From positions 1,592 through 65,591 of the forward strand of contig CBFGJT010000006.1 in NCBI GenBank assembly GCA_965649165.1: a stretch of DNA of 64,000 nucleotides, in the 5' to 3' direction. Each line of letters starts with the position of its first letter. Position 1 is the first letter of the stretch. Both the position numbers and the translations under genes were made by a program. This DNA is from a candidate division WOR-3 bacterium (GTDB lineage: Bacteria; Hydrothermota; Tepidihabitantia; Tepidihabitantales; Tepidihabitantaceae). Below are positions 1 to 64,000 of this stretch, piece by piece. Under the pieces are notes generated by a model. The model ran no database searches. It saw nothing but the letters and a program-made list of their open reading frames with translations, and was not told where the DNA came from.

Positions 1-208
1 GGGTAGTTCCGCTAAGAGCCCCCACTATCGACAGGTCAGCCCTATTCAGAACGCATCATTTCAGGACTCTTTCCCCAGTCCTCATGTCGGTTAAAACTAC
101 CGGCTCTTCCCCCACTCAGCAAGCCGTCAACCCGTTCGGGCTACTGGCAGAGTTAAACCCGATATTGCATTTTTTGACAGTCTGCCGATAATTGGCACAC
201 TATAAATT

Positions 209-1855
209 ATGCGGGTTGCTATCGCCCAGTTGAACCCCGTAGTTGGTGACATCGCTGGAAATATCCGTCAGCTGGAGGCAGCACTCAAGCAGGTCTGCAG
301 TCATCAGGCGGATCTATTAGTTCTGCCTGAGCTCTTCGTCACCGGTTATCCGCCCAAGGATCTGCTGGAGTTGCCCTGGTTTATCCAGAAGGCGGAATCG
401 GCACTAAAAGAAGTCGCCCGGCTTTCGCATGATTACAGGTGTGCAATTCTGGTTGGCGGAGTCATAAGGAATCAGCGCCCAACCGGCAGAGGAATTTACA
501 ACTGTGCCCTCGGCTTTCATCAGGGGCAGCAGGTCTTTTGCCAGCCCAAACTCCTGCTGCCGTTCTATGACGTTTTTGACGAAACGCGGTACTTTGATCC
601 AGGTTCGGAAGTAACGCTCTGGAATTTTGGTGATGAACGCCTAGGTGTTTCCATCTGCGAGGATGCCTGGAATCTGTCTCAGTTTCATCCCAAATACCGC
701 TACCAGCTGGACCCTGTTACTGAGCAGGCCCGACTGGGCGCTACCCTGCTGCTCAACATTGCCGCCTCGCCCTTCTGGCTGGGTAAACCGGCACTGCGTC
801 TGGAAATGCTTAAGCAACACTGCATACGCCATCGTCTGCCGTTCATCTTTGTCAATCAGGTCGGAGCCAATGATGAACTGATATTTGACGGCAACAGCCT
901 TGTTATGGATGCCGACGGCAACATCCGAGCAAACCTCAACCCGTTTCAAGAACAGGTCTTCATTTTCGATACCCGCGCCCTGCCAGCAGTACCACCAGCA
1001 GTAGACAAAAATGAGGAATTAGAATCGGTATATCAGGCGCTTGTCTTGGGTATTCGTGACTACTTCCGGAAGTGCGGATTTCAAAGGGCGGTAATCGGCC
1101 TGTCCGGCGGTATTGACTCGGCAGTTACTGCCTGTCTTGCAGTCGCCGCCCTTACCCCGGGAAATGTGCTCGGTGTAACCATGCCTTCTGAGTTTTCCTC
1201 CGAGGGCAGCGTAAATGACTCTAGGCGCCTCGCCACTAACCTCGGGATTGAACTCCTAACTATTCCGATAACCCCGCTCTTCCGTCAGTTCCTTACATGC
1301 CTCAAGCCGGTATTTGGCGACCGCCCTTGGGATGAAACCGAAGAAAACATTCAGGCGCGGCTACGGGGTAATATCCTGATGGCACTCGCCAACAAGTTCA
1401 ATGCACTTGTCCTTGCCACTGGTAATAAGAGCGAACTGGCGGTCGGTTATTGCACTCTTTACGGTGACCTCAACGGCAGCCTGGCAGTAATCGGGGATCT
1501 GCCGAAGACCATGGTCTATAAACTTGCCCGCCATATTAACCGAGCGCGGGAAATTATCCCCCAGGCGATCATCACCAAGGTTCCCTCAGCAGAACTCCGC
1601 CCTAACCAGAAGGATGAGGACACTCTGCCTCCTTACCCCTTACTTGACCAGATTCTGGAACTTCATATTGAAGCCGGGCAGTCAGCCGATGAAATCATTG
1701 CCCAGGGGCTGCCACCAGAAACGGTCCGCTGGGTAGTTCGACAGGTCGCCAGAATGGAATACAAGCGCCGTCAGGCGCCGCTAGTACTTCGGATCACCAG
1801 TCGGGCATTCGGCACCGGGCGACGGTTCCCAATTGCTGCCCGCTATCAGGACTAA
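209..1855 (+). CDS. nadE: Glutamine-dependent NAD+ synthetase (CN-hydrolase glutaminase domain fused to NAD synthetase domain)
   Basis: 548-aa ORF. The N-terminal half is nitrilase-type (catalytic Cys context VSICEDAW). The C-terminal half has the ATP-PPase P-loop GLSGGIDS. Confidence 0.9.
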   Translation: MRVAIAQLNPVVGDIAGNIRQLEAALKQVCSHQADLLVLPELFVTGYPPKDLLELPWFIQKAESALKEVARLSHDYRCAILVGGVIRNQRPTGRGIYNCALGFHQGQQVFCQPKLLLPFYDVFDETRYFDPGSEVTLWNFGDERLGVSICEDAWNLSQFHPKYRYQLDPVTEQARLGATLLLNIAASPFWLGKPALRLEMLKQHCIRHRLPFIFVNQVGANDELIFDGNSLVMDADGNIRANLNPFQEQVFIFDTRALPAVPPAVDKNEELESVYQALVLGIRDYFRKCGFQRAVIGLSGGIDSAVTACLAVAALTPGNVLGVTMPSEFSSEGSVNDSRRLATNLGIELLTIPITPLFRQFLTCLKPVFGDRPWDETEENIQARLRGNILMALANKFNALVLATGNKSELAVGYCTLYGDLNGSLAVIGDLPKTMVYKLARHINRAREIIPQAIITKVPSAELRPNQKDEDTLPPYPLLDQILELHIEAGQSADEIIAQGLPPETVRWVVRQVARMEYKRRQAPLVLRITSRAFGTGRRFPIAARYQD

Positions 1856-1878
1856 AATTATCTGTTCTCCCAAACTTA

Positions 1879-3888
1879 TCATTCCAGCCGGACCTTCAGC
1901 GCCTGCAGCTCCCGGAGATTCGGCATCAACCGCAGCGCCTGCCGGACATAAGCCATCGCCTCCGCTTTGTTGCCGCGATCGATCATCAGTACCGCCAAGT
2001 TGTAAAGTGCCGGCACACAGTCCGGGTCCAGCTCCAACGCCCGGCGGTAGTAAAGCTCAGCCGATACCGTGTCGCCCAGTGCCACCAGCATACTGCCCAG
2101 CCGATTAACCAGCAGTGCCCGGCTTTTGGCAGTAGAGACGCTCGTGTCTGCTGATTGAAGAGTGTAAAACCCGTTGATTATCAGCCTTGCACTGTCACGC
2201 CATGCCGGTTCAACCGTTAAGAGCCGACTAAGTATCTCCCCAGCCTCCTTTGTTCTACCGCCAATACCGGTGGTGAGCGCCCGACCTAGCAGAGATGGGA
2301 CTAGGGTGGAATCAATTGCCAGTGCCTGCTCGAACCGCGCCCCAGCGCTGTCAACTCTTCCGGCAAAGAGATATCCGTAGCCGAAGTTGTTATGCACTCG
2401 GGCGGAACCGGGTTCCAGCTCTTCAGCAAGTCGCAGGTGGTGAAACATCCGGCGTAAGTCCCCCTTCCGGGCATAAAGCCCGGCGATGTTTATATGCGCT
2501 TCAACCAGCCCCTGATCCAGAATGATCGCACGGTTCAGAAGCCGGATTGCCGAATCGGGATTTGATGGGCTCAGCACCCGCGCCAGTCCCATGTAGGCGC
2601 TCGGGGCTCCTGGTGCCTCCCGGACCATCGCTGAAAACAGACTGAATTCATTCTCCCAGACCGGCATGCGCCGGAAACTGTCATATCCGAACACAATGGC
2701 GGTCAGTGCCAGCAGTGCTCCAGCAGCCTGCCGGGTGCGGTTGAGTGACCAAAGCAGCCGGGAGAGAAGCACTACCACCAGACCAACCAGACCTGCGGAG
2801 GCAGGATATAGAAGCCTTTCCGCTGCCTGCGGTCCGAGGAGAATAATATTGCTCACTGGTAGGAGAAGTAGAAATGCCCAAGCATAAGTCCAGAGCGCCA
2901 GCCGGAATCTTGCTCTGAGCGCTGCCAGTGGCACCGAAAAAAGAAATATCAGCGCATAAAGGAAAGAAGACTGGGGTTTCAGAAACGCCGGGTTTACCGG
3001 AATCTTGACATGGTGATCAAAGGGCCAGAAAAACATCCGAATGTAATAGCCGAAGGTATTGATCGCATTAGTAAGATCGACCGGGGAAAAGCCAGCCGGC
3101 ATCGGTATTGCTTGACGGAATACAATCCACCGCATGACCAGATATGCCCCCCCCGCGAGGAAAACACCCAGTACCATCAGATAAAACCCCCGCAGCGGCC
3201 GTACCTGAATCAGAAGCGGTGTCAACAGCACCAGCACCGGAAACGTAATGCCGGTCTCCTTGCTTAACACCCCGAAAAGAAAAAGCGGCGGCACCAGCCA
3301 CCACCAGCGCCGGTCCCGCTTCCGAAATGAGCGCAGTAGTGCAAAACCGGCTCCGGCAATGAATACGGTGAGCAGTAGGTCGGTCCGGCCCGAAACAAAG
3401 GCGATCGACTCCACATGAGTCGGATGAGTTGCAAACAGCAACCCGGCAATCCCCGCCCAGACACCGGAATGCAGCAGCTCCCACACGATCAGCGCAACCA
3501 GCACAGTTGATATTGCTGCCAAGACTACATTTACCAGATGAAAATATGCCGGGTTCAAACCGGCAAGTTTCAGATCCAGCCAGAAACTCAGTGTAGTCAG
3601 TGGACGGTAGTAAACCAAATATCGGTTCCATTCCGCCGCCTCGGTTCCACCCCAGAAGGGCCGGGCAAAAATACCCCAAGGCCCGGATTTGGTCAATAGA
3701 CGGTTTTCGACAATCAGCAGCCGGTCGTCCCAGACAAACTGATACTTCAGAGTCTGAAGATACAGCACCACCTGAATCATCGCTAGCGCTGCCAGAATCA
3801 GAGTCAGCCCGGGACGGGTGCGGAGTCGTTCAGCAATCTGTTGACTGCTCATTAATTCAAAGTTTCTAAAACCTTTGCACTCTGTCAA
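1879..3888 (-). CDS. Multi-pass membrane protein with C-terminal TPR repeats (possibly a PMT/ArnT-like GT-C glycosyltransferase)
   Basis: 669-aa ORF. The first ~420 aa are strongly hydrophobic and multi-spanning. The last ~230 aa are TPR-like (e.g. ELYYRRALELDPDCVPALYNLAVL). The true start may be the internal MSSQQ at 3852. Confidence 0.6.
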   Translation of the reverse strand: MTECKGFRNFELMSSQQIAERLRTRPGLTLILAALAMIQVVLYLQTLKYQFVWDDRLLIVENRLLTKSGPWGIFARPFWGGTEAAEWNRYLVYYRPLTTLSFWLDLKLAGLNPAYFHLVNVVLAAISTVLVALIVWELLHSGVWAGIAGLLFATHPTHVESIAFVSGRTDLLLTVFIAGAGFALLRSFRKRDRRWWWLVPPLFLFGVLSKETGITFPVLVLLTPLLIQVRPLRGFYLMVLGVFLAGGAYLVMRWIVFRQAIPMPAGFSPVDLTNAINTFGYYIRMFFWPFDHHVKIPVNPAFLKPQSSFLYALIFLFSVPLAALRARFRLALWTYAWAFLLLLPVSNIILLGPQAAERLLYPASAGLVGLVVVLLSRLLWSLNRTRQAAGALLALTAIVFGYDSFRRMPVWENEFSLFSAMVREAPGAPSAYMGLARVLSPSNPDSAIRLLNRAIILDQGLVEAHINIAGLYARKGDLRRMFHHLRLAEELEPGSARVHNNFGYGYLFAGRVDSAGARFEQALAIDSTLVPSLLGRALTTGIGGRTKEAGEILSRLLTVEPAWRDSARLIINGFYTLQSADTSVSTAKSRALLVNRLGSMLVALGDTVSAELYYRRALELDPDCVPALYNLAVLMIDRGNKAEAMAYVRQALRLMPNLRELQALKVRLE

Positions 3889-3912
3889 CTAAATAAATAC
3901 AGGTCTTGCTGT

Positions 3913-3940
3913 TTGACAGCCCCCCACTGCCAGATATAAT
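3913..3940 (+). promoter_or_regulatory. Sigma-70-type promoter (TTGACA, 16-nt spacer, TATAAT)
   Basis: TTGACA at 3913-3918 and TATAAT at 3935-3940. The predicted +1 is near 3947. Confidence 0.45.
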
Positions 3941-4114
3941 AGTTATATCAGGCGACCGAATCTGATACTAATACCTCTGACCCATCTGCTCATCTCCTGT
4001 CTTTGCCACCAGGCGGGCAGAACAGTACTTCAACCCATCGCCCGATTCGCGCCCCCGCCGGTAATTGACAGCGAAACCCTCGTTTATGAATGGATAAATC
4101 TGAGAGACAAATCC

Positions 4115-4735
4115 GTGCCTTTAGGTACCCGACTGACGAAAGTCAACCGGGTAAATCTTGAAATCCCATGTTTCCGGCTTGCCATCATCGACCAGTTCCC
4201 GGCTCCGAATTTCCGAGGTGCAAACCGCTACCGGACCGAATCGACTGTGGTTACCTTCAACCGCGAGGATCTCACACCTCTGAGCTCGCTCATCTATCCG
4301 GCAGAAAATGATACCCTGCTGTTTATTGCCGCGCACTATCAGGAACGAAATGCCCGGATCATTACTCGCACTTCTGACGGCGATATTGAAAACCGTCTGC
4401 CCACCGGTGCCCTGACATATGATTTCTGCCAACTGCCTTTCCTCTGCCGGAGTTTAAAAATCATCAGCGCTGAAATACCACTCCATATTCTCATGATCAC
4501 TCCGTTAACCGCACCCCTGGGCGGAATGTCAACTATTGCTGAACTGAGTCTTGTTGGCACCGATACCATAGACATTCCCGCCGGCTCATTTGAATGTGAG
4601 AAAATCCTGGTCCATCAGCCACACCTTGACGAAATTTACTGGATAGAAAAAAACGGCGCCCGAAAAATCATACTGTATGAGAACCTCTCCACCGGCAAGG
4701 GCCTAAGACTGACCGCCTCCGCTGTCAACTTTTAA
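4115..4735 (+). CDS. Hypothetical secreted protein or lipoprotein; the reading frame very likely begins upstream, near 3947
   Basis: ORF-track call is 206 aa starting at GTG 4115. The same frame is open back to 3917 and encodes a lipoprotein-type signal peptide (RRPNLILIPLTHLLISC) with no canonical start codon (see findings). Confidence 0.6.
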   Translation: MPLGTRLTKVNRVNLEIPCFRLAIIDQFPAPNFRGANRYRTESTVVTFNREDLTPLSSLIYPAENDTLLFIAAHYQERNARIITRTSDGDIENRLPTGALTYDFCQLPFLCRSLKIISAEIPLHILMITPLTAPLGGMSTIAELSLVGTDTIDIPAGSFECEKILVHQPHLDEIYWIEKNGARKIILYENLSTGKGLRLTASAVNF

Positions 4736-4879
4736 CACCGATCGCATTGCTAACAGATTGAAAAACAAACACTTGTAATACCAAACCTTGACCAGGTCTT
4801 AAAATGTCGCATTAAAACAAAATTAGACCTAACCCTATAACATATTGACAATTAAGAACTTGTATTTAAAGTTCTTTAT

Positions 4880-4895
4880 TGGCATACACGGTGCT
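4880..4895 (+). promoter_or_regulatory. Candidate sigma-54 (-24/-12) promoter
   Basis: TGGCAT-acacg-GTGCT. The GG and GC dinucleotides are separated by 10 nt, as in the consensus TGGCAC-N5-TTGCW. Confidence 0.35.
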
Positions 4896-4904
4896 TTTTA
4901 ATAT

Positions 4905-5200
4905 TAACGGGTTACATCCGAAAACGGATGTAACAAGAAGGAGGGAGTTTGGGGGTTGCGTTAGTTCGTTTGTAACGCAGGCGGGCTGATGTGGGCTCCA
5001 TAGTTTACCACCCCAGCAGTCCTCTCCAAAATCGGGCCTGTCTTAAAGAAGGCTCGCGCCTATCCACCTTAAGTCTCTGACTGCTTGCTGCCTACATCAG
5101 CCCGCCCCCAAATTAAGCCCCAAGGACGGAAATTTGCGGCTACCGCCGGTTGCCTCCTTAAAAAATCCGGGGCTTGACATCGCGTCAAGCCCCGGTTTTC
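4905..5200 (+). ncRNA. Candidate structured non-coding RNA of unknown family
   Basis: No credible ORF. A perfect 10-bp tetraloop hairpin lies at 4911-4934. A 17-bp long-range helix pairs 4980-4996 with 5090-5106. Complementary segments nest outside it. The locus ends at an intrinsic terminator, and no downstream same-strand gene exists. Confidence 0.35.
5167..5200. terminator. Bidirectional rho-independent terminator
   Basis: 12-bp stem CCGGGGCTTGAC/GTCAAGCCCCGG, flanked by an A-run (5159-5164) and TTTT (5196-5199). It sits 12 nt beyond the stop of the C25 peptidase gene. Confidence 0.65.
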
Positions 5201-5211
5201 GCCTCTGCCCG

Positions 5212-8200
5212 TTATTGGATGCGGACCAGTTTTTCCGTCTGCCCGTTAACCTTCAGGAAGAATATACCCCGCTCCGGGACCCTGGGTACCCAGTGCCAGT
5301 TTCCCGAAACCCCGGCATCGAGGATGTCCACCTGCTCCATTAGTCTTCCACTTGAATTATAAACCCGCATTTTCAGTGAACCGGGCTGATCCTGAATATA
5401 ACTAATGTTTACACTACGACTAAAAACCTTCGGCCGAACCTGGATCCGGAGCCGGAACAGGCGGCCTGGTCCTGCTTCTCTCATTCCTACCTGTGGCTCA
5501 TACCAGTTGAATGCGGTATCGGATGCGGCACTCATCTGCGCGACCGTTCTGCCACCGACAATGACGAAGGCAACAATCTGGCTGTCTCCGGGCAGAATCG
5601 CAAAGGGCCCGCAGGAGACCAGAGCATGCCAGTTCCCCCTGTTTGTTCCAGATACAGCACGTTGGGTGCCATCAAGAAAGTCCATCTTTTCCCTCTTGTT
5701 AAAACCGTCCTGAATATAGGTCTGATGAAAGATGCAGTTGGCAAAACCGGAAGCCTCCGGCGGATAAATTGGTCGGACACCAAGCGTCAGTGTTTCTGGC
5801 TGTGCCCGGACATAGGCAAGGTTGCGGATAGTGTCCACTCCGGGATAATCCACCGAATCGTTCTGGTTCCAGAATGCGGTCCGGAAATCGCATGCAACAC
5901 CAGCCCAGAGGTCGGTAATTGGCATCGTATCATTATTATGAATCCGGTATTCAAGTACCATGAAATCCTTGTGCTGGGTCCGCGCGCTCACAAATGAACG
6001 CTGAGTGATGGTTATTCCCTTCGGCTGGGGATGCCGGGCATCGGAGAATACCGCAACAAACTCCTGATCCCCGAATTCCGGCGGGAGCACCGGCCGGATC
6101 GAATCCACGATCGCAAAGTCCTGAGCCGTCACCCACCAGGGTGTGCCGTAATAATTGTCTGCCACCCAGAAAGTATCCGGGTATCTGATACCTAACAGCA
6201 GTGCGCCGTGCATCATTGCTGATGAGGACCAGGGGTGATTTTTCGGGTAAATGAACCCCAACCCTTCGCCCCGCCAGCTGGTAGTTCCGATACCACCGTT
6301 TGCACACACCGCAGCAACAAAGTCTGCAGTATCGTGGACCGCCCAAATCCCGGCGCGGGCATGGGGCATACCGATGACTACTTCCAGCTGTGAGGTGAAG
6401 GTCACCGAATCGGCATTGATTGTCAGTTCAAGCTCAACCCGCTGTCCGTGGGGACAGGTCGGGCTTACCCGCAGCCGGAACGGTTCGCCCGAAGCGGTAT
6501 CGCCCGGAGCGGTTGCTGGATAGCTGTTCACCGAATCTATTAAGGTTATGAAGGGCGAACATACGTGCAGAATTGCGGTCGCATTTCCTGCTGCCTGATT
6601 GCCATCGTTCGCAATTGTAATATAAACATTCACCTCGTCACCAGGGTCCAATCGCCCGTTTTCGTCGTCAACCCGAAGGTCGCGATACACAAGCAAGGGC
6701 CCGGCGTTACCGCTCCTTACTGCCAACATTTTCTCTGTCGGTGCACCGTCCTGTGCGGTTACGCTCAGTATTAGGCTCCAGGTATCACCAACCTGACTGA
6801 GCACTACCTGCGCCCGGCCATTTCCGTTGGTGATACCGCGTCCTATCAATGCGTCACTATGCAGTACCGCCACCCTGGCACCAGCTGCTGGCTGCCCCTC
6901 GGCATACCGCACATCAACCGCAAGTATCTGAGGTTCTGCCCGAATCGTATCCAGGCAGGAAACGAGTAGACCCTTGGGTGTAGTGCGCCACAATAGCATC
7001 GTCGGATCTCCCTGCAGCGTCCACTCATAGACTGACCAGCGATAGGTCATTTGACTAAAAGCAGCGTTCCGGAAGAAATCCTTAGCTAACGCATATGCCC
7101 TTCCCTGATTGAATCCCCGGAGGTAGTTATTGTAAAACTCCATGCACAGATTCTCTGAAGGCCCCATATTCGGCGGTGCGCCCCAGCCGTAGCGGGCGTT
7201 CAGACAGGTTGATACCGCACCGCCGGCAGTGGCATTAATAAACTGCTCGCCCAGCCCGTCCTGCTGGTCAAAATTTCCGCAGTCACATGCCATTGAGTTG
7301 ACGATAATCGGCATAGTCGTATTGGTCAGCGAGCTGAGGTTGCTGGTGGAAAATGTTGAACCAAACGCACTCACCGAGCCGTGGCCCGCAAAATGAAACA
7401 GATGCCGGCCGGCGTTGATACTCGCCACGCACTGAGACGGACTCATATTGTAGACCGAGTCCACAGTCCAGACTCCGATTCCCGACAGGGCAAGGGCAAT
7501 ATTTCTGTTCACAATCCGGCCGTAATAGTCAATGTTTGACCACAGGGCTTCAAATGGCAAAAGAGCTTTATGGAGATAGGTTGTATCCGGATGGCGCTCA
7601 TAGAGCGTGTCCTTGCGCAGAAAATTGGCAAGGTGACTGGCATCGTCCAGTGGCAGCCGGCCCACCACAATATCGGAAAATAAATCCACAGAATCCGGAT
7701 TGTAATTGGTATAGGAATATTCACCAAACTGCCCGTTGTTGTTAAAATCCCAGGTGCCGTCCAGGTCTGAATAGTAAAGGTCGGCAGGAACGTTGTAAGG
7801 CGAATAGGGCAGATAACCAGTACGGCAGGGCACATGCTGGACATCCCCAGCTAAAACGACATACTTGAGTCCGCGGGTAACAAACAGCTCCTTGAGCAGA
7901 TTCCGGATCTTCTCAGGGTTGTCCCGCCCCGGATACCGAACATAAATCGACTCCGTAGCAAATACCTCGGTAAAGTAACCCTTGCGTTGCAGGTAGCTGG
8001 CAAAACTGCTAACCGCCGGCATTAAGGTGCTGGAGGTAATTACCGCCACATCCAACTCCGGACCGTCAGATTCCACTGTTGCCGGCGCAAACCTTTCAAT
8101 ATCCTTGTGATTAAGCACAAGCCGGGCAACATCTTCACGCACAAGCATCAGCTGGCCGGGACTGAGATGAGTAACCGGGACAGAACCGGATTCATACTCA

Positions 8201-8715
8201 ACCGTCAGCACCGCCCGCTGTGCCAGCCGCAGTCTGCCTGATACCGGGTGATATGCAAACGGACAGAAAAGAAATCCTGCAAGTCGGAACCCGGCTTTGG
8301 TACCGGGGGGGACTGCCTGAACCATCTCTGCCGGGTAAACCAGATCGGATCGGTAGATTTCAGCTCTGGGCGCTACAAAAGGAATTGAGTTAAACCGGGA
8401 TAGCGGCCTCATCGGCTGCACCGGATATAACTTTAAACCTGTGCCGAGTTCGTACCACTCCACCACCCTGAGGTGGACTGAATTCACCCGGGCACCAGGC
8501 GGAATCAGCACGTTTCCCGACAGCACTGGCAACAGTGGTTCTCCGGGCCCATCCGTTGCCAGCACAACCGTTCCCTCAGGAGCAGCAGCCAGTCGGACTA
8601 TGGTCCAGCTGTCCTGCTGACTCAGTATTACTGCTGCCGGGTCAAGATGCAGGCTGATGCTGAGTTCAGCTGCACCGGCAGATGCGGTAAGCAGTATTAT
8701 TAATATATTTTTCAC
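5212..8715 (-). CDS. Peptidase C25 (gingipain-like) family protein with T9SS-type C-terminal sorting domain
   Basis: 1167 aa with a signal peptide. His/Cys catalytic contexts are FHFAGHGS and VNSMACDCGNF. The C-terminus ends GIFFLKVNGQTEKLVRIQ. Confidence 0.8.
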   Translation of the reverse strand: MKNILIILLTASAGAAELSISLHLDPAAVILSQQDSWTIVRLAAAPEGTVVLATDGPGEPLLPVLSGNVLIPPGARVNSVHLRVVEWYELGTGLKLYPVQPMRPLSRFNSIPFVAPRAEIYRSDLVYPAEMVQAVPPGTKAGFRLAGFLFCPFAYHPVSGRLRLAQRAVLTVEYESGSVPVTHLSPGQLMLVREDVARLVLNHKDIERFAPATVESDGPELDVAVITSSTLMPAVSSFASYLQRKGYFTEVFATESIYVRYPGRDNPEKIRNLLKELFVTRGLKYVVLAGDVQHVPCRTGYLPYSPYNVPADLYYSDLDGTWDFNNNGQFGEYSYTNYNPDSVDLFSDIVVGRLPLDDASHLANFLRKDTLYERHPDTTYLHKALLPFEALWSNIDYYGRIVNRNIALALSGIGVWTVDSVYNMSPSQCVASINAGRHLFHFAGHGSVSAFGSTFSTSNLSSLTNTTMPIIVNSMACDCGNFDQQDGLGEQFINATAGGAVSTCLNARYGWGAPPNMGPSENLCMEFYNNYLRGFNQGRAYALAKDFFRNAAFSQMTYRWSVYEWTLQGDPTMLLWRTTPKGLLVSCLDTIRAEPQILAVDVRYAEGQPAAGARVAVLHSDALIGRGITNGNGRAQVVLSQVGDTWSLILSVTAQDGAPTEKMLAVRSGNAGPLLVYRDLRVDDENGRLDPGDEVNVYITIANDGNQAAGNATAILHVCSPFITLIDSVNSYPATAPGDTASGEPFRLRVSPTCPHGQRVELELTINADSVTFTSQLEVVIGMPHARAGIWAVHDTADFVAAVCANGGIGTTSWRGEGLGFIYPKNHPWSSSAMMHGALLLGIRYPDTFWVADNYYGTPWWVTAQDFAIVDSIRPVLPPEFGDQEFVAVFSDARHPQPKGITITQRSFVSARTQHKDFMVLEYRIHNNDTMPITDLWAGVACDFRTAFWNQNDSVDYPGVDTIRNLAYVRAQPETLTLGVRPIYPPEASGFANCIFHQTYIQDGFNKREKMDFLDGTQRAVSGTNRGNWHALVSCGPFAILPGDSQIVAFVIVGGRTVAQMSAASDTAFNWYEPQVGMREAGPGRLFRLRIQVRPKVFSRSVNISYIQDQPGSLKMRVYNSSGRLMEQVDILDAGVSGNWHWVPRVPERGIFFLKVNGQTEKLVRIQ

Positions 8716-8728
8716 CGCGCCTCCTTTG

Positions 8729-9781
8729 TTAACTGGTAACTGTTCTGTTGCCCCACACCTCCTGCCACACCCGGAAAAAGTTCAGCCCTAAAATTTTTCT
8801 GATATCCGGTTCAGTATAGCCCAATTGCACCAGTCTGCGGGTAATTTCTGGCAGTTTACCCGCATTTTCCAGCCCTCTCAGCCTGCCGGAAAACCCGTCG
8901 AAGTCCGAACCCAGCCCGATTACATCGCATCCGAACTTCTGAACAACATAATCGATCGAACGGATAACATTATCAATTGATGCCCGTCCCGGGTTCGGGC
9001 AAACAAACGCCGGCAAAAACACCTGACCCATCATCCCACCCTGCTGTGCCAGCGCGCTCAGCTGATCGTTCTTCAGGTTACGGTTGTGACGGCGAAGTGC
9101 ATAAATCCCGGAATGAGAAGCGATAACCGGTGCCAAACTCAGCTCCAGCGCCTGATAGAAGCTGGCTTCTGCTGCATGGGACAGGTCGATTATCACTCCC
9201 AGCCGGTTCATAATTCGGACCGCTTCTCTGCCCAGCGGAGAAAGTCCGTTATGCGGCCGGTTTTTATCCCAGCTGGCATCTGCCAGCTCATTGGAATTGC
9301 ACCAAGTTAGTGTCAGTATCCGTACCCCGGCACGATAGAACCGGTAAATCCGTTCCAGGTCTCCTTCAAGCGCGTGCCCTCCTTCAACTCCAATCACCAC
9401 CGCAATCCTGCCCTGACTGACGAGCCGTTTCAGACCACGGGGCGAGAGAGCCAACCCCAGCCGGTCCGGGTACTGCTGACATAATTTCCGAATTGCCACT
9501 GCGGCACGCAGGATGAAAGATTCATACTCTCCGGCTTTAATTTTCTTCGGATCCGGGAAGATAGCAAAAACCTGCACCTTGACACCGCCGGCTTCCAGTT
9601 TCGGCAGATCAACATGACCCCTGGTTCTGCGAGTAATATCACGCCGACCCTTGAGGTGGTCTAAAATCGAATCACAGTGCAGATCAACAACCAGCGCCTG
9701 GCGGTGGATCGACTGGAAATTAATCTCCGCCTTCCTCCTCAAGGCCGGAAAACCGCCGCTGATACCGCTGCCAGGCTTCAT
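8729..9781 (-). CDS. Membrane dipeptidase (peptidase M19)
   Basis: Carries the VVDLHCDS zinc-ligand motif and overall renal-dipeptidase-like sequence. The start is uncertain: TTG 9835, ATG 9781 and TTG 9742 all overlap the end of the upstream TPR gene. Confidence 0.8.
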   Translation of the reverse strand: MKPGSGISGGFPALRRKAEINFQSIHRQALVVDLHCDSILDHLKGRRDITRRTRGHVDLPKLEAGGVKVQVFAIFPDPKKIKAGEYESFILRAAVAIRKLCQQYPDRLGLALSPRGLKRLVSQGRIAVVIGVEGGHALEGDLERIYRFYRAGVRILTLTWCNSNELADASWDKNRPHNGLSPLGREAVRIMNRLGVIIDLSHAAEASFYQALELSLAPVIASHSGIYALRRHNRNLKNDQLSALAQQGGMMGQVFLPAFVCPNPGRASIDNVIRSIDYVVQKFGCDVIGLGSDFDGFSGRLRGLENAGKLPEITRRLVQLGYTEPDIRKILGLNFFRVWQEVWGNRTVTS

Positions 9782-10943
9782 TCTGAACCCGCTCCATCTC
9801 CTGCGCGGCGTCCTCCGCCTCTTCAACCCTCCCAAGCATCAGCAGGGCATCGGCGAGTACCCCGTAGACTTCCTGGTCATAGCGGTTGAATTCAACCGCC
9901 CTTCTTGCTGCTGCTGTCGCCGACTGATAATTACCAGTTTGATAATACAGTCTGGCAAGCTCGGACCAAAGCGGTCCGGCTTCGGGGTCATCCTGGACTG
10001 CCTTTTCAAGCCGGTTAAGCGCCTTTGTAGGCTGACCGGTCTCCTCATAGGCGCGACAGAGCCGGAGTAAAATTTCCAGATCCTCCGGATACTCTTCATT
10101 CAGCCGCTCGAGCAGTGGTAATGCCTCATTGAACATCCGGAACTGCTCAAAGAACTGGCTCATGATTTCGGGCTCGTGAGCGAACCGCATCCGGATCTGC
10201 TGATAGACATCAATGGCTTCATCTACCTCGCCCAGTCGCCAATAACAGTCCAGAAGAAAGAAATAGGCTGCCGGTTGTTCCGGTTCTTCGGCAATTGCCT
10301 GCAGAAACTCCTGCGCCGCTTCAGTCAGCAGTCCGTCCGCATAGAAATCTCTCCCGAGATGCTGGTGGGGATTTTCCACGCTCGGGTCCAGCCGCTTCGC
10401 ATACTGATATTCGGCAAAGGCGGAAAGGTACTCACCGCTCAGGGCATAACTGATGCCCAGCGAGATCCGGGCGCGGATGTTGTCGGGCGCATGCTCCAGA
10501 ACCCGGCCGTAGATTTCTGAGCACTTCTCTTCCTGTCCCATCTGCTCGCACAAAATGCCCAGTCCGATGCAGAGGTCGATATCATCGGGCAGCGCCTGCA
10601 GCGCCAGCTCAAAAAGATGCTCTGCCCGTTCATAATTAGCATAGAACATCGCCCGCACCGCTTCACAGCCCAATGCATACGGATGTCTCATCCCGCGCCG
10701 GCGCACCGCACCACATACCTCTTCCACCGTCTCCTCATCGCTCAGATTGGCGGCACACAGCACTGTTAGATATGCAGCCCGCAGGTTGTCGGGCTGGCTC
10801 TCAAAGACCTCAAGCAGTAATACCAGCGCCGTTTCGTCATCATCCCGGTAAAACGCATTCAGCGCTTCCTCCCAGAGCTGACTTTCTACTGATACCTTCT
10901 GGTGGTTTCGTGACAGATGTGGATTATTGGACGGGTTGGGCAT
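9720..10943 (-). CDS. TPR repeat protein
   Basis: 407 aa made of repeated 34-aa A/Y/L-rich helical units throughout. Confidence 0.7.
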   Translation of the reverse strand: MPNPSNNPHLSRNHQKVSVESQLWEEALNAFYRDDDETALVLLLEVFESQPDNLRAAYLTVLCAANLSDEETVEEVCGAVRRRGMRHPYALGCEAVRAMFYANYERAEHLFELALQALPDDIDLCIGLGILCEQMGQEEKCSEIYGRVLEHAPDNIRARISLGISYALSGEYLSAFAEYQYAKRLDPSVENPHQHLGRDFYADGLLTEAAQEFLQAIAEEPEQPAAYFFLLDCYWRLGEVDEAIDVYQQIRMRFAHEPEIMSQFFEQFRMFNEALPLLERLNEEYPEDLEILLRLCRAYEETGQPTKALNRLEKAVQDDPEAGPLWSELARLYYQTGNYQSATAAARRAVEFNRYDQEVYGVLADALLMLGRVEEAEDAAQEMERVQNEAWQRYQRRFSGLEEEGGD

Positions 10944-10999
10944 ATGGTATATTATAAACCTAATTCCGGATAATGCAATAAAGAACCGGTGTCTAAAAT

Positions 11000-11461
11000 T
11001 TATTCGCCGTAAATCAGTCTGCCCAGGCTGTCGTAAACAGAAAATGTCGCGCCCTGCTCAGCCAGTTTGATCACCAGCCTTCCCCTATTTTTAGGGTCAA
11101 GCACTGTTAACGCGAACCCGTTACCGGCAATGAGCAGATTCCCGAGGCTCTTTTCATCGCAAAAGTTGATGCTGAATGTATCCCGCTGAGCCTGCTTCTG
11201 CCGGAACATTCGGGCTAATTCGGAATCAACGAGCACAATCGTTGCTCGCAGGCTGTCCTTCCCCTGATAAAAATTGATAAACAAGCTGTCGCCCCGCACC
11301 CGATGGCTTCGGGCCAGACGCAGACCGCCGCTCCCTTGAACTCCGGTTGAATCACTCCCCGAGAACATCACCTGAACCCGCTCCGGCGCACAACTGACCG
11401 GCAAAAATACTCCGAGCAAAACCGCTAGCCGCACCGAAAATAACCCGATGTTACCTCTCAT
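11000..11461 (-). CDS. Hypothetical secreted protein
   Basis: The signal peptide MRGNIGLFSVRLAVLLGVFLPVSC begins at the internal ATG 11461. The ORF-track start is 11485. Confidence 0.5.
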   Translation of the reverse strand: MRGNIGLFSVRLAVLLGVFLPVSCAPERVQVMFSGSDSTGVQGSGGLRLARSHRVRGDSLFINFYQGKDSLRATIVLVDSELARMFRQKQAQRDTFSINFCDEKSLGNLLIAGNGFALTVLDPKNRGRLVIKLAEQGATFSVYDSLGRLIYGE

Positions 11462-11567
11462 CACGACGATATTATTAAAAAGCATCAGCCCTTGTCAAGC
11501 AATCGCCATCATATGCCTGGTTGTTAGCTCTTTGAAAATTAATGTGTTACCATTTACTGTTCATTAT

Positions 11568-12341
11568 TTATGGCTGTGCCTGCGGGGGGTGGTTCTCCTT
11601 TGGACCCTGCTCCTTTTGGATGAGCTGGACCAACTCCGGCACCCGGTGTGCTGACTTCTCCGCCTGGCGCCGGGTTGCCTCGAAGAATACCACCCAGGCA
11701 AGCACGGAAAAGACAATCAGGCTGCCGGTCAAAAGCGGCCGCTGGGGCAGGACGATCACGATAAAGTCATAAAGCCCGTGGGCCGCAACCGCCAACAGAA
11801 AACCGATCAACCCCAAGCGATTGGCATCTCCGGTTGAGCGGGCAAACTTTGCTTCGCCCAGAAAGAAACCCATCAAAACCCCGTAAAATGCATGACTGGG
11901 CACCGCCATGAACGCTCTCATAATGCCGATGCGCAGTCCACCCAGTATCCCCGGGCTGAAGACATAAAGAATATTTTCCAGTGTGGCAAAGCCCAGGGCA
12001 ACCGCGGTGGAATACATAATGCCGTCATAGGGCTCGTCAAACTCCGGGCGGTGGTAACAGTAGAAGCGTACAACAAAGAACTTCCACCCCTCTTCCACGA
12101 GTCCGACAATTAAAAAGGTACCTAGGAATATCTGCACAATATCTGCATTCGGACTCAGCCAGCCGCTCAGCCGCTGGAGAAATGAGGAACTGGCTGAGGC
12201 GGGCAGAGTCATAAACGCCCCCAAAACAAAGGCAAGAAAGATGGGCCAGAGCGGTTCCCGCTTGTAGCGGTCGCGGAAATAGAAGAAAAGTAGCAGGGCA
12301 ATTCCGGGAACAATTGCCAGCAGCAGCAGCCAGAAGCTCAC
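11568..12341 (-). CDS. PrsW family intramembrane metalloprotease
   Basis: Carries the PrsW-like motifs FYFRDRYKREP and EEGWKFFVV within a multi-pass TM region. I place the start at GTG 12341, which is in frame and preceded by AGGAAA 8 nt upstream. The 430-aa track ORF reads through an upstream gene in another frame. Confidence 0.7.
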   Translation of the reverse strand: MSFWLLLLAIVPGIALLLFFYFRDRYKREPLWPIFLAFVLGAFMTLPASASSSFLQRLSGWLSPNADIVQIFLGTFLIVGLVEEGWKFFVVRFYCYHRPEFDEPYDGIMYSTAVALGFATLENILYVFSPGILGGLRIGIMRAFMAVPSHAFYGVLMGFFLGEAKFARSTGDANRLGLIGFLLAVAAHGLYDFIVIVLPQRPLLTGSLIVFSVLAWVVFFEATRRQAEKSAHRVPELVQLIQKEQGPKENHPPQAQP

Positions 12342-12370
12342 AGGTAATTTTCCTATGTTATCATATAAAG

Positions 12371-12784
12371 TCAACGTGCTGATGCTCTGATGATAAACCC
12401 CGGTGGTTTGAGCACGCCGGTAAAAATCAGTCCGACAATTACCGCCATCCAGCCGAGTGCGGTCAATCCCTGCACCAGCCAGGCACGGTACCGGCACTGT
12501 ACGGACGGCATCTCCTGTCCACTGCCGGATCTCAGCCGGAAGGCGATGTTCCAGCCGGCCCGGTAAATGAGATACAGCCCCAGAAGATTGGTGAACCAGT
12601 AACCGATAATCATCCCGGGGGCAAAAAGCCGGCGCTGAAACAGACTCATCCCGATACCGATGAGATAGGCAATCGGCAGATTGATAAAAAAATCGTTCCA
12701 CCAGGAAAGGGGCGACAGAAGATATCCGACAATTAGCATCAGCATTCGAGCGCCCAGTTTGCGCTGCATTCCGATCTTTACCAT
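12371..12784 (-). CDS. Small integral membrane protein (unknown family)
   Basis: 137 aa with 3-4 hydrophobic segments and an ATG start. It occupies the region that the 430-aa ORF covers in a different frame. Confidence 0.55.
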   Translation of the reverse strand: MVKIGMQRKLGARMLMLIVGYLLSPLSWWNDFFINLPIAYLIGIGMSLFQRRLFAPGMIIGYWFTNLLGLYLIYRAGWNIAFRLRSGSGQEMPSVQCRYRAWLVQGLTALGWMAVIVGLIFTGVLKPPGFIIRASAR

Positions 12785-12853
12785 AATTTAATTTTAAGTT
12801 ATACACGCTCCGAGGCAAAAAACACCGACGGAAACTTGAATCAAGTTCCACTC

Positions 12854-12881
12854 TTGACATTTTAAAAATATTGGTTATGCT
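12854..12881 (+). promoter_or_regulatory. Sigma-70-type promoter placed for a leaderless transcript
   Basis: TTGACA 12854-12859, 16-nt spacer, TATGCT 12876-12881. The GTG start of the GT4 gene is only 5 nt further on. Confidence 0.4.
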
Positions 12882-12886
12882 CGTTT

Positions 12887-13993
12887 GTGCACATACTTTT
12901 TATCAACTGGCGCTGTCCCCAAAACCCCCTTGCCGGCGGGGCAGAAATTTACCTTCATGAAGTCTGCCGGCGACTGCTCCACCGGGGCCATCAAATTACC
13001 CTGCTCGCCGAGAGGTATCCCGGAGCCGCGCCGGTTGAGGAGCTGGAAGGTATTCGGATTATTCGGCTGGGCGGAAAGTGGACCTTTAACTGGACCGTCT
13101 ATCACCAGCTTCCTTTAATTCTACGGCAGGGCTCATTCGATCTGGTTGTCGATGACTTGAACAAAATCCCTTTTTACTCCCCCTGGCTCACCGACAAACC
13201 GGTTCTTGTGCTTCTGATGCACCTTTTCCGGAAAAGCATCTTTCATGAGGTGCCGGCGCCGCTTGCCGCCTATATCTACCTTGCGGAAAGTTTGATCCCA
13301 TTTGCCTATCGGCACTGCCGGTTTGCAGTGATCTCGGAAAGTTCGCGTCAGGATGTCATCCGGCTCGGCATCCCGCCGGAACAGATTTCTGTTGCCCCGC
13401 CGGGAACCGATTTTAACCGCTACCGCCCGGCGCCGGGTGCAACGCGTGAACCGGTAATTCTGCATGTCGGTCGGTTGAAAAAATACAAGTCTACTGACCA
13501 TCTGCTTTATGCAGCCCGGCGGCTGAAGGAAAAGGGGGTTGATTTCCGGGTCGTAATCGTCGGTGACGGCGATGACCGGCCCCGACTGGAGAAACTTTCC
13601 CGGAAATTACAAGTTTCCGACCGGGTCTTTTTCACTGGGTTTGTCAGTGAGGCGGAGAAAATCAGCTGGTATCAGCGCAGCGCCGTGCTGGCGGAAAACT
13701 CAATTAAAGAAGGCTGGGGACTGATTGTTCTGGAGGCCAATGCCTGCGGGACACCGGTAGTTGTTGCCCGTTCACCTGGACTGGTTGACTCCTCTCGGGA
13801 CGGAGTCAACGGTCTCTTTTATGAATATGGTAATATAGATGAGCTGACGGCAAAACTTGAACTACTTCTGACCAATCATGAACTGCGCCGGCGGCTGGGG
13901 GAACAGGCGGTTGAATGGTCGCATCGGTGGACATGGGACGGAACGGCGGATAAAATTAATGATTTAATTGAACAGACCTTATATGGCAGATAA
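12887..13993 (+). CDS. Glycosyltransferase family 4
   Basis: 368 aa with a GT-B fold signature, including the E-x7-E region EGWGLIVLEANACGTPVV. Confidence 0.85.
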   Translation: MHILFINWRCPQNPLAGGAEIYLHEVCRRLLHRGHQITLLAERYPGAAPVEELEGIRIIRLGGKWTFNWTVYHQLPLILRQGSFDLVVDDLNKIPFYSPWLTDKPVLVLLMHLFRKSIFHEVPAPLAAYIYLAESLIPFAYRHCRFAVISESSRQDVIRLGIPPEQISVAPPGTDFNRYRPAPGATREPVILHVGRLKKYKSTDHLLYAARRLKEKGVDFRVVIVGDGDDRPRLEKLSRKLQVSDRVFFTGFVSEAEKISWYQRSAVLAENSIKEGWGLIVLEANACGTPVVVARSPGLVDSSRDGVNGLFYEYGNIDELTAKLELLLTNHELRRRLGEQAVEWSHRWTWDGTADKINDLIEQTLYGR

Positions 13994-14996
13994 TAATCAT
14001 CCGGACTTCGCTCTGCTCTGTGACAGTGTTGTCAAACTCTTCCGGCGCGGGCGGGGGCTGAAGAAAAAGGTGGTCCGGGCGCTGGACGGTGCCAGTCTGA
14101 CCGTCCCCCGCAGTGAGCTATTTGGGCTTCTGGGACCGAACGGTGCTGGCAAAACCACCCTCGTGCGGTGCATTGCCACCCTTCTGATCCCGGAATCAGG
14201 GACAATCCGGCTATTTGGGCATGATGTGTTTACCGACTCGCTTTTCTGCCGGCAGCGTATCGGCCTGCTTACCTCGGGTGAACGCACTCTTTACTGGAAA
14301 CTTTCTGCCCGGGATAACCTCCGCTTCTTTGCTGCCCTCTACGGACTCCACGGCAAGGACCGGGACCGGCGGATTGACTATCTGCTGGAGCTGCTCGGCC
14401 TGCGCGAAGTTGCCAACGAACGGCTCGAACGCTACTCCTCGGGTATGAAACAGAAGGTCAGTCTGGCGCGGGCGCTACTTCACGACCCCGACATCCTACT
14501 CCTGGATGAACCCACGCTCGGTCTTGACCCCCAGTTTGGCCGGTTCATCCGCCGGTTCATCAAGGAGGAACTCAACCGCAAACAGGGCAAAACCATCCTG
14601 CTCACAACCCATTATATGGATGAGGCGGACGAACTTTGTGACCGGATCGCTTTCATCAACCGGGGTAAGATCGTAGCCGTCAAGACACCGGCGGAATTCA
14701 AACGGGAGATACCGCATAAAGAGGTTCTGGAAGTGCGCTGTTTCGGTCAGCCGGACACAGCTGGTCTGAGGCACCTTGACGGCATTGAGCAGGTGCAGGC
14801 GGATTTCCGTGATGGCATCACCACCCTGCGCCTGGTCATGCCCAAAGCCGAGCGGGTGCTGAGCGAGGTCATTGAACTACTTCGGTCTCAGGTGCGGCTT
14901 CTGGAAATCGATGTCAAGGAGCCGACTCTTGAGGATGTTTTTATCTACATGACCGGCACATCACTTGGAGCTGACACCAAGGAGGAAAATCAGTAA
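13983..14996 (+). CDS. ABC transporter ATP-binding protein (ABC-2/DrrA-like)
   Basis: Walker A GPNGAGKT, signature SSGMKQKV, Walker B ILLLDEPT. ATG 13983 overlaps the GT4 stop by 11 nt. Confidence 0.9.
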   Translation: MADNNHPDFALLCDSVVKLFRRGRGLKKKVVRALDGASLTVPRSELFGLLGPNGAGKTTLVRCIATLLIPESGTIRLFGHDVFTDSLFCRQRIGLLTSGERTLYWKLSARDNLRFFAALYGLHGKDRDRRIDYLLELLGLREVANERLERYSSGMKQKVSLARALLHDPDILLLDEPTLGLDPQFGRFIRRFIKEELNRKQGKTILLTTHYMDEADELCDRIAFINRGKIVAVKTPAEFKREIPHKEVLEVRCFGQPDTAGLRHLDGIEQVQADFRDGITTLRLVMPKAERVLSEVIELLRSQVRLLEIDVKEPTLEDVFIYMTGTSLGADTKEENQ

Positions 14997-15833
14997 ATGC
15001 CGGACCGCGGAATTAAGACAGAACTGCGGGCAATCGGTGCCGAGTTTGTCAAAACGATGCAGATCTGGTTCTCCTATCCGATCATGCTGGTCTTCTGGGC
15101 GGTATTCCCGCTGCTTTGGGTTCTCCCCTATGTCTTTCAGGGCCGGGCACTCGTCGGCAGCGGCACAAGTGAAGCATTCCGCCAGCTTACCGGTTCCGGT
15201 AACTACCTGGCGTTCGTCCTGATCGGAGCGATAATCTCTACCTTTGTTTTCTCCGCCCTCTGGGGTGTCGGCAACTCGCTCCGCGAAGAGACCTACTGGG
15301 GGACGATGGAGTATATCATCGCCTCACCCACCCATCCACTGGTAATTCTCATCGGCAAGACGCTCGCCGAATGGACCTGGTCAACGGTCATGGTTCTGTT
15401 TCAGGCCCTGATCATTGCTCTGTTCTTCGGGGTTCAGTTTACACTGGCGAAGATCCTGCCCGTTCTGCTTTTGGTGATTCTGCTGATGATCGGCTTTTAC
15501 GGATTTGCCATTGCCTTTGCCGGCTTCACGCTTCTGATTAAAGAGGTTCACGGCTGGGTTCATACCTTGGAATGGATCTTCTTTCTCTTCTCTCCCATCC
15601 GCTATCCGGTTCAGGTCAACCCGATCACTGCTGCGGTCTCCACTCTGATCCCGCTCACCTGGGCGCTCATCGCCATCCGGGGCATTATCCTGCTCAACCG
15701 GTCGGAAGTAAATCTGTATCAGACGGTTCTTGTTCTCGCGCTGATGGACATCGCCCTCTTGACCGCCGGCTACTTTCTGTTCATCTATCTGGAACGCAAG
15801 ACCCGGCGTGACGGTACCGTCGGGATGCATTAG
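14997..15833 (+). CDS. ABC-2 type transporter permease
   Basis: 278 aa with about 6 TM segments. Its ATG directly abuts the ATPase stop codon. Confidence 0.8.
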   Translation: MPDRGIKTELRAIGAEFVKTMQIWFSYPIMLVFWAVFPLLWVLPYVFQGRALVGSGTSEAFRQLTGSGNYLAFVLIGAIISTFVFSALWGVGNSLREETYWGTMEYIIASPTHPLVILIGKTLAEWTWSTVMVLFQALIIALFFGVQFTLAKILPVLLLVILLMIGFYGFAIAFAGFTLLIKEVHGWVHTLEWIFFLFSPIRYPVQVNPITAAVSTLIPLTWALIAIRGIILLNRSEVNLYQTVLVLALMDIALLTAGYFLFIYLERKTRRDGTVGMH

Positions 15834-15838
15834 CAGCG

Positions 15839-16693
15839 ATGAACCGGCTGTCCCGGTGGTGGTCCAAGCTGCGTCACTATGCTGGTGCGGTCTGGGCGGA
15901 GAACATCAAGGAGTGGAAACTGGAGCTTACTTACAAGGCCGATTTTGCCCGCGGGCTGATCGATCCGGTGGTTTATCTCCTGCCTTATCTGCTTTATGGC
16001 GTGGCATTGGTCGGAGGCAGAAGCTCGGAAAACCTCCAGCGTTTGGTCGGTACCTCAGATATAATTACCTTCATTACCCTGGGTTATGTCTTCATCGGTT
16101 TTCTGAACATGGCGCTCTGGGCAATGGGGTTCAGCCTGCGCAAGGAGCAGTTCTACGGCACCTTGGAATCGGTTTTTGCCGCACCTGTTCCCCGCTGGGT
16201 ATTTACCATGGGCATGTCCCTTCACTCCATCCTCCACCAACTGCTGATGATTGCGGTCCAGATCATATTCATCCTTGCGGTCTTCAGCATCCGAATCAAC
16301 CCGCTCGGTCTAGTGCCGACCCTACTGGTGATTGCGCTGATGCTCATCGCCCTCTACGGCATCGGCATGTTTATGGCGAGCTTCACCCTGATCTTCAAAC
16401 AGGGCTGGCTGGTCAGCGAGGCGCTGTCAAGCATCCTGATGATTCTGACCCCGATCGCCTATCCGCTTGCGGTCCTACCGGCTTTCATGCAGAAGGCGGC
16501 CCTCCTCGTTCCGACCACCTACGGGATTCTCACCGCCCGCCATTATCTCATGGGAGAAAAGATCAGTTTTACCCTGCATGATGCCCTCATCCGGCTGGCA
16601 CTGCTTTCCCTGCTCTGGGTGGCATTTGGTCTGGCAGTATTTGCCCTGATTGAACGCCAGACCCGGCGCGCCGGCACGCTGAGCCATTACTGA
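15839..16693 (+). CDS. ABC-2 type transporter permease (second, divergent copy)
   Basis: 284 aa with about 6 TM segments, 5 nt after the first permease. Confidence 0.8.
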   Translation: MNRLSRWWSKLRHYAGAVWAENIKEWKLELTYKADFARGLIDPVVYLLPYLLYGVALVGGRSSENLQRLVGTSDIITFITLGYVFIGFLNMALWAMGFSLRKEQFYGTLESVFAAPVPRWVFTMGMSLHSILHQLLMIAVQIIFILAVFSIRINPLGLVPTLLVIALMLIALYGIGMFMASFTLIFKQGWLVSEALSSILMILTPIAYPLAVLPAFMQKAALLVPTTYGILTARHYLMGEKISFTLHDALIRLALLSLLWVAFGLAVFALIERQTRRAGTLSHY

Positions 16694-16697
16694 GAGT

Positions 16698-17618
16698 TTG
16701 CGGATGCGGCAACCTGTCGGTATCACCCTCGGCGACCCTGCGGGGATCGGCCCGGAGATAGTCATCAAGGCGCTGCAACAGGTTTCTCACCGTCAGCTCC
16801 TGCTAATCGGACCGAATGAAGTGTTAAAAAGGGAGGCGGCGCGATTGCGGGTTTCGCTCCCTCCGGTTGCAGTTTATGACACCGGACCGTTAGGCGATTA
16901 TTGGTACGGTCAGGTGCAAAAAAATTGTGGTGCTGCAGCCCTGCAGGCGCTGGAGGCTGGAGCGACCCTGCTGAAGCAGAGCCGTATCTCAGCACTCGTG
17001 ACCGCACCGGTTTCCAAAAGTGCGCTCCGGCTTGCCGGATTCCGGTTTCCAGGCCAGACCGAATTTCTTGCCCGCCGGTTGAACGCCCGACGTTATGCCA
17101 TGCTTGCCTGGTCACCGCAATTCAAGGTGATCTTTGTCACGATTCACCTGCCCCTTGCCCGGGTCGCCCGACAAATTACCGCGGTGCGGGTGCGGGAAAA
17201 AATTATCCTGCTGAATGAGTATCTTCAGTTAGAGGGAATTGAGCAGCCGGCAATCGGTGTACTTGCACTCAACCCCCACGCCGACGAGTTTTCCCTGGGA
17301 GAGGAACAGCGCATTCGTCAGGCAATACTACAGGCACGGCGCAAAAACATCCGGGCTGAAGGTCCTCTCCCCGCCGACTCCATCTTTGTCAATTTTGATC
17401 GGTTTCACGGATTTGTTGCGATGTATCACGATCAGGCAATGATTCCCGCCAAACTGCTGGCCCGTGGTGCTGGTGTCAATGTTACGCTTGGGCTGGGTAG
17501 AATCCGCACCTCTCCTCTGCACGGCGTGGCATTCGATATCGCCGGACAGCACCGAGCTGACCCTGGTTCAATGGTCGCTGCCATCCGACTGGCGCTAAAA
17601 CTGAGCGCCCGTTCTTAG
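16698..17618 (+). CDS. pdxA: 4-hydroxythreonine-4-phosphate dehydrogenase
   Basis: Carries GDPAGIGPEI near the N-terminus and SPLHGVAFDIAG near the C-terminus. Confidence 0.9.
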   Translation: MRMRQPVGITLGDPAGIGPEIVIKALQQVSHRQLLLIGPNEVLKREAARLRVSLPPVAVYDTGPLGDYWYGQVQKNCGAAALQALEAGATLLKQSRISALVTAPVSKSALRLAGFRFPGQTEFLARRLNARRYAMLAWSPQFKVIFVTIHLPLARVARQITAVRVREKIILLNEYLQLEGIEQPAIGVLALNPHADEFSLGEEQRIRQAILQARRKNIRAEGPLPADSIFVNFDRFHGFVAMYHDQAMIPAKLLARGAGVNVTLGLGRIRTSPLHGVAFDIAGQHRADPGSMVAAIRLALKLSARS

Positions 17619-17672
17619 GTTCAGTTTTCAATTTTATCTGAAATTATCGGACCGACAGCCTAAATTAAAATT

Positions 17673-17805
17673 GTGAGGTGAAGACGGCCAGGGCTGGTTT
17701 CAGGCGAGGCTTTTTGGTGGGATTGGAATGCGAGGGCATTCCTATGGGCTTTTTGAGGAGGTTGAGATGCCGTTCCGTCGCCTGAAACAACCGCCTCCAC
17801 CTCAC
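17673..17805. other. Long imperfect stem-loop (candidate ncRNA or complex terminator)
   Basis: Outer 8-bp helix GTGAGGTG (17673-17680) pairs with CACCTCAC (17798-17805). Inner 11-bp helix GTTTCAGGCGA (17697-17707) pairs with TCGCCTGAAAC (17778-17788). The apical hairpin is GGAATGC-GAGG-GCATTCC (17725-17742). Confidence 0.35.
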
Positions 17806-17855
17806 CGCGATTAATTTAACAAATTTTTTAAACTTGTCAAATAAAATTTTTGAGT

Positions 17856-18902
17856 TTACTTTGTGCCTCCCGACCTTACCACCCCGGTCCGGTCCTGATT
17901 AACCCGCAGATCAATCTTCCGATCCGGCAGAAAACAGCTGAGCAGCCAGATGTTGGTCTCCAGATGGCCGGTAACCCCGCTCGTCGTGAAGGTGAACGGC
18001 ACATTCCGCAGCAGCAGAAAAATCAGGCACTGGTCCGCGAGATGGGGATCAAGGGCGCAGCCGGTCCTCTCGTGGGCAGCAAACTGCTCATAAACCTCAT
18101 CCGCCACCGCCTCAGCCGGCTTTCCCTTTCTGCCCAGCGCCGAGAAACCGACGGTGATCCGTTCGTATTCCGCCTCCAGGTACAGATAGGTCCCGGGACA
18201 GTCTGCCGGCACCTCCCGCAGCTCAGCGTCAAAGGCTGCTTTTTTCAACCGCATGCCCAACCGTTTAAGCTGACGCTCGGCAATGCTTGCCGGCAGCTGG
18301 CTTACCGCCGAGACAATTTTTATCCCTTTGAGTCTGCCCGGTTCAGCAAGCTCAATACGGTCTGTGCCCGGCGGCTGCGCCGGCATGGTCCTGAGCACAA
18401 CCTCACCACCTCCTGCTGGATAAAATCCGGCCCGGCACAGCCGGGCTTCAGCCCAGCATCCCAAATTCCTAATAAATGGAATTACCACCTGCGCAAGATA
18501 TTCATAAACCGGGCTGAACGGGACATGGGTTCCACCCCGCAAAGTTGCCGTGCAGGGTTGGGAAGCAAAAAGCATAATTGGCATAGCTGTCTGAGCAACC
18601 AGAGTTACTGCGCCGGCGCTCCCGGTTTCTCCGGCAACATCCACGACCAAATTCCCCGCCTGAATTGCCCCGGGCTCAAAAACCAGCGCGGTCGAGCCGA
18701 GCACGCCGCCGCGGACCCGGGCATTACACAGCTCTGCTGCTGCCCGGACTGAAGCGAGGTGCTGAGGCATCAATCCGGGCTTGGGTCGGCCTGCCCGGAT
18801 ATTTCTGATGCTAAAACCCTTGCCCAGAATTGCACTCAGGGCGAGTGCGGTCCGCAAAATCTGGCCCCCACCGGACCCGTAACCGCCGTCAATCTCGAGC
18901 AT
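17856..18902 (-). CDS. rtcA: RNA 3'-terminal phosphate cyclase
   Basis: 348 aa. The N-terminus MLEIDGGYGSGGGQILRTALALS is typical of RtcA. Confidence 0.9.
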   Translation of the reverse strand: MLEIDGGYGSGGGQILRTALALSAILGKGFSIRNIRAGRPKPGLMPQHLASVRAAAELCNARVRGGVLGSTALVFEPGAIQAGNLVVDVAGETGSAGAVTLVAQTAMPIMLFASQPCTATLRGGTHVPFSPVYEYLAQVVIPFIRNLGCWAEARLCRAGFYPAGGGEVVLRTMPAQPPGTDRIELAEPGRLKGIKIVSAVSQLPASIAERQLKRLGMRLKKAAFDAELREVPADCPGTYLYLEAEYERITVGFSALGRKGKPAEAVADEVYEQFAAHERTGCALDPHLADQCLIFLLLRNVPFTFTTSGVTGHLETNIWLLSCFLPDRKIDLRVNQDRTGVVRSGGTK

Positions 18903-19626
18903 GGCGTTTAAGGATGCTTAACATCTGCCGGGCATTCGCCAGCATGTGCTGATCGTTATTGAAGAACACATAAACTGCATTGGGTGCTACAGACATAATC
19001 CGTCCGGCAATCTCCCTCAACTCCGCTGGTGTGTAGTCGTGCCTATACCATCCGGTTCGGCCATGCAGGCGCAGATAAACCGCTCCGCTGGTGCAGAATA
19101 TCGTCGAGGGCAACCCGCTTGAAAGCGGTGCATCAACTGAAACCAGAGAAATTCCCAGCTCCTGTGCCCATTTCTCGGTTTCAACGGTGTGCCAGGCAGC
19201 ATTGCGAAACTCCAGCGCCAGTCGGCTGCCGAGGCCGGCCTTCCGGATAAATTCTTCAATCCGGCTTCTTGATCGCGTGGCGAGCGTTGGCGGTAACTGA
19301 AACAGGTAGAAATCGATCCACCGGCTCAGCGGTGTAAAAAGGTCGGCAAAACGTTGCCAGACCTCAAGAGCTGCAGCATTGAACTGATGGACATGGGTCA
19401 CCAGCCGGCTGACCTTGACCGCCCAGCGCAATGGTGTACCCTTCCTTGCCCAGGATTTGATCTGATTGGGAAACGGAAAGCGGTAAAATGAGGCATTCAA
19501 CTCCACCGCATTCAGCCCTGAATTTGCCTCATACCAGTCAAGGGTGCGTTCAGGGTTCCAGCTGTAAAACCAGCCTGATGTCCCCACCCGGATCTGCACA
19601 GCAAATTTTAAATCGGTTATCTGCAA
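18889..19626 (-). CDS. DUF72 (YecE-like) family protein
   Basis: 245 aa with the VGTSGWFYSWNP motif. Its 3' end overlaps the rtcA start by 14 nt. Confidence 0.8.
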   Translation of the reverse strand: MQITDLKFAVQIRVGTSGWFYSWNPERTLDWYEANSGLNAVELNASFYRFPFPNQIKSWARKGTPLRWAVKVSRLVTHVHQFNAAALEVWQRFADLFTPLSRWIDFYLFQLPPTLATRSRSRIEEFIRKAGLGSRLALEFRNAAWHTVETEKWAQELGISLVSVDAPLSSGLPSTIFCTSGAVYLRLHGRTGWYRHDYTPAELREIAGRIMSVAPNAVYVFFNNDQHMLANARQMLSILKRHARD

Positions 19627-19668
19627 GTGTCAAGCCAACAAAGCGGATTCAGGTCAAAGGTTGTTTGC

Positions 19669-19696
19669 TTGACATATTGACCGATTTGATTAATAT
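19669..19696 (+). promoter_or_regulatory. Sigma-70-type promoter of asnA
   Basis: TTGACA 19669-19674, 16-nt spacer, TAATAT 19691-19696. An AGGAG Shine-Dalgarno sequence lies 7 nt before ATG 19747. Confidence 0.45.
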
Positions 19697-19746
19697 GTAT
19701 ATATCATTTACCCGTGTAACTTACAAAAAAACAAAGGAGTTATGCT

Positions 19747-20991
19747 ATGTTGAAGAAAAAGGCGAAAAAGACGGTCAAAAGGGTGGCAAAAAAACCGGCG
19801 GCTAAAAAGGCACCGAAGAAAACTGCCACCCGAAAAAAAACGGCCCGTAAGCTAGACCTCCTTGCCCAGAAACGGGCAGACCTTGCCGGTCCTGGTGTCG
19901 GCACATATGAAGAGGTGGAAAAAATTCTGCCGTCCGACTACCGGCCGTTGCTGCCGCCGCTGCAGCGGATGGACGCCCTGTTTGCGGTCAAGGAGTATAT
20001 CGAGAAAAACCTCTGCCGCGAACTCAATCTCCATATGGTCCAGGTGCCGCTGATTGTCGAACGCGAGTCCGGGGTCAACGACTATCTTGACCGCGACGGC
20101 TCGCGCACTCCGGTTGAATTCCCGTGCGGTCTCGGAATTTCACCGCGTATCAATGCTCAGATTGTTCAGGCTGCCACCAAATGGAAGCGGCTTGCCCTAG
20201 CCCAGTTTGGCTGCAAGGTTGGTGAAGGGATTTGTACTGATATGCGGGCAGTGCGCAAGGACTACTTCCTTGATCATGACCACTCCTCCTATGTTGACCA
20301 GTGGGACTGGGAGAAGGTAATCACCGCGGAAGACCGCAACCTCGAATATCTGAAGGATACTGTAAGAAAAATCTGGAAGGTGATTGTTGGTGCCGCTCAC
20401 CTGGTGCAGGAAAAATTTCCCGCACTGCGCACTGATAAATATCCCCCGATTCCTGAGGAACTGATGTTCATCCATGCGGAGGAAATTCTTGAGCGCTATC
20501 CGGACCTCCCCCGCAAACAGCGGGAGACCAGACTGCTACAGGAGGTTGCGCCGGCGGTGTTCATCATCGGCATCGGCTATCCGCTCAAGGATGGTCTGCC
20601 GCATGAAATGCGCGCTGCTGATTATGATGACTGGATTACCGATACCTCCCACTGGACCGGCAAGGAAACCCACGGATTGAACGGTGACATCCTCGTTTGG
20701 AACCCGGTTACCCGGCGCCGGCACGAACTGACCTCAATGGGCATCAGGGTAACCAAGGAAACGCTGGTCCAGCAGCTGAAAATGGCCGGACAGGAACACT
20801 TCCTGAAACTGCCTTATCATCAGGCGATTTTGAACGACCGAGTACCGCTCTCAATCGGGGGGGGCATCGGTCAGTCGCGCACCTATATGTATCTGCTGCG
20901 CACCGCAGCGCTGGGCGAGGTTTCGGTTACCGTCTGGCCCAAGGTGCTTAAGGAGATGTGCGCCAAGCGCAACATTATCTTCCTCGAATAA
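19747..20991 (+). CDS. asnA: Aspartate-ammonia ligase (asparagine synthetase A) with lysine-rich N-terminal extension
   Basis: AsnA motifs DQWDWEKV, LNGDILVWNPV, SMGIRV and GGGIGQSR. The first 35 aa contain 15 K and 3 R. Confidence 0.9.
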   Translation: MLKKKAKKTVKRVAKKPAAKKAPKKTATRKKTARKLDLLAQKRADLAGPGVGTYEEVEKILPSDYRPLLPPLQRMDALFAVKEYIEKNLCRELNLHMVQVPLIVERESGVNDYLDRDGSRTPVEFPCGLGISPRINAQIVQAATKWKRLALAQFGCKVGEGICTDMRAVRKDYFLDHDHSSYVDQWDWEKVITAEDRNLEYLKDTVRKIWKVIVGAAHLVQEKFPALRTDKYPPIPEELMFIHAEEILERYPDLPRKQRETRLLQEVAPAVFIIGIGYPLKDGLPHEMRAADYDDWITDTSHWTGKETHGLNGDILVWNPVTRRRHELTSMGIRVTKETLVQQLKMAGQEHFLKLPYHQAILNDRVPLSIGGGIGQSRTYMYLLRTAALGEVSVTVWPKVLKEMCAKRNIIFLE

Positions 20992-21010
20992 ATCGCTTTA
21001 AAAAGAAAAA

Positions 21011-21036
21011 GCCGGCACCCGGGTGCCGGCTTTTTT
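21011..21036. terminator. Bidirectional rho-independent terminator
   Basis: Stem GCCGGCAC/GTGCCGGC flanked by an A-run (21006-21010) and TTTTTT (21031-21036). Confidence 0.7.
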
Positions 21037-21168
21037 CTATATAAAATTGGCGAGGGTCACTGTAGGTCCAGTTACGCGGCAATTACGTTGACCGAGCCGT
21101 TGTAGTGTACCGGGCCTACGTGCCCTCATTAATTAGATTACCAAAAATTTTTAGAGTTTCAAGTAAAT

Positions 21169-22470
21169 TCAACCGGTTATTATGAGCCGGGAAAACCGGC
21201 GGAAGCGACCCACCGTAACCTCAAGATTGTAAACCCCGGGCTCCACCGGCTTTAACTCCAGCCTTTGAACGCCGCAGCCCAGTTGACCGCAGTCAATCGC
21301 CTGAACCACCCGGCCTGCAGGATCAATAAGCCGGATCTTAACCGGCGCCGGTCTGCCCAGCCTGACGGTCAGACCGGCCCGTCCGGAAATCAGCGTTGGG
21401 ACGACATTGCACACCGGCGGCACATCGACCCCAGCCAGCTCGTTAACCCCAACCCCATTCCGAGTGTGGACAAGCATAGAGTCAATGGTGGTGTTGCCCG
21501 CAACATCGGCCGCCCGGACAATTACCCAGTAGCCGGCATCACCGAGCAGACCGGTTGACCACCTGCCAGCGGTGTCTGTTGCTTCGATAATAGAATCACC
21601 GTCGGTGTTGGTAATGATAAAATAGTACTGGCGTGAGTAATAATCACCTCGGGATCGGCAGACATTATCAGTTTTATAAACAACATTGACCAGTGCACCA
21701 TCAAGCAGGTTGGAAAACTGCACCGATAAAGTCCAGGGCACAACCACCAGCCCGTCTTCGCGGCGGATCATGTATTCAATCTGATAAGGTGCCAGCCGGT
21801 CCCAAATCTGATTGCCCGAGCTAAAGCCGGTGCGGTCAAAAATCCGGACGATGATATCCACATTACCGTTGAGCGAATCCGGATGGAGATACCGGTTGTT
21901 CTGATTGTCCGGGCAAAAGGCAAAACGCCAGCTAGCACGGGCGTTTTCAAATACCGGTGGCTCCAGATCGGTATTCGGGTTCAGCTCCAAGAGCGGGTTC
22001 TGTACAAACCACCAAGTCGGGCTGGGAAATCGCTGCCAGGTTGCACCAGTGTCAGAAATCCGCGCAAAGTGAATGTGATCAAATGAGGAATTAATTGGCC
22101 AGGCAACGAGATAACCGATAATGTCCCCTGCCGCAACCTGCTCACCAAGATTCTTATGATACCGGTCCGGGTCAATATGAGCATAAAGCCAGCCTTCTGC
22201 CCTGCCGGTAAAGGTCAAGGGTGAATCACAGACCGCAATCCGGTAATGCAGCTCCGCCTGAATTGTGCCCCACGCCTTAACCCAGCCCGGCGCTACCGCC
22301 CGCACCTCTACCCCTGAGGTATCCGGTGTCAATATGTCAATCCCATTATGAAAATAGGCGCCACCGCCATAATCCTGAAACTCACCCCAGTTGTTTCCTA
22401 TGGGATGCACCTGATTTTCTGGAGGCACCGGCCAGAAAATGGAGATACAGCACAATAAAATCTGCACCAT
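21169..22470 (-). CDS. M23-like metallopeptidase with T9SS-type C-terminal domain
   Basis: HxxxD (FHNGID) and HxH (DHIHF) LytM-type motifs. The C-terminus ends GVYNLEVTVGRFRRFSRLIITG. Confidence 0.6.
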   Translation of the reverse strand: MVQILLCCISIFWPVPPENQVHPIGNNWGEFQDYGGGAYFHNGIDILTPDTSGVEVRAVAPGWVKAWGTIQAELHYRIAVCDSPLTFTGRAEGWLYAHIDPDRYHKNLGEQVAAGDIIGYLVAWPINSSFDHIHFARISDTGATWQRFPSPTWWFVQNPLLELNPNTDLEPPVFENARASWRFAFCPDNQNNRYLHPDSLNGNVDIIVRIFDRTGFSSGNQIWDRLAPYQIEYMIRREDGLVVVPWTLSVQFSNLLDGALVNVVYKTDNVCRSRGDYYSRQYYFIITNTDGDSIIEATDTAGRWSTGLLGDAGYWVIVRAADVAGNTTIDSMLVHTRNGVGVNELAGVDVPPVCNVVPTLISGRAGLTVRLGRPAPVKIRLIDPAGRVVQAIDCGQLGCGVQRLELKPVEPGVYNLEVTVGRFRRFSRLIITG

Positions 22471-22766
22471 GATTTTATTGTACTGAAAACTGAAACCTTT
22501 GTCAAATTAAAACTTATGATTAATATACGTATACTTAAAATAAGATATCTTAAATAAATTATACATCAAATTACTATTTTTATATCTTTTGCTGTTTATG
22601 TTGGTGTGGTGGGTTTGGGTACAAATTGTTTAACATTATTAGTTACATAAAATTAGTGAAATCTGATTATGTGGATTATATGAGAGTGTTTTGTGGGTGT
22701 TTGTTTACAAAACGATAGCAGCAAGAATATTAACATGGTTATCCACCGTTTTACTAACAGATTATC
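22471..22766. other. Probable oriC segment (AT-rich unwinding region plus DnaA boxes) immediately downstream of dnaA
   Basis: A 296-bp non-coding stretch that is conspicuously AT-rich. DnaA-box-like 9-mers are TTATCCACC (22739-22747) and TGTGGATTA (22670-22678). Confidence 0.6.
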
Positions 22767-24110
22767 CTAACCGCTCAGTTCCCGGCTCAGTTTATCAAGG
22801 GTGGATGCAAAGGCAGGGTCGCGAGCTTTCAGTTCAGCTATCTTATCAAGGGCGTGCATAACGGTTGTGTGATCCTTACCGCCGACCAGAAATCCAATGT
22901 CCTTAAGTGAAAGGTTGAGCAAGTTTCGCAGCAGATACATTGTGGTCTGCCGGGCAAGCGCCACCCGTTTGGTGCGGATCGGGCTCTTGATATCTACGAC
23001 CGGCACGTGAAAATGTTCTGCAACGGCATTGATGATACGCTGGGCATCAAGCGGCTGTTCGGGCAACACCAGATCCTTAAGCGCCTCATCGGCAAGCTTG
23101 GTGTCCAGCGCTCGGCCGGTCAGTGAATGGAGTGCTATCAGGCGCACAAGCGTCGCTTCAAGCGTGCGGATGTTGGAGCGGACCCTAGCTGCGATGTATA
23201 CCGCAATTTCTTCAGGAAGGTCAAATTTCTCCAGTTTTGCCTTCTGGAGCAAGATTGCCACCCTGGTTTCCAGGTCCGGCGGCTGGATGTCAACGACAAG
23301 CCCGCTGCCGAGCCGGGAAATCAGACGCTCTTGGAGCGTGGGGATGTCTTTGGGTGGACGGTCACTGGTAAACACAACTTGGCTGCCCGCATCCTGAAGT
23401 GCATTAAAGGTATAAAAGATTTCTTCCTGAAGGCTTTCCTTGCCCACGAGGTAATGGATGTCATCAAGCAGCAGCAGGTCCAGCCCGCGGTATTTGTTCT
23501 TAAACTCCACCCGAGTGTTTTTCCCGATCGCCTGGATCAGCTCCAGAAACAAAGCTTCGGCTGGTGTATAGCAGAACCTCAGACCAGGATAGATTGTGAG
23601 TGCGGCGTTCCCGATCGCCTGGAGCAGATGGGTCTTGCCCAGCCCGACTCCGCCGTAAATAAACAGCGGGTTATATGCCCGGCCCAGGTTCTGAGCAACA
23701 TTTTTGGCTGCAGCGCAGGCGAGACGGTTGCCCTCACCGATAATGAAGCTATCAAAGGTGTAGCGCGCCCGCAGCCGGTAGGGCGGGGTTTGAACTGGTG
23801 ACCCTAACTGCTCCGGTGATTTTGCCGGCGGTTCTGATACCGATTGCCCGGTGACAACAAACTCGACTTTGAGGTTTCTTCCCGTGATCTCTTTTAATGC
23901 TAGGAGCAGGTCTGAAAGGTAGTGATGCTTAAGCCAGTCACAGAAAAAACTGTTTGGGACCCCCACCCGGATGACCCCATCAGTGCACTCGACGAGACAG
24001 GTTGGTTTCAGCCAAGCCTCAAACGCTTCAGAGGCAACCCTTGATTTCAACAAACCAAGAACCGAACCCCAGAGATTTTCAACACCCGCACTCATAGACA
24101 AAAAAACCAC
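22767..24110 (-). CDS. dnaA: Chromosomal replication initiator protein DnaA
   Basis: 447 aa. Walker A GGVGLGKTHLL, Walker B LLLLDDIH, and a C-terminal HTH with GGKDHTTVMHA. The start is either GTG 24110 or ATG 24095. Confidence 0.95.
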   Translation of the reverse strand: MVFLSMSAGVENLWGSVLGLLKSRVASEAFEAWLKPTCLVECTDGVIRVGVPNSFFCDWLKHHYLSDLLLALKEITGRNLKVEFVVTGQSVSEPPAKSPEQLGSPVQTPPYRLRARYTFDSFIIGEGNRLACAAAKNVAQNLGRAYNPLFIYGGVGLGKTHLLQAIGNAALTIYPGLRFCYTPAEALFLELIQAIGKNTRVEFKNKYRGLDLLLLDDIHYLVGKESLQEEIFYTFNALQDAGSQVVFTSDRPPKDIPTLQERLISRLGSGLVVDIQPPDLETRVAILLQKAKLEKFDLPEEIAVYIAARVRSNIRTLEATLVRLIALHSLTGRALDTKLADEALKDLVLPEQPLDAQRIINAVAEHFHVPVVDIKSPIRTKRVALARQTTMYLLRNLLNLSLKDIGFLVGGKDHTTVMHALDKIAELKARDPAFASTLDKLSRELSG

Positions 24111-24125
24111 AAATTTTCTTCATAT

Positions 24126-24210
24126 TTATCCACATGTTTTTCCACACGCACTCACTTCGTAAAATCTGTACATAAAATAACATACACAGCCAGCGCCCGG
24201 AGTTTCCACA
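24126..24210. promoter_or_regulatory. DnaA-box cluster upstream of dnaA
   Basis: A perfect TTATCCACA at 24126-24134, TTTTCCACA at 24138-24146 and GTTTCCACA at 24202-24210. Confidence 0.6.
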
Positions 24211-24311
24211 GCAAATCACCAGTTTTACTTCAGATTAGTAAAATATACTACCTTTGCCCTTGCTGGTGTCAAGAATATTAACGCCAAAATCGATAAAAAT
24301 TTATGAAAAAT

Positions 24312-26603
24312 TCAATCCAGGGCGACCGCTTGACCCAGGGCAATGCCGCCATCATTTAAAGGAAACTTCTGGTTGTGATATACTCTGAAACCGGAACAGC
24401 GCAGCCTGCGCACCAGTTCCAGCCGCAACAGACGGTTTTGAAAACTGCCGCCAGAAAGGCAGACCGTCTTTATCTGATTGAGCTCCGCCAACCGGATTAA
24501 TGCCTGGTGAAATGTCCGGACCAGTGTCTGATGGAACCAAAGCGACACCTTTCCTGCCGGAATTCTCAGGCACATTAGCTGAAATACGGTTCGAATTAAA
24601 GGGCAAGGATCCACCAGCAGCATCCCCTGATTGAAACTTAACGCATCAATTTCTGGCAATCTTAATTCTATCGCGCTGCCTGCAGTTAACGCCTCATTCT
24701 CCAGGGCAATTGCCGCCTCACCTTCAAATGATACCCGCTGGCAGACGCCGGTTATTGCTGCCACCGCATCAAACAAACGCCCAAGACTTGAGGTTATAAC
24801 CGGTGCTTGTGCATACACCCGGGAAACTGGCAGTCCCAGCCTCCGGATCGCACCAATTTCAATTCCAGACTGAACGAGATAGCTCACAGCCACCCGAACC
24901 GGATCAGCCAGGTACCCGCCCCCAGCACCATGGCGCAGATAGGCAAGATGACCCAACCGTCTCCAAGTCCGGTCCGGGTTTATCAGCAGAAACTCACACC
25001 CCCAGATTGCCCGGTCCGGTCCGTAACCGGTGCCATCAGCTGCCAGCCCGAGCACCGGACCGCGCAGGCCATGTTCTGCCATTACCGAAAGGATATGGGC
25101 ATAATGATGCTGGACCCTTTTAAGCGGAAGCCGGAATCTCCTGCTCAGGGTTTCTGCCAGCCGAACCGAGCTATAATCCGGATGCAGATCGCAGACCAGC
25201 CTTGCGGGCTTGATCTCCGTCCATTCAATAAGGCGATTCAGCGCTGCAAAAAAGAAACTCTCCGCTGCCGCCGTCCCCAGTTCGCCGATGTGCGGTCCGG
25301 CAAACAGTTTTTCTCCGGCAGCAAGGGCAAAGCTGTTTTTACTGTCCGCCCCCACCGCCAGGGTTGGATGTTTCACGTGAAACATCCTATCCAGGTGCAA
25401 TGGCTGGGGAACATAACCTCGAGACCGGCGAACCATGATTGCATTGGCGGTTTCAGCCTGAATCACTGAATCGTCACACCGGTTGGCAATCTCCCGGTTG
25501 TGCGTGAGCACATAGTCAAAAAATAGCTCTTTGCGATTAAAAAGTTCCTCCTCGGATGCCACAATGGGTTCGTCACTGACATTGGCGCTGGTCATGATCA
25601 AAGCCGGTGATTTAACTTTATTATTTTTTAATGACTTAAAGACTAAGAGGTGAAGCGGGGTATAAGGGAGGAGAATACCGTAAGCAGGGTTATGGGGGGC
25701 AATTAGAGGTGAGAGCCGGATTTTAGTGTGCTTGCGCTTGGGTAAAAGCACAATCGGCGCCGCCGGGGAACATAGAAGCCGAGCAGCACCGGCTGGTAGA
25801 TGGCAGAGGTTTTTTGCGGCGGTCAGGCTTTCCACCATTAAGGCAAATGGTTTTTGGTCTCTCCCCTTCAGCCGACGCAGGCGCCGAACCGCACGATCGT
25901 TTTGGGCATCACAGCACAGATGGAATCCACCTAACCCTTTTATTGCCAATACCTTACCATCAAGAATCAGCTGGGCAGCCTTCTCAATCGGGTCGCCAGC
26001 CATCGGTATCCCTTTTCGGTTCAGGAGTTGAGCTGCAGGTCCGCACTGAGGGCAGGCGATTGGTTCGGCGTGGAAGCGGCGGTTTGGAGGGGAGAGGTAC
26101 TCCTTCTGACACTGGTCACACATCAGAAATTTACGCATGGTAGTGCGTTCCCGGTCATAAGGAAGCTGAAGTATTATTGTATATCTAGGACCGCACTGGG
26201 TGCAATTGATAAATGGATAAAGGTAACGGCGGTTATGCGGATCGATAAGCTCGCGCTTGCAGGCTGAACAGGTCGCAAGGTCGGGTAGGACCTCGACTCC
26301 GGGTTTTGCTGGGGTGGTGGGGCTGGGTATGATGCTAAATTCTGAATAGCGCGGTTTTTTGACAGTTCGGGTCCGGATTTCGGAGATGAGCGCCAGCCGG
26401 GGTGGATGATTTTTAAGCTGGTCCAGAAGCCGATCCGCCCCCTTTCCCTGAGCAAGGATTGTTACACCGGCGCGGGTGTTGGTGACCGTTCCTCTGATGC
26501 CCAGCCTTTTTGCCAGGCGGAAAATATAGGGCCGGAATCCAATACCCTGGACCTGACCGGTGACAGTTATTTCCAGAGTATTAAGTAGTTGACCGCGGAT
26601 AAT
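24312..26603 (-). CDS. hypF: [NiFe]-hydrogenase maturation carbamoyltransferase HypF (full length, non-canonical start)
   Basis: The track ORF (608 aa from ATG 26138) lacks the acylphosphatase domain and first zinc finger. The same frame stays open to 26615 and encodes TGQVQGIGFRPYIF and CSACKRELIDPHNRRYLYPFINCTQCGPR. I propose ATT 26603 as the start. Confidence 0.8.
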   Translation of the reverse strand: MIRGQLLNTLEITVTGQVQGIGFRPYIFRLAKRLGIRGTVTNTRAGVTILAQGKGADRLLDQLKNHPPRLALISEIRTRTVKKPRYSEFSIIPSPTTPAKPGVEVLPDLATCSACKRELIDPHNRRYLYPFINCTQCGPRYTIILQLPYDRERTTMRKFLMCDQCQKEYLSPPNRRFHAEPIACPQCGPAAQLLNRKGIPMAGDPIEKAAQLILDGKVLAIKGLGGFHLCCDAQNDRAVRRLRRLKGRDQKPFALMVESLTAAKNLCHLPAGAARLLCSPAAPIVLLPKRKHTKIRLSPLIAPHNPAYGILLPYTPLHLLVFKSLKNNKVKSPALIMTSANVSDEPIVASEEELFNRKELFFDYVLTHNREIANRCDDSVIQAETANAIMVRRSRGYVPQPLHLDRMFHVKHPTLAVGADSKNSFALAAGEKLFAGPHIGELGTAAAESFFFAALNRLIEWTEIKPARLVCDLHPDYSSVRLAETLSRRFRLPLKRVQHHYAHILSVMAEHGLRGPVLGLAADGTGYGPDRAIWGCEFLLINPDRTWRRLGHLAYLRHGAGGGYLADPVRVAVSYLVQSGIEIGAIRRLGLPVSRVYAQAPVITSSLGRLFDAVAAITGVCQRVSFEGEAAIALENEALTAGSAIELRLPEIDALSFNQGMLLVDPCPLIRTVFQLMCLRIPAGKVSLWFHQTLVRTFHQALIRLAELNQIKTVCLSGGSFQNRLLRLELVRRLRCSGFRVYHNQKFPLNDGGIALGQAVALD

Positions 26604-26605
26604 AC

Positions 26606-27748
26606 TTACGGGGTTTTATCCTGAGGTTCCAGCAGTTCTGGCTCCTCTTCGCTCAATTCGTAAATGTTTTTGTCATCCTTCTTTTTAATCAGGAATCCGA
26701 GAAGGAGGACATTACCGGAGAACCAGACCGAAATGCCATATGCCAGAACCATCAGCGCGATGCCGTAGATACAGAAACTGAACAGTAACGTCCCCAGATA
26801 TACACCCCAGCTCGGGCTTTCCCAGAAGAGTGGGCTGAGATAGCTGTCAAGTCCGTAAATACTCATTTCCCAGACAATCATCTTGTGGAGGGGAGTAAGC
26901 ACACCCCATTGCGGGACCGAGATCTGAAAGATGAAGCTGGTGCCGTTGAGCATTTCACTCAGGGTTTCACCCATAAACACTGAAAGAATAAGCGTGCCAA
27001 TCCGGACCGCAAGGCTGGATGCCAGACCTAAAAGCAAAGAACCAATTTTGCTCAGTAAGGCGATGACCGCAGTGAACCAGAAGAGCCGCGCCGGCTGTTC
27101 ATTGATACAGGAAAAGACCTCAAACAGGGTATCAAAGGTGTCGTTCCCCAGCGCACCAACAATCGCCGGCGCCAGAAACAGGGTCCAGACCAGCACTATC
27201 AGGAGATAGACAACGAAAAGGGAAGCGAAGAAAGCGGGGACCGCAAAGATCCCGGTAATTACTGGTCCAATGTAAGGTATTGATCCTAAAGCACTTAGTA
27301 TCAGACCCGCAATTAAAATTATCAGAATAAACGCGATGATGAGCAAGGGACTGCCCAGGGTTGCACCAAGGTTCTGGAGTGCGAACTTAAACGCTTCACC
27401 CGCCTCAAAAAATTCATTCCCGCGGAGCTGCTCGTAGGTAACTTTGGCGACCGCACTGCCGGTAACGAGCATGACGAGCAGAAACCAGATAACACCGAGG
27501 GCATAAATCAGCCAGGAAATCCAGGGGAAGGGAAGGTTGGGCGTAGGAAAAGGAAGAAGCCGGTAGGTTTCCCAGATTGACACCCAGTCGTTACCCGCGA
27601 TCAGGTGGGCAAGGTAGGTAAGTAGTGTATAGCCGGCAAAACCGAATAAGAGACCCAGCATAATCATACCGACCTTCTTGGCAGAAAAGCCCAGGCGCAA
27701 TGCCCGGAAGATGTCTTTGTAATTAAAATGTAATGCACCCATCTTCAA
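26606..27748 (-). CDS. Multi-pass integral membrane protein (unknown family)
   Basis: 380 aa with about 9 hydrophobic segments. The likely start is ATG 27742, 9 nt after GGGAGGAG. The stop lies 2 nt before the hypF frame start. Confidence 0.6.
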   Translation of the reverse strand: MKMGALHFNYKDIFRALRLGFSAKKVGMIMLGLLFGFAGYTLLTYLAHLIAGNDWVSIWETYRLLPFPTPNLPFPWISWLIYALGVIWFLLVMLVTGSAVAKVTYEQLRGNEFFEAGEAFKFALQNLGATLGSPLLIIAFILIILIAGLILSALGSIPYIGPVITGIFAVPAFFASLFVVYLLIVLVWTLFLAPAIVGALGNDTFDTLFEVFSCINEQPARLFWFTAVIALLSKIGSLLLGLASSLAVRIGTLILSVFMGETLSEMLNGTSFIFQISVPQWGVLTPLHKMIVWEMSIYGLDSYLSPLFWESPSWGVYLGTLLFSFCIYGIALMVLAYGISVWFSGNVLLLGFLIKKKDDKNIYELSEEEPELLEPQDKTP

Positions 27749-27760
27749 GCTCCTCCCTTT

Positions 27761-27889
27761 TTATTTAAGCCACTGCCGTAAAATCCAGAAAAGAAAAAAC
27801 AGCAGCCCGCCCCAGAGCAGCCAGAAGAGCCAACGGAGGGGGAAAGAATAACGGCGCTCGGGAAACAGGCGGCGGCGAAATCTCAGCAT
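27761..27889 (-). CDS. Possible 42-aa single-pass membrane peptide
   Basis: Translation is MLRFRRRLFPERRYSFPLRWLFWLLWGGLLFFLFWILRQWLK. It has an ATG start, and its stop abuts the Shine-Dalgarno sequence of the next gene. It is below the ORF-track size cutoff. Confidence 0.3.
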   Translation of the reverse strand: MLRFRRRLFPERRYSFPLRWLFWLLWGGLLFFLFWILRQWLK

Positions 27890-27921
27890 CAGATTTTATT
27901 TTCCACATTGTCAGTTATTTG

Positions 27922-29487
27922 TCAAGGGCTGACGAGCAGACGGCAGGCGGTGCGGGTCTCGGAGCGGAAGAAGTAGATTCCGGGCGGGACCGGACTGCCG
28001 TGATTGCTGTAACCATCCCAGACCGGACTTGAACCGGTTGTTACCAGCGCGCCCCGGGAATCATAAATTGTCCAGCGCGGGTGATCCTTTTGAACTGGCA
28101 GATAAAATGGTGGCCGTCCGACAACAGGGCGGGCGGTCAGCAGTGATGACCGGTCACCGGCCTCAGCGTTTCCGGTCGGCACCATTGCACCGGCGAGCTT
28201 GGCAATGGTGGCAACCGCCGCCTTTATCGCCTCAGTTGCCATCAGCCAGTTGTTCGTGCCGCAGTTGACATAATAGAGCGGACCGATTGTGTCGCCGATC
28301 GTATGGTACATCGGCGTGAAGTCATGCTCAATCCCGCACAGGGCAACATAACCCCGCTGCCAGAACGAATGATGGTCCGAATAGGGGGCAGAGTTCACAA
28401 GCCGGCGCACCGGCTTGAGCGCAGTATAAGTTCGGGCATTGGCGATAAATGAGTCCACGAGCCAGGCGCAGGCAGGGTTGGAGATTTTGCCGATCACCTC
28501 AAAGGAGTCCAAGTTTTGCCGGCCATAGGAGATCATGTCAAAGTTCAGTGCCGCTTTGATTGAGTCCCCGCGCCGGGCAGCCCGGCGGCAGAAGCTGTCT
28601 GAGCCGAAAAGCCCCTGTTCCTCACCGGTGAAGCCGATGAAATAAACTGAATAGGCAAAGTTTATACCCTGAAATACCCGCGCCGCCTCAATCACCGCCG
28701 CGGTGCCAGAGGCGTTGTCATCCGAACCCGGGCAGTGGTCGGGGGCATAATCTGAGGTGTTGTCAATATGTCCGCAGATCACATAGATCGGCCTGGGGTT
28801 GACTCGTCCCAGCTTCACGCCCACGACATTCGGGGCGTAACTGGGGCGGTAGGTCTCAAGTGCGGTGGAGTCACAGCCGTAAGCGGTCAGTTTTTCCCGC
28901 AGCCATTCGACCGCAGAACGGCAGGATTCGGTGGTGGAGTAGCGGGTGTAAAAATCCTGAAGGCGCCGGATATGGGCAAGCACCGAGTCCGGGTTTACCC
29001 GCTCAACCAGCGCAGCAATCAAACTTTCTGAGACTATAACCGGTGCGGGCAGCGGAGCTGCCGGCTGAAGGTTAACCGGTTCAAGGGGCAGATGGCAGAG
29101 TTCGACCGGCAGGCGGTTGAGATCAAGGAGCTGCGTCTCATCGGTTGCCAGCAGAACTCCGCCGGGTGTTTCGCCGGCAATCAGACCGAACCGGTCAAGC
29201 TGGCGCCGGTCAAACCCGGCCGGGGTCTTGACATAGAACAGCTGTTTATCAGCGGGCAGGTTCAGGACCGAAAACAATCCCGGCAGATAGTCAAGCGCGG
29301 CAAGTCGGGCTTCGTCCACACTGAGCAGACAGCGGTCCTCCAGTTCCGCCACCACCGGAAACGGGATCTGACCGACATCTATGCCGGCAAAACCTGGTCC
29401 CGGCGACCACTGCACCAGCAGTTCGCCGGCGACCAGCGGCAGGATAAAAACATTTACTAAAAACAGAACGGTCACACCTTTTTTCAC
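27922..29487 (-). CDS. M28 family aminopeptidase with T9SS-type C-terminal domain
   Basis: Zinc-ligand contexts CGHIDN, DDNASGTAAV and FTGEEQGLFGS. The C-terminus ends GIYFFRSETRTACRLLVSP. Confidence 0.8.
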   Translation of the reverse strand: MKKGVTVLFLVNVFILPLVAGELLVQWSPGPGFAGIDVGQIPFPVVAELEDRCLLSVDEARLAALDYLPGLFSVLNLPADKQLFYVKTPAGFDRRQLDRFGLIAGETPGGVLLATDETQLLDLNRLPVELCHLPLEPVNLQPAAPLPAPVIVSESLIAALVERVNPDSVLAHIRRLQDFYTRYSTTESCRSAVEWLREKLTAYGCDSTALETYRPSYAPNVVGVKLGRVNPRPIYVICGHIDNTSDYAPDHCPGSDDNASGTAAVIEAARVFQGINFAYSVYFIGFTGEEQGLFGSDSFCRRAARRGDSIKAALNFDMISYGRQNLDSFEVIGKISNPACAWLVDSFIANARTYTALKPVRRLVNSAPYSDHHSFWQRGYVALCGIEHDFTPMYHTIGDTIGPLYYVNCGTNNWLMATEAIKAAVATIAKLAGAMVPTGNAEAGDRSSLLTARPVVGRPPFYLPVQKDHPRWTIYDSRGALVTTGSSPVWDGYSNHGSPVPPGIYFFRSETRTACRLLVSP

Positions 29488-29784
29488 TTTTTCCTCCTGC
29501 GTTATAATATAGCTTAATTACTGCCCTCAGGATGTCAAACAAGAAAATAATCGGGGCATTATATTAAACTGAATGCAAACTCGGTTACTTTAAATCGCGA
29601 ATACGGTTCTCAATAAAAATAGTTTAGATCACACGCAGACGGCTGGATCCAAACACATTTTGGGTTCCTATTATAATTTATTGTTTGTCAATGTGTTATG
29701 TTTATATACCCCCCTTCAGTCCGCTCCGGGGGCAGTTCCCCCTACCGTGGGGTAGGATGTCGGGTGCGGGCGTGATGGGGTTAA

Positions 29785-31161
29785 CTAACGTAGAATCAAG
29801 AGTTTGTGCCAGCGGTTTCCATTGGATAGAAAGTAAACTCCGGGTTTCCGGCGGGAGCCGGTCAGGTTTACCCTTCTGCCGGCAGGATCAAGAGCCGTGA
29901 TGGCGGTGGTTAAAACTGGTTTTATGGTGCGGGGTCGGGACACAAGCGGGGGTACCAGCTGGGAGAAGAATAGACCACGGGCGGTTGTGCCTGCTCCATA
30001 GTGACTGAACAGTGCGCCCGAGCTGAGCGCCCTGGGCCGGGCACCAAAGGCTGTGGCGTTAGCCCGCGAATCATTGATTTTCAGTGGGAAACTGAGCAGA
30101 AAGGGCGCATAGGAGCGGGCATAACGGTAATAGATTACCGTCGGGTCAATTTCACCACCGGCACCAGCATTGTAGAGCAGGTTGAGGGTGGTGCTGGTGG
30201 CGGCGAGGCTGGGCCACCATTCATTAATGAAGGGTTCACCGAGGTTAACCGGCGCCGAAAAGGTGCTGCCACCGTCAGTTGAGCAGGTGAGGAGCAGGTC
30301 CAGCATCTCAGTATCACGACGGGCAACGGTCCAGGCGATCCAGACCGGCGCACGCCACGGGGGGGTGGTTTCAGCCTGAACCACCGCAGGCGTAAAGCAT
30401 TTTTCGCCGGTAGCATAAAGCACCTGCAGCAGCTCCCACCGGCCGGGCGCACCAAAGTGCCGGTTCCGGGTGTAATGGAGCTGGCGGTTGTCAGTTGCAT
30501 AGCGCCAGACACAGTGGAGAGTGCCGGCACCGAAGTAAAGGCACGGTTGAGAGCAGTTGTAAAAATCCTGAGGCGGTTCCCAGGTGCTGCCGAGATCCAA
30601 CGAGCGGGTAAATTGGCCATTGGGTCCGGTCCGGTGTTCGCGGACATATAGACAGTAGAGATAGGGACGGGAGTTATTGTCAACGGCAACGGTGAACTGG
30701 TCGATCGTGTCCGGTCCGACCGCAACCGGCAACCAGTCCCGAATGGTGAAATCGGATGTGGTTCGGAGTAGCCACAGGTCTCCACCCGCGCGGGTTGTCA
30801 GTAAAAATATGTAGATTTTTGCTGGATCCGATTCGACGATCAGGAGTTCTGCCTGCCTGACCGGAGCCGGCACGGGCATTGTCAGCATCATTTCCCAGAA
30901 GCTACCCTGATCTGAAGAGCGATAAACTTTCAGAATTGAGTCCGGGGTGATCAGGAGTGCATAGATGCTGCCAGCATAGTCCTGAGCACCGGTAAGCACC
31001 TCTACGGAGCAGGTGTCAATGACAATCTCATCCTGATACATATCAAATAGCGGCTGGTTGTCGGTCAAGAGCGGTACTGAGTTCCAAGCAGTTTTTGTCG
31101 TGGTCAGACCAGGGCCGGAAATCAGTCCGGTTAGAAGAAAAAGCGCAGTAAAAATCGGCAT
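29785..31161 (-). CDS. BNR/Asp-box repeat (sialidase-like beta-propeller) protein with T9SS-type C-terminal domain
   Basis: Asp-boxes SSDQGSFW, SLDLGSTW and STDGGSTF, plus a signal peptide. The C-terminus ends GVYFLSNGNRWHKLLILR. Confidence 0.65.
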   Translation of the reverse strand: MPIFTALFLLTGLISGPGLTTTKTAWNSVPLLTDNQPLFDMYQDEIVIDTCSVEVLTGAQDYAGSIYALLITPDSILKVYRSSDQGSFWEMMLTMPVPAPVRQAELLIVESDPAKIYIFLLTTRAGGDLWLLRTTSDFTIRDWLPVAVGPDTIDQFTVAVDNNSRPYLYCLYVREHRTGPNGQFTRSLDLGSTWEPPQDFYNCSQPCLYFGAGTLHCVWRYATDNRQLHYTRNRHFGAPGRWELLQVLYATGEKCFTPAVVQAETTPPWRAPVWIAWTVARRDTEMLDLLLTCSTDGGSTFSAPVNLGEPFINEWWPSLAATSTTLNLLYNAGAGGEIDPTVIYYRYARSYAPFLLSFPLKINDSRANATAFGARPRALSSGALFSHYGAGTTARGLFFSQLVPPLVSRPRTIKPVLTTAITALDPAGRRVNLTGSRRKPGVYFLSNGNRWHKLLILR

Positions 31162-31287
31162 GTCACAAATAACTTATCAGCGGGAGGGCAGAAAGTCAAT
31201 TTTAATCATCAGCTAAAAATTGAAAAATTCGGCAAAGCAGATTTGCTTGAGCTGCAATTTTCTACAGATATAATATCAGAGACACTT

Positions 31288-32895
31288 ATGAGCAGCCGGC
31301 GACAGGTTCCAGTTGTGCTTGTGCTCTATGACACGCCAGGCAAGTTTCAAACCCTGGTGGAATATGCTCGTCAGTTTGACAATGGCAGACTGGCGCAGGA
31401 GTTTAAGTTTGTCTATTGCGACTGCCTGGACGGGATAAAAAAATGGTACCGGCAGAATGCAGGGGTTCATGTTGCCGGCATTGTGCTCGGAGTTGATTTC
31501 TCCGGGGTGGACAGCGAGCAGAAGCTGGCGGTTTCCCCTCTGGGATTGCGTCCTGCTGGCTTGGCAATGGATGTCCGCCGGCTTCAGGGTTTTATTATCT
31601 ATTACCATATGCGCCACCTTAATATTGAGCAGATCGCCCCGGTAGTATTTCACCTCGGCGCTGAGCTGCTGCAGTCGCCAGAACGGTATATTGATATCTG
31701 TCACGTCCCCGGACTGGGTGAATGTCATTTTGCCGGTCCAGCAGGCGACGAATGTGAGGAGCTGGCGGTGCTGAAAAAGCTGGATCTGTGTGCGCTCAGA
31801 CCACTTACAGATGACAGACGGTTCTACTGGCGGGAGAATCACAAAATGGTGGTCGGCAGGTCACGGCGGATGGCTGCGCTCGTGCGGGAAATTGAGCGCA
31901 CCGCACCAACCGACAGCATTGTCTTGGTGATCGGTCCGCCCGGCACCGGCAAGGAGCTTGTCGCCCAGGCGATTCACCATCTGAGTTACCGCTATTCAGA
32001 GCGGGTGCCGGAGAGGAGGAATGTACTGACGGTGCAGATGACCACGATGGACAAGAATCTCTGCATTGATGAGCTTTTTGGGCACGAGGCCGGCGCCTTT
32101 ACCGATGCCCGGACACCGCGTGCGGGGATCTTTGAGGCTGCCCGGGGGTCCACCGTTTTTCTGGATGAGATCGGAGAGATTGACCAGGAGCTGCAGAAGA
32201 AACTGCTCCGAGTGATTGAGTATCACCGGATTAAAAGGCTGGGGAGTTCAGTGGAGAAGGAGGTTGATGTCCGGATTATTACCGCAACGAACCGGACGAT
32301 CGAGGAGCTGCAGCAGCGGTTCCGGAGCGACTTTTACACCCGACTCGTTCAACACTGTATTGCGGTGCCTTCGGTTGCTGAGCGCTGGTTTGGAGAAAAG
32401 CCGCAGACGGTTGAGGATGATATTGGCGAGTTTTTTGACTTCTTTATAAGCGAGCGGAACCAAAATCCCTATGTCCGACAGAAACTGCAGCCGGACCTGA
32501 ACGCAGTACGGTTTCTCACTCAGATTGTGCTCCAGAATATTTCCGGAGAAAGACCGCTTTTTACCGCGGGCAACGTACGCACGCTGCGGGCAATTATCAA
32601 TCAGGCTTATGACCGGGCACAGTATGAACACTCGCGCATAATAAGCGTTGGACATATTGCCACCGCTGTCGCCCAGTTTCAGGCACAGATAGCCCCGCCT
32701 GCACCCGGAGTTAAACCCGGCACCCAAGCCAGTATTGAACATATTGTCGGTTCGCTGAAACTGTCAGAGCTGGAGAAGCTGGCAATCCAGGAGGCGCTGA
32801 TAAAATGCAACGGTAATCAGAGCCGAGCAGCAGCACTTCTGGGAATCCATCGTGACACGTTAAGAAAGAAAATCAGAGAATACGGCATAAGTTAA
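31288..32895 (+). CDS. Sigma-54-dependent transcriptional activator (bEBP) with non-canonical N-terminal domain
   Basis: AAA+ core with GPPGTGKELVAQAIH, GAFTDA (a GAFTGA-loop variant) and TVFLDEIGEI. The C-terminus has a Fis-type HTH, RAAALLGIHRDTLRKKI. ATG 31288 lies 13 nt after TATAAT 31269-31274. The track start, TTG 31243, is upstream of that promoter. Confidence 0.85.
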   Translation: MSSRRQVPVVLVLYDTPGKFQTLVEYARQFDNGRLAQEFKFVYCDCLDGIKKWYRQNAGVHVAGIVLGVDFSGVDSEQKLAVSPLGLRPAGLAMDVRRLQGFIIYYHMRHLNIEQIAPVVFHLGAELLQSPERYIDICHVPGLGECHFAGPAGDECEELAVLKKLDLCALRPLTDDRRFYWRENHKMVVGRSRRMAALVREIERTAPTDSIVLVIGPPGTGKELVAQAIHHLSYRYSERVPERRNVLTVQMTTMDKNLCIDELFGHEAGAFTDARTPRAGIFEAARGSTVFLDEIGEIDQELQKKLLRVIEYHRIKRLGSSVEKEVDVRIITATNRTIEELQQRFRSDFYTRLVQHCIAVPSVAERWFGEKPQTVEDDIGEFFDFFISERNQNPYVRQKLQPDLNAVRFLTQIVLQNISGERPLFTAGNVRTLRAIINQAYDRAQYEHSRIISVGHIATAVAQFQAQIAPPAPGVKPGTQASIEHIVGSLKLSELEKLAIQEALIKCNGNQSRAAALLGIHRDTLRKKIREYGIS

Positions 32896-33004
32896 TAAAA
32901 TCTGCAGAAAAAATAAGCAGTAACCGCCGTATTATTAAGCAGGATAAATAGGGCCACTATTTATAACCATTTTAAAATAAGAGTGTTAGTTAAATATTTA
33001 TAAT

Positions 33005-33020
33005 TGGCACATAATTTGTA
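33005..33020 (+). promoter_or_regulatory. Candidate sigma-54 (-24/-12) promoter upstream of tldD
   Basis: TGGCAC-ataat-TTGTA. The -24 element is a perfect match and the -12 element is TTGT rather than TTGC. It lies 110 nt after the bEBP stop and about 200 nt before tldD. Confidence 0.4.
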
Positions 33021-33220
33021 TATATTATTATTGCCTTTTGACCGAGCCTGAAACGGGGTTACAGGGGGTAGCGCTTTAGGTATTGGCTGGATTCCCCAGC
33101 CGGCGCAGATAAATTGGGCGGTGTGCCAGTTCCCACGGCGCATCGCCCTTTTCCTTTGCGCTGGTTTATGGCCGTTAAAGTTGACATTACATTATATTTT
33201 ATTATTCTGTGGAGACTGAT

Positions 33221-34585
33221 ATGAAGGCGTTTCTCAAAGAGGTGCTTGCCGGGCTGGCAGTGGATTATGCCGATATCCGGGTTGAAGAGAGTGAAACCAC
33301 GAGGATTGTATATCGCGGCCGGGAGCTTGAGGATATCGGTACCAGTTTTGAGCGGGGCGGATGTCTGCGGGTTTTCTATCGGGGAAACTGGGTGATTGCC
33401 AGCTTTAATACTGTGGATGAGTCGCTTAAGGAGTTGGCAGATGAGCTGGCGATTCAGGCAGCAGAACTGCCACCGCGGGAAGGTGGTCTGATCCACCTGC
33501 CGGCACTTGACGAGATAATCCGCATGCCCAGGCATGAGGACCCGAGGGCGGTGCCGCTCGCGCGCAAGCAGCAGTTGATTCACGATTACAACCGGCTGCT
33601 TCTGGAGCCGAAGCAGATAATAAGTACGGTATCGTCATATCTGGATAGCCACAGGACCGTTTACTGGTATTCGAGCGAGGACCGTTACATTGAGCAGGAG
33701 TTTGTGCGCACCGGTTTTTCCTGTCAGGCGATTGCCCGGGACGGAGCCAACATTCAGCAGTATGGAGAGTCCTTTGGCCGGGCCGCTGGGTTTGAGTCGC
33801 TTTCGGGCAAGGAGGGTATGGTTGAACGGGTGGCAAAAATTGCGATTGACCTGCTAAAGGCGGAGCCGGTGAGTGCCGGGACATATACGGTGATCATTGA
33901 TCCGCTGCTCGGCGGAATATTTGCCCATGAGGCGTTCGGCCATCTGAGTGAGGCAGATCACATCGCGGAAAATGAACGGCTGAAACAGCTGATGCGAATC
34001 GGAACCCGGTATGGGGTTGAGGAGCTGACAATTGTTGATGACCCGACCCTGCCGGGCGAAAACGGCAGTTACCGCTATGACGATGAGGGGGTACCGGCTC
34101 AGCGCACCGAACTGATCAAAAACGGGGTGATCTCCAGCCATTTGCACAGCCGGCATACCGCCTATCTGATGGGAGAGGGTGCAACCGGTAATGCCCGGGC
34201 TGTCAGTTACCGGTTTGCTCCGATCGTGCGGATGAGTAACACCTACATCGTGCCCCAAAACCGGCGGTTTGATGAGATGCTGGCTGAGGTCAGGGATGGG
34301 CTTTATGTCGTGGGCAGCCGGGGTGGAATGACCGAGCTGGAAACATTCACCTTTTCTTCCCAGTATGCTTACCGGATTGAAGATGGCAAGCTCACGAAGA
34401 TGGTCCGGGATGCGACCCTTGCCGGCAATGTGTTTGAGACCTTGAAGAATATTGATGCCATCGGCAATGACCTGAGGATTCATGGCGGGCTCGGCGGTTG
34501 TGGAAAGGATGGGCAGTCGCCGCTGCCGGTCACGACCGGTGCCCCGCACATCAGAATCAGAAATGTGGTAATCGGCGGCCGATAA
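33221..34585 (+). CDS. tldD: TldD family metalloprotease
   Basis: HExxxH motif HEAFGHLSE and C-terminal GGCGKDGQ. ATG 33221 is preceded by GGAG. The track start is GTG 33209. Confidence 0.85.
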   Translation: MKAFLKEVLAGLAVDYADIRVEESETTRIVYRGRELEDIGTSFERGGCLRVFYRGNWVIASFNTVDESLKELADELAIQAAELPPREGGLIHLPALDEIIRMPRHEDPRAVPLARKQQLIHDYNRLLLEPKQIISTVSSYLDSHRTVYWYSSEDRYIEQEFVRTGFSCQAIARDGANIQQYGESFGRAAGFESLSGKEGMVERVAKIAIDLLKAEPVSAGTYTVIIDPLLGGIFAHEAFGHLSEADHIAENERLKQLMRIGTRYGVEELTIVDDPTLPGENGSYRYDDEGVPAQRTELIKNGVISSHLHSRHTAYLMGEGATGNARAVSYRFAPIVRMSNTYIVPQNRRFDEMLAEVRDGLYVVGSRGGMTELETFTFSSQYAYRIEDGKLTKMVRDATLAGNVFETLKNIDAIGNDLRIHGGLGGCGKDGQSPLPVTTGAPHIRIRNVVIGGR

Positions 34586-34609
34586 TAAGTTAACCAGCAG
34601 GAGGAGGAG

Positions 34610-35911
34610 ATGAGACTGGAGCTCCTGGAGCTGGCAGCCAGTCGGGTGGAGCAGGCTGATGTGTATGAGAGTGAGATTGACCTGACCGAAGTGGTTTTCC
34701 GGCAGGGTAAATTTTTCGCTCAGGAGACCAAGTTGACCCATGGTCTGGGGTTGCGGGTAATTAAAAACGGCAAGGTGGGTTTTGCCGCCAGTACTAACCC
34801 CCAGCGGCTAAAGGAGCAAATCCAGGCTGCGATCGATGCCGCTGCTTTCGGGCAGACCGCCAGGTTTGATCTGCCGGGTCCGGCTGAGCCACCTGCGGTT
34901 CAGACCTTTGATAACCGCACTCTGCTCGTCAACATTCAGAAGATGCGGGAGTGGGGTAGTGATCTGATTGAGGCACTGAATTCCCGGATGCCCGAGCTTA
35001 AGGCCGACCTGCATTTCAGTCGCTGTTATCGGGAGATCGGGTTGGCAAATACACGCGGGGCTGACCTTAGCTTTGAGCGGGTGGAGCTGGAGCTGTCGAT
35101 TGCCGGTCTGCTGGTGCAGGACGGTATTTTCTGGGTTTATGATTATGTTAATCTTTCCGGCGGGCAGAGCTTTCCGCTCGATCAGGTGGCAGAGCGCGTG
35201 GTAAATCTCGCCCGGCTGGGCAAGCAGAAGGCAACACTCAAAAGCGGAGATTATCCAGTGGTGGTAATGCCATTTGCGCTGCCCCAGCTGCTTTTGCCCC
35301 TGCTGATTGCGGTCAACGGAAAAAACCGGCAGAAAGGCACTTCGCCCCTGATCAACCGGGAAAATCAGGCGGTGCTGAGCTCGAAGATTACGCTTGCGGA
35401 CAATCGTCTGCGGCCGTTTGGGACTGCATCCGCTCCATTTGATGGTGAGGGGCTGCCGGCGGTCAGGAAGGTGCTGTTTGAGCGTGGAGTATTCAAAGGT
35501 TTTATCTACGACCTGGCAACCGCAGCCGCCTGCGGCACAAACTCAACCGGTTCCGCGGTGCGAAGCTATTCCAGCCTGCCTGTGCCCGGTCTGAGTAATA
35601 TTGAAATTGAACCCGGGACCGCAGAGCTGGAAAGTGTCATCAAGGATATCCCCGTCGGGATGCTCGTCTACGGTTTTCTGGGTGGCGGGATGTCCAATCT
35701 TCTTGCCGGTGAAGTGGCACTGAATGTCAGCTGCGGCTACAAGATTGAAAAAGGTAATATCACCGGCAGGCTCAAGGATGTAAGTGTTGCCGGCAATGTT
35801 TATGATCTGTTTCAGCGGGTGGAGGCGGTGGGCGCAACCCAGCGGGACCTGGGTGATTATTATCTCCCGTTTATAAAATTTTCCAGTTTCCGGGTGGCAT
35901 GTAAGGAGTAA
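34610..35911 (+). CDS. pmbA: PmbA/TldE family protein
   Basis: 433 aa, TldD/PmbA-fold paralogue without HExxxH. It sits immediately after tldD. Confidence 0.8.
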   Translation: MRLELLELAASRVEQADVYESEIDLTEVVFRQGKFFAQETKLTHGLGLRVIKNGKVGFAASTNPQRLKEQIQAAIDAAAFGQTARFDLPGPAEPPAVQTFDNRTLLVNIQKMREWGSDLIEALNSRMPELKADLHFSRCYREIGLANTRGADLSFERVELELSIAGLLVQDGIFWVYDYVNLSGGQSFPLDQVAERVVNLARLGKQKATLKSGDYPVVVMPFALPQLLLPLLIAVNGKNRQKGTSPLINRENQAVLSSKITLADNRLRPFGTASAPFDGEGLPAVRKVLFERGVFKGFIYDLATAAACGTNSTGSAVRSYSSLPVPGLSNIEIEPGTAELESVIKDIPVGMLVYGFLGGGMSNLLAGEVALNVSCGYKIEKGNITGRLKDVSVAGNVYDLFQRVEAVGATQRDLGDYYLPFIKFSSFRVACKE

Positions 35912-35922
35912 AGGGGGGTATT

Positions 35923-38427
35923 ATGCCAAAAGCAAAGCGTGCAAAGCGAGAGGGCAGGGCCGCGGTACTGATGACCGATTTCCATCGGCTGGAGCTGAAG
36001 CCAAAGGATCTGCGCTGGTGTTGTCCGGATGATTATCTGAAATTCAGGACTACCGAAGATCTGAAGGTTTCCCGGGAAATTGTTGGGCAGGAGCGGGCAC
36101 TGGCTGCACTCGGTCTAGGGCTGGAGATCGAAGCTTCGGGTTACAACATTTTTGTGACCGGTCCCGCCGGTTCGGGACGGACGAGCACGGTTCAGCGGCT
36201 GCTGGAGACGGCGCGGCCAGTCAAGACCCTTACCGACAAGTGTTTTGTGAACAATTTTCAGAATCCGGACGAGCCCCATTTACTGCTGCTACCTGCAGGC
36301 AGAGGCCGGCAGCTGCGCCAGGAGATGGATGAGCTCGTTGCCTATCTGGTTAAAAACATTCCGCGACAGTTCGAGGGCGAGGCGTACCAAAATTCGCGGC
36401 AGGAGATCATCGACCGGTTCAAGGAGCAGGGGGCGGCACGGGTCCGGGATTTTGAGAAGAAGGTGGCAAGCGAGGGGTTTGCACTCGTGCAGACACCGCC
36501 GATGGGCCGGCCGGAGCTGGCGCCGATCGTTGACAAGCAGCCCGTGAGTGTCGATGTGCTTGACCGGCTGGTGGAGGAGGGCAAGCTGACTCCGGAGCGG
36601 GCAAATGAGCTGAAGAACCGGCACCGGGAACTGACCGCGGAGCTGATGGCGATCTTTAAGGAACTCCGGGAGTATGAGCGGCAGGCACGGGAACATCTGG
36701 CTGAACTGGATAAACAGATGGTGAGTCCTCTGCTTGAAGAGCGTCTGGCGGAAATCCGTGAGCGCCACCAGGACCCCAAAGTATCCTGTTATCTTGACGA
36801 GGTCCGTACCGCGGTGTTAGCCGACATTGAGCTGTTCCGTCAGCGCGGGGGCGAATCCGAAGCCGGACCGCCGGCCGGCATTGATCCCTATCTGAAATAC
36901 CGGGTGAATGTGCTCGTTGATAACTCGGATCAGAAGACCGCTCCGGTGGTATTTGAGACCAATCCCAGTTATCGCAATCTCTTCGGTTCGATTGAGCGCA
37001 TCTGGGATCGCTCCGGGCAGTGGCGGACCGATTTTACCCATATTAAAGCCGGTTCGCTGGTGCGGGCAGACGGCGGGTTTCTTGTCGTGAATGCGCTCGA
37101 TCTCCTGCTCGAGCCCGGGGTGTGGCCCAACCTCAAGCGGACTCTGCGCAACCGGCAGCTGGAGATTTCCGCCTATGATCCGTTTGTTTCGCTGTTTGGT
37201 ACGACCGCGCTCAAACCGGAACCGATCCCCTTGGATCTGAAGGTAATCATGATCGGTGAGCCCTGGGTTTACAACCTGCTCGCCGCTTATGATGAAGAGT
37301 TTGGCAAGGTGTTCAAAGTCCGGGCAGACTTTGACTGGGAGATGGATCTGAACCGTAGTTCGGCAGCTGAATACAGTCAGGTCATTAGAGCTCTGTGTGA
37401 AAAGGAGAACCTCCGGCCCTTTGACCGGACCGCAGTTGCGCGGGTGATTGAGTATGGTGCCCGGCTGGCAGGGCGAAGGGACAAGGTGACCACCCGCTTT
37501 AATATTATCGCTGATGTGCTCAAGGAGGCAGACTATTGGGCAGGCAAGGCACAGTCCCGGCTGGTAAAGGCTGAGCATGTCCGGACTGCGATCGAAAAAC
37601 GCCGGGAGCGGGTCCGGCTGATCGAAGAGAAGCTGCAGGAGAGTATCCGCAAAGGGCTTCTCTTTATTGATGTCCGAGGAAAAGTTCTGGGGCAGGTGAA
37701 TGGGCTGGCAGTCTACGATCTGATTGAGCATTCGTTTGCAATCCCAGTACGGATTACGGCCAAGGTCGGCGTGGGAACCGCCGGGATCATCAGTGTCGAG
37801 CGGGAGGCGGAGCTCTCCGGTCCGATCCACGACAAGGGGCTTTATATCATCACCGGTTATCTACGGAACAAGTATGCGGCGGATATGCCGCTGGTGCTTT
37901 CGGCATCGATCACATTTGAACAGTCTTACGGTGGGATTGACGGTGACAGCGCCTCTTCAACCGAGCTCTATGCGCTGCTTTCCGAGCTTGCCGGGCTGCC
38001 GCTGCGCCAGGATTTGGCAGTGACCGGCTCGGTGAACCAGAAGGGTGAGATTCAGCCGATCGGCGGGGTTAATGAGAAGATCGAAGGGTTTTTTGATATC
38101 TGCCGGCAGAAGGGTTTAACCGGTTCCCAAGGGGTTCTGATTCCGAAGGCAAACCTTGGCGACCTAATGCTGAGGGAGGATGTGGTTGAGGCGGTAAGCC
38201 AGGGCCGGTTTCATATCTATGCGATTGAGACGATCGACCAGGGAATCGAGCTGCTTACCGGTGTGCCGGCAGGGAGCCCCGGACGCAATGGTGATTATCC
38301 GCCGGACACAGTTAACGGCCGGGTGAAGGCACGATTAAGGGAGTTGGCTGAGCTCTTCCGGCGGTTTCGAGCCGAAGATTCGAAATTCAGCGGGCCGCGC
38401 CAGTCCGCCGGAGACGACAAACTTTAA
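35923..38427 (+). CDS. Lon-like (COG1067/LonC-type) AAA+ serine protease
   Basis: N-terminus carries IVGQERALAALGLGLEI and Walker A GPAGSGRTS. The C-terminal S16 domain carries GIDGDSASSTELYALLS and VTGSVNQKGEIQPIGGVNEKIEGFF. Confidence 0.8.
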   Translation: MPKAKRAKREGRAAVLMTDFHRLELKPKDLRWCCPDDYLKFRTTEDLKVSREIVGQERALAALGLGLEIEASGYNIFVTGPAGSGRTSTVQRLLETARPVKTLTDKCFVNNFQNPDEPHLLLLPAGRGRQLRQEMDELVAYLVKNIPRQFEGEAYQNSRQEIIDRFKEQGAARVRDFEKKVASEGFALVQTPPMGRPELAPIVDKQPVSVDVLDRLVEEGKLTPERANELKNRHRELTAELMAIFKELREYERQAREHLAELDKQMVSPLLEERLAEIRERHQDPKVSCYLDEVRTAVLADIELFRQRGGESEAGPPAGIDPYLKYRVNVLVDNSDQKTAPVVFETNPSYRNLFGSIERIWDRSGQWRTDFTHIKAGSLVRADGGFLVVNALDLLLEPGVWPNLKRTLRNRQLEISAYDPFVSLFGTTALKPEPIPLDLKVIMIGEPWVYNLLAAYDEEFGKVFKVRADFDWEMDLNRSSAAEYSQVIRALCEKENLRPFDRTAVARVIEYGARLAGRRDKVTTRFNIIADVLKEADYWAGKAQSRLVKAEHVRTAIEKRRERVRLIEEKLQESIRKGLLFIDVRGKVLGQVNGLAVYDLIEHSFAIPVRITAKVGVGTAGIISVEREAELSGPIHDKGLYIITGYLRNKYAADMPLVLSASITFEQSYGGIDGDSASSTELYALLSELAGLPLRQDLAVTGSVNQKGEIQPIGGVNEKIEGFFDICRQKGLTGSQGVLIPKANLGDLMLREDVVEAVSQGRFHIYAIETIDQGIELLTGVPAGSPGRNGDYPPDTVNGRVKARLRELAELFRRFRAEDSKFSGPRQSAGDDKL

Positions 38428-38979
38428 TCCTTCTTCAATACTGAGAGGCGTTTCCGTAATATCGGTTTCCGGAACGATTGCCAGCCAGCCGCTGGTAGGG
38501 TTGGGTGCGGTTGGGAAAAAAACCAGAAATGCCCGGCGGCCGTCGGCAAGTTCCACCGGTTCTTCACCGGTGAGGAAACCGAGCGCAAGAATCCCCTTCC
38601 GGGGATATTCTACCAGCACAGTTTTGCGCAGTGAGGAACGTTTGATAAAGACCGCATCGGTAAGCTGGCGGGCTGAGGTGTAAACCGAGCTGGCGAGCGG
38701 CAGCTGGCGGAAGAAACGGTCCAGCCAGGTCAAAAAGTGCCGGCCGAGATAGCCGGAGGTCAGGGCACCGAGCAGAGTGATTACGCCCATGAGCACCAGA
38801 AAACCGATAAGAGTTAAAAGGATCGAGGGTAGCTGCTGAAGCCAGCGCAGGTGGCGCAGCAAGGGCTGGAGGATGCTGCCGAGGTGGGAGATGATGAACC
38901 AGAGGACAAACACCGTCAGTCCAACCGGCAGTATTGCTGCCAGCCCGGTGATAAAGTAGCGGCGCAGCCGTGGGAGCAT
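38335..38979 (-). CDS. DUF502 family membrane protein
   Basis: 214 aa. The N-terminus RRYFITGLAAILPVGLTVFVLWF is typical of DUF502. Its 3' end overlaps the Lon-like gene by 93 nt. Confidence 0.7.
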   Translation of the reverse strand: MLPRLRRYFITGLAAILPVGLTVFVLWFIISHLGSILQPLLRHLRWLQQLPSILLTLIGFLVLMGVITLLGALTSGYLGRHFLTWLDRFFRQLPLASSVYTSARQLTDAVFIKRSSLRKTVLVEYPRKGILALGFLTGEEPVELADGRRAFLVFFPTAPNPTSGWLAIVPETDITETPLSIEEGLKFVVSGGLARPAEFRIFGSKPPEELSQLP

Positions 38980-38991
38980 ATTCAGGCTGTG

Positions 38992-40116
38992 CTACTCAGC
39001 TGACGGTGTGCTGATGCGCAGATAGGCGAGGGTCTCATTAAGCGCTTTGAGGAAACGCCGGTTTTCCGGCTCCCGTCCTACCGAGACCCGCAGGGCGGTA
39101 GGGAAACCGTATTCCTTGACGGTGCGGGTTATTACCCCTTTGCGCTGGAGAATGTCAAATATGAGCGAGGAGTCAACAGTAAAGTTGACAAAGACAAAGT
39201 TGGCGTAACTTTCAAGATAAAACAGCTTTAAACGCTTGAACTCCCGGTAAAACATCGCCTTACCCACCTCGTTCACCTGCCGGCTGCGTTTCACATGCCG
39301 GGTGTCGCTCAGGGCGGCAAGGGCGGCAACTTGAGCGGCGCGATTGGCATTGAACGGCAGTCGGACCTTCATCAGCGTCTGGATGATCTCAGGCCGGGCG
39401 AATCCGTAACCGATGCGCAGACCGGCAAGCCCATAGATCTTGGAGAAGGTGCGCAGGACGAGAATGTTGTAATTCTGATTGTAAAAGTCCAGCCCCCGCG
39501 GGTAGTCACGGCTCGTGATGTATTCAGCGTAGGCTTCGTCGAGGACAACCAGGACATGTTCCGGTATCTGCGCCATGAATTCGGCGAACTCCTTGCGGTT
39601 GACGATAGTTCCCAGCGGGTTAATTGGGTTATCAAGATAGATGAGCTTGGTCTTCGGTGTAATACTGGCAAGAATCCGTTCGAGGTCGTGCCGATAGTCC
39701 CGGGTGGGGATCTGAATGATGTTGGCGTTCATAATCGTGCCGGCAATCCGGGCGGAAATGAACGAGCCGGCGCTGATGATCATCTCGTCGCCCGGGTCAA
39801 GATAGGCGAGACAGGTAAGATAAATCAGATCCACCGAGCCATTGCCGACAATGATTGAATCATAATCAATCTTGTAGAACTCACTCAGTTGGTGCCGCAG
39901 ATAGTAGCAGGTATCTTCGGGGTAATAATGGAGCTGTGGTAACGCCTTGCGCAGAGCTGCGAGTGCCTTAGGCGATGGTCCAAGCGAATTTTCATTGGAA
40001 GCGAGTTTAACCACCGGGCCTTTGAGTTTGAGCTCCCTTACTACCTCTTCAACCGGTTTGCCCGGTTTGTAGGGAACGACCCGTTCCAGATTCGGCCGGG
40101 GTAAAGGCAATGCCAT
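38992..40116 (-). CDS. hisC: Histidinol-phosphate aminotransferase
   Basis: Carries LASNENSLGPSP and the PLP-lysine context FSKIYGLAGLRIGY. Confidence 0.85.
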   Translation of the reverse strand: MALPLPRPNLERVVPYKPGKPVEEVVRELKLKGPVVKLASNENSLGPSPKALAALRKALPQLHYYPEDTCYYLRHQLSEFYKIDYDSIIVGNGSVDLIYLTCLAYLDPGDEMIISAGSFISARIAGTIMNANIIQIPTRDYRHDLERILASITPKTKLIYLDNPINPLGTIVNRKEFAEFMAQIPEHVLVVLDEAYAEYITSRDYPRGLDFYNQNYNILVLRTFSKIYGLAGLRIGYGFARPEIIQTLMKVRLPFNANRAAQVAALAALSDTRHVKRSRQVNEVGKAMFYREFKRLKLFYLESYANFVFVNFTVDSSLIFDILQRKGVITRTVKEYGFPTALRVSVGREPENRRFLKALNETLAYLRISTPSAE

Positions 40117-41147
40117 TATTCCTCCTTTTTTCCTTCGGTGATACTTTGCGGGATGCGTTTCATAAACGCGAAAAGCACACCCCCGATCAGGGCAAAAAAC
40201 AGATCCAGCACCAGAAAAAGGAGCGCAGTGGACAATGCCTGTTCCGGGCTCAGGCGGTTGGGGAGCCAGGGAGGGGTGAAGAAGAGGACAAAGGCGGCTT
40301 CCCGCACTCCCAGCCCGCCGATCGCCGGAATATTGACGACGATGTTGAGCACCGGGATGAAAATGAAGTAATAGACGGGTGGTACACCGGCACCGACCGC
40401 ACGGGCGGTAAGAAACCAGGTAAAGGAAAGCGCTGCCTGAACACCGATGCCCGAAATAAAACTGACGGCCAGTGCTCCCGGCTGCTGGTGGTAGTTTTTA
40501 ACCGCCTGGTAAGTCCGCTCAACCAGTCCGCTCAACCGTCTCAGTGCGGCAAATTTTCTACTCAAAAAGTCCAACAGGTGATGCAGGGAAAGGTAGACGC
40601 GATCGTTGAAAAAAAGCAGGGTTACCACTACCAGAAGCAAAAGAACCGCAAAGAGCAAAAGTACTACCCCAAAGCCGGTAAATCTGCCGGCTCCTAGACT
40701 CAGTGCTGATGCCTGACGCAGTGATATAACTGCACCCATAATTATGGCAAGGAAAGTCAAACTCTGAAAGCCGAGCAGCCGGTCCAGCAGGGTAGCGGAG
40801 AATGCCTGAGGTCCCATGCCCGGTCTGGTGGTATAGGCGATGCGCATAACATCACCTCCGATTGAGGTGGGCAGGAGTTTGCAGAAGAACAGTCCCAACG
40901 TGAATACCCGGGCAAGATACCAGGTGGAGAAGTTTAACCGCTGTGCCCGGAGCAGGACCTGCCAGCGCCAGGCAGATATAAAAATAAACAGGAGATAAAT
41001 CAAGCCGGCGAGGAGGAGAAAACGCCAGTCCGCTTTTTGGATGGTGGAAATAGACGTACCCAGCTGATGCCGGAACATATAAGCCAGGAGTCCCAGCAAA
41101 CCAAATGAAACAACAAACCGGATGAGATTCTGAAACCGGTGCTTCAC
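40116..41147 (-). CDS. Flippase-like membrane protein (UPF0104 / LPG-synthase TM-domain family)
   Basis: 343 aa with about 8 TM segments. It is coupled to the upstream GT2 gene by a 4-nt overlap. Confidence 0.65.
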   Translation of the reverse strand: MKHRFQNLIRFVVSFGLLGLLAYMFRHQLGTSISTIQKADWRFLLLAGLIYLLFIFISAWRWQVLLRAQRLNFSTWYLARVFTLGLFFCKLLPTSIGGDVMRIAYTTRPGMGPQAFSATLLDRLLGFQSLTFLAIIMGAVISLRQASALSLGAGRFTGFGVVLLLFAVLLLLVVVTLLFFNDRVYLSLHHLLDFLSRKFAALRRLSGLVERTYQAVKNYHQQPGALAVSFISGIGVQAALSFTWFLTARAVGAGVPPVYYFIFIPVLNIVVNIPAIGGLGVREAAFVLFFTPPWLPNRLSPEQALSTALLFLVLDLFFALIGGVLFAFMKRIPQSITEGKKEE

Positions 41148-42103
41148 CCCACACGCTCTTCGGTGTCCGGTGGAGTTCGACGAACCCCGGACTGTCGGAG
41201 CTGGTGCTCAATATTTTCCAGCCGGTCGTTAACCGAGGCGATGGATTCACCCAGAAAGCCGGCGGCAAAGAAGAGCAGGCCGGAAAGCACAAACAGAATT
41301 ACGAGATAAAGGAGGGGACGGAATCCGTGGCCCACAAGACGCAGAACGATCGCCAGGATGCCGGTGATAAACCCGAGAAAAAGGGAGATAAATCCCAGGG
41401 TGCCAAAATAAAGCATCGGTTTGCGCATGAATGAAATCTGAAAAGCAACCGCCAGCAGGTCGAGAAATCCAATTACAATCCGCCATGGGCTGGAGTACTT
41501 CGGTTTACCGGCATATCTGGGTCTGAGTTCGACCGGCACCTCAGCGATTGCGAAGCCCCGCACTGCAGCGAGGGGAACAATGTATCGGTGCCAATCCTTG
41601 CGCAGGTTCATACCGGTCAGCACTTCGCGGCGGAAGGTTTTGAGCGCATTGATGTCGTGAACCTTGAGTCCGAAAAGCTTGCGGGCAAGGAAATTGTAAA
41701 TCTTGGATACCGTTTTCTTCTCGTAATGGCCGACCTTTCTGCCGGTTACCAGGTCATAACCCTTTTTAAGCATCTCAACCTGGAGTTTGATATCATCGGG
41801 TGAAAACTGAAGATCAGCATCAAAAACGGAAACAAATTTACCCCGTGCCCGGGCGAATCCGGCAAGTAGCGCACCGGTCTTGCCCTGGTTTTTCCCCAGC
41901 CGGACAACGGAAAGAAACGGATAACGCGCCCGGGCGGCATCGGCAATCGCAAAGGTTGCGTCAGTTGAACCATCATCAACCAAAATTACCTCATAATTTT
42001 CATCCAGCTTTTCTGCCAATTCAGCAAGGAGCGGTTCAATGTTTTCCGCCTCATTATAAGCAGGCACAATTACCGATACAAGCGGGTTTTTTGAAAACCC
42101 CAT
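41144..42103 (-). CDS. Glycosyltransferase family 2 (polyprenol-phosphate sugar synthase-like) with C-terminal TM anchors
   Basis: Carries VSVIVPAYNEAENI, VDDGSTD and DADLQF, followed by two hydrophobic helices. Confidence 0.85.
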   Translation of the reverse strand: MGFSKNPLVSVIVPAYNEAENIEPLLAELAEKLDENYEVILVDDGSTDATFAIADAARARYPFLSVVRLGKNQGKTGALLAGFARARGKFVSVFDADLQFSPDDIKLQVEMLKKGYDLVTGRKVGHYEKKTVSKIYNFLARKLFGLKVHDINALKTFRREVLTGMNLRKDWHRYIVPLAAVRGFAIAEVPVELRPRYAGKPKYSSPWRIVIGFLDLLAVAFQISFMRKPMLYFGTLGFISLFLGFITGILAIVLRLVGHGFRPLLYLVILFVLSGLLFFAAGFLGESIASVNDRLENIEHQLRQSGVRRTPPDTEERVG

Positions 42104-42289
42104 TTTATTGAATATACCGGATTTTTAATGATTGTCAAGAGATGCGTTAGTGCCGATAGACCAGCGGTCCAGATGGATACCGAATTGTTTAGTATAACTT
42201 ATTGATTTTGTGTAAATTGTAAAATAATGCCTGATGGCGGAGATTGTTGATTTTGGGTCCGGTTGTGGTAAGTATTAGTATAAAACTGG

Positions 42290-43567
42290 ATGATAAGCAT
42301 CACTTTGCTTTTTGCTTTGATATTAAGTCGGATTGTGATTACTGAAGTCATGTCCAATCCTGCTGGTACGGATGGTGCTCAATATCCTGAGGACCGTAAT
42401 GAGTTTGTTGAAATTTATAATGCGGGGAATCGGGCGGTTGACCTTTTTAATTACCGGATATCGGATGGCGACGCCGAGGATGTTATTCGGGCGTGGACCG
42501 ATTCCTCAATTCTGATTCGTCATCCTAATGTGCTCATCGGCACCACTTGGCTGAAGCCCGGTGGCTACGCTGTAATCCTAGATCCGGAATATACCGATCT
42601 GGAGGGGCAGGGCGGTTTTATTCAGCCCTATCATTTTGCCGACTCAACTCTGATTCTCAAAGTAGGCAACACTACGATCGGCAATGGTTTGGCGGTTAAC
42701 GACCCGGTTTCCATTTACGGTTATGATGACACCAGCAGTTTTGGCACACCGGCCAATCTTAATGACGGGTTTCCCTTTAACCCAGGTGACGGTTATTCCT
42801 GGGAACGGATTGATAGCAACGGGCCGGATGAGCCGGATAACTGGGCAATTTGTCCGGATAGCGCCGGCTGTACTCCAGGTGGGCAGAATGCGGTTGCGAT
42901 GCGGGTAGATGTGGTGCTGACAAAACTTGAGATTTTAGATGCCAATCTTCCTGGTGCTGGGGAGACTTTTCATCTTGGTGCCGGCGTGCGTAATCAGGGG
43001 TATGTGAGCAGTCCGACCGGAAATTTGCAACTCCTTTATTATCCAAAGGAACCGATTCAGGAGATCACGTTGCCGGTTATGAGCCCGCGGCAGGAGTCTC
43101 TGTTTGTATTTGAAATTGAAATGCCCTCGGTGCCCAAGGAGATTTGGGCAAGGGCAGTGGTGCCGGGTGACAGAGATACTACAAACAACCTTGCCCGGAT
43201 CACAATTAATCCCAACATGGGTACAGCACCGTTAATTCTGCAGAACCCCAGTTTCAGCCCGGATGGCGACGGTTTTGAGGACAGTCTTTTGATCAGATAC
43301 CGGCTGCCTGAGCCGGGCGGGCGTTTGCGTATGCGGATATTCACCTTAGGCGCCAGTATCGTCAGGACCCTGGTTGATACAAAAAAAGTTTCCGAAAGTC
43401 TGGGTTTAATCTACTGGGATGGCCGGCGGGATAATGGCCTGCCGGCACCGGCCGGAATTTATTTGGTGGTCCTTGATTATTACCGAGGCGCCGGGCGTTT
43501 GCGGTCAAAACTGCCGGTAGTGCTGATCAGAAAACAGGATCAGCGGAACTTCGGGGTGAGAATGTAA
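42290..43567 (+). CDS. Lamin-tail-domain (LTD) protein with FlgD-Ig/T9SS-like C-terminal domain
   Basis: N-terminus ITEVMSNPAG...EFVEIYNAGNRAVDLFNYRISD matches the LTD pattern. The C-terminus carries FSPDGDGFEDS...AGIYLVVLDY. Confidence 0.65.
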   Translation: MISITLLFALILSRIVITEVMSNPAGTDGAQYPEDRNEFVEIYNAGNRAVDLFNYRISDGDAEDVIRAWTDSSILIRHPNVLIGTTWLKPGGYAVILDPEYTDLEGQGGFIQPYHFADSTLILKVGNTTIGNGLAVNDPVSIYGYDDTSSFGTPANLNDGFPFNPGDGYSWERIDSNGPDEPDNWAICPDSAGCTPGGQNAVAMRVDVVLTKLEILDANLPGAGETFHLGAGVRNQGYVSSPTGNLQLLYYPKEPIQEITLPVMSPRQESLFVFEIEMPSVPKEIWARAVVPGDRDTTNNLARITINPNMGTAPLILQNPSFSPDGDGFEDSLLIRYRLPEPGGRLRMRIFTLGASIVRTLVDTKKVSESLGLIYWDGRRDNGLPAPAGIYLVVLDYYRGAGRLRSKLPVVLIRKQDQRNFGVRM

Positions 43568-44403
43568 TTTGCCGGATTCACCCATCTGCCATTGACCATT
43601 ATCCCATAATGCAGATGGTTGCCGGTTGCCAGTCCGGTGGCGCCAACAGTAGCGATAACTTCACCCCGTTTTACGATTTTCCCGGGACTAACCCGGACCT
43701 TCTGGCAATGGGCATAAAAGGTGCGGATTCCCCAGCCGTGGTCAATTTCCACGGTTAGGCCATAGCCGGCGCGCCAGCCGGAGGAGATGACCCTGCCGTC
43801 AGCGGTAGCAACAATCGGTGTGCCCTGGGGTGCGACAATATCCATTCCCTCGTGAAACTCGTATCTGCCGGAAAACGGATTCTTTCGGTTACCGAAGCCG
43901 GAGGTAACCCAGCCTTGAACGGGCCAGATGGAGGGCAGATGGCGTATCCGGTCCTGCTGGTTGGATATCGCCCGGTCGATCTCAAGAAGCGACTGGCGGG
44001 CAAAATTTGCCCGTCTTAAGAGCTCATCAACCTCCGGGGCTACAGTTGCCGGTTGATAACCGCCCACCCCCATTTTTCGGACATCAGCGGGCACAAGCTG
44101 AAGGTTGACCGCGGAGCGGAACCGGTTGTCCATCTGCTCGGTAAAGTTCAGAAACTGGCGGAAACTGTCCATGGCTGCAGTATAGGCAGCCAGTTTCTGG
44201 TTCAGGAGGTTGTTTTCTGCAATCAGCCGGTTAAGCAGGCCCCGCTGAGTAAAACGGGTGATGATAAACTTAGTTACCGCACCACTGAAAAACAAAAAGC
44301 CAAAGATCACAGCTACTGTTATATATATATAGTGGAGGGGGATGGAAAGGCTCAATGCCTTGTTCCGGCGGGTCAGGGTAACCAGAACCTGAAGCCTTTC
44401 CAC
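43540..44403 (-). CDS. M23 family metallopeptidase
   Basis: Carries HEGMDI, GYGLTVEIDHG and GNHLHYGIMVNG, with an N-terminal TM helix and coiled coil. Confidence 0.85.
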   Translation of the reverse strand: MERLQVLVTLTRRNKALSLSIPLHYIYITVAVIFGFLFFSGAVTKFIITRFTQRGLLNRLIAENNLLNQKLAAYTAAMDSFRQFLNFTEQMDNRFRSAVNLQLVPADVRKMGVGGYQPATVAPEVDELLRRANFARQSLLEIDRAISNQQDRIRHLPSIWPVQGWVTSGFGNRKNPFSGRYEFHEGMDIVAPQGTPIVATADGRVISSGWRAGYGLTVEIDHGWGIRTFYAHCQKVRVSPGKIVKRGEVIATVGATGLATGNHLHYGIMVNGRWVNPANYILTPKFR

Positions 44404-44482
44404 AGCAGGATATTAACAATTTGGAATCCGGAGTCAAGTTTTTTAAGGGTATTTTGACCGGTAGTAAATTTAAGGAGGTAAT

Positions 44483-45230
44483 GTGAGGTTGATTCTGTAT
44501 TGCGCCCTGAGCATCTTCGGGGCGCTACCTGCGCTTTTGCCCGTACCCCAGACCATTACAGTATGGGTCCGGTATACCGGTTTGAGCCGGCCGCAGGCGA
44601 TGAGCAAAACTATAATAAGTTCCAGCAACGGCTATGTGGTTGATACCCGCTATGGTGATCCGGCAGTGCCGGCTGTACTGCGTGCCACACCAGCAGCCGG
44701 GCCGGCTTATCATATTATCCAGTTCCCAGGGGCCAATCCGGCCGGAGCTGGCTTGAGCAGCTGGACCGGCTGGGAATAAAAAACTATCGGTTATCTGCCC
44801 AATTACGCCACCGTCGCGAGACTTAGTTCTAAAGACCGGTAGCTATTATCAGAATTGGAGTTTGTTAACTGATTTTTCATCCCGCATACAAGATTCAGGC
44901 CGGACTGCTGGACCATTCTGGCACAGCTGACGTTGCGATTCTGGTAACACCCGGGGAAAACCGGAACTGGTGGTTTTAAGCTGATTACTAATACAGGTGT
45001 TAGGGTGGCTGTGGTCAGCATTAGTCCGTTCCGACAGTGATTCAGGGCACCGGTGACCGGCTGGCGATCATAATGCAGTCTGGGATGGTACCGATGATCA
45101 CAACCGCAGCCTGGGGTAGTAGGTTCTATCTGAAGCGGCGTTCCGGGACGGTGTCGCTGAAAAAAGCTGGTACGGACAAGAGAGGCTGAATTGCGCAATC
45201 TGGGCGTAATAGATTAATTCATTCCGCCTT
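44483..45230 (+). pseudogene. Decayed and truncated secreted-protease-like gene (prodomain remnant)
   Basis: A strong Shine-Dalgarno sequence, GTG start and signal peptide are present. The protein-like sequence then hops between all three frames, reading YHIIQFPG / GPIRPE / WLEQLDRLGIK / IGYLPNYATVARL / FHPAYKIQAGLL, with several premature stops. Confidence 0.45.
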
Positions 45231-45239
45231 TTTAATTAT

Positions 45240-46214
45240 TCAGTCCGGATAGCCGTGGGGATATTTTTGATGCCACTCCCAGGCGTCGCGTAGCATATCT
45301 TCAAGATTTAACTCCGGTTGCCAGCCGAGTTCAGTGCGGATCTTTCGGGCAGAGGCGACCAGGACCGGTACATCTCCCGGTCTCCGGGGAGCGATCTCAT
45401 ATTTTATCTTTCTCCCGGTTACTTTCTCAGCGGTGGCAAAAACCTCCCGGACACTGTAACCCTTTTCTGAACCAAGGTTGTAAATGAGGTTACTTTCAGC
45501 AACTGCCTGCAGGGCGAGCAGATGGGCACGGGCAAGATCGTAAACATGGATATAGTCCCGGATGCAGGTGCCGTCTGGGGTAGGGTAGTCGTCGCCGTAA
45601 ATCCGGAAGGTTTCCCTCGGATCAAGCACCGAGCGCAGAATCCTCGGAATCAAATGGGTCTCAGGCCGGTGGTCCTCCCCCAGACCAGCATAGGCGCCCG
45701 CAACATTGAAATACCGAAGCGCACAGTAGCGTAGATTGACAGCCCGGGAATAGGCTTCAAGGAGCTGCTCAAAAATTCTCTTTGACGCACCATAAGGGTT
45801 TGCCGGGTACTGGGGCATCTCCTCGGTAAGCGGCACACTTTCCGGAACACCATAAACCGCAGCGGTGGAGGAGAAAATGAACCTGTTTACCCGGTAGCGG
45901 AGGCACGAGTTCAGGAGATTGATCCCGCAGGCAACATTGGTGTAGAAATAGAGATCCGGCTGGCACATCGACTCCTCAACCTCAATCCTGCCGGCAAAGT
46001 GCATGACCGCATCCGGTTTTTCCTGCCGCATTATCTGGTCCAGCTGCTTTGCATCACCAAGATCAGCAACGATGAGCCGGGCAGAAGGACTGACCGCAGA
46101 ACGATGGCCATGAGAAAGATTGTCAATTACAACGACCTCATAACCGGCATCCACCAAAAGCCGGACACAAACACTGCCAATATAGCCGGCACCACCGGTT
46201 ACCAGCACCTTCAT
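45240..46214 (-). CDS. galE: UDP-glucose 4-epimerase
   Basis: Begins MKVLVTGGAGYIGS at ATG 46214 and carries the YGASK catalytic motif. The track start, TTG 46244, is unlikely. Confidence 0.9.
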   Translation of the reverse strand: MKVLVTGGAGYIGSVCVRLLVDAGYEVVVIDNLSHGHRSAVSPSARLIVADLGDAKQLDQIMRQEKPDAVMHFAGRIEVEESMCQPDLYFYTNVACGINLLNSCLRYRVNRFIFSSTAAVYGVPESVPLTEEMPQYPANPYGASKRIFEQLLEAYSRAVNLRYCALRYFNVAGAYAGLGEDHRPETHLIPRILRSVLDPRETFRIYGDDYPTPDGTCIRDYIHVYDLARAHLLALQAVAESNLIYNLGSEKGYSVREVFATAEKVTGRKIKYEIAPRRPGDVPVLVASARKIRTELGWQPELNLEDMLRDAWEWHQKYPHGYPD

Positions 46215-46716
46215 TGCCTCAAATATAGCAGCTGAAATTGCCAAGGCAAATATTGCCGAAAATGGTCCTGATCCCAGTTTATTGCGGACAACCGGAGATG
46301 GTGTTAATATATGTGAGGGCTCAACCGTACCAAAACCTATAACTCACCACCTCCAGGCGACAATGGGCATATTAGGTACCCTGCGAAATGATTAATATCA
46401 CTAAAACCACACCCACCTTTATTATCATAACCATCCCCTATACTGCCCCGAGGGTAATGGCTAAATTTAATATATCAGATTAATAAATAAAGACTTAATA
46501 CAATAGAAGCCATCATAGCCATAAATCAATATATAATTATAAATAGATATCATAATAATTACAGTAGATATTAGTTTTTTGCGGGTTTTGGTTTAAGCAT
46601 TTGGTTTGGTTTTGGGGGTAAAATGAAAAATGGGGGTTAGTGGAGCGGATTTGCCTCAGTAATTTCTGGACTTATGGTGGGGAAAATATATAATTTTTCA
46701 AGAAAAGGAGGACATT

Positions 46717-47367
46717 ATGAAACGATGGCATGTATCGGTAATCGGTATGATCATAACCGGTCTGTTGTGGATCGGCTGTGATATCTTCGGGGCAAAGGAG
46801 GATTATTATCCGCTTGCAGTTGGGAACAGCTGGAGCTATCACGGTCATGTCAGGATTTTGACGGCTACCGATGATCAGCCAGATACTGTGCAGACAATGA
46901 CGATCCAGGTTGTGGCGACCGGAAAGGACAATCTGAATTCGGGTGAAGAGGTAATCCAGCTGGTGAATACAACCAGTGTTCATATGTATTTCCCGTTTGA
47001 GTCCACTTTTACTGTGGTTGATACTTCCTATGAGCGGGAGACGGGCGGTTTTGTGCTCAGTTATGAGAGTAAAACCGATTCAGCGCCGGATACAACGCTG
47101 GTTCTGCCATTAACAAAAGATAAGACCTGGCGGGTTAATGAAATTACCGTTGCCAAGGTCCTGCAGCAGGAGGATGTGAATGTGCCGGCAGGTACCTATC
47201 GGAGCGCCTGGAAAATTGAGCAGACGGTTAACACCGGGGCTCAGACTTTTACCCAGCACTGGTGGTATGCAAATAACATCGGTCCGGTTAAGGCTCACTG
47301 GCGGGAGCCCTACGGGACTGCGGCTTACGAATTTAATCTGGAGCTGACTGGAGCAACAATCAAATAA
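46717..47367 (+). CDS. Hypothetical secreted protein or lipoprotein
   Basis: An AAGGAGG Shine-Dalgarno sequence precedes it. The signal peptide MKRWHVSVIGMIITGLLWIGC ends in a Cys. Confidence 0.5.
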   Translation: MKRWHVSVIGMIITGLLWIGCDIFGAKEDYYPLAVGNSWSYHGHVRILTATDDQPDTVQTMTIQVVATGKDNLNSGEEVIQLVNTTSVHMYFPFESTFTVVDTSYERETGGFVLSYESKTDSAPDTTLVLPLTKDKTWRVNEITVAKVLQQEDVNVPAGTYRSAWKIEQTVNTGAQTFTQHWWYANNIGPVKAHWREPYGTAAYEFNLELTGATIK

Positions 47368-47389
47368 TTGTGAAACCGGTTTTACCGCA

Positions 47390-47420
47390 GCGGGTAGCGT
47401 CATGCTGCCCGCATTTATTT
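47390..47420 (+). terminator. Rho-independent terminator
   Basis: Stem GCGGGTAG/CTGCCCGC with one G-U pair, a 7-nt loop, then ATTTATTT. Confidence 0.5.
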
Positions 47421-47437
47421 AATTACCATTGGAAACG

Positions 47438-47917
47438 CTACTGAATCTGCCCCCGAATTTCGCCGTCAGGATAACTGCCGGATGAAATATTGATGAAAAT
47501 CTTGCCCATGCTCATGGCGTAGATCAGCGTCTCAATTCTGTGTCCGGTAAGAGGCCCCTTCAGATCCGCAGCGGTGAGCGTCTTCTGGGAGAGGACACCA
47601 TTATAGACACCCTGTTTGGGGGTGCGAGTGACCGGCAGGACCGCAACCTTCATATCCGGCTGGGCAGGTTCGCCCGGTTTGCCCAAATAAAGCGCTACTT
47701 CAAGCAGTCCGTCATTGTAAAGGTTGTTTACCGTCACTTTGCATTTAAGTTCAGTGTTATCACGATTCGGATCAAAAACAGCATCACCAGTTGCACTGGT
47801 GGTGGTGGGCGGAACCGCTTGGTCACCAGTTAGATGAGAAGAGTAGCTGGCATCAGTATGGGCAGCAAAGAATAAAATTGCCAGCAGGATACATAACATG
47901 AAACTTACTCTGGGCAT
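47438..47917 (-). CDS. CHRD domain protein (secreted)
   Basis: Signal peptide followed by HLTGDQAVPPTTTSATGDAVF, which is typical of CHRD domains. Confidence 0.7.
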   Translation of the reverse strand: MPRVSFMLCILLAILFFAAHTDASYSSHLTGDQAVPPTTTSATGDAVFDPNRDNTELKCKVTVNNLYNDGLLEVALYLGKPGEPAQPDMKVAVLPVTRTPKQGVYNGVLSQKTLTAADLKGPLTGHRIETLIYAMSMGKIFINISSGSYPDGEIRGQIQ

Positions 47918-47960
47918 CCTGACCTCCTAACTTAAGATTTAACTGTTTATCGCTGACGAG

Positions 47961-47989
47961 ATAATACACCACCAGCCCGATTTTGTCAA
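47961..47989 (-). promoter_or_regulatory. Sigma-70-type promoter of the CHRD gene
   Basis: On the minus strand: TTGACA (47989-47984), 17-nt spacer, TATTAT (47966-47961). A GGAGG Shine-Dalgarno sequence precedes ATG 47917. Confidence 0.45.
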
Positions 47990-48250
47990 GTATAATTAAC
48001 CGTGTCGAACTTCCCAGCATCTTAGCGATTTGAAAAAAGAGTTTGAGTCGATAAAGTATGAGCGGGTTGGTTGCCGTTCTCGTGGTTGGGGTCTTAGCAG
48101 TGACAACGACAGCCCGCAGCCTGGGCTTTTCCGAGTTCTGAACAGTGCAGGGATCGCTGCGACACCTGTTAACGATTGTTAGATAGATTTGACCCGCAAG
48201 TTTGAGATGGTTAGTTTATAACCGGCAGGAAGTTCTAAGGAGGAGGCGTT

Positions 48251-48874
48251 ATGAAGCATCTGGTTTGCTGGGCAGTGGCCGTGATTCTGCTTTGCCTTGT
48301 TGCCTGCTCGGTTCCGGTTTATGATCGGGCAGAGATCAATCCCGGACCTTCGGTTCTGCTTGGCGCAGGCGTCGGGACCGGGATTGCACCTTCGGGTTAT
48401 CCGGTAGTCTGCGGCCCGCCGTATTTAGACTATTATCTGGACGGGATTGGTACAGTGAGGCTGGGATACGGGTTCAACCGCGGGATCGGGCTGGTGCTGG
48501 AGGGTTTGCTGGGATATGGCACCTGGCCCTTTGGTCCCCCTAATGCACCCTACGAGTCGCTGGCAAGGAAGCCACTGATATATGACATCAATATCGCGCT
48601 GAAAATCAGGACCGGCAGCAAGGGTGCGCTTGTGCCCAGCATCGGCACCGGGATTTTTGACCTGAACTTTCTTTATGATTTTAACCGGTTTTATTCTGGA
48701 AACTTCGGGCTTGGGGCAAGGGGAGTGGGAGCCGGGCTCACGTGCACAGTTTATCTGAACCGGGACTGGAGGCTCCACATCGGCGGCAGGGCGAACCTGG
48801 CCTGGGGATTCTGGAGTGAACCGGGGGTTAGCGTCGGTGCCGGTCTGCAGTATCAACCCGGGAAGTGGCGATAA
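48251..48874 (+). CDS. Hypothetical lipoprotein, glycine-rich (possible small beta-barrel)
   Basis: An AAGGAGGAGG Shine-Dalgarno sequence precedes it. It has the lipobox LVAC, and G/Y/F-rich alternating segments follow. Confidence 0.45.
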   Translation: MKHLVCWAVAVILLCLVACSVPVYDRAEINPGPSVLLGAGVGTGIAPSGYPVVCGPPYLDYYLDGIGTVRLGYGFNRGIGLVLEGLLGYGTWPFGPPNAPYESLARKPLIYDINIALKIRTGSKGALVPSIGTGIFDLNFLYDFNRFYSGNFGLGARGVGAGLTCTVYLNRDWRLHIGGRANLAWGFWSEPGVSVGAGLQYQPGKWR

Positions 48875-48942
48875 TTAATTGACAAACGGGTAAGAGAGGT
48901 TTATAGTTAAATCAGCGAGCAAAACCTTAAAAGGAGGTCTTA

Positions 48943-50751
48943 ATGGCGCTAACGATATTTTGCGTAGTTATGATTACGCTCAGCCCTGCTGGGACAGGCG
49001 GTCAGCTCCCGCCGGTCTGGGGCGGTGGTGGCCCGGATTCATTCGGTTACCGGTATCTGGACTCGGATACCACCTGTCCGGGTGCACCGGTTTACAACTG
49101 GATTGAGATCAAGGGTGTGGGTACTCGGGTGATCGGTCTTGGTGATGACAATGTGGTCGGACCGTTTGATATCGGTTTCGAGTTCCCGTACTACTGGTAC
49201 CGGGTTGACAAGGTTTATATCGGCTCCAACGGATATATCGCCTTCCACGACAACACGATGAATGCCTCGCCTTTCCAGCGGATTCCGAGCCCGGCACGCT
49301 CCAATAACACCCTTGCGGCACTGATGAGCGATATTGACTGCTCGGCTTCGGGGTCACCGAACGGCTCGGTCTGGGTCTGGACCAGCCCGAATAACGATAC
49401 CTTTATCGTTGAATATGACAGTGTGCGGTTCTGGAATACGGGCGGCAATAACACCTTCCAGATCATTCTTTCGAAGCCGGACTCTTCAATTACCTTCCAG
49501 TATAAGGAGCAGTCGGGCGCACCGTATAACGGCTGGGTGCCGGATGCGAATCAGTGCGGAATTGAGAATGTATCAGGCAGAATCGGGTTGAATTATCTCT
49601 CCGGCAATATTCCCCCAGGCAACATGTACCACCCAGGACTGGCGGTGCGGTTCTTTCCGCCGGAGTCCACCACCCTGCAGGTTCACGATGCAGCGGTGCG
49701 GAACGCGATGAATGACCGGTCCGGCGGCATGTTTGCGGTCAATGGACAACCAATTACCTTCTGGGGTGTGATTCAGAACACCGGTAATCAGGCGGAAGCT
49801 CAGTTCCGGGCGGTAGCACGGGTGCGGAATCAGGCCGGCTCGGTAATGTTCATTGACTCCACCAATGTCCGGGCGCTCAACCCGTCCGAGACCGACTCGG
49901 TGGTGTTTAACCGGACCTGGACACCGACCACTAACGGTGTGTATACAATTCAGGTGATTTCCAAGCTGCCGGGTGATGCGGTGCCGGTTAATGATACAGC
50001 GACAATAGAGCTGAGGGTCGTGACCTTGCCGACGACGCTGACCTATGACCGGGGGACACCGACCAACTCAATGTACTGGAACGGTCCAGGCGGATTCGGT
50101 AACCGGTTTGTGCCACCGGTTTATCCTTGTTCCATCTCCAGTGCCCGGGTTTATATGCAGGCGACCACCAGCACACCGGTGGCAATTGGGATCTACGATG
50201 ACAACGGTCCGGGCGGCAGTCCGGGGGATACGCTCTACATCGCTACGGTCAATGTGCTCAATGCTGACTGGTATACAATCAACCCGCCGAGCCCGATTGT
50301 GATCACCGATGGCGCCTTCTTTGTCGGTGCCACTTCTGGAGTTACCGGTTCGCCCTCGTTTGGCATGGATTCGGTGCCACCACTTTCCTATCAGGGCTGG
50401 GAGTATACTGGTGTCTGGGCACCTTCGCGCGATGCGTCGCTGCGGGATATTATGGCAAATGCCACGGTTTCCGGACGGGTCGGGGTGATGGAACTGACAC
50501 CGGAACCGGTCCGGATACCGGCACGGCTGGAGGTTACGCCCAATCCAGGTAACGGTCTGCTGCGAATGACGCTGAGTGAAAGAACCGAGGCGCAGGTTGA
50601 GGTGTTTGATGCTTCGGGTAAGCTGGTGAGCACGGTGACCCTGAAGGATGGAATTGGGAGGCTGGATGTGCGCAGTATGGCAGGCGGCATCTACTTTGCC
50701 CGGGTGGCTAATAACGGCTCATCGGTTGCCAAGGTGATTGTGTCCAGATAG
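48943..50751 (+). CDS. Hypothetical secreted protein with T9SS-type C-terminal domain
   Basis: 602 aa with a signal peptide. The C-terminus reads QVEVFDASGKLV...GGIYFARVANNGSSVAKVIVSR. Confidence 0.55.
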   Translation: MALTIFCVVMITLSPAGTGGQLPPVWGGGGPDSFGYRYLDSDTTCPGAPVYNWIEIKGVGTRVIGLGDDNVVGPFDIGFEFPYYWYRVDKVYIGSNGYIAFHDNTMNASPFQRIPSPARSNNTLAALMSDIDCSASGSPNGSVWVWTSPNNDTFIVEYDSVRFWNTGGNNTFQIILSKPDSSITFQYKEQSGAPYNGWVPDANQCGIENVSGRIGLNYLSGNIPPGNMYHPGLAVRFFPPESTTLQVHDAAVRNAMNDRSGGMFAVNGQPITFWGVIQNTGNQAEAQFRAVARVRNQAGSVMFIDSTNVRALNPSETDSVVFNRTWTPTTNGVYTIQVISKLPGDAVPVNDTATIELRVVTLPTTLTYDRGTPTNSMYWNGPGGFGNRFVPPVYPCSISSARVYMQATTSTPVAIGIYDDNGPGGSPGDTLYIATVNVLNADWYTINPPSPIVITDGAFFVGATSGVTGSPSFGMDSVPPLSYQGWEYTGVWAPSRDASLRDIMANATVSGRVGVMELTPEPVRIPARLEVTPNPGNGLLRMTLSERTEAQVEVFDASGKLVSTVTLKDGIGRLDVRSMAGGIYFARVANNGSSVAKVIVSR

Positions 50752-50770
50752 GCATAAGTACCAGTAGCGC

Positions 50771-50796
50771 GGGGGCAGAGTTCTGCCCCCGTTTTT
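50771..50796 (+). terminator. Rho-independent terminator
   Basis: GGGGGCAG-AGTT-CTGCCCCC followed by GTTTTT. It overlaps the recO stop codon. Confidence 0.65.
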
Positions 50797-51565
50797 ATTG
50801 TCGCGGCTGGGCGAGACGCGCCAGCAGAGGGAATTTCCGGTGTGGATAGTGATGCGATACGAGTGCTACCACAAGCTCAGTAAGTGTATTATCCGAACCG
50901 GGAACCGAAAGCCGGGAAATTCCGACCGCTGGCGTATGGAGCAGTGACCTCAAAAGTTGAAGTTGTTCAGCACCGAGGGAAAGTGTGGCTGACCTGAGCT
51001 GCGGGCTGCAGCGGACACAGACCAGTGTGCCAGTTTCCGGGTTAAGCACTACTGGAGGGGTAAGTTTTTGCCCGCAACGGCTGCACCGGATCAGTTCGGG
51101 CCGGTAGCCGAGGAATGCCAGTGCCTTGAGCAGAAAAGAAAGCACAAGGAGCCGGATGGTGCCGGGGTTAAGTTCAGCTGGTTGCGCCAGCTGGTCAAGA
51201 TAGGTTAAAAGCAGGGCAAAAACCCGTTCCTCAGGATGTCGGGGCGGCAGGGTGCGTAAAAGGAATTCAGCAAGGACACTTGCCTCAACCAGGAGTTCAT
51301 ATTCGGTGTTCAAGCTGGAATACAGATTCAGCAGTTCGGCATCGGTTAGGATATGAAGTTCGCCCGCGCGGGGAGGGATGAGCAGGGCAGAGCAGTGGGC
51401 GAACAGGCCGGTAACGGCACCAAGTCTGCTCCTGGTTCGACGCGCACCCTTGGCCAGGGCAGAAACCAGTCCCAGCTCGCGGGTGAACAGGGAGAGGATG
51501 AGCGAAGTATTGTGCCAGGTGCGGGAGCGGAGACAGACCGCTTCAGTGTTTATCGGTGCGGTCAT
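50795..51565 (-). CDS. recO: DNA repair protein RecO
   Basis: 256 aa. The N-terminal OB region reads SLILSLFTRELGLVSALAKGARR. A zinc motif reads CSRCGQ...CVRC. Confidence 0.85.
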   Translation of the reverse strand: MTAPINTEAVCLRSRTWHNTSLILSLFTRELGLVSALAKGARRTRSRLGAVTGLFAHCSALLIPPRAGELHILTDAELLNLYSSLNTEYELLVEASVLAEFLLRTLPPRHPEERVFALLLTYLDQLAQPAELNPGTIRLLVLSFLLKALAFLGYRPELIRCSRCGQKLTPPVVLNPETGTLVCVRCSPQLRSATLSLGAEQLQLLRSLLHTPAVGISRLSVPGSDNTLTELVVALVSHHYPHRKFPLLARLAQPRQ

Positions 51566-51567
51566 TT

Positions 51568-52479
51568 TCAGTCTTCGGAGCGGATTTCCCCCACCAGCTC
51601 CTCAACCAGGTCTTCGAGGGTGACAATGCCGATTGCCCTCCCGGGAGGGGAATCGATGACCGCTAAATGTTCACCTCGGCGCTGCATCATCCCCAGCACC
51701 TCGAGTGCCCGGGTTTCTGCTGCTACTCTGAGCAACGGCCGGATGCGCAGCGGTCCCGGCTCAAGCAGATCCTTGACAACAATTACGCCGACGATGTTTT
51801 CCGGCCGCTTCTGATACACCGGGATCCGGGTATAACCGTAATGGCGGAGCAATTCAAGCAGCTCTTGGCGGTCAACGGTCGCCGAGACCGATTTTACCTG
51901 CTCCAGGGGAATTGCCGATTCACTGACCGCCATCCGGGCAAACTGAAACAGCCGGGCGGTCATCCGCCGCAGGCGCGGGCCGGTATCCGGTCTGCCCGGC
52001 AGGACTGTCAGATAATCTTCACGGGTAAGACTGAGCCGCTGAATTTTCGGCAGAACTCGTGCCAGGAGTGCGATTATCGGCAAAAACAGTAACCGGGTAA
52101 AGTTCAGAAAGAATGCGGTCATGCGCAGCCAGCGGGTAGGAACCGCCTGAGCCAGCGACTTGGGCAGGTAGTCCCCCAGAAGCAGAGTAAGGATAAGCAT
52201 GAGCCCGATGGCGAGTGGAGTATAGGCAGGGCCCAGTTCCCGGACAAAATAATGTTCAAACAGCTGGGTGGCAAAAACGCTGGTGAGATTGGTGCCGATC
52301 AGCGTCGTAATAATCGAAAGGGAAAGCCGGTCAATGGTACTGAGGGCATCGGCAGCACCCCGGACCTTTTTTCTTGACCAGTGAAGCAGACGGATCCAGT
52401 TTGCCCGGTAGAGGGCGGTCTCGGTCCCGGCGTAATAACCGGTTAAGAGAATCAGAATAAAGCCGAGCAGCAGATCCAT
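51568..52479 (-). CDS. CNNM/DUF21 transmembrane domain plus CBS-pair protein (no CorC_HlyC domain)
   Basis: 303 aa. The DUF21-type N-terminus reads YYAGTETALY. The C-terminus has a CBS pair ending VTLEDLVEELVGEI. Confidence 0.75.
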   Translation of the reverse strand: MDLLLGFILILLTGYYAGTETALYRANWIRLLHWSRKKVRGAADALSTIDRLSLSIITTLIGTNLTSVFATQLFEHYFVRELGPAYTPLAIGLMLILTLLLGDYLPKSLAQAVPTRWLRMTAFFLNFTRLLFLPIIALLARVLPKIQRLSLTREDYLTVLPGRPDTGPRLRRMTARLFQFARMAVSESAIPLEQVKSVSATVDRQELLELLRHYGYTRIPVYQKRPENIVGVIVVKDLLEPGPLRIRPLLRVAAETRALEVLGMMQRRGEHLAVIDSPPGRAIGIVTLEDLVEELVGEIRSED

Positions 52480-53696
52480 TACCGCTCCAGTTTCCGGATG
52501 AGTACTTTTTCCAGCCGGTGTTCGGATAATTCGGTGACTGTGATTTCAAGATTGCCGATGCGAACCGTGTCTCCGGTCTTTGCCAGCCTGCCAAGCCGAT
52601 CATAAATCAGGGCGGCGAGCCGGTCAAACTCAAATCCGGTAAAGGCATCTTCAAAAAGCCGGTTCAGGGTTGCCAGGTCAATCTCACCGTCAACAATATA
52701 CTCATTTTCCGCAACCCTGCGGTACGGAAATTCCTCAGCCCAGTCAAATTCGTCCCTGATTTCTCCAAAAATCGCCTCAAGGATATCTTCGAGTGTAACT
52801 ATACCCGCAGTCTGACCGAATTCGTCAATGACGATGGCGATATGGGAGTTTTTGCGTCGAAGTTCATCGAGCAAGAGTGTAAGCCGTTTGACTTCAGGAA
52901 CAAAGTAGGGTGGACGGGTGATGGTGGTGACCGGCAGTGCGGGGTCAGTGGCGGTTAAAAGCTCCTTCGCATAGACTACGCCAGTAATCTTTTCTAGTGT
53001 ACCCGAATAAACGGGCAGCCGGGAGAACCCGGACTGCCGGCAGACTTCAAGGGCCTTGGCGATCGTGGCATCGGCGGGCATTGCAACTATATCCTGGCGC
53101 GGGGTCATCACTTCCGAGACGGTGCGCCGGTCAAGCTGAATCAGGTTACGCAGAATTTCCTCTTCACCCGGAAGCAGTATCCCCTGTTCCCGACCAAAGG
53201 TGATCATGGTCTGCAATTCCGGCTCGCTTAGCTGGGCGTTTTCTTCCGGGAGTAGACGGGAAAAGGAATTAATTTTATTCAGCAACCAGGTTACGGGAGA
53301 AAGCAGCTGCCGGAACAAATATATGAAGGGGGTGAAGGCGCGGGCAAAGGCGTCCGGATAGCGCGCTGCCAGCAGTTTTGGTGTAATTTCGCCAAACAGC
53401 AGCAGTATTACCGTCATCAGGATACCTCCCACGGGAAGCACAATTGTGGGGGCAAGCCGAAATCGGCTGCTGAACTGGAGAAGCAGCAGGGTGAAAATGG
53501 CGGTGGCGCTGATGTTCACCAGCAGGTTACCGAAGAGCAGGGTGCCGAGCAGTATTCCCGGTTCCGCAATCAGCCGGCTGAGCAGCCGATGTTCCCGGAG
53601 CCGCCAGGGGGGCAGTGAGAAAAATGCGGCTTCAGAGCCGGAGAAGATGAATGAGAGCATGAGGAGGGCAATGATGGCGGGAATTTGCCAGAACAT
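52479..53696 (-). CDS. Hemolysin-family/CorC-type protein (DUF21, CBS pair and CorC_HlyC domains)
   Basis: 405 aa. Carries GSEAAFFS, IVTLEDILEAIFGEIRDEFD and a C-terminal transporter-associated domain. Confidence 0.85.
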   Translation of the reverse strand: MFWQIPAIIALLMLSFIFSGSEAAFFSLPPWRLREHRLLSRLIAEPGILLGTLLFGNLLVNISATAIFTLLLLQFSSRFRLAPTIVLPVGGILMTVILLLFGEITPKLLAARYPDAFARAFTPFIYLFRQLLSPVTWLLNKINSFSRLLPEENAQLSEPELQTMITFGREQGILLPGEEEILRNLIQLDRRTVSEVMTPRQDIVAMPADATIAKALEVCRQSGFSRLPVYSGTLEKITGVVYAKELLTATDPALPVTTITRPPYFVPEVKRLTLLLDELRRKNSHIAIVIDEFGQTAGIVTLEDILEAIFGEIRDEFDWAEEFPYRRVAENEYIVDGEIDLATLNRLFEDAFTGFEFDRLAALIYDRLGRLAKTGDTVRIGNLEITVTELSEHRLEKVLIRKLER

Positions 53697-53756
53697 TGGG
53701 CTTAGCTTCGGTTTCCCAGTTGCGGTTGCGTGGAGGGCATATTTGATAAAGTAAAA

Positions 53757-54173
53757 TCAGGGCAGCCGGTTCATCTCCCGATGGGAGAAACCGGCAAGAT
53801 GAAGCAGACCGTGGCGCACCAGCTGCAGCAGTTCGGTCTGGAGTTTGATGCCGGCAGCCTTTGCCTGCAACCGTGCCTGTTCCCGGGAGATGTAGATTTC
53901 TCCCAGTACCCCCCCACATCCGGGTACGGTACGTATCGGCGGTAAGGGGAAGGCAATGACATTGGTCGGCCGGTTGCGCCCAAGAAAGCGACGGTTGAGT
54001 TCGGTGATTTTCCGGTTGCTGACAAGGATGATATTAATCTCACCAGGAGGCAGACGGTAGTCAATAACCGGCTGCAACTGGTACAGAAGTCGGCGGATTT
54101 TGTGCTTCAGTCGGCGGTCCCGGGTGCCGAAGATGCAGAGCCGGAGTCTATTTTTGTGATTCGGTTTGCCCAT
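53757..54173 (-). CDS. ybeY: rRNA maturation endoribonuclease YbeY
   Basis: Carries a zinc motif HGLLHLAGFSH. I place the start at ATG 54173 (MGKPNHK), which overlaps the phoH end. The upstream part of the 190-aa track ORF is read-through. Confidence 0.8.
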   Translation of the reverse strand: MGKPNHKNRLRLCIFGTRDRRLKHKIRRLLYQLQPVIDYRLPPGEINIILVSNRKITELNRRFLGRNRPTNVIAFPLPPIRTVPGCGGVLGEIYISREQARLQAKAAGIKLQTELLQLVRHGLLHLAGFSHREMNRLP

Positions 54174-55146
54174 TAGTTCCTTTATTTTCGTAGGCGTGAA
54201 TAATTCTTGAAACCAGCGGTGGGCGGACAACATCACTTTTATCAAAGTGAACAATGCAGATGCCCGCGATACCGGCAAGTAGTTTTTCCGCCTCAACCAG
54301 GCCGGACCGGTATTTTTCTGAAAGGTCAATCTGAGTGATGTCGCCCGTGATGATTGCCTTGGAGTTCCAGCCGAGCCGGGTGAGAAACATCTTCATCTGA
54401 GTGGAGGTGGTGTTCTGGGCTTCGTCAAGGATGATGTAGGCATCCGAGAGGGTCCGGCCGCGCATAAAGGCGAGCGGGGCAACTTCGATTACCTCCTGCT
54501 CAATCAGCCGCTGGGTGCGCTCAAGCGGCAGCATGTCAAACAGGGCATCGTAAAGCGGGCGCAGGTAAGGGTCGATCTTCTCCTTGAAGGTACCGGGTAG
54601 ATAGCCGAGCGACTCGCCAGCCTCAACCGCCGGACGGGTCAGAATTATTCTGCTGGCACGGCCGGCAATCAAAGCATGAACTGCGACTGCAACCGCAAGG
54701 TAGGTTTTACCCGTTCCCGCCGGTCCGATGGCAAACACGATGTCGTTTTCACTGATGGCTTCAAGATAGCGGCGCTGGTTGGCACTTTTAGGCACAATGG
54801 TTTTGCGCGGGGTATGAATTACCGTCATATCTGCCGGTGCGATGGGCGGTTTTTCGAGCACCGGGCCGGGGGGTTCATTGAGTGTGCCTTTTTCCTCCCG
54901 GAGACGCCGGATTTCCGCTTCAATCAGTTCCGGAGTAATCCGTTCACCACGGCGACAGCGGGCAATAAGCCGGTCAAAAAGCTGCTGGAGTTCAGTTTTT
55001 TCAGCACGGGGACCGGAAAGGCGGAGCAGACCGTCGCGGTAGACGATATTGGTCCGGTAGTAGCGAGCAATGGTGGTCAGGTTTATGTCAGCGGGACCAA
55101 GCAGTTCCACCTGGTCCACATCTTCAGCAGGAATAAGATATCGCAA
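54148..55146 (-). CDS. phoH: PhoH-like ATPase
   Basis: Walker A GPAGTGKTYLAVA and DEAQN. Gene order phoH-ybeY-corC is conserved, as in ybeZYX. Confidence 0.9.
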   Translation of the reverse strand: MRYLIPAEDVDQVELLGPADINLTTIARYYRTNIVYRDGLLRLSGPRAEKTELQQLFDRLIARCRRGERITPELIEAEIRRLREEKGTLNEPPGPVLEKPPIAPADMTVIHTPRKTIVPKSANQRRYLEAISENDIVFAIGPAGTGKTYLAVAVAVHALIAGRASRIILTRPAVEAGESLGYLPGTFKEKIDPYLRPLYDALFDMLPLERTQRLIEQEVIEVAPLAFMRGRTLSDAYIILDEAQNTTSTQMKMFLTRLGWNSKAIITGDITQIDLSEKYRSGLVEAEKLLAGIAGICIVHFDKSDVVRPPLVSRIIHAYENKGTNGQTESQK

Positions 55147-55251
55147 CCGTTATCATTTTACCCCGGGGTGCCCGGTGTGTCAAATAAGCGGCTACCGTTT
55201 TTGACTGCTCAGGTGGCACCGGTATAATTAATCAATAGAAGGGAGGCAGAA

Positions 55252-55824
55252 TTGACTGTTGCCGAGACCATAGAAAAGAGAAGGGCTTACCGTTCGCTGG
55301 TACCGGTGGCGATTAACGAGGAGCTGATTAGAGATCTGACCCGGCACGCCCAGCTGGCACCGACCTGCTTTAACAGCCAGCCGGCGCGGTTTGTATTTGT
55401 CTATGAGCCGCAGCAGCTGGAGCGGCTGAAACAGGTTTACAGCCCTGGAAACGAGTGGTGTCATGCGGCGTCAATGGTGGTGGCGGTGTTCAGTAAAAAG
55501 GAGCTGGATTGTGTAATTCGTGACCGGGAGTATTACCTGTATGATACCGGTATGCAGGTAGCGTTTTTGATTCTCCGAGCAACCGAGCTCGGACTGGTGG
55601 CGCACCCGATTGCCGGTTACAGTCCGAAAAAGGTCCGGGAAATTCTGGGGATTCCGGAGGAGTATAATGTGATCACCCTGATCATCATCGGCCGGCATGC
55701 CTCCGAGCCGAGCCCGGTGCTCTCGGAAAAGCAGGTCGAAGCGGAAAGGCAGCGGCCGGAACGGTTACCCATGGAACAGGTGATGTTTCTAAATCGTTAT
55801 CCAGCGGCAGAAGAGGGGCGATGA
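55252..55824 (+). CDS. Nitroreductase family protein
   Basis: 190 aa with nitroreductase-fold motifs RRAYRSL, APTCFNSQP and VAHPIAGY. Confidence 0.8.
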   Translation: MTVAETIEKRRAYRSLVPVAINEELIRDLTRHAQLAPTCFNSQPARFVFVYEPQQLERLKQVYSPGNEWCHAASMVVAVFSKKELDCVIRDREYYLYDTGMQVAFLILRATELGLVAHPIAGYSPKKVREILGIPEEYNVITLIIIGRHASEPSPVLSEKQVEAERQRPERLPMEQVMFLNRYPAAEEGR

Positions 55825-56078
55825 AAAGGCTACGCCAACTCCATGTTATTTCCGGGATGATTCTGGCTCCATTTCTTGTCATTACCGGCATCACCGGGGT
55901 CCTGATTCTGGTCTCTGACCGCTTCTGGGAACTGCTGCCGGTTCACTCCTGGTTCCGGTGGGGTGGGGTTTTTATCGGGTTGGGCCTGATACTGCTCATG
56001 ATTACCGGAACAGCGGTCCGGATTAAGAGTTTGATTGACCGCAGGAGAAAATCGACTGTTTCCAAGAGTAACCACTAA
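55821..56078 (+). CDS. Small membrane protein (PepSY-TM-like helices)
   Basis: 85 aa with two TM helices. Its ATG overlaps the nitroreductase stop (ATGA). Confidence 0.45.
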   Translation: MKRLRQLHVISGMILAPFLVITGITGVLILVSDRFWELLPVHSWFRWGGVFIGLGLILLMITGTAVRIKSLIDRRRKSTVSKSNH

Positions 56079-56229
56079 TTTTAGTTTTAACACAATTTTC
56101 AAATAGTTATATAAAAAACGTTTTATAATAAATTGTTCTTTAGAGATCTTCAATTATTAATCAATCGGGGGGAAATAGTGCCCAGTATATTAGTAATAAA
56201 TGTCTCAGAAGTGCTAAAAAGGATGTTTT

Positions 56230-57584
56230 ATGGATGTATTTAATCTTGAATACCTTGAGGTTTCAAGAAGTCTGCTCGCAGCGCTTATCAGTTCGCAGCC
56301 GGTCCCTTTCTGGTCAATTTCGCCCCAGATGCTGGGCTGGCTGATGATGGGTTTGAAATCTGAGCAGGGGTATCTCCGGCAGCACCGTCATAAAGCGCGT
56401 AGTAGCGAAGAGGATCAGGGGGAGAGAATGGCTGAGGCGGAATACAATCCCCCTGATCCGGCAAAATTGCACAGCCGGCTGGAGGAGATCGTTAAGCGGG
56501 CGCGGGAAAACGGTTATCAGATTCCACTGGAGGTGCTGTGTGCTGAGTTTGGTATTTCCCAGCAGGAGAAGTTGGTCCTGCTGTTCCTTTTCTTTGCCCG
56601 GCTGAGCGGGAAGCCGTTTTTGGAGCAGAGCCGTTGAGAACGCTGGGTGGTGGGTTCCGGAATATGATCGCGAATCTGACCATCTTAAGCCCCATGAGCA
56701 AACTGTTTGCCCACCGGCTGATCAAGATGCGCAAGTAATTTTTTCTATGGCAGGGAAAACTGGAGGAGAAGGTTTCAGAACGCCGAGATCAGAAGTGGTT
56801 GATCTGGATCAAGGAGCCGGGGGTCAGCCTTGAGCAGCTGGTACTGTCCCAGACGCACCTCGGCTGTATTGAGGATGCACTCTGGTAGTCAAAGCACCTT
56901 GAGGGTGCGCTCTGGGATTACGGCGTTGACCGTGCGATCCCCCACGGCCGGGCGACAACCATGCTCTTCAATGGACAACCCGGCACGGCCAAGACCGCAA
57001 CCGCCGCGGCGATCGTCCGGTGTTTGAAAAAAGCTGGGGTATGTGCGGTATGACCAGCTCAACAGCAAATGGTTTGGTGATTCGGAAAAGAATGTCCGGA
57101 TGGTATTTGAGGAGGCTCGGAAGGTGGAGTGTGTGCTGGTGTTTGATGAGGCGGACGCCTGCTTCGGCCGGCGGCTGGACGAGTTCCGGTCTGCCGACCG
57201 CGTGCTTAATCTGATGACCAATATCCTGATGCAGGAGATTGAGTTCTATAAAGGGCTGATAATCCTGACTACCAATCGCGACTTTGCGCTTGATTCCGTA
57301 TTTGAGTGCCGGTTGCTGCTCCGGCTGAAGTTTGAACTGCCGGATGCAGCCGCACGGGAGCGAATCTGGCAGAAGTTTCTTGCCGACTGTCCGAAGCTTG
57401 CTTCTGATGTCTCATTTGTTCAGCTCGTAGCCCGTTTCCCCTTTCCGGCGGCAAGATCAAGAATGCGGTGCTGAAGGCGGTAACCGCGGCTGCCCGGGAA
57501 GAGCGTCCGATCACGATGGCGGACCTGGGATCGGCAGCCGGTGAGGGAATCGGGGAGCAGAAGTCAACGCCCATCGGTTTTTAG
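56230..57584 (+). pseudogene. Disrupted AAA+ ATPase gene
   Basis: The parts lie in different frames. Walker A FNGQPGTAKT (about 56965-56995) is in frame 0. Walker B VLVFDEAD and the sensor region (57043-57474) are in frame 1. The C-terminal part LSGGKIKNAVLKAV... returns to frame 0 and runs to the stop at 57582-57584. In-frame TAA (56736) and TAG (56886) codons are also present. Confidence 0.6.
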
Positions 57585-57691
57585 GCACTGGTGCGGGTAA
57601 CAGAGCTGATATCGGGATTTGAGGGAATGTTCCCATTGTTGACATCGCAAACGGTTTGGTTATGGTATAGAAATAAAAAGAAGAGGAGTAT

Positions 57692-57961
57692 ATGGCTTTA
57701 AGCAAGGAAAAGAAGCAGAAGCTGGTAACAACCTTCCGGTTGCACGAGCGGGATACCGGTTCGCCTGAGGTGCAGATCGCAATTCTGACTGAACGGATTA
57801 ATCAACTGACTGAGCATCTCAAGGTGCACAAGAAGGACAAGCATTCCCGGCGGGGGCTGATCAAGCTGGTGAATGAACGGCGCCGGCATCTGCAGTATCT
57901 GGCAAAGCATCATCAGGACCGTTATGAGAAGATAGTTGCCAGTCTCGGACTGCGGGGTTAG
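57692..57961 (+). CDS. rpsO: 30S ribosomal protein S15
   Basis: 89 aa. The sequence is [30 protein letters not shown]... and a GAGGAG Shine-Dalgarno sequence lies upstream. Confidence 0.95.
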
Positions 57962-57965
57962 GTTT

Positions 57966-60179
57966 ATGCACCGCGTCGAGACCGAGGTCTGCGGCCGAAC
58001 CCTGTCTTTGGAGTTTGGCCGTGTTGCCCGCCAGGCAGATGGCGGGATTTTGGCCCGTTACGGTGATTCGGTGGTGCTGGCAAGTGCGGTTTATAACAAG
58101 CAGCCACTTGAGAGCTATCAAGATTTCTTCCCGCTGGTAGTGGATTACCGGGAGCTGGCTTATGCTGCCGGCAAGATTCCGGGTGGATTTTTCAAGCGGG
58201 AGGGGAAGCCGCGTGACAAGGAAACGCTGACCTGCCGGCTGATTGACCGTCCGATCCGTCCTCTGTTCCCGGATGACTTCCGAAATGAAACACAGATCAT
58301 TGCCTATCTGCTCTCAACTGACATGGAAAATGAAAGTGAATTCTTGAGTCTGGTTGCGGCATCGGCGGCACTGACTGTTTCCGAGATTCCGTTTCTGGGT
58401 CCAATTGGTGCCTGCCGGGTAGGAAAGATTCACGGGCAGCTGGTGTGTAATCCACCAATGAGTCAGCTGGATGAGGCGGAGATGTCAATGCTGTTTGTCG
58501 GGATTGAGGGCGATCTCATTATGACCATTGCCGGACAGGCGCGCGAGGTAACAATTGGTGATATTGACCAGGCGTGTGAGCTGGCATTGCCCGTGATCCG
58601 CCAGACGATTGAACTGCAGAAGGAGTTGCAGGCGGCCGTGGGCAAGCCGAAGGTCAGGCCGGCAGTACCGATGATGAGTGATGAGCTCCGGGCAGCGGTG
58701 CAGGAGCTGGCTGCGGAACGGGCACGGGCAACTAATGACATCAAGGACAAGCGCAGCCGGAGTCAGGCGCGCCAGGAACTGGCAAAAGAGGTGATTGATA
58801 AGCTGTGTGAAAAGTTTCCGGAGGCGGAACCGGCGATCCAGGCGGCACTGGAGGAAATCGTTGCCGCTGATGTGCGCCACCGGATTCTGGACAAGAGTGA
58901 GCGGCTTGATGGCCGGGCGCTGGATGAGATCCGGCCGATTGAATGTGCCGTTGGCGTCCTGCCCCGCGCACACGGCTCAGCGCTGTTTACCCGCGGAGAG
59001 ACGCAGTCACTGGCAACCACAACTCTGGGGACAAAGTCGGATGAGCAGATTATTGATGATGTCGAGCTGGCGATGGAGGAGAAGAAGTCCTTCATGCTCC
59101 ATTACAACTTTCCGCCATTTTCAGTGGGGGAAGTCCGGATGCTGCGGGGCCCTGGACGCCGGGAGATCGGACACGGAGATTTAGCGGAACGGGCATTGCA
59201 GGCGGTGGTACCAAAGGAAGAGGAGTTTCCATATACAATCAGGATTGTGTCGGATATTCTCGAATCCAACGGCAGTTCTTCAATGGCATCGGTCTGCTCG
59301 GGATCGCTGTCAATGATGGATGCGGGAGTGCCGGTGAAGGCAGCGGTCGCCGGTATTGCCATGGGGCTGGTGAAGGAGGGCGGCCGGTACCGGATTCTGA
59401 CCGATATCATCGGTGACGAGGACCATTATGGCGATATGGATTTCAAGGTGGCGGGCACTAGTGCCGGTATCACTGCCATTCAGCTTGATCTAAAGCTCCG
59501 TGGTGTGCCCTATTCCATCCTGCATGAGGCGCTGGAGCAGGCGACCCGGGCGCGGCTGAAAGTACTGGAGGTAATGAACGCTTGCATTGACAGACCGCGG
59601 CCGGAAATCTCCAAGTATGCACCGAGGATTGTGTCGTTTGTTATTGACAAGGACAAGATTGGTACCGTGATCGGACCGGGTGGTAAAACTATTCGTAAAA
59701 TCATTGACCAGACGAATACCACTATCGACATTGAGGATGACGGGACGGTTACGATCGCTGCCACCAATCCGGATAATCTGAGAAAGGCAAAGGAGTGGAT
59801 TGAGTCGCTCGTGGCAGAGGTTGAGGTAGGTAAAATTTACCAGGGAACGGTGACGAGGATAATGAACTTCGGAGCGTTTGTGGAAATTCTACCCGGCAAG
59901 GAAGGAATGATTCACATATCCCAGCTGGGACCGGAGCGCTACCGCCAGGTGACCGATGCGGTGAAGGTCGGCGACAGGGTATGGGTAAAAGTAGTTGAAA
60001 TTGACGAACAGGGGAGGATAAATCTGTCCCGTAAAAAGGCGATGGAGGAGCGGGGAGAAATTCCGGTCTCAGATGATACACGAAAAGGCGACCGGCGTCC
60101 CCGACCTGGGAGGACACAGCAGTCGACCCGGACTGGCAGCTCCCGGAATCAGACTCACCAGCACCGTCCCAGGCATTAA
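57966..60179 (+). CDS. pnp: Polyribonucleotide nucleotidyltransferase (PNPase)
   Basis: Two RNase PH domains, KH (GKTIRKIID) and S1 (GTVTRIMNFGAFVEI). ATG 57966 lies 4 nt after the rpsO stop. The track start at 57936 overlaps rpsO. Confidence 0.95.
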   Translation: MHRVETEVCGRTLSLEFGRVARQADGGILARYGDSVVLASAVYNKQPLESYQDFFPLVVDYRELAYAAGKIPGGFFKREGKPRDKETLTCRLIDRPIRPLFPDDFRNETQIIAYLLSTDMENESEFLSLVAASAALTVSEIPFLGPIGACRVGKIHGQLVCNPPMSQLDEAEMSMLFVGIEGDLIMTIAGQAREVTIGDIDQACELALPVIRQTIELQKELQAAVGKPKVRPAVPMMSDELRAAVQELAAERARATNDIKDKRSRSQARQELAKEVIDKLCEKFPEAEPAIQAALEEIVAADVRHRILDKSERLDGRALDEIRPIECAVGVLPRAHGSALFTRGETQSLATTTLGTKSDEQIIDDVELAMEEKKSFMLHYNFPPFSVGEVRMLRGPGRREIGHGDLAERALQAVVPKEEEFPYTIRIVSDILESNGSSSMASVCSGSLSMMDAGVPVKAAVAGIAMGLVKEGGRYRILTDIIGDEDHYGDMDFKVAGTSAGITAIQLDLKLRGVPYSILHEALEQATRARLKVLEVMNACIDRPRPEISKYAPRIVSFVIDKDKIGTVIGPGGKTIRKIIDQTNTTIDIEDDGTVTIAATNPDNLRKAKEWIESLVAEVEVGKIYQGTVTRIMNFGAFVEILPGKEGMIHISQLGPERYRQVTDAVKVGDRVWVKVVEIDEQGRINLSRKKAMEERGEIPVSDDTRKGDRRPRPGRTQQSTRTGSSRNQTHQHRPRH

Positions 60180-60229
60180 CAGTGGGAAGAGGGACAATTG
60201 ACTGGGCAGTAGCAAAGTGAAGCTGAAAG

Positions 60230-61504
60230 ATGAAGTGGGGTGAAACTGGAGTTTCGGAAATTCATGCCACCCGCTTGCCGGGTGGCATGTTTGTTATTAC
60301 CGAAAAACTGCCCCATTTCCATTCAGTCACTCTCGGGTTTGCTTATCGTGTCGGGGCACGGGATGATCAGCCCGGTCAGGAAGGAATCGCCCATCTGATT
60401 GAGCATATGATTTTCAAGGGAACCGAGGATTTGGATGCCAGGACGATTAATATCATTACCGAATCCCATGGTGCGGAGCTGAACGGGTTTACTGATAAAG
60501 AAGGCACCTGCTTTTATGCCCGGTTTCCGCGGGATCAGGGTGCGGTGATTACTGGACTAATGCAGCAGATTCTAACTGCACCGGCATTTTCCGAACCGGA
60601 ACTGGCAAAGGAGAAGGAGGTGGTGCGAGAGGAGATCAGAGCCGGGGAGGAGGATCCTGAGTCCTGTGCACTGAACCTGCTGTTTTCTGCCCTTTTCGGG
60701 GATGGCCCGCTGGGGCGCCCCGCTATCGGTACTCTTGACTCCATTGGTTCGATTTCGGGTAGAGATCTGCGAGAATTTTATCAGAGCCATTACTGTACCG
60801 ATAACGGAGTAGTAGTGGCGGTTGGTGCGGTTGATCATCCAGAGTTGGTGAAATTACTTTCTGAGTTCGGTAATCGAGAAAGTGCGCGGGCGGGGCGTCA
60901 ACCAAGTCTGCCCGGCCAACGGAATTTTCTTACCCGCCATCGGCCGGATATTTCTCAGGTTCATTTATGTCTGGCGGTTCCGATGTTTTCTTATGCGGAT
61001 CCCAGACGCTATGCGCTTGCGGTGCTGAATACCGCACTCGGCGGAGGTGTTTCATCCCGGCTGTTTCAGCGGTTACGGGAGGAGGAGGGTCTGGTATATT
61101 CAGTGGGCAGCTTTGTCGAGCTTTATCAGGATACCGGACTGCTGGCGGTTTATTTTTCTGTAGAACAGCAGAAACTGGCACGGTGTGTCGATGTGCTGAA
61201 GGATGAACTGCGCCGATTGAGAACGGACAAGATCACCCGCGAGGAGTTTGAGCGGGCGCTGGTTATGACCCGGAGTGCGGTGCTTTTAGGAATGGAAAGT
61301 CCGATTAACCGGATGCTGCGGCTGAGTCGGGCCTATCTGATTTTGGGGCGGATTCAGACCTTGGAGGAGATTATCGCTGCATATGATCAGGTGACCTGGG
61401 AACAGGTCAACAGTCTGATTGAGGAGCTGATAATTGAGGAACGGTTTTATGGCAGCGCCGTAGGTCCGGTACCGGAATCAGAACTGAAGAAAGTTATTTT
61501 CTAA
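60230..61504 (+). CDS. M16 family (pitrilysin-like) zinc peptidase
   Basis: Inverted zinc motif HLIEHMIFKGT (HxxEH). Confidence 0.85.
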   Translation: MKWGETGVSEIHATRLPGGMFVITEKLPHFHSVTLGFAYRVGARDDQPGQEGIAHLIEHMIFKGTEDLDARTINIITESHGAELNGFTDKEGTCFYARFPRDQGAVITGLMQQILTAPAFSEPELAKEKEVVREEIRAGEEDPESCALNLLFSALFGDGPLGRPAIGTLDSIGSISGRDLREFYQSHYCTDNGVVVAVGAVDHPELVKLLSEFGNRESARAGRQPSLPGQRNFLTRHRPDISQVHLCLAVPMFSYADPRRYALAVLNTALGGGVSSRLFQRLREEEGLVYSVGSFVELYQDTGLLAVYFSVEQQKLARCVDVLKDELRRLRTDKITREEFERALVMTRSAVLLGMESPINRMLRLSRAYLILGRIQTLEEIIAAYDQVTWEQVNSLIEELIIEERFYGSAVGPVPESELKKVIF

Positions 61505-61523
61505 GCAAAGGAGAGGAAAGGGT

Positions 61524-62738
61524 ATGATAAACCCAGAACAGAAATTACGGTTATCAGCACGTGCCCAGATCATGCCGGCTTCACCGATCCGGCGTCTTGT
61601 CCCGTATGCTGAGCTGGCTAAAGCCCGGGGCATCAAGGTTTATCATCTGAACATCGGACAGCCGGATATTGAGACCCCGATTGAAATTATCAATGGTTAC
61701 CGGCAGATCGATATTAAAGTTCTTGAGTATGGACATTCTGCCGGTTTAAGGAGCTATATCAGGACACTGGTTGACTATTATTACCGAGCGGGAATTGCGG
61801 TTGAAGAGGAAAATATTCTAGTGACCACTGGCGGCAGTGAGGCAATTGCATTTGCCCTGCAGGCGGTATGCGATCCCGGCGATGAGGTTCTGGTGCCAGA
61901 GCCATTCTACACCAACTATCTCGGATTTGCAATCATGGCGGGAGTAAAGGTTGTGCCGATTACGACCTTTCGGGCCAGCGGTTTTGCTCTCCCAAGAAAG
62001 GATGAAATTGTCCGGCTGATCACCTCCAGGACCCGGGCGATTCTGTTTTCCAACCCCGGTAATCCGACCGGGGTAGTATATACAGAACCGGAGATGATGC
62101 TATTAAAGGACTTGGCGCTGGAGTATAATCTGTTTCTCATCGGTGATGAGGTCTACCGTGAGTTTGTTTATGAAGAAGTTAAGCCGTTAAGTGTACTTAA
62201 CCTGCAGGGGGTGGAGGACCGGACGGTAATGGTTGATTCCATTTCCAAACGATACAGCGCCTGCGGGGCGCGTATCGGCTGTGTGGTTTCGAGAAACCGT
62301 GACTTCATGACCGCAATGCTGAAGTTCGGACAGGCACGACTCTGTCCGCCAACTATCGATCAGTTGGCGGCACAGGAGGCAGCAAAGATTCCGGGGGCGT
62401 ATTTTGAGCGGGTGCGTAATGAGTACCGCTGCCGGCGTGATGTGCTCTGCGCCAAGCTGGCGAAGATTCCCGGGGTTGAATTTACGACACCCCGCGGTGC
62501 ATTTTATCTGATTGCCGGACTGCCGGTGGATGATGCCGAGCGGTTTGCCATTTTCATGCTGGAGCGGTTTCATGTGAACAATGAAACGGTAATGGTAGCA
62601 CCGGGTAACGGGTTTTACGCCACACCCGGACTGGGCAGAAATGAGGTGCGTATTGCTTATGTGCTGGAGTGCGAAGCGCTGGTCCGGGCGGTTGAAATTC
62701 TGAAAGCCGGGCTTGCAGTCTATCAGCAGGGTGGATAA
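61524..62738 (+). CDS. PLP-dependent aminotransferase, class I/II (aspartate/aromatic type)
   Basis: 404 aa. Carries NIGQPD, the PLP-lysine context SISKRYSACGARIG, and GNPTG. Confidence 0.85.
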   Translation: MINPEQKLRLSARAQIMPASPIRRLVPYAELAKARGIKVYHLNIGQPDIETPIEIINGYRQIDIKVLEYGHSAGLRSYIRTLVDYYYRAGIAVEEENILVTTGGSEAIAFALQAVCDPGDEVLVPEPFYTNYLGFAIMAGVKVVPITTFRASGFALPRKDEIVRLITSRTRAILFSNPGNPTGVVYTEPEMMLLKDLALEYNLFLIGDEVYREFVYEEVKPLSVLNLQGVEDRTVMVDSISKRYSACGARIGCVVSRNRDFMTAMLKFGQARLCPPTIDQLAAQEAAKIPGAYFERVRNEYRCRRDVLCAKLAKIPGVEFTTPRGAFYLIAGLPVDDAERFAIFMLERFHVNNETVMVAPGNGFYATPGLGRNEVRIAYVLECEALVRAVEILKAGLAVYQQGG

Positions 62739-62781
62739 AATAGAGTGGCGACAGTACTTGATTCCGGCGTAAAGGTTTGAC

Positions 62782-63945
62782 ATGCGGATCTGCATGGTGT
62801 CGGATAATTATTACCCGTATATCGGTGGAATTGCGGAACATATCCATCATCTCGCGGTTGAACTTCGACGCCGGGGGCATACGGTGAAAATTCTCACTAC
62901 CCGGGTGGGGGGAAAGAGCCTCGCCTGTTTGGACAAAGTGCCGGATGAGGATCAGGTTTTCCGAGTGGGACGCGGACTGGTGATTCGTTCGAATAAATCG
63001 TTTGCCCGGGTGCCGGTGGCATTCCGCCCCTTTACTCGGGTGAAGCGTTTTTTTGAGCGGGAGCGGTTTGATGTTATCCATCTCCATGGTTCACTGGCGC
63101 CAACCCTGCCGCTGGTGGCACTTCAGGTTTCCCGGGCGATAAATGTTTTCACCTTTCATGCAAGCCATGATAAAAGTATCGGTTATGCCCTGTGCCGGTC
63201 GCTGCTTCTACCTTATTTTCGGGCAATCCATGGTCTGATTGCAGTTTCAACCGCAGCCCGGGATTCAACTGCGAAGTATTTCCCAGGTAATTACCGGATT
63301 ATTCCCAATGGTGTTGATGTGGATTTTTTCAAACCTGATGTCGAGCCCGTTCCGGAGCTCAATAACGGCCGGCCAAAGATACTTTTTTTAGGAAGGTTTG
63401 AGCCCCGCAAGGGGCTTAAGTATCTGCTGATGGCACTGCCGAAGATTGTCCGGGAAGTTCCGGATGTCCAGCTGGTTGTGGTCGGAACCGGTCTTTTCGG
63501 TTATGCCTACAAGGATTATCTGGATCGGGAGGTTGAGTCTCATGTCTACTGGGCGGGTTTGATTCCCGGTGAGCTGCGGCCGAGATACTACCGGGCCTGT
63601 GATGTTTTCTGTTCTCCGGCAATCGGTTATGAAAGTTTCGGGATTGTGCTTCTGGAGGCGATGGCAACCGCAAGGCCGGTGGTGGCATCAGACATCACCG
63701 GTTACCGGACGGTAATGACCGACGGGCGGGAGGGGTTTCTGGTTCCACCGCGCGACCCGGATGCAATTGCCCGGGCAATTATAAAACTGCTCAAGGAACC
63801 GGAGCGGGCACGACAGTTGGGAGAGAACGGGAGAAAACGGGCGGAGGAGTTTTCCTGGGCAAATATCGCTTTACAGGTGGAGAGTTTTTATCAGGAGCTG
63901 GTTGACCGTTATCCGGTGCCGAGAGTCCATTTTAAAAGTGCCTAG
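62782..63945 (+). CDS. Glycosyltransferase family 4 (PimA/PimB-like)
   Basis: N-terminus MRICMVSDNYYPYIGGIAEH. The E-x7-E region reads ESFGIVLLEAMATARPVV. Confidence 0.85.
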   Translation: MRICMVSDNYYPYIGGIAEHIHHLAVELRRRGHTVKILTTRVGGKSLACLDKVPDEDQVFRVGRGLVIRSNKSFARVPVAFRPFTRVKRFFERERFDVIHLHGSLAPTLPLVALQVSRAINVFTFHASHDKSIGYALCRSLLLPYFRAIHGLIAVSTAARDSTAKYFPGNYRIIPNGVDVDFFKPDVEPVPELNNGRPKILFLGRFEPRKGLKYLLMALPKIVREVPDVQLVVVGTGLFGYAYKDYLDREVESHVYWAGLIPGELRPRYYRACDVFCSPAIGYESFGIVLLEAMATARPVVASDITGYRTVMTDGREGFLVPPRDPDAIARAIIKLLKEPERARQLGENGRKRAEEFSWANIALQVESFYQELVDRYPVPRVHFKSA

Positions 63946-64000
63946 TTCAAATAAGATCGAAGCCGGAATTTCACCGGAAGTGGTGCTGGATCCGAAGCGC

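Follow-up and report, generated by a model that had tools for sequence, protein, structure and literature searches.

The window analysed here is a stretch of 64,000 nt from a candidate division WOR-3 bacterium. A lipoprotein-like ORF on the plus strand ends at position 4735, and it is followed by a convergent ORF on the minus strand (5212-8715), which encodes a C25 peptidase. A preliminary description of this DNA had placed a free-standing, densely structured locus in the gap between them, and all of the sequence features that it listed are present where it had placed them. Its view that the gap holds no credible ORF is also borne out, as single-base indels in close relatives disrupt every ORF. 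Judging from the sequence, positions 4906-5199 of the plus strand are an autonomous gene for a structured non-coding RNA (ncRNA), with a predicted extent of about 295 nt.

Promoter and upstream sites

A sigma-54-type -24/-12 promoter, TGGCATACACGGTGCT, is located at 4880-4895 on the plus strand. It reads TGGCAT-N5-GTGCT, has the GG-N10-GC spacing, and matches 9 of the 11 positions of the consensus TGGCAC-N5-TTGCW. The consensus is perfect (TGGCAC-N5-TTGCT) in the relatives L001, L020/L021, and L023/L024, with 11/11 positions matched in L001 and L023, and the same -24/-12 element precedes the RNA in L025. The -24 GG and the -12 GC are retained in 10 of the 11 distinct homologs, while the 5-nt spacer varies. 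The exception is L018, which reads TAGAAC...TTTGCT, without the -24 GG. The 64-kb window contains five -24/-12 matches, as compared to 5.6 expected, and a single match is not significant. Similarly, the 13-nt inverted repeat of the locus has an E-value of 0.37 when considered alone. The weight of the argument rests on the conservation, the covariation, and the retention of GG and GC across the relatives.

The promoter assignment of the preliminary description is further strengthened by a sigma-54 activator gene within the window (31243-32895; Pfam Sigma54_activat, E = 3e-48, plus HTH_8). This gene was revealed by Pfam, after regular expressions for the GAFTGA and RpoN-box motifs had matched nothing. 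The rpoN gene is absent from the 64-kb window and from the fetched loci. A second -24/-12-like site of the same flavour is present at position 33005; besides the RNA's own promoter, none in the window combines this flavour with a GTCGCA/GTCAAC site. The RNA gene is apparently switched on by sigma-54, as the conserved promoter elements suggest. In the standard sigma-54 geometry, transcription from the 4880-4895 promoter would start at 4906-4908 on the plus strand, 12-14 nt past the -12 C.

Two further elements named in the preliminary description, TTGACA (4845-4850) and the 8-bp inverted repeat AAGAACTT-N7-AAGTTCTT (4854-4876), are present in the window and are retained in its nearest relatives only. 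The same restriction applies to the sigma-70-like TTGACA-16-TAAAGT arrangement upstream. In addition, a TATAAT-like A/T-rich box overlaps the stretch just 3' of the -12 element in many homologs. The RNA may therefore have a sigma-70 start, or a secondary sigma-70 promoter.

A candidate upstream activator site, GTCAAC-N11-ATCGCA, lies at 4724-4746 on the plus strand, where the upstream ORF has its stop codon within the site; from here to the -24 element it is about 135-156 nt. A second GTCGCA half-site (4806-4811, plus strand) is located 74 nt 5' of the promoter, in the block AATGTCGCA conserved in the close clade. Within 220 nt 5' of the promoter, GTCGCA occurs in 10 of the 11 distinct homologs and GTCAAC in 8 of 11, and both L022 and L023 have the palindrome TGCGAC-N12-GTCGCA at the same distance as the window's candidate site. 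All clades have one of two forms of this candidate site, GTCAAC...GTCGCA or TGCGAC-N12-GTCGCA, at about -135 to -165. An enhancer-binding protein presumably activates the promoter from the GTCAAC...GTCGCA site, 135-160 nt upstream.

Fold and conservation of the RNA

All of the following parts lie on the plus strand. The 5' terminal hairpin P1 (4911-4934) has a 10-bp stem and an AAAA loop; the window clade has it, L003, L018, and L021 show a weaker or altered form, and L022/L023 lack it. Next is the 5' strand of the helix P0 (4938-4956), a purine-rich arm resembling a Shine-Dalgarno (SD) sequence, AAGGAGGGAGUUUGGGGGU, which holds AAGGAGG at 4938-4944. RNAalifold pairs this arm with 5142-5159, and the duplex is worth -22 to -27 kcal/mol, while the P0 pairing in L018 is not significant. 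The preliminary description had paired AAGGAGG with CCTCCTT (5153-5159) and also AGTTTGGG (4946-4953) with CCCAAATT (5107-5114). The latter complementarity exists, with one G-U pair, and is invariant in the close clade, but it is absent in the distant clades, and RNAalifold favours another partner for it. The hairpin Pa (4957-4979; UGCGUUA...UAACGCA) has 7 bp, formed by 4957-4963 and 4973-4979, and shows one compensatory change, from A-U to G-C, in L004. MAFFT and RNAalifold yielded no consensus of the 5' domains across the clades, and both P1 and Pa vary between the lineages.

The long-range helix P2 consists of 17 bp between 4980-4996 and 5090-5106, both strands of which covary. Inside P2, the unpaired J2/3 strand CCACCCCA (5008-5015) is almost invariant in all clades. 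It precedes the helix P3, in which GCAGUC (5016-5021) pairs with GACUGC (5079-5084); P3 is conserved, with 82-89% of the cells paired, without covariation, and is missing in L003. The unpaired, conserved, C-rich J3/4 loop CUCUCCAAAAU (5022-5032; family consensus CnCUCCMAAMA) leads into the hairpin P4 (5033-5056; CGGGCCU ... AGGCUCG), with 92% of the cells paired and three compensatory pairs, although its 3' partner is ambiguous in L003, L018, and L021. The J4/3 strand (5057-5078) contains CCACCUUAAG, with the related motifs UGCCUCCUUA in L003 and UGCCUCUUAA in L021. The core is a multiloop closed by the 17-bp P2, which displays two near-invariant unpaired C-rich strands (CCACCCCA and CnCUCCMAAMA) around P3, plus the hairpin P4. 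Conservation across all clades is confined to this core enclosed by P2.

The 3' module begins with a linker (5107-5141), composed of CCCAAAUU, a short variable hairpin, and AAAUUUGCGG. Within the close clade no other part varies as much as this linker, whose stem is retained. A U-run directly after P2 is absent in the window's close clade and present in L010, L021, L022, and L023. The linker is followed by the 3' strand of P0 (5142-5159), the anti-SD-like arm ACCGCCGGUUGCCUCCUU, which holds CCTCCTT at 5153-5159. In the window lineage the core is fused to the 3' module, and the anti-SD-like arm GCCUCCUU would pair with the AAGGAGG 5' arm, closing the molecule. The RNA would end at the terminator hairpin and U-run (5167-5199), which are common to the convergent C25 peptidase gene. 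As the preliminary description had proposed, this is an intrinsic terminator with a GC-rich hairpin directly followed by a U-run: the 12-13 bp stem (5167-5195) precedes UUUU(C), with 4-5 U residues on the plus strand and 6 on the minus strand. A terminator scan calls the 5167-5195 stem on the minus strand. With U-runs on both strands, the terminator is effectively bidirectional. L018 keeps the hairpin by a compensatory change from G-C to A-U.

The dense nested structure claimed for the gap holds up in folding as well as in comparison. The RNAfold z-score is -6.5 for the plus strand, and no shuffle folds as well. In the covariance-model alignment, 91-92% of the P2 cells are paired, as compared to 32-45% when the partner strand is slid, with 8 compensatory pairs. 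An anchor-registered, gapless alignment gives 81% against 36-39%, with 12 pairs changed on both sides. For the whole structure, none of 500 shuffles reaches the observed paired percentage or covariation score. Thus, the long-range helix P2 and the inner hairpin P4 are supported by compensatory substitutions in the relatives, the check that had been suggested for them; this covariation comes from 11-14 distinct sequences of one clade, with much of the signal from three or four lineage splits. P1, P3, and the outer helices are conserved without covariation. Because the minus strand folds nearly as well (z = -5.9), folding energy alone cannot assign the strand. We assign the RNA to the plus strand because G-U and U-G pairs occur in P2, and because the covariance model scores 130 bits on this strand and 31 bits on the other (78-138 bits on the plus strand and 19-34 bits on the reverse strand in the family).

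How stable is this unit among the relatives? The element is retained in all of the related WOR-3 contigs that were fetched (11-14 distinct sequences), in one copy per locus, according to a self-BLAST of the window and the covariance model. All loci found via the upstream protein have a gap of about 450-480 nt with the element. Most loci have a C25 peptidase gene downstream, L004 has an M19 peptidase gene there, and L003 has a Tricorn-like gene. An inversion has separated the upstream gene block from the element in L020/L021, where the RNA with its upstream region still adjoins the C25 gene. The upstream site, promoter, and RNA hence keep their identity while the neighbouring genes change, as expected for the free-standing unit of the preliminary description. 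Exact-pattern scans of genome and metagenome collections returned close WOR-3 relatives only, plus chance matches. The pattern matches in Acidobacteriota, Gemmatimonadota, and an actinomycete were rejected by the covariance model, which found nothing in unrelated loci that match the search pattern alone.

The novelty of the RNA was examined with Rfam 15. At the gathering threshold, no family matched in the whole window or in L018, L021, L022, and L023. E-value scans of three lineages (the window, L021, and L023) gave only sub-threshold, inconsistent matches. The best of these, the Pseudomonas sRNA P31 (RF01676; 23.3 bits, E = 0.049, positions 5096-5195; gathering threshold 40 bits), was judged to be due to chance, as it is carried by the terminator hairpin and the A-run and is not reproduced in L021 or L023. 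The Rfam 15 covariance models for 6S, RNase P, SRP, tmRNA, OLE, GOLLD, ROOL, HEARO, and raiA did not match, and ARAGORN found no tRNA or tmRNA at the locus. By eye, SRP, RNase P, 6S, Y RNA/YrlA, and the GAAA tetraloop receptor were dismissed, as their defining motifs are absent and Rfam gave no match; Y RNA/YrlA had been considered owing to GGCUGGU at the start of the P2 strand. The ncRNA family is therefore new, and is known so far from one sub-lineage of the candidate phylum WOR-3 only.

Possible functions of the RNA

The distant relatives L022 and L023 have a different arrangement of the same modules. Their unit consists of two tandem RNAs, each with its own sigma-54-type promoter (GG-N10-GC) and terminator: the U-run after P2 ends RNA-1, and the hairpin terminator ends RNA-2. 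The spacer of about 300 nt between the two RNAs is not conserved. The homolog of the window's 5' arm pairs with the separate RNA-2, in which CCCGGUAGCUUCCUCCUU, just 5' of the terminator, is homologous to the arm ACCGCCGGUUGCCUCCUU, so that these complementary arms correspond to the AAGGAGG/CCUCCUU closing helix P0 of the window. The arm duplexes amount to -40 and -31 kcal/mol in L022 and L023 (0/300 shuffles as good), and the cofolding gains are -16 and -23 kcal/mol. In addition, 11 nt of the J3/4 loop form a perfect complement to the RNA-2 5' end, a length that at least 1 of 300 shuffles attains, and this complement shows no covariation. In these relatives, core and 3' module are separate RNAs, apparently sigma-54-driven and able to pair at the same arms.

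Could the locus be something other than an autonomous RNA gene? Its adjacency to the C25 3' end in most loci, even after the L020/L021 inversion, the bidirectional terminator common to both genes, and a CCUCCUU arm that could pair over 9-14 nt with the ribosome-binding site of C25 (ranking third among 46) would fit a cis-acting element, namely a long 3' UTR or processing product of the upstream gene, or a terminator or antisense region controlling the C25 gene. However, the RNA has its own conserved promoter and upstream site, L004 and L003 retain it without the C25 gene, L020/L021 retain it without the upstream gene, and its covarying multiloop is far more elaborate than a terminator requires. 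Moreover, the RNA ends before the C25 stop codon, and hence there is no antisense overlap. A cis-acting role is accordingly improbable. Even less credible is a short mRNA or dual-function RNA in which AAGGAGG serves as a genuine Shine-Dalgarno sequence for the translation of a small peptide. The perfect SD sequence at 4938-4944 is indeed followed by UUG at 4949, and mechanical ORFs are found at 4879-4989 and 5085-5177. Nevertheless, the UUG ORF has just 8 codons in the window, a 1-nt insertion alters its length and content in L001 and related loci, and L003, L018, L022, and L023 lack a start codon at this position; the other ORFs are broken by single-base indels, and the substitutions obey base-pairing rules rather than codon rules. 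We give equally little credence to an element that acts at the DNA level or is mobile, for example a MITE-like repeat or a site of recombination or attachment. L003 and L010 share 243 nt at 100% identity amid unrelated flanks on both sides, and the contigs L010, L018, L019, and L025 break in or beside the element, as such an element might cause. Against it, the element is single-copy in the window and in every locus, terminal repeats, target duplications, and a transposase are all absent, the promoter and terminator are conserved, and the strand-specific G-U pairs are an RNA signature. The phage and plasmid collections contain nothing similar, and the sole viral-contig pattern match, L017, has no covariance-model match.

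Taken as a whole, the best explanation is an autonomous WOR-3 ncRNA gene acting as a conditionally expressed riboregulator, for which we estimate a probability of about 0.45, just under an even chance. As to its mode of action, it is possible, rather than probable, that the ncRNA is a base-pairing riboregulator using C/U-rich single strands. These strands and the CCUCCUU arm would base-pair with purine-rich ribosome-binding sites, which are proposed as partners because the host uses AAGGAGG-type SD sequences; AAGGAGG-like sequences precede many genes of the window. The internal SD-like arm, or a partner RNA, would mask or titrate this activity. The CCUCCUU arm binds the translation-initiation regions more strongly than shuffled arms do, with means of -15.8 and -13.7 +/- 0.65 kcal/mol, respectively. 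RNAduplex comparison with the 46 translation-initiation regions of the window revealed no outlier that would indicate a specific target, and the complementarity of the loops to these regions is no better than that of shuffled seeds. Matches to the loop complement at 26308-26389 were dismissed as chance, because this stretch is probably a frameshifted HypF N-terminus.

A strong rival, though in itself doubtful, holds that the RNA functions in its closed, assembled form, as a structural RNA that either has a protein, the ribosome, or a small molecule as its binding partner or acts as a catalyst. The arms would then be architectural helices and the C-rich junction strands would provide tertiary contacts or a pocket, with no mRNA pairing involved. 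The predicted fold leaves the CCUCCUU arm paired, not free, and this arm and the C-rich junction strands are conserved. The same two modules are fused in the window clade and are co-regulated pieces in L022/L023, with the inter-module helices preserved; this fusion or fission suggests that the paired state itself is functional, so that a structural RNA fits better than a simple antisense regulator. The almost invariant unpaired nucleotides are set within a covarying helical frame, and the length of about 300 nt also suits a structural RNA, as about 295 nt with many conserved unpaired multiloop nucleotides is atypical for base-pairing sRNAs. The search for mRNA targets found none that is convincing, and the 11-nt contact of J3/4 with the RNA-2 5' end in L022/L023 resembles a pseudoknot or kissing contact, although its recurrence among the shuffles and its lack of covariation weaken this point. 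On the other hand, none of the structural RNAs and ribozymes in Rfam resembles the RNA, it has no consistent link to a protein gene beyond ancestral synteny, and its phyletic range is very narrow for a housekeeping RNA. Furthermore, the 3' module is altogether missing beside the core in L003, L010, and L021.

A further proposal, which we regard as rather unlikely, is that the whole family is a modular assembly, in which a core RNA and a partner RNA dock via two intermolecular helices and have become fused in the window lineage. One helix would join the 5' arm with the 3' arm, and the other would join the junction loop with the partner's 5' end. Both RNAs would have a sigma-54 promoter and an upstream site of the same type, and the window lineage would have fused them into one 295-nt chain. 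If true, this would be a WOR-3-specific, conditionally expressed RNA machine rather than an ordinary antisense sRNA—possibly an RNP scaffold, a ribosome or anti-SD mimic, or a ribozyme—and a natural example of fission and fusion in a regulated, non-housekeeping RNA.

Significance and relation to known systems

The locus yields a validated new RNA family that is conserved, covaries, and comes with promoter, candidate upstream site, and terminator, and its covariance model is ready for annotating metagenome-assembled genomes. WOR-3 is an uncultured phylum, and the RNA gene provides a handle on sigma-54 regulation in this lineage; a literature search on WOR-3 combined with sigma-54 or non-coding RNA found nothing. 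The narrow phyletic range limits the value of the locus. Among regulated bacterial ncRNAs, it is unusual for two complementary modules to occur both split and fused, and this allows one to ask whether the helix between the SD-like and anti-SD-like arms is a regulatory mask or an architectural element.

Independent sRNA genes with sigma-54 promoters under an enhancer-binding protein are represented by Qrr of Vibrio and Pxr of Myxococcus. The WOR-3 RNA shares with them the independent gene behind a sigma-54 promoter. In contrast, Qrr and Pxr are about 100 nt long and consist of simple stem-loops, and the WOR-3 RNA has no Rfam match to either. In the two-piece (permuted) tmRNA and other fragmented structural RNAs, a functional RNA that some lineages have as a single chain occurs elsewhere as two base-paired chains, much as the WOR-3 RNA is fused in the window and split in L022/L023. 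However, the WOR-3 RNA has neither a tRNA-like domain nor a tag reading frame, consistent with the negative ARAGORN result, and its split pieces each have their own promoter, while the pieces of the two-piece tmRNA arise by processing.

The work of Reichenbach, Goepel, and Goerke reportedly describes GlmY and GlmZ of Enterobacteria as ncRNAs from free-standing genes, with a -24/-12 promoter and an activator site upstream. The WOR-3 RNA resembles them in its free-standing gene and its -24/-12 promoter, and has a candidate for the activator site; the involvement of two RNAs recalls its split form. It nevertheless has no sequence or structure similarity to them and no Rfam match, and at about 295 nt it is larger than GlmY and GlmZ (about 150-200 nt). 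GlmY and GlmZ are mutually homologous and interact via proteins (RapZ, Hfq), not by pairing with each other, whereas the two WOR-3 modules are non-homologous, directly complementary, and fused in the window lineage. GlmY and GlmZ are described as two RNAs acting together (PMC4737144).

Precedents for the C/U-rich motifs are the anti-SD-motif sRNAs. The rhizobial alpha-r14/NfeR1 family has conserved CCUCC-type motifs (PMC10746234), and CJnc230 of Campylobacter has a C/U-rich CCUCC-type motif complementary to the ribosome-binding site (PMC11187230). Homology between these sRNAs and the WOR-3 RNA was not detected; what they have in common is conserved C/U-rich motifs with complementarity to the ribosome-binding site, together with a link to a sigma-54-type circuit, which is NtrBC for NfeR1 and the RpoN-dependent flgE transcript for CJnc230. 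Those sRNAs measure about 100-150 nt, and their anti-SD motif is part of hairpin loops or of a single-stranded segment. By contrast, the fold predicted for the WOR-3 RNA pairs the CCUCCUU arm with an SD-like arm of the same molecule, and this RNA has a large covarying multiloop core.

The locus and its relatives

A reading of window positions 4600-5400 located every element that the preliminary description had listed: TTGACA (4845-4850), an inverted repeat AAGAACTT-N7-AAGTTCTT (4854-4876), TGGCAT-N5-GTGCT with GG-N10-GC spacing (4880-4895, + strand) and, also on the + strand, a perfect 10-bp hairpin (4911-4934), a 7-bp hairpin (4957-4979), the 17-bp helix P2 (4980-4996 with 5090-5106) and a hairpin with a T-run (5167-5199). 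The two outer complementary pairs were confirmed, and the flanks are as described: the upstream ORF stops at 4735, and the C25 peptidase ORF (5212-8715) is convergent. Taken as a single sequence, the locus gives mixed statistics: the folding z-score is -6.5 for the + strand and, close behind, -5.9 for the minus strand, the 13-nt inverted repeat taken alone has E = 0.37, and the five -24/-12 matches across 64 kb, against 5.6 expected, place a single match at chance level. Therefore, the case must rest on the comparison with relatives.

The upstream ORF encodes a 206-aa product without a Pfam domain, the homologs of which are confined to candidate division WOR-3; contigs fetched through these homologs, and six further clusters added by profile search, provided the relatives. 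The ORF (3975-4735, + strand) is open farther 5′ than its mechanical start at 4115, and the additional stretch (...LISC..QAGRTVLQPIARFAPPPVIDSETLVYEWINL) matches the N-terminal ends of those homologs with a lipoprotein-like signal. This stretch contains no ATG, GTG or TTG, so the start is unusual or lost.

All close relatives share a gap of ~450-480 nt, in which conservation peaks over the proposed RNA and not over the flanking spacer. Most loci have a C25 peptidase gene downstream, but L004 has one for an M19 peptidase and L003 one for a Tricorn-like protein. The NadE / PMT-TPR / 220-aa gene block is inverted in L020/L021, while the RNA and its upstream region remain beside the C25 3′ end. 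The variable downstream gene and this inversion indicate an autonomous unit, and bear out the proposal that it is free-standing.

Exact-pattern scans of genome and metagenome collections returned only WOR-3 relatives and chance matches, and our covariance model, which finds one copy per locus and a single one in the window, matched none of the chance-hit loci. Nothing similar was found in phage and plasmid collections. The known range of the family is narrow: one WOR-3 sub-lineage, with 11-14 distinct sequences. Over 243 nt of the RNA core, two MAG contigs (L003:6915-7157 and L010:45-287) are 100% identical, yet their flanks are unrelated; L003 retains the usual flank on its left side and L010 that on its right side (C25, M19, TPR). 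Genomes may carry several near-identical copies, the junction may vary between strains, or the assembly may be chimeric. In L010, L018, L019 and L025 the contig ends within the RNA or immediately next to it.

Covariation and strand of the RNA

Starting from the anchors GGGCUG and CAGCCC, which are invariant, P2 was extended without gaps in 11 distinct sequences. In this alignment 81% of its cells are paired; sliding the 3′ strand by 1-3 columns lowers the figure to 36-39%. Both sides have changed in 12 pairs, among them G-C/A-U at column 10 and GC/AU/CG/UA at column 16. The long-range helix is likewise upheld by the covariance-model alignment (14 distinct sequences), with 92% pairing and 8 compensatory pairs; here 92% pairing is also reached by the inner hairpin P4 (5033-5056), which has 3 compensatory pairs, and P3 (5016-5021 / 5079-5084) is conserved and invariant. 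For the whole structure, none of 500 shuffles reached the value observed for either percentage paired or covariation. Assignment of the RNA to the + strand follows from the G-U and U-G pairs of P2 and from the model scores, which are 78-138 bits for that strand and 19-34 bits for its reverse.

Inside P2, the unpaired strands CCACCCCA (5008-5015) and CnCUCCMAAMA (5022-5032) are nearly invariant across all clades. The other helices are less well supported than P2 and P4: P1 and Pa are predicted in every lineage in varying form, with no consensus from the cross-clade alignment, and the outer AGUUUGGG/CCCAAAUU pairing, which has competing partners, does not vary within the close clade and is missing elsewhere.

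Promoter and a sigma-54 activator gene in the window

In the alignment on the -24/-12 element, GG-N10-GC is kept in 10 of the 11 distinct homologs—all except L018—while the bases between vary freely, which sustains the proposed sigma-54-type promoter. TGGCAC-N5-TTGCT is matched perfectly in L001, L020/L021 and L023/L024. The upstream 220 nt contain GTCGCA in 10/11 homologs and GTCAAC in 8/11. In L022 and L023 the upstream site is a palindrome, TGCGAC-N12-GTCGCA, at ~-140 to -165; its window equivalent is the candidate site GTCAAC-N11-ATCGCA (4724-4746), and a second candidate, GTCGCA, lies at 4806-4811. Activator-dependent sigma-54 promoters usually have this arrangement. A secondary sigma-70 start is also conceivable, given an A/T-rich TATAAT-like box after the -12 element and a weakly conserved TTGACA-16-TAAAGT.

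The window encodes a sigma-54 activator (31243-32895, + strand; Sigma54_activat, E = 3e-48, plus HTH_8), and shortly after this gene, ahead of tldD/pmbA/lonC-like genes, comes a -24/-12-like site, TGGCACATAATTTGTA (33005-33020); sigma-54 is therefore probably in use in this organism. The 64-kb window itself yielded no rpoN. A leader of ~190 nt separates the 33005-33020 site from these genes (33209-38427), and the activator with the 33005-33208 region looks like a second sigma-54 unit.

Elsewhere in the window, tRNA-Leu(CAA) (27975-28062, minus strand) lies inside a mechanical M28 peptidase ORF (27922-29487); therefore, the true ORF probably stops upstream of the tRNA, or else frame choice accounts for the overlap. 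A HypF-like ORF (24312-26606, minus strand) begins at the zinc-finger region, and its missing acylphosphatase N-terminus is probably encoded in another frame at 26138-26606, through a frameshift or sequencing error. The window also carries dnaA (22767-24110, minus strand), so the chromosomal replication origin may be in an adjacent intergenic region.

Two modules, possible mode of action and known systems

The most distant homologs are L022 and L023/L024, together with the truncated L025; there, a U-run directly follows the core, the part enclosed by P2. In L022 and L023/L024, a non-conserved spacer of ~300 nt leads to a further GG-N10-GC element, itself preceded by a GTCGCA-like site, and, behind it, a second conserved RNA of ~135-150 nt, RNA-2 (L022:6356-6520 and L023:6543-6725). 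RNA-2 has no Rfam match. Its hairpin covaries (ACAGCCCAGG/CCUGGCUGU against GGAACAGG/CCUGUUCC) around a conserved loop AAACCGGGA, and its 3′ end consists of CCCGGUAGCUUCCUCCUU plus a terminator, which the CCUCCUU arm adjoins. The CCCGGUAGCUUCCUCCUU arm is complementary to the core-RNA 5′ arm AAGGnGGAAGUUnCCGGG at 17/18 positions, with duplexes of -40 and -31 kcal/mol that none of 300 shuffles equalled, and the RNA-2 5′ end GGUGUUGAGGG is the perfect complement of the core J3/4 loop CCCUCAACACC. Cofolding gains -16 and -23 kcal/mol. In the window, AAGGAGG... (4938-4956) and ...GCCUCCUU (5142-5159) are the homologous arms, joined in one chain. The U-run after P2 is absent in the window clade and present in L010, L021, L022 and L023; the L003/L010 and L021 loci have the core only, and their multiloop contains a UGCCUCCUUA-like motif.

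How might this RNA act? The comparative evidence firmly supports a gene of a new family for a structured non-coding RNA on the + strand, predicted to be transcribed on its own and preceded by a sigma-54-type promoter. It is unlikely to be a cis-acting, coding or DNA-level element; as the preliminary description stated, the gap contains no credible ORF, with none conserved and all frames disrupted by single-base indels among close relatives. The host uses strong Shine-Dalgarno (SD) sequences of the AAGGAGG type, and the RNA therefore combines a perfect mimic of the SD with an anti-SD mimic and with conserved single strands rich in C. We favor, at a probability of roughly 0.4, an anti-SD-type riboregulator that would be expressed conditionally and have its activity masked by its internal SD-like arm or by the partner RNA. 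The strongest rival, in which the closed assembly itself functions as a protein-binding, ribosome-binding or catalytic RNA, is somewhat less likely; the pairing of the two modules is preserved through fusion and fission, the conserved junction nucleotides sit within a covarying frame, and a search for targets among 46 translation-initiation regions of the window yielded no specific one, all of which speak for it.

The expected novelty stood, as an Rfam 15 scan matched no family. The narrow phyletic range limits the interest of the RNA, which is moderate to high for RNA specialists. Its closest functional counterparts are the sigma-54-dependent sRNAs GlmY/GlmZ, Qrr and Pxr and the anti-SD-motif sRNAs; among the latter, alpha-r14/NfeR1 (PMC10746234) and CJnc230 (PMC11187230) are precedents for a riboregulator of the anti-SD type. 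The split and fused organization recalls two-piece tmRNA; the RNA belongs to none of these families. It would be a regulated bacterial non-coding RNA gene that is unusual in size, architecture and modular organization.

Follow-up and report, generated by a model that had tools for sequence, protein, structure and literature searches.

Why would an enzyme that makes asparagine begin with a stretch of polypeptide resembling the tail of histone H1? The question is raised by a 64,000-nucleotide stretch of DNA from a candidate division WOR-3 bacterium, referred to here as the window, in which a gene on the plus strand at 19747..20991 (414 codons and a stop codon) was read, from the nucleotide sequence alone, as encoding an asparagine synthetase A (AsnA) with a lysine-rich N-terminal extension. 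To our knowledge, lysine-rich disordered tails occur on DNA- or RNA-binding proteins of bacteria and on eukaryotic aminoacyl-tRNA synthetases. Is the enzyme really AsnA? Is the extension translated? Is it kept by selection, and in which organisms? And what might it do for the enzyme that carries it?

The enzyme and its gene

The 414-amino acid protein is, as judged from its sequence, AsnA, that is, aspartate-ammonia ligase (EC 6.3.1.1). Its residues 77-322 match the profile PF03590 (5.6e-79; 265.5 bits against a gathering cut-off of 27), and it reaches 296.5 bits with the NCBIfam equivalog TIGR00669, a narrow margin above the cut-off of 292.8, over model positions 14-325 of 330. The 345-amino acid asparagine synthetase 9v83_A can be aligned to query residues 59-412 (2e-80), and residues 12-325 of E. 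coli AsnA (11as_A) align with query residues 78-404 (2.9e-70). AsnA is the only domain found in the protein, and the agreement of both profiles with both alignments bears out the identity first proposed for it. The blocks YVDQWDWE, TKWKR, AADYDDW, LNGDILVWNP, SMGIRV and GGGIGQSR are identical or nearly so in 11as_A and 9v83_A. Those involved in substrate or nucleotide binding (QWDWE, the R of ALR/AVR, SMGIRV and GGGIGQSR) are kept, and 40 homologues show no variation in these columns. Because the catalytic blocks are conserved, the chemistry is probably the standard one, in which asparagine is formed from aspartate, ammonia and ATP. The catalytic core, delimited by these alignments and profiles to residues ~57-414 (19915..20988, plus strand), resembles E. 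coli AsnA (11AS/12AS) and 9v83 from end to end. The window protein differs from both by 40 extra polycationic residues and an ADLAGPG motif of about 18 residues.

The gene appears to be a self-contained unit, since it has its own promoter-like site and terminator hairpin and is flanked by divergent genes upstream and convergent genes downstream. The consensus-like promoter that had been noticed at the outset was recovered by a consensus scan as a sigma-70-like TTGACA-16-TAATAT on the plus strand at 19669..19696, with matches at 10 of the 12 positions, which implies a 5′ untranslated region of about 40-45 nt. A Shine-Dalgarno sequence, AAGGAG, was read on the same strand at 19734..19739. Its GGAG ends at 19739 and the ATG begins at 19747, which reproduces the spacing of 7 nt originally given. 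Downstream of the coding sequence, a G+C-rich hairpin with flanking runs of A and T (21006..21035) could serve as an intrinsic terminator in both directions. An Rfam search with E-values up to 1 found no leader or riboswitch in the 5′ untranslated region of asnA; sub-threshold matches were returned on the terminator hairpin only. At a distance of about 3-4 kb from asnA lie dnaA, two DnaA boxes and the GC-skew minimum. The linkage of asnA with dnaA is kept only in the four closest genomes, and the origin-proximal position was therefore not considered to be part of the tail feature.

Compared with E. coli AsnA, the window protein has about 66 extra residues, because residue 12 of 11as aligns at query residue 78. 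This is close to the extension of about 70 residues described in the sequence-only reading, which treated it as a single piece, but the extension is composite, consisting of a tail at residues 1 to about 40 and then a motif common to the subfamily. The latter, at residues 42-65 (KRADLAGPGVGTYEEVEKILPSDY; 19870..19941, plus strand), lies outside the lineage-specific tail. In the form KRADLAGPGVGTYEE...LP.DY it is a near-invariant motif common to thousands of untailed AsnAs of about 376 amino acids, and K42, D45, L46, A47, G48, P49, G50, Y54, L61, P62 and Y65 are invariant in 40 sequences. The homologue set comprised the best 120 of 8000 scored, with 77-100% identity to the query; the source names of the homologues are WOR-3, Eisenbacteria, Zixibacteria, Ignavibacteria and Caldithrix. 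In all of these best 120, (D/K)K.ADLAGPG(V/I)(S/G)TY.E stands directly before the common AsnA part, and most of them are about 376 amino acids long, starting merely 6-10 residues before the ADLAGPG motif. The nearest untailed orthologues, also of about 376 amino acids, align from query residue ~38-41. Since the untailed orthologues share the motif and align from this point, only residues 1 to about 40 represent the lineage-specific tail.

This tail (residues 1-40; 19747..19866, plus strand) is marked off by composition, predicted disorder, dN/dS and its distribution on the tree. Its first 35 residues, MLKKKAKKTVKRVAKKPAAKKAPKKTATRKKTARK, contain 15 K and 3 R, precisely the count reported before, and residues 1-40 as a whole contain 15 K, 3 R, 8 A, 4 T, 2 P and 1 D, with a net charge of +17.

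Translation, selection and distribution of the tail

Orthologous loci were taken from 20 related genomes, 18 of which encode a tailed AsnA; these represent at least 12 genera of a single family (f1). In 18 of the 18, AAGGAG or AGGAG is found 5-9 nt before the first in-frame ATG, and in every one of them the lysine-rich stretch follows directly after this ATG. It might be supposed that the start has been mis-assigned and that translation begins downstream so that no tail is made, for codon 13 is an in-frame GTG and a further candidate, Met74, is encoded at 19966. Upstream of the motif, however, codons 2 (TTG) and 13 (GTG) are the only in-frame start candidates besides the ATG, no further ATG, GTG or TTG occurring between codon 13 and the motif, and a start at either would still yield a lysine-rich tail. 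Met74, which had been named beforehand as the internal start that would speak against the tail, would remove the invariant residues 42-73; it was rejected as a start because the invariant ADLAGPG...LP.DY block would be lost. As 18 orthologues share a Shine-Dalgarno sequence and an ATG where the tail begins, and as the tail frame is under purifying selection, a mis-assigned start is extremely improbable. The comparison of orthologues thus shows that the tail should be translated from the upstream ATG, as had been proposed.

How strongly is the tail constrained? In close pairs of orthologues (dS 0.26-0.89), dN/dS is 0.06-0.23 for the tail versus 0.015-0.05 for the core. The tails of the tailed orthologues are 26-50 residues long and carry a net charge of +10 to +20, and identity to the window protein goes down to 33-59% in the tail, with 75-81% in the core. 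The differences in tail length are all in-frame and the frame is open throughout the 18 orthologues. By these estimates the tail is under purifying selection in its frame, 5-10 times more relaxed than the core, and the alignments show selection apparently keeping the lysine content and the length while the tail sequence drifts. The constraint is thus compositional and modest, given that dN/dS of the tail is 5-10 times that of the core. Tandem Repeats Finder found no DNA tandem repeats in the tail with a score of at least 30, and an origin of the tail from tandem repeats was rejected on this ground.

Selection could in principle act on the mRNA, an A-rich and weakly structured 5′ coding region boosting initiation with the lysines as a by-product. 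The window tail by itself would fit such a view, as its lysines are encoded by 9 AAA and 6 AAG codons, it contains A7 and A8 runs, and its GC content is 0.48 versus 0.56 for the core. The other orthologues speak against it: in six of them (L010, L012, L016, L018, L019 and L020) the lysine codons are mostly AAG, with 14-16 AAG versus 1-3 AAA (in the extreme case 16 versus 1), and A-runs are absent, yet these tails are equally basic. Moreover, the 5′ region of asnA has a folding z-score of -2.0, that is, it is not unusually unstructured, and dN/dS of the tail stays below 0.25. Because six orthologues encode lysine almost only by AAG, the conserved feature is the protein and not the mRNA, and selection at the mRNA level is very improbable.

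In a maximum-likelihood tree of 132 distinct AsnA cores, 26 of the 27 long tails fall into one clade (SH-aLRT 90), within which one sequence (P0007) has undergone a secondary shortening of the tail; the remaining long tail (P0047) arose independently outside the main clade. Stop-free matches covering residues 1-14 onward were found in f1 only among 272 genomes of the phylum. As far as these sequences indicate, the long tail is essentially the property of one clade, corresponding to one GTDB family of WOR-3-type bacteria. In two genomes of this same family (G011 and G019) AsnA has no tail and is placed by the tree among untailed sequences, and the tail is thus dispensable in some backgrounds. 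A separate clade of 14 has a shorter lysine-rich N-terminus (MAKKAKAEIKKTGKE-ADLAGPG), and the scattered sequences P0108, P0092 and P0069 have lysine-rich N-termini of their own, so that the N-terminus of the subfamily must have turned basic more than once. In the wider AsnA family, no lysine-rich N-terminus was found among the best 150 of 2466 representatives at 50% identity, many of which are fragments, and the ordinary AsnAs in this set start at query residue ~55-60. The survey of AsnA N-termini suggested by the sequence-only reading places the long tail, among the 272 genomes of the phylum, in f1 only, and the extension, whose absence from all close orthologues that reading had also considered, is present in 18 of them.

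Charge, predicted disorder and known counterparts

The tails of the tailed orthologues consist of 38% K, 14% A, 9% V, 9% P and 8.5% T, with less than 2% acidic residues. Is such a charge balanced elsewhere in the protein? The mean net charge of the core is -4.0 in tailed and -4.7 in untailed AsnAs; neutralisation in cis by a more acidic core was rejected, core charge being alike with and without a tail. As the core charge is unchanged, the isoelectric point rises from 6.3 to 9.4 with the tail. In an AlphaFold2 model (pTM 0.79) built on an alignment of 40 close sequences, residues 1-35 have a pLDDT of 30-33 and no DSSP secondary structure, while in the monomer a weak helix appears at 38-47 and the ADLAGPG motif itself is modelled at low confidence. 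The tail is accordingly predicted to be intrinsically disordered, the low pLDDT counting as soft evidence because the alignment is shallow.

A six-frame scan of the 1.37-Mb assembly, which is 76% complete, found no comparable basic stretch in ORFs of at least 60 amino acids, and none of the 1218 ORFs of at least 200 amino acids has a C-terminal 30-residue stretch above +11. No other stretch in this 76% complete assembly is as extremely basic as the AsnA tail, which does not reflect a peculiarity of composition in the genome at large. That basic tails are a general habit of this genome was considered and rejected, as AsnA alone stands out.

Two other basic sequences were encountered in these genomes. 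The only other AKK-type stretch in the window genome belongs to a conserved gene for a 23-amino acid peptide; a free peptide of similar grammar (MACMKR-KKTAKKTAKK...), 21-28 amino acids long, is conserved. In addition, the transketolase of f1 ends in a basic tail, which is strongly AKKP-rich in two genomes (G010 and G014), weak in the window genome (...RKRTSTTRKPRAKKEKSE) and absent in sister families.

Tails of the H1-like or KPAA type are present on several bacterial proteins, including mycobacterial HupB and actinobacterial TopA. [quoted passage not shown] The disordered KPAA region of PhaF, also from Pseudomonas, binds RNA directly (PMC12818456). The AsnA tail resembles those of AlgP and PhaF in being rich in K, A, P and T, in its predicted disorder, in its terminal position on a folded domain and in the conservation of composition over sequence. 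It differs from them in being about 40 rather than about 150 residues long, in being N-terminal, in having no regular repeats but merely a loose KK-x-x spacing, and in its cargo, which is a metabolic enzyme and not a DNA-, RNA- or granule-associated protein. No homology between the AsnA tail and the KPAA tails could be detected, and the likeness is one of convergent composition. By composition and predicted disorder, the tail is best read as a polycation of the histone-H1-CTD/KPAA type.

The other group of counterparts is eukaryotic. The N-terminal domains of class IIb aminoacyl-tRNA synthetases form a helix on tRNA, and the enzymes that carry them use tRNA. The lysine-rich N-terminal domain of human LysRS, for example, is disordered and binds tRNA (PMC6213541). 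In these enzymes (LysRS, AspRS and AsnRS), as in the tailed AsnA, a lysine-rich appendix that is disordered when free precedes a class II core. In contrast to their arms, the AsnA tail is interrupted by prolines and has no predicted helix, and it is attached to an enzyme with neither an anticodon-binding domain nor a tRNA substrate.

Possible functions of the tail and their meaning

That the family possesses a real, translated, selected and disordered tail on a presumably active AsnA can be held with high confidence. As for the job of this tail, tethering to nucleic acid is the reading we favor, with a probability of roughly 0.45-0.5, on the grounds of composition, predicted disorder and analogy. 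An outline of how it may work is as follows. In the f1 lineage, a polycation of about 40 residues, predicted to be disordered, has been fused to an AsnA of presumably standard catalysis. The core leaves the charge of the tail unneutralised, making each subunit strongly basic, and if the enzyme is dimeric like E. coli AsnA, it would extend two arms of about +17 each. Through non-specific electrostatic contacts these arms may attach to a polyanion of the cell, RNA, ribosomes or nucleoid DNA being the likeliest, and so park AsnA on it with its chemistry unaltered. AlgP and PhaF, with their KPAA-type tails, and eukaryotic LysRS, with its lysine-rich appendix, serve as the models for this action on a cargo. 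Several points weigh against tethering: AsnA is a soluble enzyme of metabolism that has no obvious reason to reside on nucleic acid, the AsnAs of G011 and G019 do without a tail although they belong to f1, and the constraint on the tail is of the modest, compositional kind described above.

Alternatively, the tail may help the enzyme to fold or stay soluble, or may be a near-neutral expansion of low complexity, with no specific role in localisation: an entropic bristle, a tag for RNA-assisted folding, or a run-away lysine-rich N-terminus that is tolerated. Composition is conserved and sequence is not; lysine-rich N-termini of varied length arose several times in the AsnA subfamily; the tail of P0007 has been shortened and two f1 genomes are tailless; and the lysine-rich RNA-interacting domain of LysRS improves the folding of passenger proteins in bacteria when fused to them (PMC7262357). 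Nevertheless, dN/dS lies well below 1 and a charge of +10 to +20 is kept across at least 12 genera at saturated dS, while thousands of other lineages evidently manage with an untailed enzyme that is soluble and functional; we place this explanation second and consider it unlikely. A polycation would bind any dense polyanion, and the H1-like tail of AlgP is associated with polyphosphate granules (PMC9239181), so that the target might be such granules or else the negatively charged inner surface of the membrane. Against polyphosphate stands the absence of PPK1 (TIGR03705), which was missing from 15 of the 16 f1 genomes searched, among them six from the same genus with a completeness of 91-99%, and the membrane is disfavoured by a tail with neither a hydrophobic nor an amphipathic segment, which leaves this choice of target very doubtful.

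What about tRNA, a partner that the sequence-only reading had raised as a question? AsnA is a paralogue of the catalytic core of class II AspRS and AsnRS. It has no anticodon-binding domain and no tRNA substrate. The tail might be a tRNA-binding arm, convergent with the appendices of the eukaryotic class IIb synthetases LysRS, AspRS and AsnRS, which would keep AsnA at tRNA(Asn), AsnRS or the translation machinery and thereby pass freshly synthesised asparagine directly on to aminoacylation. The kinship of AsnA with the class II AspRS/AsnRS core, whose fold is seen in 11as/12as, is in its favor, as is the placing of the appendix ahead of the core, which it shares with the eukaryotic enzymes (PMC6213541). 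The gene content of the relatives, a check that had been proposed, was examined as well. AsnB is absent from all relatives searched, and GatB is found in none of 25 f1 genomes and in 14 of 16 genomes of the sister families f2-f5. AsnRS is present, above the cut-off in 37 of 41 relatives and missing only from incomplete assemblies, that of the window included; AsnRS and AspRS are separate genes elsewhere in the genomes. Since both AsnB and GatB are absent, AsnA is the only visible source of asparagine in f1, and no route to Asn-tRNA is visible other than AsnA and then AsnRS, which would suit a tRNA-binding arm.

The outcome does not discriminate for the tail, however. At the order level the tail seemed perfectly linked with loss of the tRNA-dependent way of making asparagine, and at the class level this link dissolved: f12, f13 and most of f14 have no GatB, yet their AsnAs are untailed or short-tailed. 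Loss of GatCAB thus tracks the presence of AsnA and not that of the tail. The presence of AsnA where GatCAB is absent is a familiar pattern. The analogy with the lysine-rich helices of class IIb synthetases did not hold up either. AlphaFold2 predicts no helix at residues 1-35 and no amphipathic helix-forming segment there, prolines are interspersed (17 of the 18 tails have 2-6 of them), and in f1 a basic tail is also carried by transketolase, an enzyme unrelated to tRNA. Considering also that AsnA uses no tRNA and has no domain for reading an anticodon, a tRNA-binding arm is quite unlikely.

A broader proposal extends the tethering reading to the whole family. Short H1-like tails would serve f1 as address tags, by which certain soluble enzymes of metabolism (AsnA and, more weakly, transketolase) are directed to ribosomes, RNA or the nucleoid; the free MACMKR peptide of 21-28 amino acids would share or compete for the binding sites, and the arm of AsnA would be convergent with that of the class IIb synthetases. 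As a whole this is a speculative and rather unlikely picture.

What does the finding mean? The enzyme itself is ordinary and the feature is limited to one uncultured family; if the tail is merely a solubility bristle, it is a curiosity of that family. The surprising part is the cargo, an H1-like tail being placed on a bacterial amino-acid biosynthetic enzyme, a combination not described so far: our full-text literature search found no paper on an AsnA with a lysine-rich N-terminal extension. If AsnA is indeed localised on nucleic acid, it would be a simple example from nature of metabolism being organised in space by charge, in a bacterium with a small genome, and its tail would be a ready-made tag of 40 residues. 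If, moreover, the address-tag proposal is true, these bacteria would keep their sole source of asparagine beside the translation machinery.

Conservation and possible history of AsnA

Immediately behind the lysine-rich disordered tail of the window AsnA (residues 1-40 of 414; gene at 19747-20991 on the forward strand) lies the invariant N-terminal motif ADLAGPG(V/I)(S/G)TY of a subfamily of AsnA proteins of about 376 residues (window 19870-19941, residues 42-65; homologues P0009-P0120), for which the AlphaFold2 monomer prediction gave no confident placement. This subfamily is unusually conserved, with 77-82% identity across bins labelled WOR-3, Eisenbacteria, Zixibacteria, Ignavibacteria and Caldithrix, whereas DnaA identity falls to 48-57% in the same relatives.

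Within f1, the GTDB family in which the long lysine-rich AsnA tails occur, branching in the AsnA tree disagrees with how the genomes are assigned to genera (loci L005-L009; G008, G021, G005, G007 and G003). AsnA identity to the window protein is 89-90% in two genomes of genus g3 (G008 and G021) but only 76-78% in G003, G005 and G006, which belong to the same genus as the window genome; for DnaA the order is slightly reversed, with 71% for G008 versus 72-73% for G003, G005 and G006. This pattern suggests that the tailed asnA has been exchanged within f1, or that rates of change have been uneven.

The surroundings of asnA

A 3-codon mini-ORF (ATG CTA TGT TGA, window 19742-19753) overlaps the asnA start codon out of frame; it is identical only in the three closest genomes and is probably insignificant. 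Farther downstream, dnaA is encoded on the reverse strand (22767-24110), and just upstream of it are one perfect DnaA box (24126-24134) and another with one mismatch (24138-24146). Cumulative GC-skew reaches its minimum at about 24-28 kb of the window, and therefore the replication origin is probably located here, 3-4 kb from asnA. The linkage of asnA with dnaA is kept only in the four closest genomes.

Basic tails and a free polycationic peptide

Transketolase of f1 has a basic disordered tail at its C-terminus (window genome, contig C12:6545-8683, forward strand; compared at loci L021-L034). In G010 and G014 this tail is highly enriched in AKKP; G012 and G013 have a mixed version of it, and G001 and the window genome a weak one. 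Transketolases of the sister families, which have no tail, end directly after ...AKELYDFVKK. On the reverse strand of contig C19 of the window genome, the ORF containing pth has an in-frame K/R-rich stretch, KSSRKRRRKKWAAKKVRQKQKPRRKKRKNS, directly 5′ of the peptidyl-tRNA hydrolase start MTIFGLGNPG, which is either an N-terminal extension of this enzyme or a neighbouring gene read out of frame. A 31-aa ORF on the forward strand of contig C10 (offset ~51145), MPCGRKRKLRKVKRHKFKKRRKALRHKKKIR, resembles ribosomal protein bS22.

Outside the window, a conserved and apparently unannotated small gene (window genome, contig C7:8954-9082, reverse strand; loci L035-L042) encodes a free polycationic peptide of 23 aa, MACMKRTAKKTAKKTVKKTAKKK. 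It is preceded by a TTGACA-type promoter and the Shine-Dalgarno sequence AAAGGAGG, and a separate terminator follows it, made of a hairpin (GAAGGGGGC-loop-GCCCCCTTC) and the T-rich stretch TTTTAT. In eight genomes of three f1 genera (g1, g3 and g6), peptides 21-28 aa long were read that share the grammar MAC(M/A)KR..KKTAKKTAKK, together with the Shine-Dalgarno sequence and terminator; other genera gave weaker DNA matches. The amino-acid grammar of the AsnA tail matches that of the free peptide. One possibility is that the peptide is a small protein of the ribosome or the nucleoid.

Follow-up and report, generated by a model that had tools for sequence, protein, structure and literature searches.

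Small RNAs that depend on sigma-54 and on an enhancer-binding activator (bEBP) are known from several bacteria; CrcZ, encoded beside cbrB in Pseudomonas, and Qrr1, encoded beside luxO in Vibrio, both end at intrinsic terminators. CrcZ carries CA-rich motifs and works as a protein sponge, and the Qrr RNAs are Hfq-dependent base-pairing RNAs. In Pseudomonas aeruginosa, the gene for NrsZ is intergenic and lies directly after ntrC, the gene of its sigma-54 activator; the report on this RNA describes a TGGCAC-N5-nTGCA promoter and expression that requires NtrC, and gives an RpoN consensus promoter for CrcZ as well (PMC4253122).

We analyzed a locus from candidate division WOR-3 whose closest analogues, judged by arrangement, appear to be ntrC-nrsZ and cbrB-crcZ; most likely it is a fresh WOR-3 example of the already known coupling of an activator with a small RNA. 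It lies in a stretch of 64 kb (the window) and was compared with about 50 related loci (Table 1). WOR-3, an uncultured phylum, is represented here by metagenome-assembled genomes only, and we found nothing in the literature on sigma-54 regulation in this division. Read from sequence alone, the gene layout matches that of ntrC-nrsZ, and, like CrcZ and Qrr1, the product is a predicted sigma-54-dependent small RNA beside a bEBP gene with an intrinsic terminator. The two loci belong to different phyla, and the WOR-3 RNA has no sequence or structure similarity to NrsZ (a search of Rfam gave no match), which, unlike it, is processed from repeated stem-loop units; nor does it carry the motif set of either CrcZ or the Qrr RNAs. 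Further, NtrC is phosphorylated on a canonical receiver, and its cognate kinase is encoded by an adjacent gene, whereas the WOR-3 bEBP has a degenerate receiver-like domain and no kinase gene nearby.

Table 1. Predicted features of the WOR-3 locus, in positions of the window
Feature	Position	Strand	Basis
Sigma-54 enhancer-binding protein (bEBP), 535 aa from ATG	31288..32895	+	Pfam, homologues, AF2 model
Predicted enhancer (UAS) site 1, GCAGA-AAAAA-TAAGC	32904..32918	.	Motif enrichment across 41 loci
Predicted enhancer (UAS) site 2, GCCGT-ATTAT-TAAGC	32926..32940	.	22 bp after site 1
Predicted sigma-54 promoter, TGGCAC-N5-TTGTA	33005..33020	+	Conserved position across related loci
Conserved structured small RNA, ~128 nt (predicted ends)	~33031..33158	+	Covariance model, covariation
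RNA, invariant motif GACCGAGCC	33040..33048	+	
RNA, internal hairpin GGCTGG-ATTCC-CCAGCC	33085..33101	+	
RNA, terminal hairpin, 5' arm	33116..33127	+	
RNA, terminal hairpin, loop AGTTCCCAC	33128..33136	+	
RNA, terminal hairpin, 3' arm	33137..33148	+	
RNA, U-tract	33149..33157	+	
Predicted sigma-70-type promoter for tldD-pmbA-lonC, TTGACA-N16-TATTCT (TTGACA itself at 33181..33186)	33181..33208	+	Conservation
TldD metalloprotease, 454 aa	33221..34585	+	Family domains; E. coli TldD 5nj5_A, E 2.5e-49
PmbA/TldE partner subunit, 433 aa	34610..35911	+	Family domains; HExxxH absent
LonC-type Lon-like protease, 834 aa	35923..38427	+	Family domains; 4fwd TTC1975 peptidase

We consider it fairly probable that the sigma-54 promoter 3' of the activator gene serves a short, conserved structured RNA with its own terminator and that the protease genes further downstream have a separate, ordinary promoter. 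In the mechanism that we propose, the bEBP would be switched on via its divergent receiver-like N-terminal domain; its Fis-type HTH would bind two conserved tandem inverted repeats 9-45 nt past its own stop codon, and it would activate sigma-54 RNA polymerase at the conserved -24/-12 promoter ~95 nt downstream. The transcript would be a structured RNA that starts ~10 nt before the invariant motif and ends at a GC-rich hairpin followed by a U-tract. The weakest step is the last, in which the RNA would most likely be a trans-acting regulator that works through the invariant motif on its 5' side and through C-rich loops. As a complete regulatory circuit can be read from the sequence, it should be testable in a heterologous host.

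The activator was recognized in a preliminary description of this DNA as a bEBP with an AAA+ core, a GAFTDA loop, and a Fis-type HTH. A Pfam search bears this out: the reading frame (31243/31288-32895) matches Sigma54_activat (PF00158; E 3e-48) and HTH_8, and the loop is one of the three forms, GAFTGA, GAYTGA, or GAFTDA, found across the family. The AAA+ sigma-54 interaction domain is preceded by a divergent receiver-like domain (residues ~1-186) and followed by the C-terminal HTH; among ~98 full-length homologues, those named by taxon are almost entirely from WOR-3. The same description left the first ~200 residues unrecognized, and Pfam indeed has no match over the first ~186 aa; the fold is nevertheless not a new one. 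An AF2 model of the domain (pLDDT 87, pTM 0.85) has the (beta-alpha)5 flavodoxin-like fold of receivers, and its best PDB matches in Foldseek are the receivers FleR (PDB 7w9h, the best match), Spo0A, PhoP, and ComE, with E values of 2e-4 to 1e-3 and target-normalised TM-scores of ~0.55-0.64 to single-domain receiver entries. The Response_reg profile (PF00072) matches none of 34 family members even at E up to 1, a PDB sequence search with the domain gave no match, and among 1.84e9 representatives searched, the domain is confined to this WOR-3 family. With positions matched by secondary structure, without superposition, we compared the phosphorylation set of receivers, namely, an acidic pair after strand 1, an Asp ending strand 3, a Thr/Ser after strand 4, and a Lys after strand 5. 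The family consensus keeps DD, D70 (in at least 90% of members), and commonly a Ser after strand 4 and has no conserved Lys; the window copy has YD, D70, a Leu replacing the Ser, and no Lys.

A degenerate receiver-like N-terminal domain is also found in FleQ/FlrA-type bEBPs. The WOR-3 protein shares with these the order of REC-like domain, AAA+ domain, and Fis-type HTH, as well as an apparent lack of part of the phosphorylation residues, but differs in having no sequence similarity to Response_reg or the FleQ domain, in a ~25-30-residue insertion between strand 3 and helix 3, and in its restriction to the WOR-3 family. Going by the model, the "atypical sensor" is probably a lineage-specific, highly divergent receiver-like fold, which would add a strongly degenerate type to the input domains of bEBPs.

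Two features in the intergenic region that follows suggest sigma-54-dependent transcription. First, the motif GCnGn-(AT-rich N5)-nCnGC is 15-fold enriched within 125 nt 3' of the bEBP stop codon across 41 loci (6.8 per kb versus 0.45 per kb elsewhere), and in most loci paired sites lie ~20-23 bp apart. The two sites of the window, the first a degenerate version of the family motif, stand ~70-100 bp upstream of the -24 element, which we count as compatible with the inverted repeats at ~80-150 bp expected of enhancer sites. A CTGC-N11-GCAG palindrome at 32902-32920, pointed out previously, overlaps site 1 and belongs to this conserved element; the companion palindrome AAATAG-N5-CTATTT lies at 32946-32962, not at 32980-32996 as first given, and is not conserved in the closest relative. 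It is the one misplaced and nonconserved item among the sequence features of the preliminary description, which are otherwise genuine.

Second, a -24/-12 element begins 109 nt after the bEBP stop codon, with transcription predicted to start near 33031. In the reference pattern (TGGCAC-N5-TTGCW), ten bases separate the GG at -24 from the GC at -12; the window has GG and, by a C to T change, GT in place of GC, despite which we judge the promoter of the cassette to be of the sigma-54 type. The element is the sole match of the -24/-12 pattern in the window, yet this count is not significant by itself (1 observed versus 0.29 expected; one or more matches turn up in 25 of 100 shuffles), and the case for its reality therefore rests on related loci, which conserve it in the same position: 34 of 37 loci have TGGCAY-N5-nTGC/T ahead of the RNA, though the flanking sequence is unalignable. 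No rpoN domain was found in the window or in the family loci. The nonsignificant count, together with a TTGGCA-N16-TATTAT at 33004-33031 that scores 10/12 in a sigma-70 scan, would fit a chance or sigma-70-like element, with the conserved block being a 3'-UTR element of the bEBP mRNA. We regard this as exceedingly improbable, given that the GG and (T)GC keep their fixed spacing also in high-GC loci devoid of a -10-like hexamer, that the distance to the enhancer-type repeats upstream is typical, and that the neighboring protein is a sigma-54 activator.

Downstream of this predicted sigma-54 promoter, the region 33020-33220 had been taken for an untranslated stretch of ~200 nt; instead, a conserved structured RNA that closes with a terminator hairpin is located there, followed by a conserved sigma-70-type promoter, and no plausible ORF was found in the RNA region. 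In nhmmer and covariance model searches, the RNA of the window scores 90 bits (E 1e-24). With the covariance model, 35 unique family loci each yield a single plus-strand hit (34-161 bits), placed 140-290 nt past the stop codon of the bEBP gene; 45 unrelated bEBP loci yield no hit, and the window contains no further copy. In other clades, the RNA reaches up to ~185 nt. Its terminal hairpin, of 11-12 bp, is GC-rich with a conserved CCCAC loop and shows compensatory changes at 9 of 11 tested pairs, with 98% of cells paired. For the structure in full, the share of paired cells is 96%, versus 29-51% with slid partners, and the G-U pairs are consistent with the plus strand only. The fold has a free energy of -56 kcal/mol (z -2.8) and the terminal hairpin one of -13 to -28 kcal/mol across loci; at least five T's occur within 12 nt after the hairpin in 28 of 35 loci. 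We infer from these features that the hairpin, whose structure is given by covariation, and the U-tract act as an intrinsic terminator. In the 5' domain, a GAGC/GCUC helix fits the data but shows no covariation. The U-tract is short or interrupted in high-GC members, e.g., L007, L110, and L135.

In Rfam 15, no family matches the window at its gathering score, and the best subthreshold matches, BjrC80 (15 bits) and Scr3202 (26 bits versus a cut-off of 52), are noise; the RNA thus appears to be a new structured family absent from that collection. The complement of its invariant motif occurs in the window at chance-level counts, with no targets found there. Taken together, the bEBP gene, the two enhancer sites, the -24/-12 promoter, and the RNA look like a conserved cassette, in which a predicted noncoding unit with putative ends lies beside the bEBP gene and has its own sigma-54 promoter and terminator. 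As such, the cassette would define a new RNA family in WOR-3 that comes with a regulator of its own, enhancer sites, and a promoter.

Past the terminator lie the three protease genes, with gaps of 24 and 11 nt. Domains and coordinates agree with their original identification as TldD, PmbA/TldE, and an 834-aa LonC-type Lon, and, compared with E. coli TldD/PmbA (5nj5) and LonC (4fwd), they are ordinary members of these families, with HExxxH in TldD alone (HEAFGH at residue 236). The LonC protein combines a helical domain, a degenerate Walker A (GPAGSGRT), and a Lon_C proteolytic domain with a Ser and Lys catalytic dyad read by eye from the sequence; its best PDB match is the TTC1975 peptidase (4fwd; E 6e-90), which we take to be LonC of Meiothermus taiwanensis. 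Where the locus differs from these references is in the tight tldD-pmbA-lonC operon, a trait of the clade. For TldD, we adopted the ATG at 33221 shared with homologues (the mechanical ORF begins at a GTG at 33209), and the sigma-70-type promoter would leave the gene a very short leader. All 16 of the inspected loci linked to TldD or LonC carry the motif TTGACA-N16/17-TAnnCT, and 28 of 35 loci have the looser TTGAC[ACT]-N15-19-TAnnnT in the interval from the hairpin to the following gene. Most likely, these genes are transcribed mainly from this predicted promoter of their own, just past the terminator.

The preliminary description had instead placed the protease operon under the sigma-54 promoter, which would make the RNA a 5' leader, possibly a conditional terminator of the attenuator or riboswitch kind, and proteolysis sigma-54-gated. 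The order bEBP-RNA-tldD-pmbA-lonC is indeed kept in all relatives with a bEBP at least 50% identical and enough downstream sequence (L103 is not counted, and L102 has LonC only), and TldD(-PmbA) or LonC alone follows the cassette in parts of more distant lineages. Of the three major clades of the bEBP, two include loci with protease genes behind the cassette; the adjacency therefore looks ancestral and may be functional. However, five gene sets occur behind the cassette, TldD-PmbA-LonC, LonC alone, a GT4 glycosyltransferase, a GNAT-like protein, and an FG-GAP protein, which indicates that the RNA travels with the activator rather than the proteases; a cis-regulatory leader or riboswitch would be expected to precede one gene family or pathway, and the last three contexts count against a gene-specific leader. 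Terminators are seldom 100% efficient, and some read-through into tldD may occur, but this terminator is strong and covarying, a search for a conserved antiterminator pairing found none, the TldD- or LonC-linked loci have their sigma-70-type promoter, and in L003 the RNA and the tldD promoter are ~100 nt apart, with unrelated sequence between them. We hold a sigma-54-gated protease operon, attractive as that annotation is, to be unlikely; a "long 5' UTR" behind a sigma-54 promoter can conceal an independent small RNA gene.

Very unlikely, in our estimate, is a dual-function element, in which a terminated small RNA would coexist with partial read-through that boosts any downstream gene, as with some 5'-UTR-derived small RNAs. 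The interrupted U-tracts of the high-GC members would suit it, as would the same-strand downstream genes in all five contexts, whereas the sigma-70-type promoter downstream of most hairpins argues against it. A further possibility, distinctly unlikely, is that the ancestral unit was bEBP, sigma-54 RNA, and tldD-pmbA-lonC, with the RNA tied functionally to the proteolysis module because its terminator is conditionally read through or because it targets the protease mRNAs or proteins. If so, a phosphorylation-independent receiver-like domain would let sigma-54 signaling gate a TldD/PmbA and LonC proteolytic response in WOR-3, and lineages that lost the proteases would retain the RNA arm alone. 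One regularity of the loci weighs against the terminated RNA with separately transcribed neighbors that we favor, as a leader or read-through role would predict it too: at every locus with a good covariance model score, the following gene has the same orientation and lies at a distance of 57-350 nt. In its favor, L009 has a divergent equivalent, consisting of a sigma-54 promoter, a different RNA, and a terminator, behind which the next gene has the opposite orientation.

The AAA+ core, GAFTDA loop, and Fis-type HTH that the preliminary description had assigned to the sigma-54 activator (enhancer-binding protein, bEBP) are all present (see table), and a full-length homology search recovered about 98 full-length homologues with 41 to 90% identity, those named to a taxon being nearly all from candidate division WOR-3. 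Below this family, the bit score falls sharply from 350 to 184, down to generic response-regulator bEBPs. A contig scan with the full-length bEBP alignment yielded mostly generic bEBPs; L011 was the one useful locus, and the remainder served as negative controls. No kinase gene was found near the bEBP in the window or in the seven homologue loci looked up. The three tightly spaced protease genes noted downstream, coding for TldD, PmbA, and an 834-aa LonC-type protease, are as described, with gaps of 24 and 11 nt. The closest solved structure is E. coli TldD (5nj5_A; E 2.5e-49) for the first and, for the last, 4fwd (E 6e-90), a TTC1975 peptidase that is presumably the Meiothermus taiwanensis LonC.

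Gene neighborhoods were compared by tblastn across the seven homologue loci and 46 metagenome loci retrieved with an alignment specific to the family. The bEBP-tldD-pmbA-lonC order is retained in every relative whose bEBP is at least 50% identical, and close relatives also keep the whole downstream block (DUF502, aminotransferase, LPG synthase, and GT2). The arrangement that had been singled out is syntenic within this range and in parts of more distant lineages. Other distant loci carry different genes: the largest group has a GT4 glycosyltransferase downstream, L007, L109, and L122 have a GNAT-like protein, L110 has an FG-GAP/T9SS protein, and others have unrelated genes. TldD(-PmbA) lies downstream of the bEBP in the distant loci L104 and L108, and LonC alone in L102 and L116 to L118. 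Since protease-linked loci sit in two of the three major clades of a neighbor-joining tree of the bEBPs, the protease adjacency is probably ancestral and was replaced several times.

A first intergenic alignment, of the window with three relatives (bEBP identity of 89, 61, and 54%), revealed some 125 nt of conserved sequence behind the -24/-12 element, a block that starts with the invariant motif GACCGAGCC and ends with a long hairpin and a T-run; the next 100 nt or so are unrelated in L003, and a conserved GTTGACAT stands immediately upstream of tldD. With nhmmer, exactly one plus-strand copy per locus was located in 42 loci, 140 to 290 nt past the bEBP stop. The same block lies 3' of the bEBP in loci without protease genes (e.g., L007, L008, and L011), which argues against the sigma-54-gated protease operon originally proposed, a reading that we consider unlikely. 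A covariance model built from 33 unique sequences detects this RNA in 35 unique family loci at 34 to 161 bits (90 bits in the window), along with weaker, incomplete copies in L106/L107 and L120; L106 and L120 retain the 5' motifs and differ in the 3' part. The 45 unrelated bEBP loci scanned with the model contain no copy (best E 0.5), and the 64-kb window contains just the one. In RNAs of the major clade, roughly 35 nt of additional conserved 5' sequence, CAUGCUGGGAUAGCGGUGGGCCCUGAGAGUCA, follow the promoter and precede GACCGAGCC (e.g., L131 at about 940-985 and L011 at about 1525-1565). The window clade lacks this segment, which lies outside the covariance model. Rfam 15 gave no match to the window RNA, and permissive thresholds gave only noise for it and for one major-clade RNA. 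The RNA is new. Two distant loci in which the model detects no RNA, L009 (11771-11950) and L114 (7760-7870), have after the bEBP a sigma-54 promoter, a different hairpin-rich RNA of about 100 to 150 nt, and a clear terminator; these RNAs may belong to a second family occupying this position. In L009, the gene after this different RNA is on the opposite strand. In L106, the weak RNA copy is followed by some 1.4 kb (4300-5750) in which neither strand shows a convincing long ORF.

Features of the window between the activator gene and the end of lonC
Feature	Position	Strand	Details
Sigma-54 activator (bEBP)	ORF 31243/31288-32895	+	Sigma54_activat (E 3e-48), GAFTDA loop, HTH_8
Putative enhancer sites	32904-18 and 32926-40		One-mismatch versions of the motif
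-24/-12 element	33005-33020		TGGCAC-ATAAT-TTGTA; element recurs in related loci
Second hairpin of the RNA	33085-33101		Some compensatory support
Terminal hairpin of the RNA	33116-33127 / 33137-33148	+	Covariation
Predicted sigma-70-type promoter	33181-33208		TTGACA (33181-33186)-N16-TATTCT; score 10/12
TldD	33221-34585		HEAFGH
PmbA	34610-35911		Without HExxxH
LonC-type protease, 834 aa	35923-38427	+	Walker A GPAGSGRT

Compensatory changes occur in 9 of the 11 pairs tested in the terminal hairpin of the RNA, with 98% of cells paired. Over all of the structure tested, the fraction of paired cells is 96%, versus 29 to 51% when partners are slid by 1 to 3 columns, and the observed covariation was matched by none of 500 shuffles. 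G-U pairs fit the plus-strand reading and the reverse-strand model scores far lower; the orientation is therefore fixed as plus. The terminal hairpin has a free energy of -13 to -28 kcal/mol and is followed by at least five T's among the next 12 nt in 28 of 35 loci; its loop keeps CCCAC, for which a plain terminator would have no need. For the window RNA as a whole, the folding energy is -56 kcal/mol (z -2.8). Sequence conservation extends to the 5' domain (GACCGAGCC ... GCGC); single-sequence folds disagree between clades there, a blind scan of column pairs had too much noise to give a fold, and a GAGC/GCUC helix is compatible with the alignment and never displays covariation. Two further candidates were discarded, namely, a GAGAGU/ACUCUC helix in the 5' leader, seen by eye in the alignment of the major clade only, and a GUGGGC/GCCCAC pseudoknot between the leader and the terminal loop, whose loop variants lack compensating changes. 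No conserved antiterminator alternative was found, the GGCGCA/UGUGCC pairing of the window not being retained in L001.

By itself, the -24/-12 match is not significant (0.29 expected in the window; one or more in 25 of 100 shuffles). It is conserved in the four-sequence intergenic alignment, and TGGCAY-N5-(T/G/A)TGC(A) recurs 16 to 81 nt upstream of GACCGAGCC in 34 of 37 related loci; it is on this conservation that the sigma-54-like promoter noticed earlier rests. The element might alternatively be read as a sigma-70 promoter, TTGGCA-N16-TATTAT; this is barely credible because the loci keeping -24/-12 include high-GC ones without anything like a -10 hexamer. Right after the bEBP stop, most loci have one or two copies, usually about 21 bp apart, of GCnGn-(AT-rich N5)-nCnGC, with 35 exact copies in the 125-nt post-stop zone of 41 loci and a density of 6.8 per kb there versus 0.45 per kb elsewhere in the loci. 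The first putative enhancer site of the window coincides with the palindrome CTGC-N11-GCAG (32902-32920) pointed out previously. The other palindrome, AAATAG-N5-CTATTT, does exist but lies at 32946-32962, not where it had been placed, and was rejected as a regulatory site, as it is not conserved in relatives.

In all 16 TldD- or LonC-linked loci inspected, the stretch from the RNA hairpin to the start codon contains TTGACA followed after 16 to 17 nt by TAnnCT, and the counterpart in the GT4 clade is TTGACC-N17-TAATAT; overall, 28 of 35 loci possess a sigma-70-type element downstream of the hairpin. A transcript from this promoter in the window would have a very short leader. Whereas the preliminary description had the sigma-54 promoter drive the proteases through an untranslated region, a predicted terminated RNA and the proteases' own TTGACA promoter lie between the two. 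Some read-through from the sigma-54 promoter into the downstream gene may nevertheless occur: every gene that follows a model-detected RNA shares its strand, and the position of the proteases next to the bEBP appears ancestral.

We propose that the conserved unit is likely to consist of the bEBP gene, tandem enhancer sites, a sigma-54 promoter, and a terminated structured RNA, i.e., an activator-plus-small-RNA cassette, with all transcript ends predicted. The layout of an activator gene with a small RNA gene beside it is that of cbrB-crcZ and luxO-qrr1. In ntrC-nrsZ, as reported in PMC4253122, an NtrB/C-dependent small RNA with a TGGCAC-N5-CTGCA promoter lies in the intergenic region after ntrC, the same layout as here, with an RNA and its sigma-54 promoter directly after the activator gene. 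A literature search for WOR-3 with sigma-54 or RpoN found nothing linking them. In view of its invariant 5' motif and of unpaired stretches rich in C (CCUCCUCACC in most clades; UUCCCC and UUCCCAC in the window), the small RNA of this cassette may base-pair with G-rich ribosome-binding sites; the complement of GACCGAGCC has 17 matches in the window against 16.9 expected, and no targets were found. As for what had been envisaged for the supposed 5' untranslated region, conserved structure is indeed present, in the form of the RNA with its terminal hairpin, and the window RNA has no plausible ORF that would encode a small peptide; a dual-function RNA is highly improbable.

The N-terminal domain of the bEBP (about 186 residues) had been described as an atypical sensor, and Pfam indeed has no match there. 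A word-seeded homology search with this domain alone returned nothing, a full-length query being needed, and the alignment of the domain has no part conserved well enough to locate related loci; Pfam Response_reg matched 0 of 34 members (E up to 1), and a PDB sequence search matched no chain. When 1.84 billion representatives were searched exhaustively with HMMER, only nine matches emerged, of which the top six are the bEBP family or its fragments and the last three are weak and partly repetitive. At the level of fold, however, the AlphaFold model from the family alignment (pLDDT 87, pTM 0.85) has a beta-alpha-beta-alpha pattern, and its top PDB matches are receiver domains (FleR 7w9h, Spo0A, PhoP, and ComE; E 2e-4 to 1e-3, target-normalized TM-scores of about 0.55 to 0.64). 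In the family consensus, strand 1 is followed by DD and strand 3 by an Asp that hardly varies (D70), but strand 5 is not followed by the Lys; in the window protein, YD and D70 are present, without the Ser or the Lys. An insertion of about 25 to 30 residues separates strand 3 from helix 3, where model confidence is low. Because receiver folds are matched without any sequence match and the DD/D/Lys set appears incomplete, the modeled domain is best described as a lineage-specific, degenerate receiver-like domain. This input domain is new.

Several other features of these loci deserve mention. LonC and DUF502 (minus strand, 38335-38979) are encoded by convergent genes that overlap by 93 nt at their 3' ends (38335-38427); the overlap is also called in L001/L002, and one of 60 nt occurs in L005/L006. 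ARAGORN reports an 88-nt tRNA-Leu(CAA) at 27975-28062 (minus strand) within the 3' end of an M28 peptidase ORF (27922-29487), which is probably a false positive, as homologues of the ORF are full length (520 aa) and the Rfam tRNA model has no match window-wide. In the complete WOR-3 genome CP070680.1 (L007), a group II intron reverse transcriptase (RVT_1 plus GIIM; 1868-3247) is encoded some 7 kb upstream of the bEBP gene. In the closest relatives, an MmeI/Eco57I-type fused restriction-modification gene and a UPF0758_N gene (L001 4667-7762; L002 2846-5944), absent in the window, are inserted between the M28 peptidase and a divergent gene upstream of the bEBP. The latter (29785-31161, minus strand, in the window; L001 8503-9876; L003 8476-9858; L008 8121-9605) encodes a protein of about 460 aa without a Pfam domain, with a signal-peptide-like N terminus, one weak BNR/Asp-box match, and a possible T9SS-type C terminus. 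It neighbors the bEBP in most family loci, distant ones included (39 to 44% identity over 60% of the length), and is a more widely retained neighbor than TldD.
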